This document shows, in pieces, positions 1 to 64,000 of a DNA stretch of 64,000 nt. Source of the DNA: Lytechinus pictus. Lineage: Eukaryota. Below the pieces are notes generated by a model. That model worked only from the letters and a program-made list of their open reading frames with translations, was not told where the DNA came from and did not search any database. The stretch covers positions 25,298,001-25,362,000 of the forward strand of contig NC_087250.1 in assembly GCF_037042905.1 (NCBI RefSeq). The letters run 5' to 3'. Numbering within the stretch: the first letter of the stretch is position 1; every line of letters begins with the position of its first letter. A program made the translations under genes and the position numbers.

Positions 1-229
1 CCTTGGTCATGTGACATGAAACTCAGGCAGGATGTTCAGTAATACTTGATTAACCTTATGGCCAAGTTTCATGAACTAGGTCCATATACTTTCTAAGTTA
101 TGCTGTCATTTCAAAAACTTAACCTCAGGTTAAGATTTGGTGTTGACGCCGCCGCCGCCGTCGCCGTCGCCGCCGCCGTCGGAAAAGCGGCGCCTATAGT
201 CTCACTCTGCTATGCAGGTGAGACAAAAA
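1..229. mobile_element. End of an interspersed repeat with a terminal stem-loop (Helentron/HINE-like, tentative)
   Basis: (GCC)n tract, then hairpin GTCTCAC-TCTGC-TAT-GCAG-GTGAGAC (199-224) followed by an A-run; truncated by the window edge. Confidence 0.45.
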
Positions 230-244
230 TAAATGATTCAGTAT

Positions 245-410
245 ACACTGTTACTACTACTACGACTATTACACTGTTACACTATTACACTATTACACTA
301 TTACACTATTACACTATTACACTGTTACTACTACTACTACTACTATTACTACTACTACGACTACTACGACTACTACTACTACAACTATACGACTACTACC
401 TCTATACTAC
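245..410. repeat. Compound microsatellite (ACTATTAC)n/(TAC)n/(TACGAC)n
   Basis: Directly visible. Confidence 0.95.
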
Positions 411-2425
411 CATGACTTTTAGTGTTACTACATCTACCGCTTACTTGCTACGTACGTTAGAGCATTTATCATTTTTTAAATCAACAAATTGATATATTAT
501 TTTGTTGTTTATATTTTTCATAAATCTATATGACAGAGTTTGCGCAAGAAGTGTCCAGTGACGTCATCACGAGATTAAGATCGATACCCACTTCCGGTGA
601 AGAGAAGAGGAGTCGAAAGAAGCGAAGGGCTGGGAACAAGGACCAGCTTCAGACCAGGCCCAAGCCCGGGACCCAGGACGGGCTCCAGGGGGAGAACACT
701 CAGATGACGAGTAGGGGAAATTCGGAGAGGAGAAGTAATGCTGGAAGAACGCATGTCAAGAGGAAAAGATTAGGAAAGCAAGATACGGGATTAGACACGC
801 AAGAGAATGAAGGAGCCACGCCATTAGAATTAGTCAATGCGGGAGAGAGGGGAGGAGTCACAAGAAGACAGAGAAAGGGGAGGCAGAAGGGCGGAGCTAA
901 GAGGAGGAGGATGACGGGGAAGATGAGAGGGAGGAGCAATCGGAGAAGGAAAAGACAACGGGGTCGTAGACCCAGTCCATAGAGTCATGGATCGAGCTCA
1001 CGAGGGGGGAGGGGTATAGGAGTAAGTGGGAGGAGCTTGGGGAGGCAGGGAAGTGGACTGGAATCTTCGCTGGATGAGAAGAGCAAAAGAGGCCAAATAA
1101 ACGACATTGATTGATAGGTTGAAGAAACCATGGCAATTAAGGCCTTGTACCAAGGGCGGCGGAATGTATTTTCGTTTCGGGGGGGGGGGGGCAAAGCCAA
1201 AACAGGGCACTTATATGCCAAAAAGAGCATTTTGGTGCAAACGGATATTTTCACCATTAGATTATCACCTGTGTGAAGAAGTTGTGTGTGTTTTGTATTA
1301 ATGAAGTTGAGCAAAGTCTTTTTTAAACTGATTTCTGATTGATAAGAGTCATATTTTTCGCGAGTAGCGTAGCGAGGGAGCGGTTTGGAATAATTTTCAA
1401 ATCTGAAGTTGTAAAATTCGCTTTTTTGTCAATTGTGGACCTAATTACTGCAAAAAGGGCATCCTTGCGAGATGTTGAGTGCGCGAGCTCAATTTTTTGG
1501 AATTTTGGGTAATAAGACATTGAAAAGTAAACGTTCCAAGCATTTTTTGTAATCATGAAAGGATGTGAATCTAACTAAATAATTAACGCAAGCGCGAAGC
1601 GCGAGCTGAAATTTTTAATATATTGACCAGAAAAAGAACCTTTTAAAGTCATGAATAGGATACGGGCTACATATCTCACCAATCTAATAATGGGAGCGCG
1701 AAGCGCGAGCTGAAAATTTGTGATATTCAAACCAGAAAACTGGACATTCTACATGTTCTAGGCATTTCATTTAACCAGGAACAGAATGACTACCTTAATA
1801 AACAATAATTGGTGTCTTAACATTTTAACAGTTTTGTACCAAATACAATTTTTGGTTTAGATGAAAATAAATGAATTAAACGGGATTTTTTGACTCACCG
1901 TACGACCTACGTAGGAAAATGTGACTGCAGCATAAATCCCCATACGTAATGTTAATCTAAATAGAAAATGCGCTATGCAATCATAGGAAGATTTAGTCTT
2001 CCGTTCATTAATAATAATAATAAAAAAGATAGATTCATCTCAATGAAAATAACAATTTGAAGTCATATTTATTAAATTTTTAATCAACATTGAGCGCCTG
2101 GCGTGTTGGGGAAAAATGAACAAAAAACATTCGGGGACGGATCAAGGATTTACCAACAAGAGATAGAGCGGAAGAAGGGGTTGGGAGGGGGAGAGAGCTA
2201 AGAAAGAGAGAGGGGGGGGGGGATTTCCCGTTCGGCCCCATACCTGCCTTTATAATAATTGGCCATCGGCAGCGACCCCAAAGAATTAGTGGGGGCGGAG
2301 CAGGGGAGCAGTCTTCCCAACCCCTGGCGGATTTCACCGAGAAATAAAAACAAAAAGTGAATAAAAAAAGGAAAAGAAAACGAAGAAAAGAGGAAGGGGA
2401 GAAATGGGAAAGGGAAAAGAAAAAT

Positions 2426-3747
2426 GAAAGAGATATTGGTATATTGGTATGTATTTATGTACTTGTTTGTACCTGATGATGGTTGAATAAAATAAATTGA
2501 ATTTAATTGAAAAAATATAATTGAGATTACGAAGAGAAGAAAGTTAAAAGAAAATTGAAAGAGATATTGGTATATTGGTATGTATTTATGTACTTGTTTG
2601 TACCTGATGATGGTTGAATGAAATAAATTGAATTGAATTGAAAAAAAATAATTGAGATTACGAAGAGAAGAAAGTTAAAAGAAAATTGAAAGAGATATTG
2701 GTATATTGGTATGTATTTATGTACTTGTTTGTACCTGATGATGGTTGAATAAAATAAATTGAATTTAATTGAAAAAATATAATTGAGATTACGGAGAGAA
2801 GAAAGTTAAAAGAAAATTGAAAGAGATATTGGTATATTGGTATGTATTTATGTACTTGTTTGTACCTGATGATGGTTGAATGAAATAAATTGAATTGAAT
2901 TGAAAAAAAATAATTGAGATTACGAAGAGAAGAAAGTTAAAAGAAAGTTAAAAGAAATATTGGTATATTGGTATGTATTTATGTACTTGTTTGTACCTCA
3001 TGATGGTTGAATAAAATAAATTGAATTGAAATTGAAAAAAAAAATAATTGAGATTACGAAGAGAAGAAAGTTAAAAGAAAATTGAAAGAGATATTGGTAT
3101 ATTGGTATGTATTTATGTACTTGTTTGTACCTGATGATGGTTGAATAAAATAAATTGAATTGAATTGAAAAAAAATAATTGAGATTACGAAGAGAAGAAA
3201 GTTAAAAGAAAATCGAAAGAGATATTGGTATATTGGTATGTATTTATGTACTTGTTTGTACCTGATGATGGTTGAATAAAATAAATTGAATTGAATTGAA
3301 AAAGTATAATTGAGATTACGAAGAGAAGAAAGTTAAAAGAAAGTTAAAAGAAATATTGGTATATTGGTATGTATTTATGTACTTGTTTGTACCTGATGAT
3401 GGTTGAATAAAATAAATTGAATTGAAATTGAAAAAAATAATTGAGATTACGAAGAGAAGAAAGTTAAAAGAAAATTGAAAGAGATATTGGTATATTGGTA
3501 TGTATTTATGTACTTGTTTGTACCTGATGATGGTTGAATAAAATAAATTGAATTGAATTGAAAAAAAATAATTGAGATTACGAAGAGAAGAAAGTTAAAA
3601 GAAAGTTAAAAGAAATATTGGTATATTGGTATGTATTTATGTACTTGTTTGTACCTCATGATGGTTGAATAAAATAAATTGAATTGAAATTGAAAAAAAA
3701 AATAATTGAGATTACGAAGAAAAGAAAGTTAAAAGAAAATTGAAAGA
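2426..3747 (+). repeat. Minisatellite, ~131-bp unit x ~10
   Basis: GAAAGAGATATTGGTATATTGGTATG... recurs at 2426, 2557, 2688, 2819 and onward. Confidence 0.95.
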
Positions 3748-4190
3748 AAGAGCAAAAGAAAGAGGAAGAGCAAGTGAGAAAGAACAAAATCATCCCGAAC
3801 TACTAATATAAAGGTGAAATAAAAAGATGGCAAAACGGAACGGGAGTTTATGGCGGGAAATGGAAAGAAAAGAGGCAAATTGTAACAGAATGAGGTTGAA
3901 TGGAATTCAGAGCTAAAATGCTATATAGGGAAAATAAGATGCGACACTGATTGAAAAATGAGGAAATAAAGAAAAGGTAAACAAGTTAAAGTTAAGAACT
4001 CGGCCGGGCTGCCGAGGATTGAAATAAGGAACGAGAAGAAATATTGGGATGGCGTATTGGCCCCTATGGATGAAGTCTAAAAGCTTTTAAAATTTCATAC
4101 AATAACAGTCGCATCCAAGACAAAAAAATAAAAATAAAATTACTGAACTTGAAGAGGTTCCGGAGGTACAGCCAAAGCACTGCAAATATG

Positions 4191-4364
4191 CAGGGGCGGA
4201 TCCAGCCTTCACAAAGGGGGGGGGGGGATTTTTCAGCCACATTTTCCCTGATCGTGTCCCACAAGTGTCCCCCCTTGAAAATGATACTTTTTTCTTGTTT
4301 TGCTTGTCAAATTTTTCCTAGGGAAAAAGTGCCCCCCCCCTGGAAAATCCTGGACCCGCCCCTG
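4191..4364. mobile_element. MITE with CAGGGGCGGATCC TIRs (hAT-like family; relatives at ~18141-18368, ~18473-18712 and 54220-54407)
   Basis: TIR CAGGGGCGG(A/G)TCCAG; the related copy at 54220-54407 has an 8-bp TSD gaatcttg/ggatcttg. Confidence 0.7.
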
Positions 4365-4499
4365 ATTGGAGAAAACCAATCAAGCTTACATTTACAATCA
4401 GAACAATAATTTGAATATTTACAGTCTCATAATACAGATTTTACACTGATTCATTACTATGAAGAAAAAAAACTGGAATATGAAAAAATAATAATAAAA

Positions 4500-5015
4500 A
4501 AAGAAAAAATCCAACAAGCAAATTTCATCAAAAAAGTTGTGACAATTTAAAGTTTCGCTTAATTTCACACAACAGTTATATGCACATCCTGGCCAGTATG
4601 CAAATGAGGGGACTGATGACATCACGCATTCACTATTTCTTTAAAGTTCTATTGTATTCTGATTTTCTCATCCATGTCATTTGAAATCGAGTTTTATTCC
4701 TCCCTGAACATGTGGAATTAACATTGTTTAACATGATGTAGTTCAGTCAAGTTTTACATTATTGTCAATTCTGTATGAATTGAAATATGGTATAATTCAA
4801 ACAATAAAAAAAGACAATAGAAATAAAGTGAGTGATTGACATAGTAGACTCTCGCATTTGCATATCACTCTGTTGTGCATAAAACTGTTTTGAGAAAAAA
4901 TAAGCAAAACTTTAAAATGTCATAACTTTCTTTCTTTGATGAAGTTTTCAGCGTTATGCTTGTTTGATTTTGTCTATTTATTCAAATCCACATTTCTCTT
5001 GGGTGGACTTGGCCT
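4500..5015. mobile_element. Truncated TTAA-flanked non-autonomous DNA transposon (Kolobok-like family A)
   Basis: Ends GGTGGACTTGGCCT|TTAA; homologous to 18823-19428 and 56702-57304. Confidence 0.7.
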
Positions 5016-5049
5016 TTAAATCTCTCTCTCGTGCATGACTCCCAAACAT

Positions 5050-6675
5050 AAATTAACTACATTGGAAGAAAAAAACAAAAACTTATAAATAATAATAATA
5101 ATCTGTCTGGGCGTTCCGTTCTCCTACACTTTAAGGGGCAAGCCCAGTAGGCTCATCATTCACAGCATACCATCTCCCAGATAGAAATTAACTACATTGG
5201 AAAAAAAACTAAAACTTAAAAAAAAAATAATAATAATCTGTCTGGGCGTTCCGTTCTCCTACACTTTAAGGGGCAAGCCCAGTAAGCTCATCATTCATAG
5301 GATACCATCTCCCAGTCATAAATTAACTACATTCGAAAAAAAACACTAAAACTTATAAAAAATAATAATAATCTGTCTGGGCGTTCCGTTCTCCTACACT
5401 TTGAGGGGCAAGCCCAGTAGGCTCATCATTCACAGCATACCATCTCCCAGACAGAAATTAACTACATTGAAAAAAAAACCTAAAACTTAAAAATAATAAT
5501 AATAATCTCTCTGGGCGTTCCGTTCTCCTACACTTTAAGGGGCTAGCCCAGTAGGCTCATCATTCACAGGATACCATCTCCCAGTCAGAAATTAATTACA
5601 CTTTTACAAATACAAAAATAAAAAATAAATAATACTAATCTGTCTGGGCGTTCCGTTCTCCTACACTTTAAGGGGCAAGCCCAGTAAGCTCATCATTCAT
5701 AGGATACCATCTCCCAGTCATAAATTAACTACATTCGAAAAAAAACACTAAAACTTATAAAAAAATAATAATAATCTGTCTCGGCGTTCCATTCTCCTAC
5801 ACTTTGAGGGGCAAGCCCAGTAGGCTCATCATTCACAGGATACCATCTCCCAGACAGAAATTAACTACATTGAAAAAAAACCTAAAACTTAAAAATAATA
5901 ATAATAATCTCTCTGGGCGTTCCGTTCTCCTACACTTTAAGGGACAAGCCCAGTAGGCTCATCATTCACAGGATACCATTTCCCAGTCATAAATTAACTA
6001 CATTGAAAAAAAAAACTAAAACTTAAAAATAATAATAATAATCTGTCTGGGCGTTCCGTTCTCCTACACTTTAAGGGGCAAGCCCAGTAGGCTCATCATT
6101 CACAGGAACCATCTCCCAGACAGAAATTAACTACATTGAAAAAAAAACTATAATTTAAAAATAAATAATAATAATCTGTCTGGGCGTTCCGTTCTCCTAC
6201 ACTTTTAGGGGCAAGCCCAGTAGGCTCATCATTCACAGGATACCATCCCCCAGATAGAAATTAACTACATTTGAAAACAATCTAAAACTTAAAAAAAAAA
6301 AAAATTATAATCTGTCTGGGCGTTCCGTTCTCCTACACTTTAAGGGGCAAGCCCAGTAGGCTCATCATTCACGGCAAACAATTTCCCAGTCATAAATTAA
6401 CTACATTCGAAAAAAAACACTAAAACTCATAAAAAATAATAATAATCTGTCTGGGCGTTCCGTTCTCCTACACTTTAAGAGGCAAGCCCAGTAGGCTCAT
6501 CATTCACAGGATACCATCTCCCAGACAGAAATTAACTACATTGGAAAAAAAACTAAAACTTAAAAATAATAATAATAATCTGTCTGGGCGTTCCGTTCTC
6601 CTACACTTTAAGGGGCAAGCCCAGTAGGCTCATCATTCGCAGGATACCATCTCCCAGACAGAAATTAACTACATT
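5050..6675 (+). repeat. Minisatellite, ~135-bp unit x ~12
   Basis: Core TCTGTCTGGGCGTTCCGTTCTCCTACACTTTAAGGGGCAAGCCCAGTAGGCTCATCATTCACAGGATACCATCTCCCAG is repeated. Confidence 0.95.
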
Positions 6676-6717
6676 TTACAAATGTTCAATTGGTCTAATA
6701 TAAATTTGTCTAATTGT

Positions 6718-7005
6718 GGAGCGTTGTTGCCCAGTGGATTAGTCTTCTCACTTTGAAACAGATGGTCGTGGGTTCGAATCCCATGCAGCCATGGCGTTAT
6801 TTCCTTCAGCAAGAAATTTATTGTGCTGCACTCAACCCAGGTGGGGTGAATGGGTAACCGGCAGGATGAATTCCTTGAATGCACTGAGCGCTGAAAGGCA
6901 GCTCGCGCTAAAGCCGGGGTAATGATAATAATAATAATAAACAATTCGCCTCGGATTAGATTATTCTAGATAGATGGTGATACAGAAATGCCTATCATTA
7001 TTATT
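6718..7005 (+). mobile_element. tRNA-derived SINE
   Basis: A-box-like TGCCCAGTGG, B box GGTTCGAATCC, central segment shared with 51574-51855, (ATT)n tail. Confidence 0.8.
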
Positions 7006-7009
7006 AATT

Positions 7010-7385
7010 ACCAACTTCTCACTATCATGTGGTCTGCCATTTGTTTGTCCATTATATTTATTGTCTAATTGCCATTTCATCCACTCACCATTTCTTCTTT
7101 TAACCAGTTGGTCCAATATAGCCATTTAGTTCATATACCATGGTCTAATTGGACTAAGTTTGAACTGGGCGAAATGAATTAAAATAAAATGTATATTAAA
7201 CCAAATGGTTATGAGACAAAATGATCATAGACAAACTGGTGATTAGACGAAGTGATGATTGGACCAAATGGTCACTGGACCAAATGGCTGTTAGACGAAA
7301 TGTTGATGGACGGTATATGACCTGTCTAATTTAAGGTAGACCATGTGATGAGTGGACGAGTTGGCAATAGTGGGATTGGCAATTC
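7010..7385. mobile_element. Palindromic interspersed repeat built of GACCAAATGG/TTAGAC-type short motifs (relatives at ~47290-47525 and ~62914-63215)
   Basis: Imperfect inverted termini and internal short repeats shared between the three loci. Confidence 0.55.
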
Positions 7386-7394
7386 ACCATGACA

Positions 7395-7636
7395 CACTGT
7401 AAAAACTGAGGTGTTAAAACTGACACCAGTTGGTGTTAATAATAGAGGATCACACCCTGATGTGTTAAAATTACACCCTAAGGATTGAACATAACACCAA
7501 AGGGTGTTGATGTGACAACCAAAGGTGTTGTAATAACACCTATAGGTGTTAAACTAACACTGTCAATTTAACACCGGTGTAAAATAACTGGTGTGGTCCT
7601 CTATGTACACCGGTTAACACCACAGTTTTTGTTGTG
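7395..7636. mobile_element. CACTA/EnSpm-like MITE (CACTG/CACAG termini)
   Basis: TIR CACTGTAAAAACTG, 2-bp TSD CA; an inverted copy lies at 14775-15013. Confidence 0.7.
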
Positions 7637-8196
7637 CACCATATCCATGCAAGAGAGAATTTATCTCTATTCTCACAATCGGTGGCGTAATGAGCAAAAT
7701 CTTTTGAGGGGACCAACCGACATGGCGGATGAAGCAAGAGTTCTAACGTTGCGAGCGAGCAAGCATATTTTTTCAACCTTTTGAATAAGAAATCATTTCT
7801 TTTCACTGATTTTGACATAATATTGAATAAATAGAATAATTTCACCTTTTCCATTTCCTTTTGATTTCTTTTTGTCCTTTTATTCCTTGATCGTGAAACT
7901 TGTTATGACATAGCTCCCAATCCATCCCCATCATTACGCCAGTGCAGTGCTCACAATCCTTAAAGGACAAGTTACAATTCGTTCAATGAAGCCGGCTGTA
8001 TTGGTCGACCAGGATATACCCCATACAAAATGGACCAAAGCATGTTTTTTCAATTCATACAATATTGTTTGATGGTTTCTTGTCAATTCGAGAGTGCTGG
8101 TTCCAAATCTGAATGTTTCCACTCGCGCAACCTTGAGAATTTTGCATACCAATCAGGATGGGGGATATCTGTTTTGTCAAATTAAGAGAAACTTTA

Positions 8197-9414
8197 AGGT
8201 CAAGTCCACCTCAGAAAAAAGTTTTTTTTAATCAATAGAGAAAAATCAGACAAGCATAATGCTGAAAATTTCATCAAAATCGGATGTAAAATAAGAAAGA
8301 TATGACATTTTAAAGTTTCGCTTATTTTTCACAAAATAGTTATATGCACAATTTAGTCACATGAGAGAATCGATGATGTCCCTCACTTTACTTAATACAA
8401 AAATCTTACTATATTTCTTTTGTTTTTTATTGTTTGAATTATACAATATTTCAATTTTTACAGATTTGACAATAAAGACCAACTTGACTGAAACATAAAA
8501 TGTTAAACAATGCTAATTCCACATGTTCAGGGTGAAATAAAATGTTGTTTCACAGGACAATGAGGAGAATATTAGAATATTTCTTATAATAAAATACAAA
8601 AGAAATAGTGAGTTTTTTTGTATTAAGTAAAGTGAGGGACATCATCGATTCTCTCATGTGACTAAATTGTGCATATAACTATTTTTTTAAATTAAAGGAG
8701 AATGAAACCCTTGAAACCAGCTGAATCCATATCAAAGAGAAAAATCAAAGAAACATATTGTTGAAAGTTTGAGAAAGATTGAATGAATAATAAGAAAGTT
8801 ATGAGCATTTGAATATTGATATCACTAATGCCATGTAGATCCTCCCATTGGCAATGCGACCAAGATCTGTGATGTCACAAACGTACAACTCCCTCATTAC
8901 TTTAGTACTTATTTCACTTATATTCTCATTTTTACAGAGTCTATCACTATTGAAGGTGAGGTGTTCTCTTTATGAGAGGACAAGTACAGAGGTTTCACAA
9001 CATCATATCATTGATGAATCGTTTGTCATATGATTAGAATGAGCAAAAAGAGATGTTTTGGGGTATATTTTCAGTGTCCAAAAGGGGAGAGTTGTTCATC
9101 TGTGACATCATAGATCTTGGTCGCATTGCCAATGGGAGGATCTCCATAGCATTAGTGATCTCGACATTCAAATGCTCATAACTCTTCTATTGCTAGTCCT
9201 ATTTTACTCAAACTTTTGTTGATCTTATTCTTTGATGTTTCTGCTTTCACAAAAGCTAACTTGCTCCAAGAGTTTCATTTTCCTTTAAGCAAAACTTAAA
9301 AATGTCATAACTTTCTTATTTTACATCCGATTTTGATAAAATTCTCAGTAATTGTGCTTGTTGGATTTTTCTCTTTTTAATCAAATCCACTTTTTGTTGG
9401 GGTGGACTTGTCCT
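8197..9414. mobile_element. Kolobok-like family A element interrupted by a nested TTAA element
   Basis: Termini AGGTCAAGTCCACC...GGTGGACTTGTCCT with a TTAA context. Confidence 0.75.
8696..9284. mobile_element. Nested TTAA-flanked palindromic element (Kolobok-like family B)
   Basis: TTAA|AGGAGAATGAAAC...GTTTCATTTTCCT|TTAA; long internal inverted repeats. Confidence 0.8.
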
Positions 9415-9700
9415 TAAAAAAAATATGTAGGCGTATCGTTCGCATTCAGATTAAAGGCTACATTATATCTATGGCCCCTGCAAGACTCCACTTCCCATGC
9501 AACAATTATTATTTGCTTTTATTATTGTTGTGTATGTACGATTTTTAAAATGAAAAGGTGACTAATATTGAAATATCATTGGGGCGGTCTTGTATTCAAG
9601 ACACAAATTCCATCCGCTCAGTGGGTATAGTCTCCCATCCCCACGCTGCCCATGGCAGGTAGTTTATTTGTAAATGTCAAAATTTCCTAAAGCAACCATA

Positions 9701-9938
9701 CACTGCAAAAACTCCGGTGTTGATTTAACACCAGCCCGGAATATATGTCCACACCAGAAAAGTATTGGAATAACACCAGTTCGGAATCAAAGCGATGCTG
9801 TTTTAATACTAATTGGTGTTGTATAAACACATATCTGGTGTTAGACCAAAACCAAACAGGTCTTGTGTAACACTTCTCTGGTGTGGACATATGTAGATTC
9901 CGGGCTAGTGTTAAATCAACACCGCAGTTTTTGCAGTG
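9701..9938. mobile_element. CACTG-terminated palindromic MITE (CACTA-like); copies at 17755-18004 and 54630-54842
   Basis: TIR CACTGCAAAAACTCCGGTGTTGATTTAACAC; 2-bp TSDs (TA, TG) in the sister copies. Confidence 0.8.
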
Positions 9939-10313
9939 CATAAGCCCCCCCCCCCCGCACGCGAAATTATTTTTCCCACCGTGTTCTGGACCGACATATG
10001 AATATTCATGACTTGCGTCTTCGGATTGAGAGTACGCATGCGCGTGGACTTTGCCTCGACCAGTAAGGTTAGTGCCGATCGTAAGCATTCACGTTGCTCA
10101 GAATGAATTAGCATCGTCAAATTACCGGTACCCTTACATAGTTACATAGGTCTTATAGGCTTAGATCTATATATATATATATATCCAATTCTTAAACACT
10201 TAATAAACTAGCTGCCATTAATGGCAAGACATGTGCTAGGGTAGGGCTAGCTTAGGCTAGTGTATTAACTTTACCTCAAATCTGGACCTGTCTAATTAAT
10301 GCCTAGTACTAAT

Positions 10314-13254
10314 CAGTGTTGTAGTAAATGCCTAGCTACTTTTTCAAAGCCTTGGCCTTGAGAGGGCCTTGGTCTTGAGGATTTTGAGCCTTGAAATTTT
10401 AAGGCATTTTCAAGGCTTTTTCAAGGCATTTTGTATTTTCATTTGTTTTAAATAAGTAATTATAAATGTTTCAATTTTTTTTAAAATATATATTTAATAA
10501 CACTAATGGTCAATACTACCAATCACCAGTAACAGTAGCAGCAGCAGTAGTAAGTGTACTAGCAGTGTCATCAATTGTAATTGTCACCATTATCAAGAAA
10601 TTCAAACAAAGAATACATCAGTTATGAAAAATAGCATTATGTATTGGTAATGTGTTGTAATCATATATGATGATAATGACAGTAAATAATAATGGTCATG
10701 ATCAAGATAATAGTGCTTTGATGACAAGAATAATTTTTACATCTGACTGCAATTTTGACAACAATTTTCATACGATATCAAAATGAGTTCGTACAGAATC
10801 CAATGAAATGACCACCAAAGTAACTGTTTGTATAAATAAAACGCATGTGCCAAAGGATTCTGGAAGAAATTGTGTAATTGCTGAGAAATCAGCAAATAAG
10901 CACAGGATTCGGGTAGAGCGTCGGGCCCGACGCTCAAAGCAATAATTATACACTGTCACACGTGCGCTTATCTGTGTTGGGGAAGTTCAGTCTGAACATT
11001 TTTCAGCGTAGATTTCAAGATTTCACAAAGTTCAGTTTATGTAACTGTACCAGATCTAGATCCTCGATGATATACTGACAATTAAGCCTGGTTTTACAGA
11101 CTTTCTCATGAAATCAGTGTTTACTGCAACTACTGGAATTTCTCTTTAAACATAGCTAACTCTAAAGAACGATAACAAGGTTGATTTCTATTCCATTAGG
11201 ATTTTCCTTGTATTATTTTCTTTGGCCAACAAGAATGTTTTAAGTCTTAATGATATTCTGAAAAGATTTGGTAAACTTGAACACAGTCTCCAATTTTGTC
11301 ATATCCAAATGGGTTATGTCAATGGCATGATGAGCCAGAAACTTTGAGGGGCCAAGCATGGCATATATAGAGCAAATTTTCTGTCAAAAAAAAGAAGAAA
11401 GCAATTGAAGCGAGCGAGTGAACAAAATTTGTCCCCCTCTTTCTATAAGAAAAGCTAATTTTGCAATAGATTGTTTAAAAAATAATATCACATTTACTCC
11501 ATCTTTTCCTTTCCCTTTCCCCCTTGTCTAAGTTTATTCTTGGTGGTGGGACTTCTTCTTCTCTCTAATATCTCTCTTCTAAATTTTATATTTGTTTTGG
11601 GTCAGATTGACAAAACAAAGGGGAAAAAAATTTTACTTCTTTTTAATCATATATCGTTCAACATTGAATCTCATTTCTCTACAGTTTCAAGGAAATAAAC
11701 AACGTATTTGTTTTTGTGTCAATATGGTTTCAAGAAATAATAATTAACAAAAAATAATTAAATAATTATTAATATTATCAATAAGTATTGATAATTAATG
11801 ATTAATTAACTATTTAATAAAATTGGTTGTAAGCAGAAAAAAATATGAAAACTGACAAGAGTCCTAAAAATGACTCATTTTCAGTTTAAGCATTTGAAAA
11901 TTTTAGCTTGCGCTTTGTTTTCTCTTGCCCCCCCCCCAAAAAAAAAAATCCCTGTATGATTTTTTTTTCCAAATGAAATATGCCCTTTTTAAAATAGAAA
12001 TACCTTCTTTAATAATAAAACATAATACATTTTAGGTTCGAAAATCACAGATTTTGAATCGCATCAATTATTGTTTAGTACAGTACTGCTAATGGTTACA
12101 AAAATGCATAGAATGTTGCTTTATGGTTGAAATATCACAAATATTTGGCTCGCTTCCTGCACTCGCATCAATTATTGTAGACGTTCTCTTCCCGTTCACA
12201 AAAAAATGCTTAGAATGTCCAGTTTTCAGGTTGGAATATCACAAATTTTTGAGCTCGCGCTTTGCGCTCGCATTATTTTTTATTGGTGAGTTATGTATCT
12301 TATTTAAAATGCAGTAATTAACTGCTTAATTAACTGCTTCCTTTACTGGTCAGTATATAAAAAGAATTAGCGAGCGCAAAGTTATTTTTAGTTAAATACA
12401 CATCTTTTTCATGATTACAAAACCAGCTGAGAATAAAATAATCTCCATGTCTTATTACACGACATGTCAAGAAGTTTGAGCTGGTGATTCGCGCTAGCAA
12501 CATCGCGCAAGGAAATTTCAACAATGATTAGCCCCATAATTGACCATAAATCAAGTTTTACAACATCAGAATGGATTTTTTTTTTCAAAACCGCTTGCTG
12601 GCTATGCTTTCTCGCTGAGAAGTAAAACCTAAAACAAAATATCTATCTTATAAATCACTTTAGAAAGCCTTTGCTCAACTTAATTTCTATAAAACACACA
12701 ATTACTTCACGCAGTTCATAATCTCATTTTGAAAATACATGTATCTGTTTGCACAAAAAAACTCATTTTGATAAATGGGTGCCTTTTTGGCGTTGACCCC
12801 CCCCCCCATAATCATTTGTCTGCTGTCCCTGTCCCAGGGAGTGGAGAAAAACATACGTTGAGAATGCCAGGATCAGATGACCGTGGTAATAATAATTATT
12901 GCAATGTAAATCGCCTATAGAAAAATTATTGATTATGTGTACACAGGTAACTATATCATTATTTTAATATGTCTCTATCATGAAATTATTTTTGTTTTAA
13001 ATGTACAAAGGTTTTTTTTTTTCTCGCTCAGTCCCCTCGCTCACATACATTTTACATGTGTGATGTCTGCCGCCTAAGTATTGTTAGTTCATTGTTCTGT
13101 ATATCGTAAGTTTGAAATGCCTTGGCCTTGAGGTTTTCAGGCCTTGGCCTTGGGTTTCCATGCCTTGGCCTTGGCCTTTGGTACTGAAGCCTTGGCCTTG
13201 GGTATTAAAGCCTTGGCCTTGGCCTTGGAGGTTTGAGCCTTGACTACAACACTG
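10314..13254. mobile_element. 2.9-kb non-autonomous TIR element inserted in the left foldback arm
   Basis: TIR CAGTGTTGTAGT/ACTACAACACTG; subterminal (GCCTTG)n arrays at both ends; no transposase ORF. Confidence 0.8.
10740..11145. mobile_element. TTAA-ended element (Kolobok-like family C), nested; relatives at ~25046-25440 and 52436-52825
   Basis: Shared CTGCAACTACT...TTAA end and GTACCAGATCTAGAT core. Confidence 0.7.
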
Positions 13255-14774
13255 AATAGCCGACTAATGCCATGGTTAACTTCGAACTGGTTAATTCCGA
13301 ACTTCACGTTTAATTAGGTTTAGACAAATATTCGCTTATTTGCCATGGTTTAATATGTCTAGTCCGTATACAAAACCAGTCCTAGATCTAAAAAAATTAT
13401 CTTAGTTCTAGTCTAGTCTCTATATCTAGACTCTGATCTATGCTGTATCAGCATGGAACCACTAGTGTACCAAGGGGAGGGGGGAAACTGTCCCTCTGAC
13501 GAGTCACAACTGATTCAGGGGACGTGCCCCCTTTGAGAAGCCAAATCAATAATTTGTAATGTAAAAATGCAATGAAAAAGACGTATGTCCCCTTTTTTTA
13601 ACGTGAAGATCTTTTCTTTTTTTTTTGCTTGTCAATTTTTTTTTTCAGCTAAGAAATCCATAATTTGGGGTGAAGACCCTTTTTTTTTTTGGGGGGGGCT
13701 TGTCACATTTTTTCGCGGACGAAATATCCTCTAAAAAATTTGCCCCCCTTTTGGAAAATCCTAGGTACACCAGTGCGTGCATGGAACGTATTCTAACGTC
13801 AGGCACAAATTAACGTCAGTGATCTTGATCACCGTCTTCACCCAAAATTACTGAGGATTTCGTAGCTGAAAAAAATTTGACAAGAAAAAAAAAAGATCTT
13901 CACGTTCAAAAGAGGGGACATGCGTCTTTTTTCGTTGCATTTTGACATTACAAATTATTAATTTGGCTTCTCAAGGAGGGGCACGTCCCCTGGATCAGTT
14001 GTGACTCGTCAGGGGGGCAGTCTGCCCCCCCCCCTTTGGTACACTAGTGGTTCCATGTTGATAGCGCGTAGATCAGAGTCTAGATCTATAGACTAGACTA
14101 GAACTAAGATTTTTTTTTAGATCTAGGACTGGTTCTGTATACGGACTATAGACATATTAAACCATGGTAAATAAGCTAATATTGGTCCAAACCTAATCAA
14201 ACGTAAAGTTCGGAATTAACAAGTTCGAAGTTAACCATGGCATTAGTCGGCTATTCCTATTAGTATATATTAGGCATTAGACATGTCCAGATTTGAGGTA
14301 AAGTTAATGCGCTAGCTTAAGCTAGCCCTACCCTAGCACATGTCTTCCCATTAATGGCAGCTAGTTTGATAAGTGTTTAAGAATTGGATGTATATATAGA
14401 TTTAAGCCTATAAGGCCTATGTAACTATGTAAGGGTACCGGTAATTTGACGATGCTAATTTATTTCTGAGCAACGTGAATGCTTACGATCGGCACTAACT
14501 GGTCGAGGCCAAGTCCACGCGCATGCGTACTCTCAATCCGAAGACGCAAGTCATGAATATTCATATGTCGGTCCAGAACACGGTGGGAAAAATAATTTCG
14601 CCCCCCGCACCCCCCCAAAAAATAGTTTGGAACCGTGCCTTCCTACATATACCATGATCATGATGATATGATCCCCTTTTTACTTAAAGGATGCTTCGAT
14701 TGGTTTATGTGTAAAATTATAACTTTATTTAAAATTCGTTTAACATATTATTCATTAAAGACTCAATACAACCA

Positions 14775-15013
14775 CACAGCAAAAACTGTGGTGTTAACCG
14801 GTGTACATAGAGGACCACACCAGTTATTTTACACCGGTGTTAAATTGACAGTGTTAGTCTAACACCTATAGGTGTTATTACAACACCTTTGCTTGTTAAA
14901 TTTACACTCTTTGGTGTTATGTTCAATCTCTAGGGTGTAATTTTAACACCTCAGGGTGTGGTCCTCTATTAACACCAACTGGTGTCAGTTTTAACACCAC
15001 AGTTTTTACAGTG
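14775..15013. mobile_element. CACTA-like MITE, same family as 7395-7636 (opposite orientation)
   Basis: Near-identical reverse complement of 7395-7636. Confidence 0.75.
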
Positions 15014-15600
15014 GTACGATGCTGTAAGTAACCTTTCCAATGGCCAAATACAGCTAGACATGCTAGAGACTGCCAGAGAAATTTGCGATTTTGATAAATG
15101 CAAAATTTGATAAATTTAAGCAGCATAACGGCAGATGAATCTGTAGTATCAATCATTTGATTTTAAAATTTGTCGTTTCTGTCTCGAAAGTGTAGGGGTG
15201 TACAAGACATTACCAAAGGTGGAGGAGGGGGGGGGGGTAATATCCCCATCTCCCGGAATTTATGCCAATATTCAAGTAATCCTATTATCTTAGAAAACAT
15301 AATAATTGTAAGTGATTGTTATTTTCGTCTGATACATTTCCATACAGATGAATACCTTAAAATCGACAACAAAATGTGGATATATATTTCTGCACAAACA
15401 AATACATTCATGGTACTTTGATGGAAAAAAGGAATGAAAATTGTTTCAATGTCATTAACTGACATTATATGTTAATCATTAGTAATTCTTGGAAAATGTT
15501 ATCACCGTGGTCTCCATACACTGTTTTCTGAAACCATAACAAGATTGAATATTTTATGAAATTAAATAATTTCCAATGACAAGGACTTTTAGATACCATA

Positions 15601-15754
15601 CACAGTAAAAAAAAAAATAGCACGTTGTTTGTTTAAACTTTATGTAATTGATTAAAATTTTCAAACAACAGTTGTTTAAAAAGTTTAAACAGTAGTTGTT
15701 AGAGTGACTGGCTTAAACAACGTGCTTAAAATTTTAAACAGCGTTTTTACAGTG
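15601..15754. mobile_element. Small CACAG/CAGTG-terminated MITE
   Basis: CACAGTAAAAA...TTTTTACAGTG flanked by TA on both sides. Confidence 0.6.
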
Positions 15755-16594
15755 TAGGCCCGTTTTTATCTAGGCCTATGCACTCGATAATGAACAAGGT
15801 TTAATATGATATAACCTTGTTCTCTGTTATATCTCCATGTGTGGCAAAATAAGGGTGGCAATGTTTGGCTTATTTTCTCTTTTTCTTTAGGACAAATGCT
15901 TGATTTTTTACACTGACAGTTTCCATTACACCTATTCATCATACAACTTGCAATGGCTCTTAAGTAAATTTGATTCTTTAAATTATTTTTTTCATAATTA
16001 AAAATAGAGATTGAAAAATGAAAATTTTCTTGCCATATTATTTTCCACCAATAGAGGGCGTACACAAAAATATGCCAAAAATTCAAGTTTTTGAGCGCTC
16101 TGGTGAATACAAAAATTATTCCCAATTAGTTACTAATGAAAAATAAATTGCAACTGTATGGAAATTAGTAATTTTGAGCACAAAAGTGATATTTTAATGA
16201 TTTTTTAAAGTGTGTGCTCTGTACAGCATTGGCATACCATAGTCCTTCCTGTAGATTCCCCACAGGAAGGATGGTTGCAGTGAGCTATAGTGGGCATATA
16301 TATATAAAAAAAAGCAACGGTCTAAATGAATTGCAAAATCAACTAAATTATCATAATGTGCAATAAAGTATTTAAAAAATAAAACAAGGATCAAAATGCC
16401 TAAAATCCTGGGAAATTCATGATTTTCGAAAACTGTACCTATAGGCCTATGTATACGTAGGCCTATATCAATTAATTAACAATGGTGATGATGAAATGAG
16501 AGACTGCAAAACTGTCATTTGATAAGTGCAGGATCCCCTCTCCCCATCTCGATCCCTCCCTCCCTCTCTCTCTAAATGAATATATAGGCCTATA

Positions 16595-16999
16595 CAGCGG
16601 CGCACCCAGGATTTTCCAAAAGGGGGCAAATTTTTGGAGGATATTTCGTCCGCGAAAAATTTGACAAGCAAAAAAAAGGGTCTTCAACCACACAAATAGA
16701 GGATTTCTTACCAGGAAAAAAGTTGACAAGCAAAAAAAAAAAAGTCTTCAACCGCAAATAAAGGAAATTTCGTACCAGAAAAAAAAAATGACAAACAATA
16801 AAAGAGGGGGCACACGTCTGTTTTCATTGCATTTTCACATTACAAATTATTAATTTTGCTTCTCAAAGGGGGGGGGGGCACGTCCAATGGATGAGTTGTG
16901 ATTCGTCAGGGGGGCAGGGGTACGTCCCCTGCATCAGTTGTGACTCATCAGGGGGGGGCAGTCTGCCCCCCCTACCCTCCCCCATTAGGTACGCTAGTG
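16595..16999. mobile_element. hAT-like MITE
   Basis: Perfect 8-bp TSD GGCCTATA; imperfect CA..TG TIRs; same family as 13460-13775. Confidence 0.8.
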
Positions 17000-17554
17000 G
17001 GCCTATATTTTCAAACTACGATAGGCCTATACAGTGCATGGATGAGAGTTGACTTACATTGACACCAGATGAATGAGTCACGAAGGAGAAGATCACGTAC
17101 TTTTATTCTTTTTTCTCCACAAAATAATATTGACGTATTCCGTTCTGATATGGTTCAAACCTCCTAAGCCAGAATGACAGTGTATATGGAACAAATCTGT
17201 TTTCCTTGGACCCTAGGAATCTCCAAATAGTGGAGGGATCAGCTAATTGAGAGAGAGCATATCGAAGCTGTACATCGCCTATAGGAGCCTTTACGTCGAC
17301 CTATATACCGAATTCAATTCAAAAGTCCCGGTTGTAATAATTATACCAGAGATTTTCACGACACACGTCAGTGATTTACATTGACAAAGTTGGTACCGGC
17401 CAATCAGATGCAAGGATATTGATAGCTTGTAACACGGTTGTCATGAAGATCACTGTGAAGATTCTTCGTGAAATACCCTCTCACTAACAATATTAATTCC
17501 CGGCTCCGACAATGATCGGACACAATAAGCGCCTACCTTTGCTTTGAGCTTGAC

Positions 17555-17705
17555 CATAGGCGGCGGAAGCGGGGGGGGGGGGGGGACGTGTCCCCCTAAA
17601 TAATTTTTAGCTGATTACCTTTTTTTTTTTTTTTTTTTTTTTTTTGCTTGTCAAAAATTTTTGGTGGTCACCCCCTAAAATTTATTTTGGCTTCCGCCGC
17701 CAATG
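17555..17705. mobile_element. hAT-like MITE (151 bp)
   Basis: TIR CATAGGCGGCGGAAGC / GCTTCCGCCGCCAATG, perfect 8-bp TSD AGCTTGAC. Confidence 0.85.
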
Positions 17706-17754
17706 AGCTTGACAACTGGACTCGTTGATAAAGCTTTCATTTAATTGGTAACTA

Positions 17755-18004
17755 CACTACAGTCCAGAAACTCCGGTGTTGATTTAACACAAGCCCGGAA
17801 TCTATATGTGTCTACACCAGAGAAGTATTGAAATAACACCAGTTTGGAATCAAACCGATGCTGTTTAATTACTAATTGGTGTTAAAGTATAAACACATAT
17901 CTGGTGTTAGACCAAAACCAAACTGGTATTGTTTAACACTTCTCTGGTGTGGACAGATATAGATTCCGGGCTGGTGTTAAATCAACACCGGAGTTTTTGC
18001 AGTG
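17755..18004. mobile_element. CACTA-like palindromic MITE
   Basis: Homologous to 9701-9938, TA TSD. Confidence 0.8.
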
Positions 18005-18822
18005 TACATTATTTTCTTGATGTGCTTGATGGCCATCACTGTGAGCTCATGGTCACAATCACAAAGACGAAACCTAGCTGCTGATACTACTCCAGATCAG
18101 ACCGACCAAATCTTTTATTTTATTACCAAACACCGATGACCAGGGGCGGATCCGCGGATTTTCCAGGGGGGGGGGGGCATTTTTGTTGAACAAATTTTGA
18201 CCAGCCGGGCCGTTCTTCACGCCCCGCCTGAATGATGCTGATTTATGTCAGGAACAATTTGACAAACCGCAAAGATTTGAGCCTATTATAAAATTATGTA
18301 CATTTTTCATAGTTCCCAAGGGGGGGGGGGGGCACGTGCCGGATGTGCCCCCACCTGGATCCACCATGCATGCACTGCCAATGACATTCCATCGGGTCGG
18401 GTTAGAAATGGTTTGGTGTGACTTTAGCATTAGTCAACAGTTAATACATGTTGTAGGATAAATCGGTCTGTCCAAGGGCGGATCCAGGATTTTCCAAGGG
18501 AGGGGGGGGGGGCACATTTTCCAGATGAAAAATTCGACAAGCAAAAAAAAGGTTTTTCAACAAATAATAAGGACATTTCGTCCACGAAAAAATTTGAAGT
18601 AAAAAAAAAAATTAAAATTAGAAAAAAGGTCTCCACTTTCAAAAGGGGGGCACACTTCTGTTTTAACGGTATTTTTACATTTACAAATTTTAATTGTGCC
18701 TCGGATCCGCTATACAGTGCGTCCCCAAAAAACTACACTTTTGAAATGGCTGCCAAATAAAAACTATATCACTTTGGGTGGAAATACTTACATATATGGA
18801 AGCCAATAAAGTCAACTTTTAA

Positions 18823-19428
18823 AGGTCAAGTCCACCACAGGAAAATGTTGATTTGAATAAATAGAGAAAAATAAAACTAGAATAACGCTGAAAATTTCAT
18901 TAAAATCGGATGTAAAATAAGAAAGTTATGACATTTTAAAGTTTCATTTATTTTTCAAAAAACATTGATATGCACGACTCAGTGAAATGCAAATGAGACA
19001 GTCGATGATGTCCCTCACTCACTATTTCTTATGTTTTTTATTGTTTGAATTATACAATATTTCATTTTTTACAAATTTGGCGATATGGATTAACTTGACT
19101 GAACCATATAATATTAAACAATGCTCATTCCATATATTCAGGAAGGAATTATTTTTGTTTCCCTTGACAATGAGAAGAAAATTTATTGGTCTATTTCAGA
19201 TTTCATATAATAAAATACAAAAGAAATAGTGAGTGGATGATGTCATCAGTCTCCTCATTTGCATACTGACCAGGATGTGCATATAAATGTTTTGTGAAAT
19301 TAAGCGAAACTTTAAAATGTCATAACTTTCTTATTTTACATCCGATTTTGATTAAATTTTTAGTGTTATGTTTGTTGGAATTTTCTCTTTTTATTCAAAT
19401 AAACTCTTTGTTGGGGTGGACTTGTCCT
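18823..19428. mobile_element. Full-length Kolobok-like family A element
   Basis: TTAA|AGGTCAAGTCCACC...GGTGGACTTGTCCT|TTAA. Confidence 0.85.
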
Positions 19429-19719
19429 TTAAATGACACCAAAAAGTTGGAAAACTATTCATGCTTGAGCGAGCATTGCCCACTGAAACAAAGGGTATGA
19501 AAATTGGGCCGGGCCGGAATCAGCCTTCCAATTTATTCAGTTTTTGAGAGGCAAATCCTAAGGGCGTTGTGATAAACTGATGATCAACTGTGACCAGTTT
19601 TGGTTGTTTAAGCAAATTTCATAAGTCATCAAATTGAACTTTAATGCATGAGTGAACAGAAAATTACACTTTTGGGGTAGCATTTCAACTTTATCATGTG
19701 GATCTCAGCAGGGCCCTGG

Positions 19720-21101
19720 CAGTGGCGTAGCTAGGATTTGTTTCCTGGGGGGGGGGGCACTGGGGGGTCCTTGCTTTTTCAGGGGGGGGGGCACCATTTT
19801 TTCCGGTGTGTGTGTATGTGTCATAAGGGCGGATCCGACTTTCGCCAATAGGGGACGGGGCCCAAAATTATCTTCACCTATATTTTCTCCGATCAGTCAC
19901 TTGTTATTTCTTATAAAACAACATAAACATGAAATTATCACATAAGCCTTATAAAAAGTGCGAGCGCGAAGCGCGAGCGATTTTATTTTTATTTTCATGT
20001 TCTTTGTCCTGAAAATTGAATATTCTTGGCAATGTTATGCGTGATCCTGAACAAGATTCGTATGTAACTAGATGGTTACTGCGAACGCCAAGTGCGAGCA
20101 GAAATTTTTATTAACTGTTCTAGGCTAGCATTATCGAAAAGGGACCTGTTAAGGATTGCTTACAGTTACCCACGAAGACGGTATATATTGCGAAGCGCGA
20201 GCAATTTTTTTGACATTCCGACCTAAAAACTTGTCAATTTAAGCACTTTTTGTATTAATAAATGGGATAGGTATGTAACTAAACAATTGATGCGAGCGCG
20301 AAGCGCGAGAGGAAGAAAATTGAGATTTTAGACCTAAAAGCGGGACACTCTATTCGTATTTTGTAAATCATAAATAGGATATAGTTAATTTGGTATCATT
20401 AATAATGCGATCATGAAGCGTGAGCAGACAATTATTGATATTCTGATGTGAAACTGGATAATTTAAGTACATTTTAAATAAAGAACATGCAGGCTATCGC
20501 GCATGTTTTAGATTCAGACCTAGAATCTGGGCATTCTGAATACATTTGTTTAATGGAACATTATGGAATACACGTAGACAATAGGAACTTGGCAAATCCA
20601 AAATGTGACCACGCAGCGTGAGCTTGAAAAGCTGATATGTTGACCATAAAACGGACGTTTTACAGAGCACTTAAATTTATAAATGAAAACAAATAATGAA
20701 AGCTCGATGTCCGAGCAAAAATACGTTTTGTATATTGACTTCAAAACTTGCTCCATATCAGCCTATTGAGCAAGATTTGAATCTCATCGAACAGGCAATT
20801 CTGGCGCGAAGCGCAAGCAACAATTTTATAGTAACATGAAAGATTTTTTTTTTGCAAGTCTTCTCCTCACATTATTTCATTAACTCGTTTTCCTCATCTT
20901 ATTTTCCTCTTCTTTTTTCTTCTGTCTTTCTTCTTCTTTTCCTTTTTCCTTTTCTTCTTTTTCCCTTTTTTCTTTTTTTGCTCTGCCAATTTTTTCAGGG
21001 GGGGGGCACCTGGGGGGGCACCTGGGGGGGCACACCAAATCTCAGGGGGGGGGGGGGGCACGTGCCCCCCAGGCCCCCCCCCCCCCGTAGCTACGCCACT
21101 G
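19720..21101. mobile_element. Non-autonomous hAT-like element (1.38 kb)
   Basis: TIR CAGTGGCGTAGCTA, perfect 8-bp TSD GGCCCTGG; internal GCGCGAAGCGCGAG motifs are also seen at ~1350-1720 and ~12250. Confidence 0.85.
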
Positions 21102-21250
21102 GGCCCTGGGGAACGATTTTTTCAGTGGGGGTGCTGAAATCTCTCCTCATACGTGGGGGAGGGGACAATTGAGTTTTCCATTGAGCACCACACAAACACA
21201 CACACACACACAATCTACGATTTTATTTCTACGGCATTTTCTAAACCATT

Positions 21251-21515
<265 letters not shown>

Positions 21516-22309
21516 GCTTCCGCGGCCCCTGGCTTGTAGGTCCATGGTTTCGGTGTGCCGGAGCTTGATTGAGTCGCGTTAGGAGGGACATATGTTATTA
21601 GAATATGTGAAAAACAGTAGTAGTACTAGTAAATGATTTGTGATTGTTGGATGTGATAATAATGTACATTATAACATATTTGAAAAAATACAGGGGAACC
21701 TGATTTCGTGGGGGTGCTGCCTACAGAAAATAATACACGCAGCACCCTTCAGCACCCCCACTTCCCAGGTCCATGCATGTATCCCCCTACCCCGGACCAA
21801 TACCATTCCCATTTTTGCAAAGCTGTTGAAAACTTGAATGTCAGAAAGAGGGCCTGCATTGATCCCTCCAATTCAAAAGCCAAAAACACCCCTACAATAA
21901 TAATGTTGGTATCCGACATCAGACTATACATATAGGGGAGATAATTACTTAATATATTTATATTGGTGGTATTTTAAAATTTTGGACAGGTTTTTTTAAA
22001 CTCAGTTAACTTAAATAGCATTCTTAAATTATATTATAGTAATTTAATACCGAAATTTCTTTTCATTCATTGACTAATTATACTGTTTCAATTTTGATTA
22101 TATTCGCGTCCCCTATTTTGAATCGACGCGACCATGATCGCATCATATCGAAGCTGCTCACACGTTGCATCTACCCGTTCTATCACTCACTGACTCAGCT
22201 GACTGTAATTTCTGAAAAACGTCAAATTGGTACGGAAACTTGCTAAATTGAGGTTAATTTCAGCTTTAGATTAGTATCGAAGATTTTGCAGAGTGTGTTC
22301 AGCGGAATC

Positions 22310-22420
22310 ATGACTTCTTTTACCGTAGAAAGCCCGAATGTTCGGTATTTTCCTGACCACATCGAATCTGAATATGTTTACCAGACGACAAAAGTGGAGA
22401 GAAATAGCCAGAATATTAAG
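22310..22420 (+). CDS. ISYNA1: ISYNA1 coding exon 1 ([13 protein letters not shown]...SQNIK)
   Basis: F.VESPNV.Y N-terminus typical of eukaryotic MIPS; donor AAG|GTAATT at 22421. Confidence 0.9.
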
Positions 22421-25400
22421 GTAATTTCTCCAGAAAATCCATCTTCCAGTTATCTATATTTCATGTCCATATCTATTGATCCATAATGAATCTTTTGAAA
22501 CTGTATTGCTATGAATAAGTGAGCTAACTGTGCATATTTCACAGTTATATCAAATTAAAACCCGACGCGCATTACCTGAGTCGACTTTGATATCTCCAGC
22601 ACCCTGCGGCGCTCAATTTAAGTGTTGGCCGTCGCTGGCCCGGTAGTTGAGCCGTGTCACCGCTAGTCGAGTCTTGGCCTTGCGAATATGTGGGCGCGGC
22701 CGCGGTTCATTTCAAACATCAGCCTCAATTTATGGCATGTTCAATATTTTTCAAGTTCGAGTTCAAACGAAGAATGAGCCTAATGGGGCGTTGCAAGATA
22801 CTTGCAATCAATTGCAAGACTGTTTTCAGTTCCTAAATCAATCATATGTATTGTAATTAATTGTGTAAATCCATGATTGATTGATTAGTATTTATTAGTA
22901 ATCTGCTTCTTGTTTAAACAAGATTTGCTAGGCCTAAGTTACAGCTGAAATTGATCTATTGATTATTATAAAATTGCAACAGAAAATTTTCATTTGATTG
23001 CAAATATTTTCTTGCAACACCCCAAGTGAGCTCGAGCTTGAGACAAGTCAAGGGCCACTCTGGGCCAGGCTAGACCAGTAGAGGCGCACGGCCAATATTG
23101 GAGACTGTCTCCAAGACCAATGTGGGAGATTATCTCCAATATCAGAGACTTAATTGTAAAGAATTTGGGTATCCAATTTCAGAGACAGTCTCCAGTTTTG
23201 GATACCAATTTCCTTTGTTTACATTTGCTGCAAAAGGATTACCTTGGCGGCAAATAAAAATGTGATATTGGCAGATTCCTCATGAAAAATTACCCCTTTT
23301 CACCGTCTACTTTAAAAATTCACCGTCTATTTTTGTTTTGATAAGGATTTTTTATTGTCAATCACACACAAAACAAATGGGCTTCTGACCTCAGTGAGAC
23401 AACATTTTGGGTGGAAAAAATCATGCTTTTGTTGGTGTTGTTTCTTTTGTCCTTTTGCAAAGCAAGTCTCCAATGTGGGAGATTGTCTCCCCTATTGGAG
23501 AGAGTCTCCCATATTGGCCGTGCGCCTCTACTGTAGACAGCTGGAAGCCGTCTGTTTCGAGGAGTTTTTTAATTTAACAATAACATTTTTAATTTTTTTT
23601 TAAAATTTCTCCTCTTAGTCTTACACAGACGGCTTGCTATCGTGCAGCCACCAATAGGGGGTTAACAATGCAAAATCCCCCCCGACGGGGCTCATCGATT
23701 TTCGTCATTATTTCATAAAAATATATATATATCTAAAGAACTGGACAAAAATAAAGATTATTATTCCGTTTTGGCCTGAAATGCACCAAAACGGGGAAAA
23801 ATAAACTTTAAAGGGGAAAAAACTGACTTACATCGGCTATCGCGCTACTTCACTTCCATATTTTATCCGAACTTTACACAGAAACATATGACCATGGCAT
23901 TGAGTCCCCTGTACAGATCGCGCTAGAACTACGGTCTCTGTATTTTGGTGAGTGGAGCCAACGGAGTTCAGCGGAACAACCAACATAACAGAGACCGAAG
24001 CTTTTGGTCTAGGGCCAGGCAAGAATGATGGTTGTATGAACAAGTTCTTCAACAAGGCAGCATTAAAAAGGCAGCAAAACCATGAATAGATCCCAAAAAG
24101 CTTCATTCAGTCTCTGTACATGTATTTTGGCTGTTCCGCTGAACTGCATTGGCTCCACTCAATCATAGTAAAATGTCAGAAATTGTTAAATAAATCCCCA
24201 GAAACGATGGTTATTCCTGTCTAAACCATTCATACATCCAGATGGGCCTCGGCCTCAGCCCAGGCTCAGCCAGCAGCCCTCATGACATGTCATGACATGA
24301 GACTAAGAGGACTCACAATTCACAGCCCGGGGAGCGCATTCAGTATATATGTGTGGTGGGTATGTGCATGCCGCGGAGGCACTCACATTACCGTTCCAAG
24401 GCATAGCATTTTAAAAAAGAACACTGAACAAAGAAAGCCGTTCCAAAGCATAGCATTTTCTTATTTTTAAAAAGAAAAAAATCGCTACAATGAGTTGCAT
24501 TTTTGGTGAAAAGTGGGCGACCACCGCCTCTGCGCAAGCGCACCCGTGCCGCCGGGCTAGCTGCATGCACGTATGCCAGTTACATAGGGATGCATATAAG
24601 TAATCACACACAGGCGGACCGTTAAGGACCCCCGTTTTCACAAACGTGTGTAGTTCCGAAGCCCATTTTGAAGACTCATTTTTACAATAAGCCCGTTCCA
24701 AAGCCCCCTTTTTTTTTTCTCGCGCGCGTCACATACCAAATACTTTTGTGGTCGAGTGACGGAGGAGAGGGTGCCAAAAAGCTTTCAAAATTTGACAACA
24801 CGTGGGTGGAGCTGGGCCATAGTATCAAACTCGGCCATCTTTTTTATTTTATATTTTCAGGTGAAACCCATCGACGTCCAAATGAAGTTCAGAACGGGGA
24901 GAAAGGTTCCACGTCTGGGTGTGATGCTGGTGGGGTGGGGCGGGAACAATGGAAGCACCGTGACGGCAGCAGTCATCGCCAACAAGATGAAGATGTCATG
25001 GAGAACTAAAGAAGGAATTAGGGTAAGAAAAAACTTCAATATTAAAGCTAAATGAAAGTAGTTGCAGTAAAATGCTGATTTCATGAGAAAGTCTGTAAAA
25101 CAAAGGTTAATTATTACTATGTCATCGTGGATCTAGATCTGGTACAGTTACATAAACTGAACTTTGTGAAATCATAAAATCTAAGCTGAAAAACGATCAC
25201 ACTGAAGATCGCCAACACAGATAGGCACACATGGGACAGTGTATATTATTATTGCTGGAATAAAGACCCGACGGAAGTGCACAAATCCGCGCTTATTTTG
25301 CTTATTTCTCAGCATTTACACAGTTTCTTCCAGATCCTTTGGCACATATTTTTCATTCATACAAACAGGCACTTGGGTAGTCATTATATTGGATTATGAA

Positions 25401-28400
25401 AAAATTCATTTTGAGATTGTTAAAAAAAATGCCAGATTTTGAAAGACTTCATTTTTTGTTTGTATTTCTTTGCAGCATGCAGACTACTTTGGGTCCTTGA
25501 CTCAGGCATCAACACTAAACCTGGGATCTGGACCGGATGGGGATCTCAACATCCCATTCAAAGATATATTACCCATGGTGGACCCCAATGATATTGTCTT
25601 TGATGGTAAGTTTTAACTGTCATTACTTTGGAGCAATGTAGGAAATACACAAGGCAGACATTCCAACTGTTCCCTTTTGAAAGTATTTGTTCCTCTTTTT
25701 TGCTTTAAATACACCAATACTTTTTTTGTATGATTTGTTACTTAAAAAAAATAATTTCTGATTATGGAGTATATATGATACACAGCACGTGACACTTGTG
25801 CCAGTCCTACAGTCCCAGACCGGTAAAAATCACTGTCAGGCCAGTAACTTGTTGCATGAAAAGAACAAGTAAATTCTTGCCTACGAGCACATTTTTAAAA
25901 GGGTGAATTATCAAGTTTTCAAGTGGAGTCATTTCACATGTTTTTTCATCGATCTCACTACATCAGGCTGGTGATTGTGACGTTGAGACAAGTTTTTAAA
26001 AATAGTATTTTTTTGTAAAAAAATAACTTTTTTTTCCTTATAAGAATACCGGTACTTATTTTGGTTGTAGAAGGTTGGCTGGTCTGACGAGGGCGACCAG
26101 CGATTTTGCCCTAATCGCCCCTTAAATTCCACAAAATGCATGTTGTGGGGCGAGTCTAGAGAGAATGGTTGCCCCAAATCTTGCATTCTCTCAAAAACAG
26201 TATAGATTATTTAGAAAATCAAATTCTGGAAAATTGGCAGAATAATTATATTTGCATTTACAGTGTACTTTATAATTGCTTATTACCCCTAAAAAGTCAC
26301 CCTTGAAATTAAAGAATAAGCCCCCCCCCCCCATCGGAAAAAAGATAGCCCCTAAAAATTATAATTATTTCCCACCTGTTGCCTGCTCTCGAGAATTTTC
26401 TCAAATAAAATGCTCTAGATCTATTTTACAGTGTAAGAAATAATAATGTTCATTCACAAGGGTTGCTTTATTATAGTATGTTTACAGATTGTAATGCTTT
26501 AGGACTCGTTGGCAGAATACTATATGATGATGGCTTTTTTAAATTTAATATTGACCTGACAAAATTGAAACAAAAACAAAGTCAGCTTGATAATGTGTCA
26601 TCTTTGAATGTGATCTTGAGAAAACTTTTAACCAAACTACCCCCTAAATTAAGATAATTAAAGATAATATTTAAATTGTAAACAATGCAGTAAAAAAAAC
26701 TTTTAAAAGTATATTTAGACTCTGGTCACTCATATTAGAAAAAATATTATTCACAAAAGAAATAGGGTCTGGCTGTGTTTACACATCTGCTATCAATAAC
26801 AAATCTACACGATTTAATGAATCGTGATGTGCAGATAGTTTGGTGTGTAAACACGACAAGTGTAAAGTAAATATAATGAGCCATGATAAAGGCAATTATG
26901 ATATCTTTGTTTGTTGTCTTCTGGTGTGAAGGTGATCTTCATGGCACTGTGAAGAATGGATTGTTTGTATAGTACAGTCGAACCCAAATTAGTGGCCGCC
27001 TTTCTATAGCAGCCACCTGCTTATAGTGACCACTAAAATTGCTTCCATGGAGGCAGATTGTGTGTACAGGAACATGCTGCCTATAGCAGCTGAAGGCCAC
27101 ATTCAGACCTGCTAACCAGTACGTTTTTGACGTATTTAGTACGTTTTTGCAACCAAACTACGGCAGTACATTTTTTCTTTAAAAAAATATGTTTTTGGAA
27201 GAAAAAAATTCGTAATTCATTGAGAAAAATCATCTCTATATGTCTCTATTTCATAAAACTTACACAAATATGGTTATTAGATCAATGTAATTTCAGGAAA
27301 CTTGCTTTTTTTTTCAACCATTTTGTTAAAACCAGGGTGAGATATACACATGTTTCAATGTTTTTTTTAACATCTGCAAGAGCAGTGCACATTGTAGCTT
27401 GCATACAGCTTGAGCGCCGTGATGAGCGAGTGCGCCACACATTTTATTATGAAATACACTTTTTTGGGAAAAATACAGGGTTTTTTTATCACAGAATACA
27501 ATTTTTCATTCCCAGAAGTTGGCAGGTCTGCACATTTTGTGTTTACCTTGGGTAGTCACTACAGATAGGTTTCACTAATTTTTTTTCAACGGAAGAAAAG
27601 TGAAGAAGTATTCCAACTAATTTCCAAGCAGGGTGCTCGGGGCGATTTTGCCCCCAAAATGCTGAAAAGAGCCCTGGGGCTGGGCCCGATTCATAAAGAG
27701 TCATAACTGTTGTAACTTTGCCATTATGGCAACTACAGGGCTCAGCAGCCAATCAAAATCAAGGTTGCCAACAGTTGCAAGTCCTTTATGTAGTAAGTGG
27801 TGAAAAGTAGCCCCCTGAAAAAAACAAAACATTTTTTTGCCTGTTTCCAAGAGAGATCTGAGTTGTGAAAATGTTATTCAATTGTAACAGAACAGACATC
27901 AACTGACACCACCTTCTAGATGTCTTATCCACCACTACTTCTCTGTCAGAATAACAAAATTTTAGCGACTCATGTAATTAAAGAGGAGAATCCGCCTTAT
28001 TGTAAGGGAATATTCACTCACAAAGCTGTTAATCTTCCTCCATGTATTTTACCTAAATAGAAATGATTCTCTTTCACTCTCTCTCTCTCTCCCTGTTTAG
28101 GTTGGGACATTTCTCGCCTCAATCTTGCCGAAGCCATGGAACGGGCCCAGGTCCTGGACTGGAGTCTGCAGGAACAACTCCGCCCACACATGGCGACCCT
28201 CAAGCCCCGCCCGTCCGTCTATATCCCCGACTTCATCGCAGCCAACCAAGAGGACCGCGCCGACAATGTCCTCTCCGGAACGAAGTCGGAGCTCGTCGAG
28301 AAGCTCCGTGCCGACATCCGTGACTTTAAACAGAAGGTTGATAAGGTGATAGTGCTATGGACCGCGAACACAGAGAGGTTCTGTGATGTTGGTGAAGGAC

Positions 28401-31400
28401 TGAACGTTACAGAGCACGCCCTCATGAGGTCAATAGAGACCAATGCTGCGGAGGTGTCGCCATCAACGCTATTTGCAGTAGCTTCAATATTAGAAGGGGT
28501 AAACAGGCCTTCAATTTTGATATTTTTAGGGCGAGGCTGCTTTTCCATTTAGGCATTTCTATACTTGTACAGCACAAATGTATTAGAAATAGAAGGGCAA
28601 AACAAATCCCGGAGGCCAATAAGAGAGGCATCAAAGTCGGTCAACGGGATATCTATGACAAGGGCCTTTAATGACCCTGATTTAACCCTAACTAAGCCAG
28701 GCTCTTTTGGTAGTTAAAGGGGAATCCAGCCTTGGTCATAAAATGTTGTGTTGGAAAGGAGATAAATAAATGAAACAGAATGGTGAAAGTTTGAAAGAAA
28801 TCGGACTAGCAATAAGAAAGTTATGGCTACTTTAAAATTGAGATCCTTCAGACTATGTATTTCAAATTGGCAACTGGGTAAGTAAATTATGACAAGGGGC
28901 AAGGACAACTTTCCCATAGGCCATGTACTTAATTATTAGGGATTTGTGATTTTCTCCTAAGTAACCATTCCCCTGGGGCAGTAATCTAAATATAACCCGA
29001 GTAGTATATTGTTTTATATCCTCATAAAAGAAAAAAATTATTTGAAGTAAAACTTTTGAAAAAAAAAATGACATCTTAGCCATTTTATGTATTGGAGTAC
29101 ATGGATGAATAGTCCTTGCCTTACATCACTATGACATCACATATGTGGCAAATTTGAAGTCTCCATTTGTATAGTGATTACCTATATTTACAACTTTTAA
29201 AAATTCATAAATTTCTTATTGTTTGTCCGATATTGTTCAAACTTTCACTTATCAACTTGTGTGATTTTTCTTTTTCCTCTACCAAAAAGTTTTTTTTTGG
29301 GTTGGATCCCTTTTAATAAAGCCTGGGAGGTGTCTCCCAGGCTAGCCTTATGATCTTGGCTGTCAAACGTGTAATCGTGCCGATAATTGGCTCGCATGTT
29401 GTCCTTGGCATTATCTGCAAAATTTCATTTTCGTTTTTTTGAAAAAAATTTGATTCCATTTATCATGCTATTCAAAAGGGATGAATCATAAAAACTTGGA
29501 TTCTTGTTGATATTGCTTATGTATCCTTCACGCTGCAGGTTGCATACATCAACGGCTCTCCACAGAACACCTTTGTACCGGGCGTCATTGAGATGGCAGA
29601 GAGACGAGGGGTGATGATTGGTGGAGACGACTTCAAGTCAGGACAGACCAAGATCAAATCTGTCCTGGTGGACTTTCTTGTTGGTGCAGGAATCAAGCCG
29701 GTGTCGATCGTCAGTTACAACCATCTTGGGAACAATGATGGCAAGAACTTATCAGCTCCTAAACAGTTCAGGTCAAAAGAGGCAAGTAAATAATATTAAG
29801 AATAACAGGCATTTGTACAGCGCCATCTATCTAGAAATTATCTTTTATTATTTCCATGCCTTAAACTTGAGCTACTTTCCAGCGTTCAGTGCAAAATCAA
29901 GGAATTAATCCTGCCCGGTACCCATTTACCTCACATGGGTGGAGTACAGTAAACCCATTGGCGATAACCCCCCCCCCCCCATTGAAAGACAAAATGCAGA
30001 ACTATTAGACCATAACGTCCCCACAAGAAACTCTACTTTTGTTAAATCTTGGAATAGCAACAGATGGCGAGAGTCCTTGATTGCATGAATCAGAACATTT
30101 CATTTTTTTCTCTTTCAGATTTCTAAATCGAATGTCGTCGATGACGTGGTGGCATCCAACCCTATCCTCTACCCGGACGGCAAGAAACCCGACCACTGTG
30201 TCGTCATCAAGTACGTCCCTTACGTTGCAGACAGCAAGAGGGCGCTAGACGAATACACCTCCGAGATCATGATGGGCGGTAGGAACACTATATCACTCCA
30301 CAATACCTGTGAAGATTCCCTCCTTGCCACCCCCATCATTTTGGACCTGGTTATTCTCACTGAGCTGTGCCAGAGAATAGAGTTCAAATCAGGTAAGTGT
30401 GACTGCAGAAGAGGTTTACGATACACCATGTGTGAAGTCCTGGAGGGGCTAAGACAAGAAAGGGGATAGAAATAGAGGTGAATTGGAAAGGCGAGAAAGT
30501 GGAGGTTTGAAAGTATAGTATTTTCTAAATGAATATAGTCCTTAAAATGACTGTAAACCAGAAGGAATGGAAAGTTGAGTAGTAGGCAGGCGTGAGTAAA
30601 AGTCTTGAGTAGGTGAGAGAAGGCTGGCTTTAGTCGGCGAATAGAGTAGTAGCAGGAGCAAGAGAGTAGACTCGACGTTTCGCGCAGGTTGACTTAACGT
30701 CTTCAGGAGTGTCAATTCAATATTTAGGAAGTCAGTTTTTAATCTTGTAAATCTTGAATCTTGAAAATTGCAAAGTATTATTTATTGGTAAATATGCACA
30801 TAAATATTTACCAGCAGCACATGCTGAAAGGGTTAATTTACAAATAATCATAAAGTACAATATACAGATATAACAAAAGCTTATATAGTAAAAGCTTATA
30901 TTTCTTTGTGGTCACAACATTTCACAAGTACAAATGTTTGCTTTATCAGCCAAATGAACATAGTTTTCCTTGATTTTGATTGGCTGAGAAGCACTGTTAC
31001 GATGGTAACTGTCAGATAAAACAGGACATGTCAAATAAAGCGCCCGACAAGTCCTTTCATGAAACGGTGCACAGTTTTTATTTGGCTTGCTGGTGTTTTT
31101 AGTTTTTGTTTTTTTTTCCAAATTTTTTCAAGTGATTGTGTCTATCAGGGAAGGGGGGGGGGTCATTTTTAGTTATATTTTCAAGGCATTGATTTATGAT
31201 TAACTTTCTTCTCTGTCCCCACACAGCTTGCCAAAGTGAATACCAACAATTCCACAGTGTACTTTCAATCTTGAGCTATTTATGTAAAGCACCCTTGGTT
31301 CCTAGTGGTACACCGCTCGTCAATGCTTTATTCAAACAGAGGGCTTGCATTGAAAACATTTTTAGGTAAGCAAAGCACCCTTGGTTCCTAGTGGTACACC

Positions 31401-34400
31401 GCTCGTCAATGCTTTATTCAAACAGAGGGCTTGCATTGAAAACATTTTTAGGTAAGCAAAGCACCATTGGTTCCTAGTGGTACACCGCTCGTCAATGCTT
31501 TATTCAAACAGAGGGCTTGCATTGAAAACATTTTTAGGTAAGCAAAGCACCCTTGGTTCCTAGTGGTACACCGCTCGTCAATGCTTTATTCAAACAGAGG
31601 GCTTGCATTGAAAACATTTTTAGGTAAGCAAAGCACCCTTGGTTCCTAGTGGTACACCGCTCGTCAATGCTTTATTCAAACAGAGGGCTTGCATTGAAAA
31701 CATTTTTAGGTAAGCAAAGCACCATTGGTTCCTAGTGGTACACCGCTCGTCAATGCTTTATTCAAACAGAGGGCTTGCATTGAAAACATTTTTAGGTAAG
31801 CAAAGCACCCTTGGTTCCTAGTGGTACACCGCTCGTCAATGCTTTATTCAAACAGAGGGCTTGCATTGAAAACATTTTTAGGTAAGCAAAGCACCCTTGG
31901 TTCCTAGTGGTACACCGCTCGTCAATGCTTTATTCAAACAGAGGGCTTGCATTGAAAACATTTTTAGGTAAGCAAAGCACCCTTGGTTCCTAGTGGTACA
32001 CCGCTCGTCAATGCTTTATTCAAACAGAGGGCTTGCATTGAAAACATTTTTAGGTAAGCAAAGCACCCTTGGTTCCTAGTGGTACACCGCTCGTCAATGC
32101 TTTATTCAAACAGAGGGCTTGCATTGAAAACATTTTTAGGTAAGCAAAGCACCCTTGGTTCCTAGTGGTACACCGCTCGTCAATGCTTTATTCAAACAGA
32201 GGGCTTGCATTGAAAACATTTTTAGGTAAGCAAAGCACCCTTGGTTCCTAGTGGTACACCGCTCGTCAATGCTTTATTCAAACAGAGGGCTTGCATTGAA
32301 AACATTTTTAGGTAAGCAAAGCACCCTTGGTTCCTAGTGGTACACCGCTCGTCAATGCTTTATTCAAACAGAGGGCTTGCATTGAAAACATTTTTAGGTA
32401 AGCAAAGCACCCTTGGTTCCTAGTGGTACACCGCTCGTCAATGCTTTATTCAAACAGAGGGCTTGCATTGAAAACATTTTTAGGTAAGCAAAGCACCCTT
32501 GGTTCCTAGTGGTACACCGCTCGTCAATGCTTTATTCAAACAGAGGGCTTGCATTGAAAACATTTTTAGGTAAGCAAAGCACCCTTGGTTCCTAGTGGTA
32601 CACCGCTCGTCAATGCTTTATTCAAACAGAGGGCTTGCATTGAAAACATTTTTAGGTAAGCAAAGCACCCTTGGTTCCTAGTGGTACACCGCTCGTCAAT
32701 GCTTTATTCAAACAGAGGGCTTGCATTGAAAACATTTTTAGGTAAGCAAAGCACCCTTGGTTCCTAGTGGTACACCGCTCGTCAATGCTTTATTCAAACA
32801 GAGGGCTTGCATTGAAAACATTTTTAGGTAAGCAAAGCACCCTTGGTTCCTAGTGGTACACCGCTCGTCAATGCTTTATTCAAACAGAGGGCTTGCATTG
32901 AAAACATTTTTAGGTAAGCAAAGCACCCTTGGTTCCTAGTGGTACACCGCTCGTCAATGCTTTATTCAAACAGAGGGCTTGCATTGAAAACATTTTTAGG
33001 TAAGCAAAGCACCCTTGGTTCCTAGTGGTACACCGCTCGTCAATGCTTTATTCAAACAGAGGGCTTGCATTGAAAACATTTTTAGGTAAGCAAAGCACCC
33101 TTGGTTCCTAGTGGTACACCGCTCGTCAATGCTTTATTCAAACAGAGGGCTTGCATTGAAAACATTTTTAGGTAAGCAAAGCACCCTTGGTTCCTAGTGG
33201 TACACCGCTCGTCAATGCTTTATTCAAACAGAGGGCTTGCATTGAAAACATTTTTAGGTAAGCAAAGCGCCCTTGGTTCCTAGTGGTACACCGCTCGTCA
33301 ATGCTTTATTCAAACAGAGGGCTTGCATTGAAAACATTTTTAGGTAAGCAAAGCACCCTTGGTTCCTAGTGGTACACCGCTCGTCAATGCTTTATTCAAA
33401 CAGAGGGCTTGCATTGAAAACATTTTTAGGTAAGCAAAGCACCCTTGGTTCCTAGTGGTACACCGCTCGTCAATGCTTTATTCAAACAGAGGGCTTGCAT
33501 TGAAAACATATTTAGGTAAGCAAAGCACCCTTGGTTCCTAGTGGTACACCGCTCGTCAATGCTTTATTCAAACAGAGGGCTTGCATTGAAAACATTTTTA
33601 GGTAAGCAAAGCACCCTTGGTTCCTAGTGGTACACCGCTCGTCAATGCTTTATTCAAACAGAGGGCTTGCATTGAAAACATTTTTAGGTAAGCAAAGCAC
33701 CCTTGGTTCCTAGTGGTACACCGCTCGTCAATGCTTTATTCAAACAGAGGGCTTGCATTGAAAACATTTTTAGGTAAGCAAAGCACCCTTGGTTCCTAGT
33801 GGTACACCGCTCGTCAATGCTTTATTCAAACAGAGGGCTTGCATTGAAAACATTTTTAGGTAAGCAAAGCACCCTTGGTTCCTAGTGGTACACCGCTCGT
33901 CAATGCTTTATTCAAACAGAGGGCTTGCATTGAAAACATTTTTAGGTAAGCAAAGCACCCTTGGTTCCTAGTGGTACACCGCTCGTCAATGCTTTATTCA
34001 AACAGAGGGCTTGCATTGAAAACATTTTTAGGTAAGCAAAGCACCCTTAGTTCCTAGTGGTACACCGCTCGTCAATGCTTTATTCAAACAGAGGGCTTGC
34101 ATTGAAAACATTTTTAGGTAAGCAAAGCACCCTTGGTTCCTAGTGGTACACCGCTCGTTAATGCTTTATTCAAACAGAGGGCTTGCATTGAAAACATTTT
34201 TAGGTAAGCAAAGCGCCCTTGGTTCCTAGTGGTACACCGCTCGTCAATGCTTTATTCAAACAGAGGGCTTGCATTGAAAACATTTTTAGGTAAGCAAAGC
34301 ACCCTTGGTTCCTAGTGGTACACCGCTCGTCAATGCTTTATTCAAACAGAGGGCTTGCATTGAAAACATTTTTAGGTAAGCAAAGCACCCTTGGTTCCTA

Positions 34401-37400
34401 GTGGTACACCGCTCGTCAATGCTTTATTCAAACAGAGGGCTTGCATTGAAAACATTTTTAGGTAAGCAAAGCACCCTTAGTTCCTCGTGGTACACCGCTC
34501 GTCAATGCTTTATTCAAACAGAGGGCTTGCATTGAAAACATTTTTAGGTAAGCAAAGCACCCTTGGTTCCTAGTGGTACACCGCTCGTCAATGCTTTATT
34601 CAAACAGAGGGCTTGCATTGAAAACATTTTTAGGTAAGCAAAGCGCCCTTAGTTCCTAGTGGTACACCGCTCGTCAATGCTTTATTCAAACAGAGGGCTT
34701 GCATTGAAAACATTTTTAGGTAAGCAAAGCACCCTTGGTTCCTAGTGGAACACCGCTCCTCAATGCTTTATTCAAACAGAGGGCTTGCATTGAAAACATT
34801 TTTAGGTAAGCAAAGCACCCTTGGTTCCTAGTGGTACACCGCTCGTCAATGCTTTATTCAAACAGAGGGCTTGCATTGAAAACATATTTAGGTAAGCAAA
34901 GCACCCTTAGTTCCTAAACGTACACCGCTCGTCAATGCTTTATTCAAACAGAGGGCTTGCATTGAAAACATTTTTAGGTAAGCAAAGCACCCTTGGTTCC
35001 TAGTGGTACACCACTCGTCAATGCTTTATTCAAACAGAGGGCTTGCATTGAAAACATTTTTAGGTAAGCAAAGCGCCCTTGGTTCCTAATGGTACACCGC
35101 TCGTCAATGCTTTATTCAAACAGAGGGCTTGCATTGAAAACATTTTTAGGTAAGCAAAGCACCCTTAGTTCCTAAACGTACACCGCTCGTCAATGCTTTA
35201 TTCAAACAGAGGGCTTGCATTGAAAACATTTTTAGGTAAGCAAAGCACCCTTAGTTCCTAAACGTACACCACTCGTCAATGCTTCATTCAAACAGAGGGC
35301 TTGCATTGAAAATATTTTTAGGTGAGCAAAGCACCCTTAGTTCCTAGTGGTACACCGCTCGTCAATGCTTCATTCAAACAGAGGGCTTGCATTGAAAACA
35401 TTTTTAGGTAAGCAAAGCACCCTTAGTTCCTAGTGGTACACCGCTCGTCAATGCTTTATTCAAACAGAGGGCTTGCATTGAAAACATTTTTAGGTAAGCA
35501 AAGCACCCTTAGTTCCTAGTGGTACACCGCTCGTCAATGCTTTATTCAAACAGAGGGCTTGCATTGAAAACATTTTTAGGTAAGCAAAGCACCCTTAGTT
35601 CCTAGTGGTACACCGCTCGTCAATGCTTTATTCAAACAGAGGGCTTGCATTGAAAACATTTTTAGGTAAGCAAAGCACCCTTAGTTCCTAGTGGTACACC
35701 GCTCGTCAATGCTTTATTCAAACAGAGGGCTTGCATTGAAAACATTTTTAGGTAAGCAAAGCACCCTTAGTTCCTAAACGTACACCACTCGTCAATGCTT
35801 CATTCAAACAGAGGGCTTGCATTGAAAATAATTTTAGGTAAGCAAAGCACCCTTAGTTCCTAAACGTACACCGCTCGTCAATGCTTCATTCAAACAGAGG
35901 GCTTGCATTGAAAACATTTTTAGGTAAGCAAAGCACCCTTAGTTCCTAGTGGTACACCGCTCGTCAATGCTTCATTCAAACAGAGGGCTTGCATTGAAAA
36001 CATTTTTAGGTAAGCAAAGCACCCTTAGTTCTTAGTGGTACACCGCTCGTCAATGCTTTATTCAAACAGAGGGCTTGCATTGAAAACATTTTTAGGTAAG
36101 CAAAGCACCCTTAGTTCCTAGTGGTACACCGCTCGTCAATGCTTTATTCAAACAGAGGGCTTGCATTGAAAACATTTTTAGGTAAGCAAAGCACCCTTAG
36201 TTCCTAGTGGTACACCGCTCGTCAATGCTTTATTCAAACAGAGGGCTTGCATTGAAAACATTTTTAGCTAAGCAAAGCACCCTTAGTTCCTAGTGGTACA
36301 CCGCTCGTCAATGCTTTATTCAAACAGAGGGCTTGCATTGAAAACATTTTTAGGTAAGCAAAGCACCCTTAGTTCCTAAACGTACACCACTCGTCAATGC
36401 TTCATTCAAACAGGGGGCTTGCATTGAAAATAATTTTAGGTAAGCAAAGCACCCTTAGTTCCTAAACGTACACCACTCGTCAATGCTTCATTCAAACAGA
36501 GGGCTTGCATTGAAAATAGTTTTAGGTAAGCAAAGCACCCTTAGTTCCTAGTGGTACACCGCTCGTCAATGCTTTATTCAAACAGAGGGCTTGCATTGAA
36601 AACATTTTTAGGTAAGCAAAGCGCCCTTAGTTCCTAAACGTACACCACTCGTCAATGCTTCATTCAAACAGAGGGCTTGCATTGAAAATAATTTTAGGTA
36701 AGCAAAGCACCCTTAGTTCCTAGTGGTACACCGCTCGTCAATGCTTTATTCAAACAGAGGGCTTGCATTGAAAACATTTTTAGGTAAGCAAAGCACCCTT
36801 AGTTCCTAGTGGTACACCGCTCGTCAATGCTTTATTCAAACAGAGGGCTTGCATTGAAAACATTTTTAGGTAAGCAAAGCACCCTTAGTTCCTAGTGGTA
36901 CACCGCTCGTCAATGCTTTATTCAAACAGAGGGCTTGCATTGAAAACATTTTTAGGTAAGCAAAGCACCCTTAGTTCCTAAACGTACACCACTCGTCAAT
37001 GCTTCATTCAAACAGAGGGCTTGCATTGAAAACATTTTTAGGTAAGCAAAGCACCCTTAGTTCCTAGTGGTACACCGCTCGTCAATGCTTTATTCAAACA
37101 GAGGGCTTGCATTGAAAACATTTTTAGGTAAGCAAAGCGCCCTTAGTTCCTAAACGTACACCGCTCGTCAATGCTTTATTCAAACAGAGGGCTTGCATTG
37201 AAAACATTTTTAGGTAAGCAAAGCGCCCTTAGTTCCTAAACGTACACCGCTCGTCAATGCTTTATTCAAACAGAGGGCTTGCATTGAAAACATTTTTAGG
37301 TAAGCAAAGCGCCCTTAGTTCCTAAACGTACACCGCTCGTCAATGCTTTATTCAAACAGAGGGCTTGCATTGAAAACATTTTTAGGTAAGCAAAGCGCCC

Positions 37401-40400
37401 TTAGTTCCTAAACGTACACCGCTCGTCAATGCTTTATTCAAACAGAGGGCTTGCATTGAAAACATTTTTAGGTAAGCAAAGCGCCCTTAGTTCCTAAACG
37501 TACACCACTCGTCAATGCTTTATTCAAACAGAGGGCTTGCATTGAAAATATTTTTAGGTAAGCAAAGCACCCTTTGTTCCTAAACGTACACCACTTGTCA
37601 ATGCTTTATTCAAACAGAGGGCTTGCATTGAAAACATTTTTAGGTAAGCAAAGCACCCTTAGTTCCTAAACGTACACCACTCGTCAATGCTTCATTCAAA
37701 CAGAGGGCTTGCATTGAAAACATTTTTAGGTAAGCAAAGCACCCTTGGTTCCTAGTGGTACACCACTCGTCAATGCTTTATTCAAACAGAGGGCTTGCAT
37801 TGAAAACATTTTTAGGTAAGCAAAGCGCCCTTGGTTCCTAATGGTACACCGCTCGTCAATGCTTTATTCAAACAGAGGGCTTGCATTGAAAACATTTTTA
37901 GGTAAGCAAAGCACCCTTAGTTCCTAAACGTACACCGCTCGTCAATGCTTTATTCAAACAGAGGGCTTGCATTGAAAACATTTTTAGGTAAGCAAAGCAC
38001 CCTTAGTTCCTAAACGTACACCACTCGTCAATGCTTCATTCAAACAGAGGGCTTGCATTGAAAATATTTTTAGGTAAGCAAAGCACCCTTAGTTCCTAGT
38101 GGTACACCGCTCGTCAATGCTTCATTCAAACAGAGGGCTTGCATTGAAAACATTTTTAGGTAAGCAAAGCACCCTTGGTTCCTAGTGGTACACCACTCGT
38201 CAATGCTTTATTCAAACAGAGGGCTTGCATTGAAAACATTTTTAGGTAAGCAAAGCGCCCTTGGTTCCTAATGGTACACCGCTCGTCAATGCTTTATTCA
38301 AACAGAGGGCTTGCATTGAAAACATTTTTAGGTAAGCAAAGCACCCTTAGTTCCTAAACGTACACCGCTCGTCAATGCTTTATTCAAACAGAGGGCTTGC
38401 ATTGAAAACATTTTTAGGTAAGCAAAGCACCCTTAGTTCCTAAACGTACACCACTCGTCAATGCTTCATTCAAACAGAGGGCTTGCATTGAAAATATTTT
38501 TAGGTAAGCAAAGCACCCTTAGTTCCTAGTGGTACACCGCTCGTCAATGCTTCATTCAAACAGAGGGCTTGCATTGAAAACATTTTTAGGTAAGCAAAGC
38601 ACCCTTAGTTCCTAGTGGTACACCGCTCGTCAATGCTTTATTCAAACAGAGGGCTTGCATTGAAAACATTTTTAGGTAAGCAAAGCACCCTTAGTTCCTA
38701 GTGGTACACCGCTCGTCAATGCTTTATTCAAACAGAGGGCTTGCATTGAAAACATTTTTAGGTAAGCAAAGCACCCTTAGTTCCTAGTGGTACACCGCTC
38801 GTCAATGCTTTATTCAAACAGAGGGCTTGCATTGAAAACATTTTTAGGTAAGCAAAGCACCCTTAGTTCCTAGTGGTACACCGCTCGTCAATGCTTTATT
38901 CAAACAGAGGGCTTGCATTGAAAACATTTTTAGGTAAGCAAAGCACCCTTAGTTCCTAAACGTACACCACTCGTCAATGCTTCATTCAAACAGAGGGCTT
39001 GCATTGAAAATAATTTTAGGTAAGCAAAGCACCCTTAGTTCCTAAACGTACACCGCTCGTCAATGCTTCATTCAAACAGAGGGCTTGCATTGAAAACATT
39101 TTTAGGTAAGCAAAGCACCCTTAGTTCCTAGTGGTACACCGCTCGTCAATGCTTCATTCAAACAGAGGGCTTGCATTGAAAACATTTTTAGGTAAGCAAA
39201 GAACCCTTAGTTCCTAGTGGTACACCGCTCGTCAATGCTTTATTCAAACAGAGGGCTTGCATTGAAAACATTTTTAGGTAAGCAAAGCACCCTTAGTTCC
39301 TAGTGGTACACCGCTCGTCAATGCTTTATTCAAACAGAGGGCTTGCATTGAAAACATTTTTAGGTAAGCAAAGCACCCTTAGTTCCTAGTGGTACACCGC
39401 TCGTCAATGCTTTATTCAAACAGAGGGCTTGCATTGAAAACATTTTTAGGTAAGCAAAGCACCCTTAGTTCCTAGTGGTACACCGCTCGTCAATGCTTTA
39501 TTCAAACAGAGGGCTTGCATTGAAAACATTTTTAGGTAAGCAAAACACCCTTAGTTCCTAAACGTACACCACTCGTCAATGCTTCATTCAAACAGGGGGC
39601 TTGCATTGAAAATAATTTTAGGTAAGCAAAGCACCCTTAGTTCCTAAACGTACACCACTCGTCAATGCTTCATTCAAACAGAGGGCTTGCATTGAAAATA
39701 ATTTTAGGTAAGCAAAGCACCCTTAGTTCCTAGTGGTACACCGCTCGTCAATGCTTTATTCAAACAGAGGGCTTGCATTGAAAACATTTTTAGGTAAGCA
39801 AAGCGCCCTTAGTTCCTAAACGTACACCACTCGTCAATGCTTCATTCAAACAGAGGGCTTGCATTGAAAATAATTTTAGGTAAGCAAAGCACCCTTAGTT
39901 CCTAGTGGTACACCGCTCGTCAATGCTTTATTCAAACAGAGGGCTTGCATTGAAAACATTTTTAGGTAAGCAAAGCACCCTTAGTTCCTAGTGGTACACC
40001 GCTCGTCAATGCTTTATTCAAACAGAGGGCTTGCATTGAAAACATTTTTAGGTAAGCAAAGCACCCTTAGTTCCTAGTGGTACACCGCTCGTCAATGCTT
40101 TATTCAAACAGAGGGCTTGCATTGAAAACATTTTTAGGTAAGCAAAGCGCCCTTAGTTCCTAAACGTACACCGCTCGTCAATGCTTTATTCAAACAGAGG
40201 GCTTGCATTGAAAACATTTTTAGGTAAGCAAAGCGCCCTTAGTTCCTAAACGTACACCGCTCGTCAATGCTTTATTCAAACAGAGGGCTTGCATTGAAAA
40301 CATTTTTAGGTAAGCAAAGCGCCCTTAGTTCCTAAACGTACACCGCTCGTCAATGCTTTATTCAAACAGAGGGCTTGCATTGAAAACATTTTTAGGTAAG

Positions 40401-43400
40401 CAAAGCGCCCTTAGTTCCTAAACGTACACCGCTCGTCAATGCTTTATTCAAACAGAGGGCTTGCATTGAAAACATTTTTAGGTAAGCAAAGCGCCCTTAG
40501 TTCCTAAACGTACACCGCTCGTCAATGCTTTATTCAAACAGAGGGCTTGCATTGAAAACATTTTTAGGTAAGCAAAGCGCCCTTAGTTCCTAAACGTACA
40601 CCACTCGTCAATGCTTTATTCAAACAGAGGGCTTGCATTGAAAATATTTTTAGGTAAGCAAAGCACCCTTTGTTCCTAAACGTACACCACTTGTTAATGC
40701 TTTATTCAAACAGAGGGCTTGCATTGAAAACATTTTTAGGTAAGCAAAGCACCCTTAGTTCCTAAACGTACACCACTCGTCAATGCTTCATTCAAACAGA
40801 GGGCTTGCATTGAAAACATTTTTAGGTAAGCAAAGCACCCTTGGTTCCTAGTGGTACACCACTCGTCAATGCTTTATTCAAACAGAGGGCTTGCATTGAA
40901 AACATTTTTAGGTAAGCAAAGCGCCCTTGGTTCCTAATGGTACACCGCTCGTCAATGCTTTATTCAAACAGAGGGCTTGCATTGAAAACATTTTTAGGTA
41001 AGCAAAGCACCCTTAGTTCCTAAACGTACACCGCTCGTCAATGCTTTATTCAAACAGAGGGCTTGCATTGAAAACATTTTTAGGTAAGCAAAGCACCCTT
41101 AGTTCCTAAACGTACACCACTCGTCAATGCTTCATTCAAACAGAGGGCTTGCATTGAAAATATTTTTAGGTAAGCAAAGCACCCTTAGTTCCTAGTGGTA
41201 CACCGCTCGTCAATGCTTCATTCAAACAGAGGGCTTGCATTGAAAACATTTTTAGGTAAGCAAAGCACCCTTAGTTCCTAGTGGTACACCGCTCGTCAAT
41301 GCTTTATTCAAACAGAGGGCTTGCATTGAAAACATTTTTAGGTAAGCAAAGCACCCTTAGTTCCTAGTGGTACACCGCTCGTCAATGCTTTATTCAAACA
41401 GAGGGCTTGCATTGAAAACATTTTTAGGTAAGCAAAGCACCCTTAGTTCCTAGTGGTACACCGCTCGTCAATGCTTTATTCAAACAGAGGGCTTGCATTG
41501 AAAACATTTTTAGGTAAGCAAAGCACCCTTAGTTCCTAGTGGTACACCGCTCGTCAATGCTTTATTCAAACAGAGGGCTTGCATTGAAAACATTTTTAGG
41601 TAAGCAAAGCACCCTTAGTTCCTAGTGGTACACCGCTCGTCAATGCTTTATTCAAACAGAGGGCTTGCATTGAAAACATTTTTAGGTAAGCAAAACACCC
41701 TTAGTTCCTAAACGTACACCACTCGTCAATGCTTCATTCAAACAGGGGGCTTGCATTGAAAATAATTTTAGGTAAGCAAAGCACCCTTAGTTCCTAAACG
41801 TACACCACTCGTCAATGCTTCATTCAAACAGAGGGCTTGCATTGAAAATAATTTTAGGTAAGCAAAGCACCCTTAGTTCCTAGTGGTACACCGCTCGTCA
41901 ATGCTTTATTCAAACAGAGGGCTTGCATTGAAAACATTTTTAGGTAAGCAAAGCGCCCTTAGTTCCTAAACGTACACCACTCGTCAATGCTTCATTCAAA
42001 CAGAGGGCTTGCATTGAAAATAATTTTAGGTAAGCAAAGCACCCTTAGTTCCTAGTGGTACACCGCTCGTCAATGCTTTATTCAAACAGAGGGCTTGCAT
42101 TGAAAACATTTTTAGGTAAGCAAAGCACCCTTAGTTCCTAGTGGTACACCGCTCGTCAATGCTTTATTCAAACAGAGGGCTTGCATTGAAAACATTTTTA
42201 GGTAAGCAAAGCACCCTTAGTTCCTAGTGGTACACCGCTCGTCAATGCTTTATTCAAACAGAGGGCTTGCATTGAAAACATTTTTAGGTAAGCAAAGCGC
42301 CCTTAGTTCCTAAACGTACACCGCTCGTCAATGCTTTATTCAAACAGAGGGCTTGCATTGAAAACATTTTTAGGTAAGCAAAGCGCCCTTAGTTCCTAAA
42401 CGTACACCGCTCGTCAATGCTTTATTCAAACAGAGGGCTTGCATTGAAAACATTTTTAGGTAAGCAAAGCGCCCTTAGTTCCTAAACGTACACCGCTCGT
42501 CAATGCTTTATTCAAACAGAGGGCTTGCATTGAAAACATTTTTAGGTAAGCAAAGCGCCCTTAGTTCCTAAACGTACACCGCTCGTCAATGCTTTATTCA
42601 AACAGAGGGCTTGCATTGAAAACATTTTTAGGTAAGCAAAGCGCCCTTAGTTCCTAAACGTACACCGCTCGTCAATGCTTTATTCAAACAGAGGGCTTGC
42701 ATTGAAAACATTTTTAGGTAAGCAAAGCGCCCTTAGTTCCTAAACGTACACCACTCGTCAATGCTTTATTCAAACAGAGGGCTTGCATTGAAAATATTTT
42801 TAGGTAAGCAAAGCACCCTTTGTTCCTAAACGTACACCACTTGTTAATGCTTTATTCAAACAGAGGGCTTGCATTGAAAACATTTTTAGGTAAGCAAAGC
42901 ACCCTTAGTTCCTAAACGTACACCACTCGTCAATGCTTCATTCAAACAGAGGGCTTGCATTGAAAACATTTTTAGGTAAGCAAAGCACCCTTGGTTCCTA
43001 GTGGTACACCACTCGTCAATGCTTTATTCAAACAGAGGGCTTGCATTGAAAACATTTTTAGGTAAGCAAAGCGCCCTTGGTTCCTAATGGTACACCGCTC
43101 GTCAATGCTTTATTCAAACAGAGGGCTTGCATTGAAAACATTTTTAGGTAAGCAAAGCACCCTTAGTTCCTAAACGTACACCGCTCGTCAATGCTTTATT
43201 CAAACAGAGGGCTTGCATTGAAAACATTTTTAGGTAAGCAAAGCACCCTTAGTTCCTAAACGTACACCACTCGTCAATGCTTCATTCAAACAGAGGGCTT
43301 GCATTGAAAATATTTTTAGGTAAGCAAAGCACCCTTAGTTCCTAGTGGTACACCGCTCGTCAATGCTTCATTCAAACAGAGGGCTTGCATTGAAAACATT

Positions 43401-46400
43401 TTTAGGTAAGCAAAGCACCCTTAGTTCCTAGTGGTACACCGCTCGTCAATGCTTTATTCAAACAGAGGGCTTGCATTGAAAACATTTTTAGGTAAGCAAA
43501 GCACCCTTAGTTCCTAGTGGTACACCGCTCGTCAATGCTTTATTCAAACAGAGGGCTTGCATTGAAAACATTTTTAGGTAAGCAAAGCACCCTTAGTTCC
43601 TAGTGGTACACCGCTCGTCAATGCTTTATTCAAACAGAGGGCTTGCATTGAAAACATTTTTAGGTAAGCAAAGCACCCTTAGTTCCTAGTGGTACACCGC
43701 TCGTCAATGCTTTATTCAAACAGAGGGCTTGCATTGAAAACATTTTTAGGTAAGCAAAGCACCCTTAGTTCCTAAACGTACACCACTCGTCAATGCTTCA
43801 TTCAAACAGAGGGCTTGCATTGAAAATAATTTTAGGTAAGCAAAGCACCCTTAGTTCCTAAACGTACACCGCTCGTCAATGCTTCATTCAAACAGAGGGC
43901 TTGCATTGAAAACATTTTTAGGTAAGCAAAGCACCCTTAGTTCCTAGTGGTACACCGCTCGTCAATGCTTCATTCAAACAGAGGGCTTGCATTGAAAACA
44001 TTTTTAGGTAAGCAAAGCACCCTTAGTTCCTAGTGGTACACCGCTCGTCAATGCTTTATTCAAACAGAGGGCTTGCATTGAAAACATTTTTAGGTAAGCA
44101 AAGCACCCTTAGTTCCTAGTGGTACACCGCTCGTCAATGCTTTATTCAAACAGAGGGCTTGCATTGAAAACATTTTTAGGTAAGCAAAGCACCCTTAGTT
44201 CCTAGTGGTACACCGCTCGTCAATGCTTTATTCAAACAGAGGGCTTGCATTGAAAACATTTTTAGGTAAGCAAAGCACCCTTAGTTCCTAGTGGTACACC
44301 GCTCGTCAATGCTTTATTCAAACAGAGGGCTTGCATTGAAAACATTTTTAGGTAAGCAAAGCACCCTTAGTTCCTAAACGTACACCACTCGTCAATGCTT
44401 CATTCAAACAGAGGGCTTGCATTGAAAACATTTTTAGGTAAGCAAAGCACCCTTAGTTCCTAGTGGTACACCGCTCGTCAATGCTTTATTCAAACAGAGG
44501 GCTTGCATTGAAAACATTTTTAGGTAAGCAAAGCACCCTTAGTTCCTAAACGTACACCACTCGTCAATGCTTCATTCAAACAGAGGGCTTGCATTGAAAA
44601 TAATTTTAGGTAAGCAAAGCACCCTTAGTTCCTAAACGTACACCGCTCGTCAATGCTTCATTCAAACAGAGGGCTTGCATTGAAAACATTTTTAGGTAAG
44701 CAAAGCACCCTTAGTTCCTAGTGGTACACCGCTCGTCAATGCTTCATTCAAACAGAGGGCTTGCATTGAAAACATTTTTAGGTAAGCAAAGCACCCTTAG
44801 TTCCTAGTGGTACACCGCTCGTCAATGCTTTATTCAAACAGAGGGCTTGCATTGAAAACATTTTTAGGTAAGCAAAGCACCCTTAGTTCCTAGTGGTACA
44901 CCGCTCGTCAATGCTTTATTCAAACAGAGGGCTTGCATTGAAAACATTTTTAGGTAAGCAAAGCACCCTTAGTTCCTAGTGGTACACCGCTCGTCAATGC
45001 TTTATTCAAACAGAGGGCTTGCATTGAAAACATTTTTAGGTAAGCAAAGCACCCTTAGTTCCTAGTGGTACACCGCTCGTCAATGCTTTATTCAAACAGA
45101 GGGCTTGCATTGAAAACATTTTTAGGTAAGCAAAGCACCCTTAGTTCCTAAACGTACACCACTCGTCAATGCTTCATTCAAACAGAGGGCTTGCATTGAA
45201 AACATTTTTAGGTAAGCAAAGCACCCTTAGTTCCTAGTGGTACACCGCTCGTCAATGCTTTATTCAAACAGAGGGCTTGCATTGAAAACATTTTTAGGTA
45301 AGCAAAGCGCCCTTAGTTCCTAAACGTACACCGCTCGTCAATGCTTTATTCAAACAGAGGGCTTGCATTGAAAACATTTTTAGGTAAGCAAAGCGCCCTT
45401 AGTTCCTAAACGTACACCGCTCGTCAATGCTTTATTCAAACAGAGGGCTTGCATTGAAAACATTTTTAGGTAAGCAAAGCGCCCTTAGTTCCTAAACGTA
45501 CACCGCTCGTCAATGCTTTATTCAAACAGAGGGCTTGCATTGAAAACATTTTTAGGTAAGCAAAGCGCCCTTAGTTCCTAAACGTACACCGCTCGTCAAT
45601 GCTTTATTCAAACAGAGGGCTTGCATTGAAAACATTTTTAGGTAAGCAAAGCGCCCTTAGTTCCTAAACGTACACCGCTCGTCAATGCTTTATTCAAACA
45701 GAGGGCTTGCATTGAAAACATTTTTAGGTAAGCAAAGCGCCCTTAGTTCCTAAACGTACACCACTCGTCAATGCTTTATTCAAACAGAGGGCTTGCATTG
45801 AAAATATTTTTAGGTAAGCAAAGCACCCTTTGTTCCTAAACGTACACCACTTGTCAATGCTTTATTCAAACAGAGGGCTTGCATTGAACACATTTTTAGG
45901 TAAGCAAAGCACCCTTAGTTCCTAAACGTACACCACTCGTCAATGCTTCATTCAAACAGAGGGCTTGCATTGAAAATTATTTTAGGTAAGCAAAGCACCC
46001 TTAGTTCCTAAACGTACACCACTCGTCAATGCTTTATTCAAACAGAGGGCTTGCATTGAAAACATTTTTAGGTAAGCAAAGCACCCTTTGTTCCTAAACG
46101 TACACCACTTGTCAATGCTTTATTCAAACAGAGGGCTTGCATTGAAAATATTTTTAGGTAAGCAAAGCACCCTTTGTTCCTAAACGTACACCACTCGCCA
46201 ATGCTTCATTCAAACAGAGGGCTTGCATTGAAAACATTTTTAGGTAAGCAAAGCACCCTTAGTTCCTAAACGTACACCGCTCGTTAATGCTTTATTCAAA
46301 CAGAGGGCTTGCATTGAAAACATTTTTAGGTAAGCAAAGCGCCCTTAGTTCCTAAACGTACACCACTCGTCAATGCTTCATTCAAACAGAGGTCTTGCAT

Positions 46401-49383
46401 TGAAAACATATTCAGGTCTGCATTTAACCCTAAAAGGACTGGGCTATTTGAAATGTATTGAGGACTGAGGGGGATAGGCCATGAGGGCCCCCTTCTGATC
46501 TCGGCCACCATTTGCGCGATGCGCCAAAATTTGGCATGCACATTCTTTACCACATTAACTACGGTAAGAAAAAAAATTCTGGAAATAATTTTTTAAATGT
46601 ATTATGAATAAAATATGAATATTTATTTGTGAAAAACAACATTTGCATACTTAAGGCCTAATTTCAGATTTTCATTTTTTCCCTGATGTCATCTTTGCAA
46701 TCTTATTTAAAGGTTTCCATAAAGCCAAATTTTTCCTCGTGTATTTCTTTGTTTTTAGAATTTCTTATGCATTTCTGTGTTTTTTATGTTTTTTTTTCCA
46801 TTGGAATTTATTTTAAGCCATTTTGCAACTAAATGAATTAAGCGAACCAATTGAAATGAAAAATAATCACCCTTTTGATGAATTTCAACTCCCATAGAAT
46901 ATGTTCACTGAGTATTAAAATGAGCCGTTTTCGGCATGACATTGTCTTGTAAAAGTTATGATTGATCCAATAAATCGTAACTATGGAAATCCATCAGTGT
47001 CATATTTATTTCTACATAAAATTTTCAAAATGTCCTTTGTAAACAAAGGCGAACACACCAAATTGTCAAGAAAACAATGAATTTATGTAATTTACGTCAT
47101 ATCTAGAATTTTTTTTGAACATTTGTACATTTAAGATGCTGACATTGCTGGCCGACCATAGTTATGATTGATGGGATCAATCGCAACTCTTTGTAAGACG
47201 GGTCCCAGAAATATAGCTCGAAGCGTGGGGGGGGGGCTTCCCCCTACAACCACTTTCTGTTTGGTGTCATCCCCCAGTGTCTAATCTTAGTTCATATAGT
47301 TTGTCTTCTAACCATTTGGTGAAATAGTCCATTTACCACAACAATGTAGTGGATATGATTAGATGATCTGTTAATGAACCAAATTTTATTTGACTTAATT
47401 CCAATGTAATAAGTAGACGTAATGGAAATTAAGTGATCTTGGCAGCAGTAGACTAAGTGATGTTTGGACCAAGTGAACTTACATGTGGACATAGAGGTGT
47501 TAAGACTATCTGAGAATTAGACTACTGGGGCGGTATTCTGAAAACCGTGTTAGCACAAAAACGGTGTTAGCTAACACGATTGGTATTCTGAAAATTGTGT
47601 TAGCATAAAAACACGTGGCCCAAGTGGTAACACCGCGCATGGTCATGAAATGCGCAGTGCGCAACGCGCAACCCCATACGCGGTGTTAGGGAGGAAGATA
47701 ACACGAAATTTGGTATTCTGAAAATGGTGTTAGCTAAAATTTGGTTCTAAGATAACACGAACATTTAACACTGCGCTAAGGAGGGGTTAAGTTGGAAATG
47801 ACGATGGCTGTACTTTTCTGGCAGACACAAACGTCAATAAAAGAACATATATAGGGGCATAGCTATTGTCTGGCAGCACTTCCTGGAAGATTCTTTCATT
47901 TTCCAGCTTTATTTTCCATCTTACCTTTCTCTCTACAAACAATGATCAAACAGCAATTTCTTCGGAACTTCCTGTGAAAATGCACTTCAAATGCATCTTT
48001 AATTTTGATTAATTTAAATTGTTATCATAATCATGAGTTATTTATTTGGTTCCCTTTTGCCACAATAACGTTTTAAAAAAGAGGACAAAAAAGAGAGGAA
48101 GAATATTAAAACCGTCTAAAAAGCCCAAACAGCAATTAAAAAGAATGGATTAGGGATTTGGGAACTCTTCTCTAGCTAATGACAAAATTTTTACCCCTTT
48201 TCAATAGTTATAGTTCCAATGATCAAAATTTTCAACTCTCAATGCTACTAGATTATCCCGCCAGTCAATCTATATGTTTCGGATGGCGGGGGGGCAAAAG
48301 TGAAAAAAAAATATTGAGGGGGGGCTGATCACTCTACGTATTAAATCATAATAATAAAAAAAATGCGTGCGGAGCGCACCGAAAAATTACAATTTTTAAG
48401 GTTTGATAATATTTCTATGTCAGGTTCAATTTTTCTTAAACTGCTTTTCATGCTTTAAAAAAATTTGCATTGCATATTTATTTTTTAAAGTTTTCAAAAT
48501 AATTGGGGGACATAATATAGATTAACTGTGCTCCCTCTTATTTGGGGGATAATCGTCTATATACTGCCCCCTCCACCATGTCCACAATCGATCGAGGCGT
48601 CTGTCTCCCGTTTTCGTACCCATATGCTGTCTGAAATAATATATTCTTAATTGCCACTAACCCCTCCCCACGTCCCTTTCTAGCTCTAACTTTTATTTAG
48701 CTGTATGCGCTGACATAATGATGTCACAATGCAGGCTTTGTGTCACCGCGCACGCACTCTTTTCCCTAAAAATTCTGCACGATCTTTCCTTTATAACAGT
48801 GCATTTGATTGGATTAAATAGATGCAGAGTGGGAGGAGCTGAAATGAGATAACACGCAGATAACACGGTTTTCAGAATACCGATCTGGGGGTATGTTAGG
48901 GGCGTGTTAAATTAGAGAGATAACACGATATTTAACACGAAAGTTAACACGATTTTCAGAATACCGCCCCTGGTTATTAGACAAAGTGGCTATGCAGCTT
49001 TCCCATCTGGATAAAACAGTTCATTTCATTTTGACCATCTTTTGTTTGTTAAAGCACCTTGTCTCCCGTTTCTGATATTTTCTATTTATCTTTCACACAG
49101 GGCTTGTATTGGACTTCCTCCACAGAATAACATGCTACTGGAACACAAGCTTAGCAATCCAAAGTCCATCCCAGAACTCTGCACCAATGGCCTCTCCTCA
49201 GAACTGTGCACCAATGGCCTCTCCTCAGAACTGTACATCAATGGCCTTACAAACGGCCACGCCCTGCAGAATGGCAGCCTTGTCATAGAGCCTGAACCGA
49301 TCAGCAAGAAAGCAAAAGTCGCAACGTCCGAGTTCGTCAACGGCAACGGTGTTCTGCACAATGGTATGGCAGCGATTCATTAA
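22310..49383 (+). CDS. ISYNA1: Inositol-3-phosphate synthase (myo-inositol-1-phosphate synthase), whole-gene span; join(22310..22420,24861..25022,25476..25605,28101..28498,29539..29781,30119..30392,31227..31365,49101..49383), 579 aa
   Basis: The spliced translation contains the MIPS hallmark motifs [54 protein letters not shown] and KAPLVP. Exon phases are mutually consistent (0,0,1,0,0,1,2) and the exons total 1740 nt. Confidence 0.97.
23076..23533. mobile_element. TIR element in intron 1
   Basis: TIR CAGTAGAGGCGCACGGCCAATAT, flanked by the 5-bp direct repeat TAGAC; internal GGAGACTGTCTCC-type palindromes. Confidence 0.8.
24861..25022 (+). CDS. ISYNA1: ISYNA1 exon 2 (VKPIDV...[14 protein letters not shown]...KEGIR)
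   Basis: ttttcag acceptor, GTAAGA donor, NAD-binding GWGGNNG motif. Confidence 0.97.
25046..25440. mobile_element. Kolobok-like family C element filling most of intron 2
   Basis: Reverse complement of ~10740-11145; starts after TTAA. Confidence 0.7.
25476..25605 (+). CDS. ISYNA1: ISYNA1 exon 3 ([13 protein letters not shown]...[13 protein letters not shown])
   Basis: tttgcag acceptor, GTAAGT donor; not in the ORF track but translates to conserved MIPS sequence. Confidence 0.96.
28101..28498 (+). CDS. ISYNA1: ISYNA1 exon 4 ([17 protein letters not shown]...LWTANTERF...ASILEG)
   Basis: Pyrimidine tract plus tttag acceptor, GTAAAC donor, conserved motif LWTANTERF. Confidence 0.97.
28718..29312. 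mobile_element. TTAA-flanked element in intron 4 (Kolobok-like)
   Basis: TTAA|AGGGGAATCCAGCC...GGTTGGATCCCTT|TTAA. Confidence 0.7.
29539..29781 (+). CDS. ISYNA1: ISYNA1 exon 5 ([15 protein letters not shown]...[10 protein letters not shown]...FRSKE), GC donor
   Basis: ctgcag acceptor; only the donor GAG|GCAAGT restores the conserved SKE|ISKS junction in frame. Confidence 0.95.
29787..29950 (-). mobile_element. 5'-truncated SINE in intron 5
   Basis: Reverse complement of the central segment (GTAAATGGGTACC) and tail (CTAGATAGATGG...AAATGCC) of the SINE at 6718-7005. Confidence 0.7.
30119..30392 (+). CDS. ISYNA1: ISYNA1 exon 6 (ISKSNVVDD...CEDSLLA...RIEFKS)
   Basis: tctttcag acceptor, GTAAGT donor, conserved motifs. 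Confidence 0.97.
30670..30710 (-). ncRNA. Degenerate minimal type I hammerhead ribozyme (Penelope-like element remnant, ~30530-30710)
   Basis: The minus strand reads ACTC-CTGAAGA-C-(stem II, imperfect)-GAAA-CGTC-GAGT: both core boxes, a 4-bp helix I and a palindromic ACGT helix III. Confidence 0.55.
31227..31365 (+). CDS. ISYNA1: ISYNA1 exon 7 ([46 protein letters not shown]); its 3' 80 nt belong to unit 1 of the array
   Basis: acacag acceptor, GTAAGC donor at 31366; conserved SYL.KAPLVP...NAL..QR motif. Confidence 0.96.
31286..46421 (+). repeat. Tandem array of 176 x 86-bp units derived from the ISYNA1 exon 7 3' end plus 5' splice site
   Basis: Unit AAAGCACCCTTGGTTCCTAGTGGTACACCGCTCGTCAATGCTTTATTCAAACAGAGGGCTTGCATTGAAAACATTTTTAGGTAAGC. 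The first and last exon-end AGs (31365, 46415) are exactly 175 x 86 apart, so there is no net indel. Confidence 0.98.
47528..48969. mobile_element. PIF/Harbinger-like non-autonomous element in intron 7
   Basis: TIR GGGCGGTATTCTGAAAA, 3-bp TSD CTG, subterminal GGTATTCTGAAAA/TAACACG repeats. Confidence 0.85.
49101..49383 (+). CDS. ISYNA1: ISYNA1 terminal exon 8 ([17 protein letters not shown] plus low-complexity NG-rich tail)
   Basis: tttcacacag acceptor in phase 2, matching exon 7; RAC.GL.P.N.M.LE is the conserved MIPS C-terminus; TAA at 49381-49383. Confidence 0.93.
49172..49247 (+). repeat. Coding 27-bp tandem repeat x ~3 (ELCTNGLSS) in exon 8
   Basis: CAGAACT(C/G)TGCACCAATGGCCTCTCCT is repeated in frame. 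Confidence 0.9.
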
Positions 49384-49589
49384 CGAGATGGAGGCGACTA
49401 CGGCTGACGCGACCACCACCACCAAAGACTCTCTACCAGTATCGACGGTCAGTAATATCAATACACTCGTGAATGGCAGTTTCATCTGACATCACCACCT
49501 GAGACGTGTGTTACCCAAAGGCAATGAATTTGATTGCCCTTGCTGGCTTCAAAATCCCCCAATTACTGACTGGTTGTGGCGATTCATAA

Positions 49590-49595
49590 AATAAA
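49590..49595 (+). terminator. Candidate polyadenylation signal (others at 49873 and 50336)
   Basis: First AATAAA downstream of the stop codon; the site actually used is unknown. Confidence 0.35.
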
Positions 49596-49928
49596 ATTGC
49601 CTTGCCGTGTTGAGGTCTTGCTGGAGGAGCTGGGACAACCAGAGACCACATTCTATCATCGGTAATTCAAATGATTTTGTTTATGGCAGTATGCGCTGTA
49701 ATAACACCACCAATCCCTCTTCGAAGGGCAAGCATTAGTATTTAAATTGCCCTATTTCAACCCAATTTGCTATATATCTAACCATTGCAGTGGCATATTG
49801 TATTGAGTCCAAATTATTACCTCAGTAGGTACAGGAATCGTAGTCAAGGTCGGTACTTCCCACTTCCCAGTCAATAAAGCTGCTGGAGAAAACCTTCCCC
49901 CATAGACTTTGTACACATGAATCAACAC

Positions 49929-50031
49929 TAAGGTCAAGGCTGGCAAAATGTGGCCTTGAGGCTAAGGTCAAGGCTGGCAAAATGTGGCCTCGATGTTTAA
50001 GGTCAAGGCTGGCAAAATGTGGCCTTGAGGC
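49929..50031 (+). repeat. ~34-bp tandem repeat x 3 downstream of the stop codon
   Basis: TAAGGTCAAGGCTGGCAAAATGTGGCCT is repeated. Confidence 0.9.
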
Positions 50032-51209
50032 CGGCATTGACTGCATCCCTGGTAGGTAGGTAAGAATTCAAAAGGACTGAGTTTCGGTTTCTTCAACATA
50101 TTTTCCAAATCATGGGCTGGATGAAATTGTGCTCTTTGGTGTATATATTCCTTTCCATGTTACAAAGATGAGATCGTGCAGAAATTACATTAAGTGTACA
50201 TATACCTTGGAAGTTTTCAATCATGTAAATGCAGAGGTTGAATGTACCAAATCTGGTGATCTGGCATTGTAACCTTTTTGGCACTATGTCAATCTTCTCA
50301 GTAAGTGATGTTATTACAGGGTGGTACCTTGGTGCAATAAAGTGCTAAGTCTATTTCAGGGCATGCTATCCAATCATCATTATAGAACATTGCTAATATA
50401 ACATTGCTGATATGTAATGTTGGCACAAAGCCCCCCCCCCCCCAAACAAAAAATAAAAATAAAATAAATAAATGAATAAATAAATAAAAATAAAAGAGTC
50501 AACATATTTTCATGCCACTTGACTACTTTCCAGTGGCTATTATCAAAGACGTGATTCACAATATAATTTGTCATCGATTTCCCCGACATTCATAGATCTG
50601 ATTGGCTGAGATCAATTTTGTCAGTGCTAATCACTCTAAAGACACTATGCAATGATCTTTTTTCTTTGACAGAGGTTTTGTCCACTCAACTTCTGTCCTG
50701 ACAAGAATTTAGGAAGGAGGGGGGGGGGGGTGACTATCCCCCTAAACCCAGTAATTTTTGTAGTTAATAACCGACTTAATGAAAACACACAACAGAGGAA
50801 AACGGAAAAATAAAGCTTTTTTTTTTTTAGATTAACTGTCACATCTTGCTATTACCCTTCCTAGGAGAATCCTCTGGTGCCTCTTGGTTATTACATGTAA
50901 TCTCTGTATTGCTTCTCCAGGCATTCCTGTTTTCAGTATTGGCTTTGGTGAAACCTGGGAGATGTTTCACGAAGCACTCAGTGGGGTTTTCACCAACAAC
51001 TGTTACAAACTACTGAAATTCTTGCGTACGATTGGCTGAATTTGAATTGATCTGTGAAAAGTCACTGACAGGAACCTTCATGAAATTGATCAGTATGCAG
51101 TAATAGGCGTCCTCCCCACATTTGAATAGTATGACGTCATGGATGTATGCGAGTGATGTCTATTGTTTAACTTGTTTTTAAAAAAATAGGGGATGTTAGG
51201 GATAGATAT

Positions 51210-51439
51210 GGCCCTGTCTTACGAAGAGTTATGATTGATCCGATCAACCTCAACTATGGAAAGCCAGTATTGTCAACATAAAAATTGACATATGTTCAAA
51301 ATATTTTCTAAATATGATGTATATTCATTCATACAATTATTGTTTTCTTGAAAATTCAAAGTGCTTCTTTTTGTTTACAAAGGACATTGTAAGAGGTTGA
51401 TCCGTTCAGATCAATCGTAACTTTTTTATAAGACGGGCC
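51210..51439. mobile_element. Harbinger-like MITE (family also at ~46940-47205, 53531-53798 and ~56139-56400)
   Basis: TIR GGCCC.GTCTTAC.AAGAGTT..GATTGATC. Confidence 0.7.
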
Positions 51440-51573
51440 ATGGTATGATGTTAAAAATCTGTGCGTAAGCCTACCTCCTTGTATCTTGCCAGAAGCATTA
51501 TTTAGTGAACCACCACCGAAGGGACCATTATATGAAGCGATGTACACTGACAGCTATTATCTTGATCACAAGT

Positions 51574-51855
51574 GGGTGCGTCGTGGTCTAGTGGTTCTGA
51601 TCCTCGCCTTTCAAATAGAGGGTCGTGGGTTCGAATCCTAGCCATGGCGTGTTTTCCTTCAGCAAGAAATGTATCCACACTGTGCTGCACTCGACCCAAG
51701 TGAGGTAAATGGGTACGGGCAGGAAGTAATTCCTCAAAAGCTGTGCGCACCAGAATCGGTAGACTAGCTTAGCCGGGGTAATATAGGAGCGCCTTGAGCA
51801 CCTAGCAAGGTGGATACGTGCGCTAAACAACTCCTGTATTGTTTTTGTTATTATT
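51574..51855 (+). mobile_element. tRNA-derived SINE
   Basis: A box TGGTCTAGTGG, B box GGTTCGAATCC, central GTAAATGGGTAC segment, (TTA/TTG)n tail. Confidence 0.85.
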
Positions 51856-52435
51856 TGTAAGCTGCTGAATTTCTTTTGTGACTGGATAAGAGGAAATTCA
51901 ACATCATTTTTTTTGTTTTACAAGTTACGTATTAACGTACCTGGAGCATTCAAGTGAAATTGTCAGTGCTGGCAACCTTCGTGATATCAGTGCCCTTTTA
52001 TTGTTACATGTATATGTGTATTATTATAATTGTGTTTGATGTGGAAAGAGAAGGAGCAGAGAAAATCAAAGAAAGAAAATTGTGCCTTTGGTGAAGATAT
52101 TTCTTTTAATGGTTAAGTCAGGTTTCTTAGGGCTCACAAGTGTTTTATGCAAAGGACATTAAATGCCAAAACATAGCCAATTTGCATTTTATGGAACCAA
52201 ACTGTGGCAAACGTGCACAAATCATTTATTTTTGTCCGCAAGTAGTCTTTAAAAAATTTGAAGAAATCCTCCCCAACAGATTTTGAAGCTTCCAGACCTC
52301 GAGCACCTGTTTTGCGAATGTTGGACTTTCCATTAGTTAACAAGAGCTTCCTTTAAGAATCCCTCATAGAACATTTTTGAGCCTCGTTGACACCAGGGGA
52401 ATGGTTCACAAAGGATGACTTACAGTTGCACTTAA

Positions 52436-52825
52436 AGATAAATACCAGTTGTGGTATTGACTTCAAAATGAGTTCGAACAGAATCCAATGAAATTACCAC
52501 CAAAGTGTTTGTATGTATTGAATGAAAAATATGTTCCAAATAGCTCTGGGAGAAAATGTGTCATTGCTGAGAAATTATTAAAATAAGCATGGAAATCCAT
52601 CAAATGCCGGGTATTTTTCGAAACAATATTAATACACTGTCCCTCATATGCCTTTCTGTGTTAGTGATCATCAGAATTATCGATTTTGAGCTAAGATTTC
52701 ATGATTTTACAAAGATAAAATTGCATTAATGTACCAGATCTGGATGTAAGATATTTTGACAATGAACTTGATTTAAGTGACTTTCTTGTAAAATAGTTGT
52801 TTGCTGCAACTACTGTCTTTTACCT
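52436..52825. mobile_element. Kolobok-like family C element
   Basis: TTAA on both sides, AG...CT termini, homologous to 10740-11145. Confidence 0.75.
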
Positions 52826-53530
52826 TTAAATGCTGAAGAGTACAAGGTATGAAACACGCAATCTTATTGATCAATACGCAGTAGTGTGTATCCTCTTAGC
52901 ATTATCTGACCAATGTGGTCAAGCCTTTTACATCGCACGCTACAAGGCATTTAAGTGCGACTCTTAATTGGACTTCACTCTTTGTGACCCCCCCCCCCCC
53001 CCCGGCTTTATGAATTCCCAACACAGTAAAAAAAAACATGAAGACCTTGCTACGGTGTCTAAGAAAAGAAAATTTCACTGCAGCTGATCTGTGAATCCTG
53101 ATCTTAAGAGTGACAGGCTTTGATTGGGGAAAACGGCATTTGAAGATTTGTGATCTTTGAAAAACACATTGCTTTAATAAGCATTTTCCAATGTGTTGGG
53201 TATATCAACAGACATTGTATTCATAACCCTTGCTAATGATATATTCTGGAAATTCTTTTTTTTTTTAACTCAATTTTATTATGCGTTGTGGGCATTTTGA
53301 CTTTGGGGTTTTGAGATTATTAACTAAACCTCTCTTTCTCTTGCCAAGAAGTTGTAAATAATAGTAATAATAACATAAAATTAATAATAAGAAGAGGAAA
53401 CTGCAAAATCAAGCATCATATTGAAAACAAGATTGAATTAGTTTTAATGTGGTCATTAGAGCACAGAATGATTAGTGGGAGCCATTACACAGAGCTGTCT
53501 GTAAGTTAAGAGTGATGTTATGAACAACTG

Positions 53531-53798
53531 GGCCCCATCTTACAAAGAGTTGCGATTGATCCGATCAATCGCAACTATGGACGGCCAGCAACGTCAACAT
53601 CTATTCATGTTTGTTCACAATATTTTCTAACTATGATGTATATTCATGCATTCATTGTTTTCTTGAAAATTCACTGTGCTTCTCTTTGTTTACCAAGGAC
53701 ATTGTGCAAATTTCCTATAGAAAAAAATTATGACAGTGATGAATTACCATAGAGTTCCGATTGATTGGATCAATTGTAACTCTTTGGAGGACAGGGCC
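53531..53798. mobile_element. Harbinger-like MITE
   Basis: GGCCC termini, 3-bp TSD CTG. Confidence 0.8.
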
Positions 53799-54219
53799 CT
53801 GGTGAGCCTATCTTGTCACTATTGACGTATACCAACATTTTTTGATTTAGCTCTTAAGACAAAGGTCACCAATCATTCATTAGTTGATTGTAACTAACAG
53901 ATTAATGAAACATCCACCAGGTTTAATTACTTGAAATTAGTATTGTGGATTATTGTTTGTGTCATTAACACACTCGATACAGTCATATTCTCAAGAAATA
54001 TTTGGTTTGAAGAATTATCTGACCTCATATTGCGCTTTCAATGAACACTGGCTGTACTTTAAAAATTTTATTACTGCATATGTTTATTCTCCTGAAATAA
54101 TAAAAAAATTGATTTCAAAGTTCAAAATGTGCAAATTTAGGGAAACAGTGCTATAGAGATCACCCTTTCCATCACAATTTTAGGCAAATTTTCATGATGC
54201 AATTAAGAAGAGAATCTTG

Positions 54220-54407
54220 CAATGGCGGATCCAGGGGGGGGGGGGGGAGGCACAGCCGACCCGTTCCCTCCCCCTTTGAGAAGCACAATTCATATTTGTC
54301 ATGTAAAAATGCCATTTATATAAAAGTGAAGACCTTTTTTTTTTTTTGCCTGTCAATTTTTTTCAAAATGTCGCCCCCCCTTTTGGAAAATCCTGGATCC
54401 GCCCCTG
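54220..54407. mobile_element. hAT-like MITE
   Basis: TIR CA..GGCGGATCCAGG, 8-bp TSD with one mismatch. Confidence 0.75.
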
Positions 54408-54629
54408 GGATCTTGGACTCATTTCCTGAAGACTTTTCATAATAACAAATTTACAGTAAGAGTGAAAAGCTTCTTAAATCCTTCATTCTCATTGGCTGAT
54501 AGTAAATTTGTTCTAGAAATTGTGCGTTTGTTGAGTCTTAATGAAACAGGACCTTGTACATTAAAAATGTTCTCTATGTAATGTAAATCTAGCACTCCAA
54601 TGTTAGCTGGCTTCAATTTAACCCAAGTG

Positions 54630-54842
54630 CACTGCAAATACTCTGGTGTTGATTTAACACCAGCGCGGAATCTATATATGTCCACACCAGAGAAGTATTG
54701 AAACAACACCGGTTCGGAATCAAACCTATGCTGTTTTAATACTCATTGGTGTTGTAGAACAAAACGAAAATAGTGTTTAACACTTCTCTGGTGTGGACAG
54801 ATTCCAGGCGGGTGTTAAATCAACACCAAATTTTTTGCAGTG
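54630..54842. mobile_element. CACTA-like palindromic MITE
   Basis: Homologous to 9701-9938, TG TSD. Confidence 0.8.
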
Positions 54843-56701
54843 TGTGTAATATTAAGGCTATTTAAAAGAGATTTGTACATAGCATAACCCTTTTTTTTAC
54901 ATTTACTTATTTATTCATAAGTTCTTCATATTTTCTTGCTATTAATATCACTTGTGGATTTGATTATGGAAAAGGCTGGAAAGGTTGTGTTCGCTATCAT
55001 GTTTTTAATTTTCAATTTGAAAAAAATATTACTACTGCATTGAATTGCCTATTCAACAATTTTTAGTGATTTTTCCCCTGTTCATTGTTTTTAAACATTA
55101 CATGGAAGATTTAGGCTTTCTGTAATGCAATAAAACTGGATGCAGTATATATATATTTTTTAATGTGACTTTGAGGACCTCTTTTTTTTTTAGGCCAAAT
55201 GACAATTTTTACTTTTTCCTGAATTGGAAATTGTTCATTAAGAAGCAATTTTTTAAAGGATATTTAAATATTTATATCATTTATAGGGTACATGTATTCA
55301 TGCTGTTCAGCACTAATTTATATTTTCAAAAAATAGAAATAAATCCTCATTTGTTTCTTGATTAATTTACCATTTTAGTAAATCCTACAATTTTTAAGAG
55401 AATTGAGCTGAATTAAGCATAATATTCGAAAGAGAAAATAAGAAATATTTCTAGTTATTCAAATTTTGCCTTGCTGTATTAATTTATTTAAATGAATGTT
55501 TTCATGAGCAATATAATAAATTAATTTTTATTATTATAACTGAGGGCCAATATAATGTATTGCATTTCATTGGTAAATGTTTACTGTATATTCAAATCAC
55601 AGATCATGATTGCAGTGCCAAAGAGAGGATCTCTATAACGTCATTTATATTCTCATAACTTATTTTTTGTTCAATTTTATTCAAACTTTTGTTGATTCTT
55701 TAATTTTTCTGGTTTCGCACAAGCTGAACTTGTTCCATGAGTTTTATTTTTCTTAAATGTGGTACACATGACCATGGCCCTGGAAGTGAGGGCGCCGAGT
55801 ATGTTATACATGCGACATCCCCTGTAAATTAAGTTGGCATGCCACAAAATGTCATTTTGGAACAATAACCCCTTTTTTTGCTTGTTTCATTTGTTTATAG
55901 ACAAAATCGCATTCACGTTTTGAGTGAAAACTTTTCTATTCTTTTTTTTTTGTGGAGGGGGTGGGGGCCTTGTCAATGTTTTTCTAATCAAAATGATGCA
56001 AAATCATCTTCGTTTTGGAGTGAAAACCATTTTTTTTTTTCTGTTGGCTTTTATCAAACTGCATCCCATATTAATAAAATAATTTCCCTGCACGTGTCCC
56101 ATCTGGGTCTCTCGGATGATTCTTGATGCAATTCTGCTGGGCCCCGTCGTACAAAGAGTTACGATTGATCCAATCAACGTCAACTATATGGAAATCCATC
56201 AATGTCATCATTTTTCTTCAGACAATTTGCACAATGTTCTTTGTGAACAAAGAGAAGCACACTGGAATTTTGTCAAGAAAACGGTGAATGTATGAATATA
56301 CATCATATCTAGAAAATGAGTTGAATAAACATGCATTTTAGATGTTGACGTGGCTGATGGCTTTCCATAGATTTGGTTGATTTGATCAATCGCAACTCTT
56401 GTCTCTGTCTAGAACCCAAGAGTCAATTATTTTAGTTTCAGTTTCGAACATGGCACTAGTATTTACAGATATTCAAACATATTGCAGATAATTTGTCATC
56501 AATAATCCTATCAGTATCGTGTTGGTTCTTTAAAAAATGAATTTTAATTGTGAATGTTGCATGTTGTCCATTCACATCAATGATATGCATGGCCATACGC
56601 ACAATTTTTTTTCTGGGGGGGGGGCAGGAGGCATGACAATTTAGAAGAAATTTGATGGTGAGGGAGTGAAGCGACAACTCTTGTCATTTGGGGGCACTTA
56701 A

Positions 56702-57304
56702 AGGACAAGTCCACCCCAACAAAAACTTGATTTAAATAAAAAGAGAAAAATCCAACAAGCATAACGCTGAAAATTTCATCAAAATCGGATGTAAAATAAG
56801 AAAGTTATGACATTTTAAAGTTGCGCTTCATTTAACAAAACTGTTATATGCACATTTCGGTTGGTATGCAAATGAGGGAACTGATGACATCACTCACTCA
56901 CTATTTCTTTTGTATTTTATTATATGAAATACGAAATATTCTAATTTTCTCCCCATTGTCCTGTGAAACAAAGTTTTATTTCTCCCTGAACATGTGGAAT
57001 TACCATTGTTTAACATTTTATGGTTCAGTCAAGTTTGTCCTTATTGTCAAATCTGTAAAAAATGAAATATTGTATAATTCAAACAATAAAAAACAAAAGA
57101 AATAGTGAGTGAGTGACATCATCGACTCACTCATTTGCATGTAACTGACTTGTTCATCTAACTATTTTGTGAAAAATAAGTAAAACTTCAAAATGTCATA
57201 ACTTTCTTATTTTACATCCGATTTTGATGAAATTTTCAGCATTATGCTTGTCTGATTTTTCTCTATTGATTCAAATCAACATTTTTCTGAGGTGGACTTG
57301 ACCT
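56702..57304. mobile_element. Full-length Kolobok-like family A element
   Basis: TTAA|AGGACAAGTCCACC...GGTGGACTTGACCT|TTAA. Confidence 0.85.
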
Positions 57305-60300
57305 TTAATGCATTTTCTAAAGTGAAATTGAATTCTATTCACACCTGTGATTACTTATGTGCAAAATTTTCATTAAAAATGTAAATTTGTGAAAATTTCT
57401 GGGGGCAACTGCCCCCTCCCCCCACTGCGTACGGCCATGGTGATGTGAATGGTTATACTTGAATGTATGATGTAATTGATTTGATTATGTGATAATTATG
57501 GAAATTATCATATTGATGTGCTGTATAAAGAGAAGGAATAAATAATGACTAATATACTGCAGTTTATCATTGTGAGAAATGTATTTCATTGAATTTGAGG
57601 GGGTTGGGTGATGCGGGGTTTAGGCGAGTTGAGTTGATAAGCTTGCCTGATAAAGCACCATATGATATTCAATTTATTTGAGACAAAGACCAGAATAGTT
57701 CATGGGTGATCAAGTTTGGAAATGCAAACAATTTACTGATTTATAATAAAAAACATGCCATGTTTGTGGTATTGTTCGCTCTGGCACATTGACTAAAATA
57801 TTTGGGTTACTGTCTAATGCCAATGGTTACATTTGCTCTACGGCCGCGAGTCGAATACAGTCGTATTATTCATTTTTATTCAAACCAACTATGTATAGCT
57901 ATAGCCTATACAAAAAAATGTCTAAACGGCTGTTTTCAACTCGTACGGCCGCCGGAGATCAATTGTGACTGAGGTATTACTCTTCAGTATGTTACGAAAA
58001 TATTTTTTAGAAAGAGAATTATGGATTATCATCGAATTACAAATGACGTTTTACTCCCCATGCGTAGTTAGAACTTTGAACTGGAATAAAGGGTAAATAG
58101 CCTATGAAATTCAAAATATGAGGTTTAATTAAACATTCACGCTTGAATGAACATGTGGAAGATGTGAATAGCTCTTTTTTACGTTATTGGAAAAAATGCA
58201 ATTGCTAACTATGGATATCTGTCACAAACCTTGCATAGTTCATTTGATTTGACTTTTATGAAAATCCCGAAGTCTAATGCTTCAGTGAGCACATAATATT
58301 CGAAAATTATGCAAATGAGAAGAAAGTTCAAGGCCTTGGCCCCACTTTGTGCCGTATCAAATGATCATGCTGTGCGCACCTTTTGGATAGTGTCACTCTG
58401 AAGCCATGTGCGAAGTTTCACGAAAAAACTGATGGCAGAAGTAACAAAAACCGTCCGTGAAACAAACCCTTTTTTTCACTTTTGTTAAAATGTTGATTTC
58501 CTATCCCATAGACATTGTGTACACTATGGGTGCATAATTATGTTTCAGAATAAGTAACCCCTTGTTCAAAATGGTGGAACTTTTTTTCAAAGCTGTCTTT
58601 AGCAATGTCATTTGGCAGTAATGTTGATCAACCCATGGGCAGAATTTTGTGCAAAAATGAAATCGATTTGTTTATTTATGGATGAGTGAGCACACATCAA
58701 AGGGGGGGGGGGGGAGAAATGGCATTTTCAATGTCAAAGACTCATTTTGAGGGGTTATAAAGTGAATAGTGGGGGCAAATTCAGTTTCAAATGTGACCTA
58801 ATTGCTGTTGTTTTTATCATCCATCATCATCTTTATCATCATCACACACTTTCCGAACTTTTTACACTTTCATGGTTGAGCGAGCACACTTGAAAACTTA
58901 GGAATGAATGCTCTTTATATTGCATAATGCATTCTTTTCCTAACAATTTCTAAGGATCAGTTGAATGGACTAGTGAGTGGTGAATCCACAATTTGAAAAT
59001 GGGGAGGGGGTCGAGCAATTGGGGAAGGGGAGCCACTAACATTTTACAATTTTAATGTTCTTTTTTTAAGTTATAGAGGATACTACCATAAACCCCTGAT
59101 GATACGTCACCAAAAAAATGTGCTCACTCAACCATGAACATACGTTATCAAAATTTTGAGTGGAGTGTCTAAATGATGGATAATAAAAATAGCATTAGCA
59201 ACATAAAATTCACCAAAAAACATCCTTCGCCAAACCTTGTATTTACACAATCTGAAAAACGACTCTCGTGACTTTCAAATATGGTCATTTTTAATTCAAT
59301 CTTTGATTACTCATGCATGACCCAACTGATCAATCTCACCCCCCCCCCCCCCGGAGTTGCTTAATGAGTGTAAAAAACCACCTACGAAATATTATATTTC
59401 AAAATTATTCCATTCAAAAGTTACAGCATTTTGATGTAGGGGGGACTTACTTTTTTTGTTTTGTATATAATCATAACAGCAATGCAAATAATGATGAGAA
59501 TGAAAATAATGAAATAATAAAATTAGTCCTGACTTTTAACGGCTAAAAGGTTTAATGAATTTGAAATAATCCAGATTTCAGGAATTTTCCTTCGTGGTTC
59601 AGTAGAAACACTTGCACTGGCACCGAGCAGTACTTAATTACCGACGGTGCGTCACAAAAAGATCAATTGATGAATGAACGCTTCTTCAGCGTTCATTCGG
59701 CTAAAGTAGGTAGCGGCCAAGGGGTGCAAACGAAAGAGCCGATTGCCGAAATATATATTTATACATTCAATCAATTAAATAAGTTAATATTTCAATAAAA
59801 TACACTATATTATATCTAACAAGCGTGATTTACAAGTTCTTGGCAAAAATGAGGTATTGTGAATTTTTAACATTATTAATATGAATATTGAAGTGAAGAT
59901 TCTAACATAATCTCTAACTAACCAAATGAGCTGCTCATTGACCGTCTTGCGTAATCGATTTTGTGTGATCGTTTAATAATCGATCCTAACCAAAAACTTA
60001 AATATTAGACCATTTATTGGAGCCCAGAGCCAGTTCTCCCCCGGATAGGGGATGGGGGTGTTTTGGGGAGGGTCGGGGGGGGGGGGGGTAGGGTCCAGGG
60101 CTGAGTTTGTTGTTGAGATTGAATTTATTTGAGTGAAGAGGCCGAGGCGATGGGTTTAAAAAAAAATATGATGATGGCTTCAATTCGTTTAGGTTTTATT
60201 AATTATTTATTTTTGTGTATTTGGAAAATTTCTTTTTTATGTTTTTATTTGACACTGAAAAAAAATTCAATATGTTGAATTTATTGTAGAAGTTTATTCT

Positions 60301-61100
60301 TAATGTATATTATTATCATCAATGTTATTTATAATTATGTATTGAAAGATGTCTGACAGTGTGTTTTATTGTAACATTCAAGAAAAAAAATGATGTTAAA
60401 TTTATGAGTTGTCAAGGTACATGTATTTATCAATTTGTAAAGACATCAAACTTCTATTTGTTATATATATTTTATTTTGTATATGATTTGAAGCTCTCAA
60501 TAAAAACTACTTAATACAAAAAAAAACACTCAACAGTCGTCGGAATATGTAACGAGATTTCAAAAAGAGTTTACTCAAACTATACAATAGGCCTATTGAA
60601 GAGATATAACATATTTAAAAAAGTAATAAGTTAAAACAAAAAATGTTTCATAATTAGAAAGAAAATAATTTGACATACTATAATGTGCAATGGCATTTTG
60701 TCAAACTCGAACCTCTTTACGTAATTTGGGTCTTTCCCTTCTTTAGCTAATAAAATAATAATTGCTTATTTTTGTGATGCAGAAAGTTCTCCGAGAGCAA
60801 AGGCTTCATTGAATGCCCCTATAAATACATCCTTTATTTCAGCCCAAAATGTACAATAAAATTCAACTGTTAACCCATCATTTCCAGTTGATCTGTTTTG
60901 CTTCATTTCTTTCAGTGCCGAAACACACTCCTCTTCTAGTATATCTCCTTCTCAGCTTTCAGAATTTTGAGATGTTACCGTTGGTACATTTAAAACAAAA
61001 ATCCCCAAAATCTTTTGTGTATTCCCTAGCATTTTTTCAAGACCACACATTGGTAGTCGTAATGCATATAGCATTTTCATTTATTTGATATACGATAAAA

Positions 61101-61215
61101 CGGCAATGTGGATAAAATGCCTTGTTCAAGGGCATTAGTGCCGAGCCGGGAATCGAACCCCCCGATCCTCCCATCTCCAGTCTAGCGCCTTAGACCACTC
61201 GGCCACGGCACCTCC
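61101..61215 (-). mobile_element. tRNA-derived SINE head
   Basis: Minus strand has TGGCCGAGTGG (A box) and GGTTCGATTCC (B box), then continues into a SINE-like CCCTTGAACAAGGCATTT segment rather than a terminator. Confidence 0.7.
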
Positions 61216-61617
61216 ATTTATATTTTGTAATCGATTACATACTAAACCCTCCGCCACGATATTTTAATTGCTGAATTCATATTAATTTATCCCGATTCCT
61301 ACGTACTGCGCTTTACATACATGACTATCACTCACCTTTTTTTTTTTCCATTGAAGTAATCAATAACTGACATCATCAATATAATATCATATCGAAAATT
61401 ACAAGATCAATACTATGTATTTACTAACCAGTATTTGGCAAAGGTTAAATAAGATATGAGCGGTGATTGATGCTCTCTACACTATTCGAATTCTTAAAAA
61501 AATAACCTTGTTTTTTTGAAGCGGGAGTCCAACGTGATCGTCGATGTTGGATTCCTTCATAATTATGATTGCCACGATAACAAGTATCACGAAACGAAGG
61601 GGGGGGGGGGTTCAAGC

Positions 61618-62295
61618 TGAAAATTATGTGATTTGAAATATTTAAAAAAAGAAAATAAAAACGGACAAACATTACACTGAATATTTCATCAAAATAACAC
61701 AGGCTGAAAATTATGTGACTTAAAAAATAAAAAATAAACTAAAAACGGACAAACATTACACTGAATATTTCATCAAAATAACAAGAAATATATAATTATG
61801 TGATTTAAAAAAATTAATAAATAAAGTAAAAACGGACAAACATTACACTGGATATTTCATCAAAATAACACTGGCTGAAAATTATGTGATTTGAAAAATG
61901 TAAAATAAACTGAAAACGGACAAATATTACACTGAATATTTCATCAAAATAACACAGGCTGAAAATTATGTGACTTAAAAAATCAAAAATAAACTAAAAA
62001 CGGACAAACATTACACTGAATATTTCATCAAAATAACAAGAAACATATAATTATGTGATTTAAAAAAATTAAAAAATAAAGTAAAAACGGACAAACATTA
62101 CACTGAATATTTCATCAAAATAACACTGGCTGAAAATTATGTGATTTGAAAAATGTGAAATAAACTGAAAACGGACAAACATTACACTGAATATTTCATC
62201 AAAATAACACTGGCTGAAAATTATGTGATTTGAAAAATTAAAAATAAACTAAAAACGGACAAACATTACACTGAATATTTCAACAAAATAACGCA
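61618..62295 (+). repeat. ~85-bp tandem repeat x ~8
   Basis: AAAACGGACAAACATTACACTGAATATTTCATCAAAATAAC is repeated; includes a 3-unit (255-bp) higher-order duplication. Confidence 0.92.
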
Positions 62296-64000
62296 AGAAA
62301 TAAAAAAAAGTTATGACATGTAAAAGCGCTCCCCTGGAACGGTTATGCATGTCTTCATGAATATGCAATGAAGAAGCTGTTGATGCCATATCCCTATCTA
62401 TTATTTGTATTTTATGAAATGAGTTAACAAATTTTGTTATCAGAGAAGAAAATTAAAAATAAAACTTACTGTGTGATGCTGCAAGCTATTTTTATATCCA
62501 TGACGGTGTACGTACTTACAGTGTTTTCACAAAATTGCTTAACCTCGTACATATTTGTTGTGAAATTATCAGCATTTTGCTCTGATTATCTAAACATGAT
62601 TATTTTCAGCGCGGAGTCCATTACCCATTGAGGGGGAAGAAAGACTGTTTGAATTAATCTCTAACAGATTCATATTTTCCAGCAATCGCCTTCGAAGAAT
62701 AACATAGGCCTACCCAGTATAAAGAGAGATTCATGGCGCAGATCCCCTACGGCGAGTAAAAATCCAGCCGTTTTAACATTTTTGTATCAGCTATATGTAG
62801 GTATAGTTTGATTAAAAATTAATAAAACGACAGTTTTCGACTGGTACGGCCGCCGAAGCGGAACTGTGACTGCTAAGCAGAAGAAACAAATGGAGGTTAA
62901 CTGTAGATTCGTCTATTACCAACTCCTCCACTCATCACAAGGTCTACCTTCATTTGGTCTAATGCCATTGCATCAATCAAAATTTCGTCTAACAACCATT
63001 TGGTCCAATAATCACTTCGTCTAATAACCAGTTTGTCTATTACCATTTCGTCTAATAACCACTTAATCTAATACTTACTTTCTTTTCATTTATTTCGCCC
63101 AATTAACACTTATCCTATCATAGATCAAATGGTTTATGGACTTAATTGTTATTGGACCAACTGGATATTATTAGACGAAGTGGCAATTAGACCATGTGAA
63201 TAATGAACGAATCGTTGATAGAAAAATGAATGAATGAATTGAAAAATAATGAAAAGAAAGAAATTTAAGAAAAAATACATTAATTCTTTTAAAAAAATTG
63301 CGTTATAATCAAAACTAGAAGACCAGAACGAATGATTCGCTGTCACAGATTAAAGTGGGATGATGTCACTATATTTAAAAATGTATTTAATTGACAAATA
63401 CCTTCTCTCTCTCCCTTTTTTGTATTCTGATACTGAAATAGGAAAAGTACCTATTCGAGAAAACATGAATGCCCCTCTATCTGAATAAACATTATAGTTT
63501 ATCAGTTGAACAAATCACATTTTGCTATATATTTAAACATGCATTATCTTCGTAATTTATTAGATTTTGACAAATTTTTCAGCATCGTGCTTGGTGAATT
63601 TTAGACTATTTATTTAGATACGAGGAGGCACAATAACTAAGTCGGTACAACGGGGGTACGTTTCAGATTCCGTTGACCCGGGTTCGATTCCAACTTGGTA
63701 AAGCCCCCATCACACTTATTCCGAATCAAGCAGAATTGGCCTGAATGAAAGGACTATTGTTTGACCACCAGTTGGTCATTTAAATCTACTTCGAACACCG
63801 TTCGAAAATATCCCTCGAATGTTTTGAACATGACCAAAACCTTTGGGACGGCCAAATGAAATTACAAAAATATTTCGAATGCACTCAGAATGCAGTCAAT
63901 TTAGAATGCGCCTAGAATGTTCAAGAATGTAGCACGAATTATCAATCTGACTCCATTGCGGTTCATTTTGACTAGTGTATGATGATACACCTGGTCAATT

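Follow-up and report, generated by a model that had tools for sequence, protein, structure and literature searches.

How does a gene settle on one splice donor when the end of an exon, donor included, is repeated 176 times in tandem? The question is raised by a 64,000-nucleotide stretch of the genome of the sea urchin Lytechinus pictus, a laboratory model (contig NC_087250.1, positions 25,298,001 to 25,362,000). This stretch is referred to here as the window and its own numbering is used throughout. An earlier reading of the window, made from the sequence alone, had described the birth of a satellite from an exon-intron junction inside ISYNA1. Our current hypothesis, which we consider likely, is that the repeats form a boundary-spanning minisatellite that rides as a passenger in intron 7 of the single-copy MIPS gene, and that the first donor of the array is the one spliced to exon 8.

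The gene hosting the array is MIPS/ISYNA1, and it is single-copy, intact, and expressed. Its coding region (inositol-3-phosphate synthase, ISYNA1-like) occupies 22310..49383 of the plus strand and consists of eight coding exons, which were placed in a spliced model built from splice signals:

22310-22420, plus strand: MIPS exon 1
24861-25022, plus strand: MIPS exon 2
25476-25605, plus strand: MIPS exon 3
28101-28498, plus strand: MIPS exon 4
29539-29781, plus strand: MIPS exon 5
30119-30392, plus strand: MIPS exon 6
31227-31365, plus strand: MIPS exon 7, 139 nt, with acceptor tcttctctgtccccacacag/CTT and donor TAG/GTAAGC, joined to exon 6 in RNA
49101-49383, plus strand: MIPS exon 8, the last coding exon including the stop, starting G/GCT TGT ATT behind the acceptor ...cacacag/GGCTTGT

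The CDS derived from this model is 1,740 nt long and encodes 579 aa without a break, and thus the reading frame is intact on both sides of the array, as the sequence-only reading had held; exon 7 ends at 31365 and not at 31366. Translations of the exons match Pfam PF07994 (NAD_binding_5) and PF01658 (Inos-1-P_synth) with E-values of 4e-52 to 1e-11, exon 7 corresponding to the last 46 positions of the PF07994 profile (276-321 of 321). The 579-aa model is letter-for-letter the NCBI Lytechinus pictus protein inositol-3-phosphate synthase 1-A-like (P0001). In addition, the peptide junction between exon 7 and exon 8 is read straight across and is conserved in all 12 of the orthologues inspected, which include L. 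variegatus, Diadema, sea stars, sea cucumbers, a brittle star, a crinoid, and transcript-derived proteins. Exon 4 occurs once in the 811.7-Mb genome (368 contigs). The array is accordingly found in a gene that is metabolic, single-copy, and essential-looking. An older NCBI model of L. pictus MIPS (P0032) is 366 aa long and ends in ...ENIFR, which corresponds to the TAA within the first donor. Either read-through transcripts or a poorer assembly could account for this early stop, which is a warning for the annotation of such loci. A protein search found no fragments of 51-163 aa that carry MIPS exon 8.

The array itself is an 86-bp minisatellite at 31286..46421 on the plus strand, which contains, by the count of the assembly, 176 monomers in 15,136 bp, with 36 distinct monomer sequences. 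TRF reported it as a single array (31286-46417) with a period of 86, 176.0 copies, 97% matches, 0% indels, and a score of 27135. When the sequence was cut into 86-bp pieces starting at 31286, all 176 units stayed in register, and the end of the array was set at 46421 because the 86-mers that follow are unlike the consensus at 64-68 of 86 positions. Monomer 1 (31286-31371) is made up of the final 80 nt of exon 7 (31286-31365) and GTAAGC (31366-31371). The unit is therefore as the sequence-only reading had described it, an exon end plus a donor that recurs 176 times with no net indel, and its estimate that the repeats make up ~85% of a 17.7-kb intron agrees with the measured share, 84.9% of the 17,735 nt of intron 7 (31366-49100). 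No long ORF was found in the array, where stop-free runs reach no more than 51 aa (plus strand) and 45 aa (minus strand), and the array holds no poly(A) signal.

The donor sequence is preserved along the array. The pattern GT(A/G)AG is kept in 174 of the 176 units, with the same two exceptions that had been noticed by eye (CT at 36268 and the last, GTCTGC), and the donor 9-mer TAGGTAAGC is present in 173 of the 176. The donors and the remainder of the intron are as follows:

31366..31371, plus strand: authentic intron 7 donor GTAAGC, with TAA at 31367-31369 in frame immediately after AGG
35322..35327, plus strand: variant pseudo-donor GTGAGC of unit 47, donor 9-mer TAGGTGAGC
36268..36273, plus strand: inactivated pseudo-donor CTAAGC of unit 58, G>C at 36268, donor 9-mer TAGCTAAGC
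46416..46421, plus strand: degenerate pseudo-donor GTCTGC of the last unit, donor 9-mer CAGGTCTGC
46422..49100, plus strand: non-repeated remainder of intron 7, 2,679 nt, terminating in the acceptor tctatttatctttcacacag

Downstream of the authentic donor there are thus 173 further intact GT(A/G)AG donors, and the anatomy supports the earlier claim that ~175 near-identical donors compete in a metabolic gene.

The genomic distribution of the repeat was determined with a 56-nt pattern that spans the monomer junction. With up to three mismatches allowed, the whole 811.7-Mb genome gave 171 forward and 0 reverse matches, and all 171 are the 171 matches within the array at 31286..46421. Since every match is inside the array, we conclude that the minisatellite is confined to one locus, in the sole MIPS gene of the genome, and the label "satellite" used in the earlier reading does not apply. 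A dispersed satellite DNA family was also considered and rejected, as the junction pattern is found at no second place in the genome. Among the 11 flanking ORFs none has a Pfam match, and Rfam matches in the window number zero. Other minisatellites, ordinary ones whose periods are 84-133 bp, do occur within the window (131 bp x 10, 133 bp x 12, and 84 bp x 8), and the region is thus one where tandem amplification is common.

Arrays of this kind are known from several human genes, in which a minisatellite has its first monomer over an exon-intron boundary and reiterates the donor in the intron (PMC1557585). The best described is intron 7 of F7, with 5-9 monomers of 37 bp, where splicing uses the first donor and no other (Borensztajn et al. 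2006, PLoS Genet 2:e138, PMC1557585). Mutagenesis of F7 revealed that the pseudo-sites are functional and that among functional sites the one furthest upstream always wins, a behaviour described as oriented 5'-to-3' scanning, and that exon skipping increases with the distance of the site used (PMC1557585). According to the cases cited in that report, LMNB2 (100 bp x 10-15) and intron 4 of PDGF (81 bp x 16-18) use the authentic donor only, whereas the authentic donor and two pseudo-sites are used in intron 13 of CBS (15-20 repeats) and the authentic donor and the first two of 25 pseudo-sites, constitutively, in intron 2 of IFI6/6-16 (PMC1557585). With its boundary-spanning first monomer and reiterated donors, the MIPS array belongs structurally to this F7 IVS7-type class. 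The part of the earlier reading that derives the unit from an exon end plus its donor stands, and its claim of an unusual satellite birth is overstated in view of the precedents in F7, IFI6, CBS, LMNB2, and PDGF (PMC1557585).

What sets the MIPS array apart is its scale, and among the boundary-spanning donor arrays that we found described none comes near it in size. With 176 monomers, it is ~7 times larger than the human cases, for which the F7 report gives 5 to 26 donor copies (PMC1557585), and a full-text literature search, whose scope excluded many subscription papers, returned no larger one. The likeness to F7 is close in that the array starts with a monomer lying across the exon 7-intron 7 boundary, identical pseudo-donors follow the authentic donor, and the gene is functional. 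The two differ in size (5-9 monomers of 37 bp in F7 versus 176 of 86 bp) and in content, as an F7 monomer carries 4 exonic nt and a MIPS monomer 80, so that any exonic enhancers are copied too in MIPS. They also differ in donor strength, the F7 donor (UGG/gugggu) being weak and the MIPS donor strong with seven contiguous U1 pairs, and in the nature of the evidence, since use of the first donor was shown by mutagenesis in F7 (PMC1557585) and is deduced from RNA depth in MIPS. The PDGF and LMNB2 arrays are similar to the MIPS array in monomer size and in reiteration of the donor in the intron, and the authentic donor is the only one reported used in them, as appears to hold for MIPS; they are in vertebrate genes and have about ten times fewer copies (PMC1557585). 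IFI6 and CBS likewise reiterate the donor (25 pseudo-sites and 15-20 repeats, respectively). In these two genes the first two pseudo-sites are used constitutively beside the authentic donor (PMC1557585), whereas in MIPS any later donor would bring an in-frame TAA and the two raw RNA runs show no extra coverage of the unit.

The splice signals around each donor offer little by which the authentic site could be told from its copies. The authentic donor forms seven contiguous Watson-Crick pairs (-2 to +5) with the 5' end of the genome's own U1, AUACUUACCUG, which is canonical, and on the basis of this pairing UAG/GUAAGC is a strong donor. Each pseudo-donor therefore comes with 80 nt of true exon context and strong U1 complementarity, as no donor differs from the others in the 80 nt before it or in anything that follows. 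The only thing that sets the real donor apart lies beyond the 80 nt upstream: the 59 nt of exon 7 that are unique, and the strong acceptor in front of them. Because local context is equal at every donor, donor selection would have to be positional, and because its position behind the exon 7 acceptor alone distinguishes the real donor, the MIPS locus is a clean natural test of positional 5' splice site choice. This is in keeping with the earlier suggestion that the array could serve as a natural experiment in donor selection, the donors sharing their local context and differing in position. Masking of the donors by RNA structure was considered and rejected, as the fold of three units was no better than that of shuffles (z = 0.09).

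The use of a later donor would be expected to have consequences for the protein. Reading through any donor leads to AGG-TAA in frame, and therefore later-donor use would truncate the protein. A second possible product, judged from the monomer sequence, is a pseudo-exon: paired with the donor of the same monomer, the AG at monomer positions 19-20 would bound a 60-nt exon, in frame and free of stops, which would insert 20 aa per unit.

The RNA data comprise raw rRNA-depleted runs, of which there are three from the same species and of which X21 and X22 are described here, and a contig run (X1). Reads from ~6% of each run were mapped to 30000-31371, a stretch that contains exon 6, intron 6, exon 7, and monomer 1 only; contig runs contain ~0.34 of the words of the sequence searched, which is about the exonic share. 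Coverage in X21 and X22 is strand-specific, with first mates on the minus strand solely over exons, and the depth is ~20-37 over exon 6 and 0 in the unique bins of intron 6, an intron that also contains dispersed repeats. The joint between exon 6 and exon 7 appears in 31 and 20 reads (X21 and X22, respectively) and in one contig. Were the 175 extra monomers each to reach 1% of the mRNA level, a depth ~2.75 times greater would be expected over the unit. The observed depths (X21/X22) are 36.5/27.5 over the unique part of exon 7 and 29.3/26.4 and 24.1/18.3 over the unit part. Because the unit part is no deeper than the unique part, mature RNA appears to be without extra units, and by our own arithmetic from these depths the level of each extra unit stays under roughly 0.2% of that of the mRNA. 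Reads that overhang the ends of the stretch number 21 and 18 (X21 and X22), and they lie at the 3' end because the first bins have a depth of 0. Their number is about that of the reads over the exon 6/7 joint, which fits continuation into exon 8.

The X1 contig run speaks against so clean a picture. Here, the summed word depth goes up 5-6 times at the unit, from 20 to 106-116, and a 1,005-nt transcript contig ends at 31315, exactly 30 nt inside the unit, which is the branch point of a k=31 graph. Based on the raised word depth and the break at the unit, array-containing RNA is present in the X1 library, and it may be either pre-mRNA or the products of later donors. In the depths of X21 and X22, there is no sign that the downstream donors add units to mature RNA and the first donor appears to win, a conclusion that we draw from depth and not from junction reads. 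As far as the depth data go, the MIPS array behaves like those of F7, LMNB2, and PDGF.

These results can be accommodated by the following mechanism. A segment reaching from 80 nt within exon 7 to 6 nt into intron 7 would have been duplicated in tandem, and unequal exchange would then have expanded it to 176 monomers, with block re-duplications and a young burst by the exon. Monomer 1 is the real exon end and the remaining 175 monomers are intronic, which leaves the coding sequence untouched. The spliceosome would join the most upstream donor across 17.7 kb to the acceptor of exon 8, and the intron would take the remaining 173 intact donors with it. The upstream donor alone closes exon 7 directly behind the strong acceptor of that exon, and the positional choice could be made through exon definition or through a 5'-to-3' "first site wins" rule as in human F7. 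Messages made from a later donor would be truncated at AGG-TAA and presumably cleared by nonsense-mediated decay.

A different account of how the decoys are tolerated comes from recursive splicing. Recursive splice sites are ratchet points of long introns at which a donor is regenerated after splicing. In the MIPS array, the AG at the monomer end abuts GTAAGC (TTTTTAG/GTAAGC) and thus resembles a recursive splice site, with AG/GTAAG juxtaposed at each monomer end. Any donor could in principle be spliced to a later monomer-end AG, which would regenerate the end of exon 7, so that the array would be removed stepwise or late-donor products would be re-spliced, and the decoys would be harmless. 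The sequence logic of such a ratchet is valid in 173/176 monomers, and it too predicts the lack of excess unit coverage in mature RNA. However, the tract before the monomer-end AG is weak, with pyrimidines at 10/18 positions and at 4/10 from -14 to -5, as compared to 12-17/18 and 8-10/10 in the seven real MIPS acceptors, and for this reason the array was not assigned to the recursive class. Further AGs are found at monomer positions 53 and 55, upstream of the monomer-end AG, and the go-back joint from 31371 to 31286 is absent among the 15 joints listed, of 23. Use of the first donor alone accounts for the data, and we consider the ratchet improbable. If it were true, the locus would be a naturally occurring ratchet of 175 steps and would report 5' splice site choice with great sensitivity.

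The interior of the array carries a record of its growth, in which three segments stand out:

31286..34467, plus strand: exon-proximal homogeneous block, units 1-37, with a mean difference of 0.2% from the exon copy
39203..43774, plus strand: re-duplicated 25-unit higher-order block, in which 2,422 bp from 39203 are identical at a lag of 2,150 bp (25 units)
45304..46421, plus strand: distal and most diverged block, units 164-176, with a mean difference of 7.5% from the exon copy

Divergence therefore increases on moving away from the exon, from 0.2% in units 1-37 through about 4% in the middle to 7.5% in units 164-176, and the last unit differs from the exon copy at 12 of 86 positions. Counted along the entire array, 30 units match the exon copy exactly. 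These identical monomers and the block duplications suggest recent turnover, and the pattern as a whole fits unequal exchange with a recent burst adjoining the exon. The changes seen in the monomers are of 31 distinct kinds scattered along the unit, with the donor lost in two units, and they include non-synonymous variants (S-G to K-R in 67 units, L to S, and I to N). All 13 of the distal units 164-176 have AAACGT (K-R) in place of the exon's AGTGGT (S-G). None of the 12 orthologues has K-R at this site, where G is near-universal at the second codon. From the non-synonymous variants and the absence of K-R in the orthologues, it follows that the intronic monomers are without coding constraint, and the absence of K-R further indicates that this change arose within the array. 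The distal monomers might also be read as fossils of older exon states, and here the evidence points both ways: N-G (AATGGT), which is found in five units, matches L. variegatus and Asterias, whereas all five of these units belong to one type of re-duplicated block and K-R is without a counterpart in the orthologues.

The internal order of the array also bears on whether its assembled length is wrong, through expansion or collapse, or whether the array is wholly an assembly artefact. Assembly errors are classically found at tandem arrays, the copy number is that of the assembly, and the older gene model P0032 broke exactly at the first donor. Nevertheless, 36 ordered monomer types, a gradient of divergence, block duplications, and zero indels in 15 kb are unlike assembler stutter. 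The independent X1 RNA contigs break at the monomer start with 5-6 times the word depth over the unit, and because of this break and raised depth the unit has more than one left-hand context in a second data set. An error of this kind is, in our judgment, very unlikely.

Least probable is a regulatory role, in which copy number would dial MIPS output, as the sequence-only reading had suggested (for example through a sink of about 174 U1 snRNP sites, nuclear retention, intron delay, or NMD-coupled leakage), for although each pre-mRNA has 174 strong U1-complementary sites and the 30 exon-identical units point to ongoing change in copy number, the monomers drift freely with two donors lost, ordinary minisatellites are found elsewhere in the window, and the RNA has no special fold.

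The age of the minisatellite can be considered against a close relative (organism B), whose DNA contigs (X9) cover exon 6 and leave exon 7 uncovered. Around exon 6 the relative shows 17 differences from the window in 408 nt (about 4%). Divergence between the exon copy and the distal monomers is greater, averaging 7.5% and reaching 14%, and the comparison with ~4% between the organisms hints, on small numbers, that the origin of the array may be old.

Several features of the window, inside the MIPS gene and beyond it, are referred to below by these positions.

Features of the window
2408-3747, minisatellite of 131 bp x 10.2, outside the MIPS array
5039-6675, minisatellite of 133 bp x 12.2, outside the MIPS array
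29782-30118, intron 5 of MIPS, donor GAG|GCAAGT, placed by the reading frame and the NCBI protein
30460-30735 and 30965-31066, dispersed repeats in intron 6 of MIPS
49172-49247, 27-bp coding tandem repeat of 2.8 copies in exon 8 of MIPS
61616-62292, minisatellite of 84 bp x 8, outside the MIPS array

The monomers of the array carry a potential acceptor as well as a donor. An AG at positions 19-20 of every monomer (31304-31305 in monomer 1), other than 67 AAACGT monomers (those with K-R codons where exon 7 encodes S-G) from which it has been lost, is preceded by the moderately pyrimidine-rich CCCTTGGTTCCTAG. Together with the monomer's own donor, this AG would define a predicted 60-nt pseudo-exon that is in-frame and stop-free. 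The depth of RNA reads from X21 and X22, two rRNA-depleted runs of the same species, gave no sign over 30000-31371 that the AG is used. That the array may mislead gene annotation is illustrated by P0032, a 366-aa L. pictus protein in NCBI nr, which is an older gene model without exon 4 and terminates ...ENIFR at a TAA within the array's first donor.

Elsewhere in the gene, intron 5 is apparently of the GC-AG type; its donor is the sole in-frame reading and agrees with the NCBI L. pictus protein. At four exon 6 sites (30130, 30139, 30226, and 30352), approximately half of the RNA reads in X21 and X22 carry an alternative base, and both alleles are expressed. At each site the alternative is the base found in the contig of organism B, a close relative represented by DNA contigs (X9), and the four variants are shared or ancestral polymorphisms. 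The 27-bp repeat of exon 8 encodes the peptide repeats ELCTNGLSS. In L. variegatus, the MIPS protein is shorter by 9 aa, with one ELCTNGLSS-type unit missing; the C-terminal tail of MIPS is therefore a small coding VNTR in its own right.

The dispersed repeats of intron 6 are probably an abundant, transcribed small transposon. Both strands of these repeats show very high depth, in RNA from organism A (the source of the RNA reads) and also in DNA contigs from organism B, with a summed word depth of up to ∼220,000. The palindrome-like TTGTCAGATCTGACAAC lies within the loose-end consensus at these repeats.

U1 snRNA genes form a long tandem cluster on contig C2 (31961190-32010256), spaced ∼1,405 bp apart. 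This contig accounts for at least 35 of the 42 scored matches. Among the other minisatellites of the window, the 131-bp array sits in a stretch with a GC content of 0.29 and a GC skew of +0.56.

Follow-up and report, generated by a model that had tools for sequence, protein, structure and literature searches.

A tandem array of about 176 exon-derived units at the exon 7/intron 7 boundary of the inositol-3-phosphate synthase gene of Lytechinus pictus

In the inositol-3-phosphate synthase gene of the sea urchin Lytechinus pictus, the final 80 nt of coding exon 7 together with the first six intron bases, GTAAGC, form a unit of 86 nt that is repeated in tandem down intron 7, and despite this array the gene makes a normal mRNA. 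The array was found in a stretch of 64,000 nt of contig NC_087250.1, here called the window, whose positions are used throughout. We think it probable that the array is a minisatellite with its first monomer lying across the exon 7/intron 7 boundary, that the most upstream donor is used, and that the array leaves in one intron. As such, it would be an extreme case of the known class of minisatellites at exon-intron boundaries.

The host gene and its repeated exon end

The host gene is a conserved, metabolic, single-copy gene. A search of the 812-Mb assembly with exon 4 gave one match, and the idea that a second gene copy makes the array-bearing gene dispensable was therefore rejected. Translation of the eight-exon model gives exactly P0001, a Lytechinus pictus protein of 579 aa, which contains one repeat copy and then 10 residues from exon 8, and the exon 7/exon 8 junction of the protein is conserved in the orthologues P0002, P0004, P0005 and P0099. 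The features of the locus are as follows.

22310-22420, 24861-25022, 25476-25605, 28101-28498, 29539-29781 and 30119-30392, + strand: coding exons 1-6 of the exon model
31227..31365, + strand: coding exon 7, 139 nt, from the exon model that reproduces P0001 and from tblastn
31366..49100, + strand: intron 7, 17,735 nt, phase 2, made up of the array and 2,685 nt of non-array intron
31366..46415, + strand: array of 175 units of 86 nt in tandem, in each of which GTAAGC precedes a copy of the exon 7 end (its last 80 nt)
46330..46421, + strand: last, degenerate unit (itself 46330-46415) and its junction to the unique intron, ATATTCAG|GTCTGC then ATTTAACC
49101..49383, + strand: coding sequence of exon 8 with the stop codon, behind an acceptor with a long pyrimidine tract, TTTCTATTTATCTTTCACACAG|G

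The exon 7 named in an earlier note on this DNA is thus a real exon (31227-31365), with exon 8 starting at 49101. The other introns of the gene measure 337-2,495 nt, and RNA reads of the + strand cover the 3' UTR to at least 50450. The array starts at 31286, inside exon 7, and the last 80 nt of the exon (31286-31365) form its first, exonic monomer, which is followed by the authentic donor, TAG|GTAAGC at 31365|31366.

Tandem Repeats Finder reports a single array at 31286-46417 with a period of 86, 176.0 copies, 97% matches, 0% indels and a score of 27135, the copy number being that of the assembly. When the sequence is cut in the GT register from 31366, exactly 175 units are obtained, ending at 46415, and among them 36 sequence variants occur. 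All 175 units end in AG, and 158 of them in TTTTTAG, with T at -3 to -7; GT opens 174 of the 175, GTAAG 173, and the complete AG|GTAAGC is present in 173/175. The array thus contains 174 repeats of a strong donor and 175 junctions of the form AG|G. The earlier note had described about 175 back-to-back 86-nt GT...AG units at 31366..46415, which is what we find. Its junction pattern is also real in the form AG|GTAAGC, but was overstated as a property of each junction, because the exact 15-mer CATTTTTAGGTAAGC occurs 148 times. The pattern is far beyond chance: AGGTAAGC has 173 occurrences, all within the array, and none in the remaining ~48.9 kb of the window. In addition, the genome and the window each contain 144 occurrences of a 44-mer that crosses the unit junction, and consequently the array is present nowhere else in the 812-Mb assembly. 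The claim of stepwise splicing made in the earlier note left the exon-derived nature of the unit unstated.

The 3' end of exon 7 encodes 27 residues, which every unit re-encodes. Thirty of the 175 units, all among units 1-38, are identical to the exon copy, and the diverged 'AAC' (Lys-Arg) type accounts for 67 units, the first of which is at 34892. The order of the variants along the array is non-periodic and shows a clear gradient from 5' to 3', and the 27 units 93-119 recur exactly, 25 units further on, which points to recent unequal exchange. Of the 86 unit positions 27 are variable, among them five of the nine acceptor positions (78-86). Independently of how the array is spliced, the coding exon may itself be the first member of a homogenising array, in which case intronic variants could swap into the protein. 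At the variable position of exon 7, the gene encodes the Ser common to 103 units, and the Asn of the orthologue P0002 is found in five.

Two other roles for the unit were considered. Coding read-through of the array was rejected, since a triple unit has stops in all three frames, and no open frames of at least 90 aa were found inside the array on either strand. A small-RNA or structured-RNA reading was rejected as well, on Rfam, which gave no matches at E<=1 in 31100-32000, and on folding, in which three units did no better than shuffled sequences (z = +0.51).

RNA from the locus and DNA from a relative

The raw ribo-depleted RNA runs X21 and X22 were placed on the last three units through exon 8. 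The reads carry exon-7-type letters, namely, G at 46261 (20/20 reads in X21 and 19/19 in X22), GTG at 46269-71 (21/21 and 20/20) and C at 46285 (26/27 and 22/22). Reads on unit 46244 all come from the strand of the gene, and there are none in the opposite orientation in the bin 46158-46301, which led us to reject an antisense transcript. The read depth is 20-27 on the repeat unit versus 24-32 at three exon 8 positions, and 0-0.19 in the unique intron bins 48030-48605. Together, the exon-7-type letters, the similar depth of repeat and exon 8 and the near-zero intron support one repeat copy in the mature mRNA. The RNA of the array itself is nearly absent at steady state.

The join of exon 7 to exon 8 rests on this parity of depth, on the overhang of an RNA contig and on the annotated protein. 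The contig (record 7 of X1, 887 nt, depth 17) matches 49099-49958 with zero differences, and its 27 further upstream letters do not fit the intron. The X1 contigs with exon-7-type unit letters have depths of 67.6 and ~48, compared with 17 for exon 8 and ~3 for the unique intron. A joint from the unit end to 49101 is absent among the 15 joints listed, 228 further ones being unlisted, and the tables of joints and loose ends of the read placement are filled by a high-copy element at 46878-47309, which masks any lariat-type or internal joints. At five variant sites in exon 8 and the 3' UTR, the letters of the window were found in 7/24, 15/32, 14/31, 10/23 and 17/35 reads of X21.

DNA of a related organism bears on the age of the array. 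A contig of 800 nt (record 9 of X10) covers 46336-46894 only, and it starts exactly at the start of the exon-derived part of the last unit. In this contig, GTAAGC stands directly before ATTTAACC, i.e., the exon end passes into the unique intron, and its letters T at 46379, G at 46393, T at 46413 and AA at 46418-19 equal the array consensus with GTAAGC. The X10 depth in the bin 46158-46301 is 0, and no contig of the relative lies on the unit-unit junctions, although these are Logan contigs, in which holes prove little. The array is apparently absent from the relative on the basis of these contigs, a hole in which proves nothing by itself, and since the exon end plus GTAAGC runs directly into the unique intron there, the array is probably young.

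Splicing of the array

Minisatellites across exon-intron boundaries have been described in human genes (Borensztajn et al. 2006, PMC1557585). Examples are F7 intron 7 (37 bp × 5-9), IFI 6-16 (IFI6) intron 2 (25 pseudo-sites), CBS intron 13 (15-20 repeats), LMNB2 (100 bp × 10-15) and PDGF intron 4 (81 bp × 16-18). According to that account, splicing in these minisatellites is confined to the most upstream donor or to the first three, two pseudo-sites after the authentic donor being also active in IFI 6-16 and CBS, and the arrays are tolerated since the most upstream donor wins (PMC1557585). The urchin array resembles the F7 type in that both the exon end and the authentic donor lie in its first monomer, and in that this donor is repeated identically down the intron (AG|GTAAGC in 173/175 units). 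In the F7 type, it is the most upstream site that yields normal mRNA, while the pseudo-sites are silent yet not defective; the same probably holds for the urchin array. However, the host is an echinoderm rather than a mammal, the copies number ~176 versus 5-26, and each decoy has its full exonic context, 80 nt of true coding exon versus 4 nt in F7. Furthermore, the AG at the end of the urchin exon makes each junction a formal acceptor as well, unlike those of the human minisatellites.

On the favoured reading, a segment of 86 bp, GTAAGC with the 80 nt of exon 7 before it, would have been duplicated in tandem. Unequal exchange would then have raised its number to ~176, at a time when this lineage and that of the related organism had already split. 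The spliceosome would choose the donor that lies furthest upstream, 31365|31366, whether through exon definition or through a 5'-to-3' 'first donor' choice, because in the upstream copy the real exon 7 acceptor is still present 139 nt ahead of the donor. This donor would be joined to the strong exon 8 acceptor at 49100|49101, and the 175 downstream copies would be removed within one 17.7-kb intron, with their donors as silent pseudo-sites. Use of a later donor k would add 86(k-1) nt and an immediate stop (AGG TAA), and such RNAs should therefore go to nonsense-mediated decay. Removal in a single step is the proposed route, and the mature mRNA would be identical with one step or many. In classical work on cis-competition between two strongly bound donors, the one nearer to the acceptor can win, which would predict trouble for first-donor use at this locus.

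If later donors were indeed often chosen, the extra-unit mRNAs would run into the stop in AGG TAA and be degraded through nonsense-mediated decay, the output of the gene would be lowered, and the young expansion would be mildly harmful or expression-tuning rather than neutral. In keeping with such a cost, 174 donors match the real one exactly and each has 80 nt of true exon sequence as its context, and in the frame translations a stop follows directly after the donor; two pseudo-sites past the authentic donor are also used in IFI 6-16 and CBS (PMC1557585). The rate of later-donor use is unreadable from steady-state depth, since decay would remove the RNAs in question. Nevertheless, the repeat depth is not above that of exon 8 (20-27 versus 24-32), letters of the non-exon type at 46261 and 46269-71 occur in none of ~20 reads per run, and the variant sites in X21 suggest that the allele of the window is not obviously under-expressed, although the other allele may also carry the array. 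We therefore regard a costly array as highly unlikely. It is hardly credible, in turn, that the assembler inflated a true locus with far fewer units. Long identical blocks, such as the 27 units repeated exactly, are prone to mis-sizing, and the copy number comes from the assembly; however, the 36 variants are ordered, non-periodic and graded from 5' to 3', with no indels, which is unlike a collapsed or looped assembly, and the X1 depths (67.6 and ~48 for the unit contigs versus 17 for exon 8 and ~3 for the intron) fit tens of transcribed copies.

The earlier note had proposed that the array clears itself by recursive splicing, in which dual-specific sites are used: donors would be spliced to internal TTTTTAG| acceptors in 86n-nt steps, each splice regenerating the exon 7 end and GTAAGC until the exon 8 acceptor is reached. 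Its formal logic is sound, in that the removal of whole units does regenerate the exon 7 end and a donor, and the mature mRNA is the same either way, so that one long splice and many short ones are indistinguishable in it; as an account of what happens in the cell, we find it rather unlikely. By sequence, the array can be likened to the ratchet points of Drosophila: AG (175/175) is juxtaposed to GT (174/175) or GTAAG (173/175), T stands at -3 to -7 in 158/175 units, TT at -5/-6 is present in at least 158/175, as in 196/197 fly ratchet points (Duff et al., bioRxiv 10.1101/006163), and the host intron is long (17.7 kb), fly introns with recursive splicing measuring 11-133 kb. However, the steps would be 86 nt in an intron of 17,735 nt, versus fly ratchet segments of 2,596-63,580 bp (10.1101/006163), and there are 175 sites versus 1-6 per intron. 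Fly ratchet sites are also reported to be conserved (10.1101/006163), whereas the contig of the relative goes straight into unique intron and the sites are apparently absent there, holes in such contigs proving little. All other introns of the gene are at least 337 nt long.

The unit acceptor also speaks against this proposal. As the earlier note itself cautioned, the pyrimidine tract is short, with 12/20 pyrimidines at -3..-22 and a longest run of 5, against 14-19 in 7/7 real acceptors of the gene. Within the window, 24% of 2501 background AGs reach the pyrimidine score of the unit acceptor. The sole branch-like motif, a YTNAY at -35, is separated from the acceptor by AGs at unit positions 59 and 61, and the T-tract is among the more variable parts of the unit, the acceptor positions showing nothing that points to constraint. 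In addition, the three units have no special RNA structure (z = +0.51), and recursion is unnecessary for explaining why the array is tolerated (PMC1557585). That no array RNA builds up suits efficient clearing, and the other models equally.

Further support for stepwise removal comes from other systems. An equally strong donor 86 nt past each AG|GT could define a cryptic RS-exon, as in the RS-exon model (Joseph et al. 2021, PMC8605326). The human AGGT tandem repeats of UBC and VCX3A, which use weak acceptors beside strong donors, likewise have one AGGT per unit, so that whole units are formal introns, and 77 human introns are multiples of the surrounding repeat length (PMC10809524); AGGT expansions have been proposed to be less harmful, as they are spliceable (Duan et al. 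2024, PMC10809524). However, the UBC and VCX3A units are described as exonic, multiples of 3 and variably kept in mRNA (PMC10809524), whereas the urchin unit is intronic, 86 nt long and out of frame with an immediate stop, and only the one-copy mRNA is supported. A tandem duplication containing AGGT can leave the mRNA unchanged when the GT of copy 1 is joined to the AG of copy 2 (Hellsten et al. 2011, PMC3265369). The urchin case is similar in outcome, but here the AGGT was already an exon-intron boundary, so that no new intron is required and the extra copies make an existing one longer. It is distinctly unlikely that the 175 AG|GT junctions are used in stochastic 86n-nt jumps, making the array self-clearing, with a possible kinetic delay or decay-coupled dial on inositol synthesis. 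If true, no larger array of dual-specific splice sites would be known, and every site would have an 86-nt RS-exon built in.

Significance

It is still under debate how the spliceosome singles out one 5' splice site when similar sequences lie nearby. In the human examples the decoys number 5-26 and have little exon context, whereas the urchin locus presents 174 decoy donors, each with 80 nt of authentic exon, and the real donor is set apart by position alone, being the first and lying right after the real acceptor. Consequently, a single locus allows tests of the first-donor rule, of how far exon definition goes and of the idea of recursion, in a species, Lytechinus pictus, for which stable mutant lines reportedly already exist (PMC9245184). 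In addition, the locus indicates that a 15-kb satellite can grow from the end of an exon in the history of a single species.

The host gene and its amplified exon end

The open frames flanking the array encode inositol-3-phosphate synthase. A database search with the exon 4 peptide returned the gene's own protein, P0001 (579 aa), at 100% identity, described by the source as 'inositol-3-phosphate synthase 1-A-like [Lytechinus pictus]', and the translation of an eight-exon model of the window equals P0001 letter for letter. Introns 1 to 7 of the model are 2440, 453, 2495, 1040, 337, 834 and 17,735 nt long, respectively.

Exons of the model whose translation equals P0001 (window positions)
22310-22420, + strand, exon 1
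24861-25022, + strand, exon 2
25476-25605, + strand, exon 3
28101-28498, + strand, exon 4
29539-29781, + strand, exon 5
30119-30392, + strand, exon 6
31227-31365, + strand, exon 7
49101-49383, + strand, exon 8

Intron 5 (29782-30118, 337 nt) is of the GC-AG type (GAG|GCAAGT), the sole non-GT donor among the seven. Exon 8 contains an in-frame 27-bp repeat at 49172-49247 (2.8 copies, ELCTNGLSS...), of which P0001 has one 9-residue copy more than the orthologue P0002 (570 aa), so close species differ in the repeat number of the C-terminal tail.

The array takes up 15 kb of the 17.7 kb of intron 7. Tandem Repeats Finder reported it as a single array (31286-46417) with period 86, 176.0 copies, 97% matches, no indels and a score of 27135. 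Read in register from the GT at 31366, it consists of exactly 175 units in 36 variants, the last ending at 46415. All 175 units end in AG (158 in TTTTTAG), while 174 begin with GT and 173 with GTAAG; the motif AGGTAAGC occurs 173 times inside the array and nowhere else in the window. Therefore, the earlier note described the array and its coordinates (175 units of 86 nt, 31366-46415) correctly, and only its 'each junction' was slightly overstated, since CATTTTTAGGTAAGC has 148 exact copies in the window. Each unit is composed of GTAAGC and a copy of the 80 nt encoding the terminal peptide of exon 7, so the array is the end of exon 7 with its donor, amplified about 176 times. In the 812-Mb, 368-contig assembly, where the window is C6:25298001-25362000, exon 4 of the gene has one matching place only, and a 44-mer across the unit junction has 144 occurrences genome-wide, the same number as in the window. 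Hence, the repeat is confined to intron 7 and is not a dispersed satellite.

The unit also contains CAGAG|GGCTTGCATTG (31341-31365), which is similar to the true exon 7-exon 8 junction AG|GGCTTGTATTG (49099-49115), where RACI is repeated within the protein. Splicing at this inner AG, of which no use was seen, would lengthen the mRNA in frame by 24 nt.

Origin of the array and neighbouring repeats

The unit variants form a gradient from 5' to 3', with the 30 exon-identical units all among units 1-38, and 67 'AAC' (Lys-Arg) units from 34892 on. Units 93-119 reappear unchanged 25 units further on, and a run of 12 units does so after 56 units; judged from the sequence, such large exact block repeats would be the mark of recent unequal exchange. 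At unit positions 26-28, 103 units have GTG (Ser-Gly), the state of exon 7, 67 have AAC and five have ATG (Asn-Gly), the state of P0002. The units matching P0002 and those matching exon 7 suggest that the coding exon copy and its intronic counterparts have exchanged sequence, with a parallel A/G change as the alternative.

One 800-nt contig from a related organism's DNA run matches 46336-46894 only, and its start coincides exactly with that of the exon-derived stretch in the last unit. At 46379, 46393, 46413 and 46418-19 it has T, G, T and AA, letters that match the array consensus and place GTAAGC immediately before ATTTAACC. Nothing was found for 46158-46301 in these contig data, where holes prove little. 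Thus, a single exon end followed by GTAAGC and unique intron was very probably the ancestral state, with the array as a later addition.

Three further tandem arrays, whose sequences are unrelated to that of the 86-bp unit, were found by Tandem Repeats Finder to flank the gene.

Flanking tandem arrays (window positions)
2408-3747, 131 bp x 10
5039-6676, 133/269 bp x 12
61616-62292, 84 bp x 8

Intron 7 also carries a high-copy interspersed element (46878-47309), with RNA depth of 335-1076 on both strands versus about 25 for exon 8, very high depth of contigs from the relative's DNA, and many 'opposite strands' joints from about 46981 to about 47160-47176. These features suggest an inverted repeat (foldback or MITE-like) expressed from many loci.

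Transcripts of the gene

Stranded raw reads of two ribo-depleted RNA runs (about 6% of each run) were mapped to 46158-50450 only, that is, three units, the remaining intron 7, and exon 8 with the UTR. Coverage of exon 8 and the UTR was about 15-35, all of it on the gene's strand, and that of the unique intron bins 48030-48605 was 0-0.19. On unit 46244, the reads have only the letters of the exon 7 copy: G at 46261 (20/20 and 19/19), GTG at 46269-71 (21/21 and 20/20) and C at 46285 (26/27 and 22/22), and their depth (20-27) is near that at exon 8 positions (24-32). The exon 7-type letters and this parity argue that each mature mRNA has one repeat copy and that steady-state array RNA is almost absent. 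In a third run, an 887-nt RNA contig (depth 17) fits 49099-49958 exactly, and its 27 extra upstream letters are not intronic, which fits splicing at 49100|49101. The 15 joints listed, of 15 + 228, are all from the element 46878-47309, and a joint from exon 7-type sequence to 49101 is not among them. At 49149, 49280, 49290, 49462 and 49658, about half of the RNA reads have the window's letter and half another (17/24 and 17/32 in one ribo-depleted run), so the gene is expressed from two alleles in these samples.

Donor choice in intron 7

The arrangement here is a known oddity. Minisatellites whose first monomer lies across an exon-intron boundary are described for F7, IFI 6-16, CBS, LMNB2 and PDGF (PMC1557585). 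In the same study, 50 F7 constructs revealed that the pseudo-sites are functional and that the most upstream donor is chosen in an oriented, position-based process (Borensztajn et al., PMC1557585). Applied here, this rule would select donor 1 (31365|31366) without further assumptions; donor 1 has a real acceptor 139 nt before it, and the other donors a weak AG only. By analogy, the most-upstream-donor rule is probably the explanation of the locus.

The earlier note proposed recursive splicing by stepwise or jumping splices at the internal AG|GT sites. The AG|GT architecture of the junctions, TT at -5/-6 as in 196/197 fly ratchet points (10.1101/006163) and the 17.7-kb host intron are in its favour; an identical donor 86 nt downstream could define an RS-exon (PMC8605326), and tandem-repeat AGGT sites are reported to be used despite weak acceptor scores, such that AGGT repeat expansions may be tolerated since they are removable by splicing (PMC10809524). 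However, the unit acceptor has 12/20 pyrimidines at -3 to -22 (longest run, 5) versus 14-19 in 7/7 real acceptors of the gene, its score is equalled by 24% of 2501 AGs elsewhere in the window, and the sole YTNAY motif lies 35 nt upstream with two AGs between. Positions 78-86 vary among units at 5/9 versus 27/86 overall, so the tract is without sign of constraint. In flies, recursive segments span 2.6 kb or more and their sites are conserved (10.1101/006163), and the gene's other introns are at least 337 nt; no special RNA fold was found for three units (z = +0.51), and no Rfam match at E<=1 in 31100-32000. Since the mature mRNA would be the same under the one-step and recursive models, recursion is left as unlikely.

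Read-through past donor 1 would give an immediate stop (AGG TAA), and translation of a triple unit has stops in all three frames; that later donors are often used and masked by nonsense-mediated decay seems quite improbable. It is highly improbable that the assembly inflated the array, given the ordered variant pattern among units and the depths of RNA contigs, which are 67.6 and about 48 for those with exon-type unit letters, versus 17 on exon 8 and about 3 on unique intron.

There is no evidence yet for a new mechanism. Our literature searches found no such case in echinoderms and no earlier one outside mammals. Compared with the human boundary minisatellites, the array has roughly 7-35 times more copies, and each decoy comes with the full 80 nt of exon context. 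The locus is thus an extreme case, and well suited as a natural experiment on how a donor is chosen.
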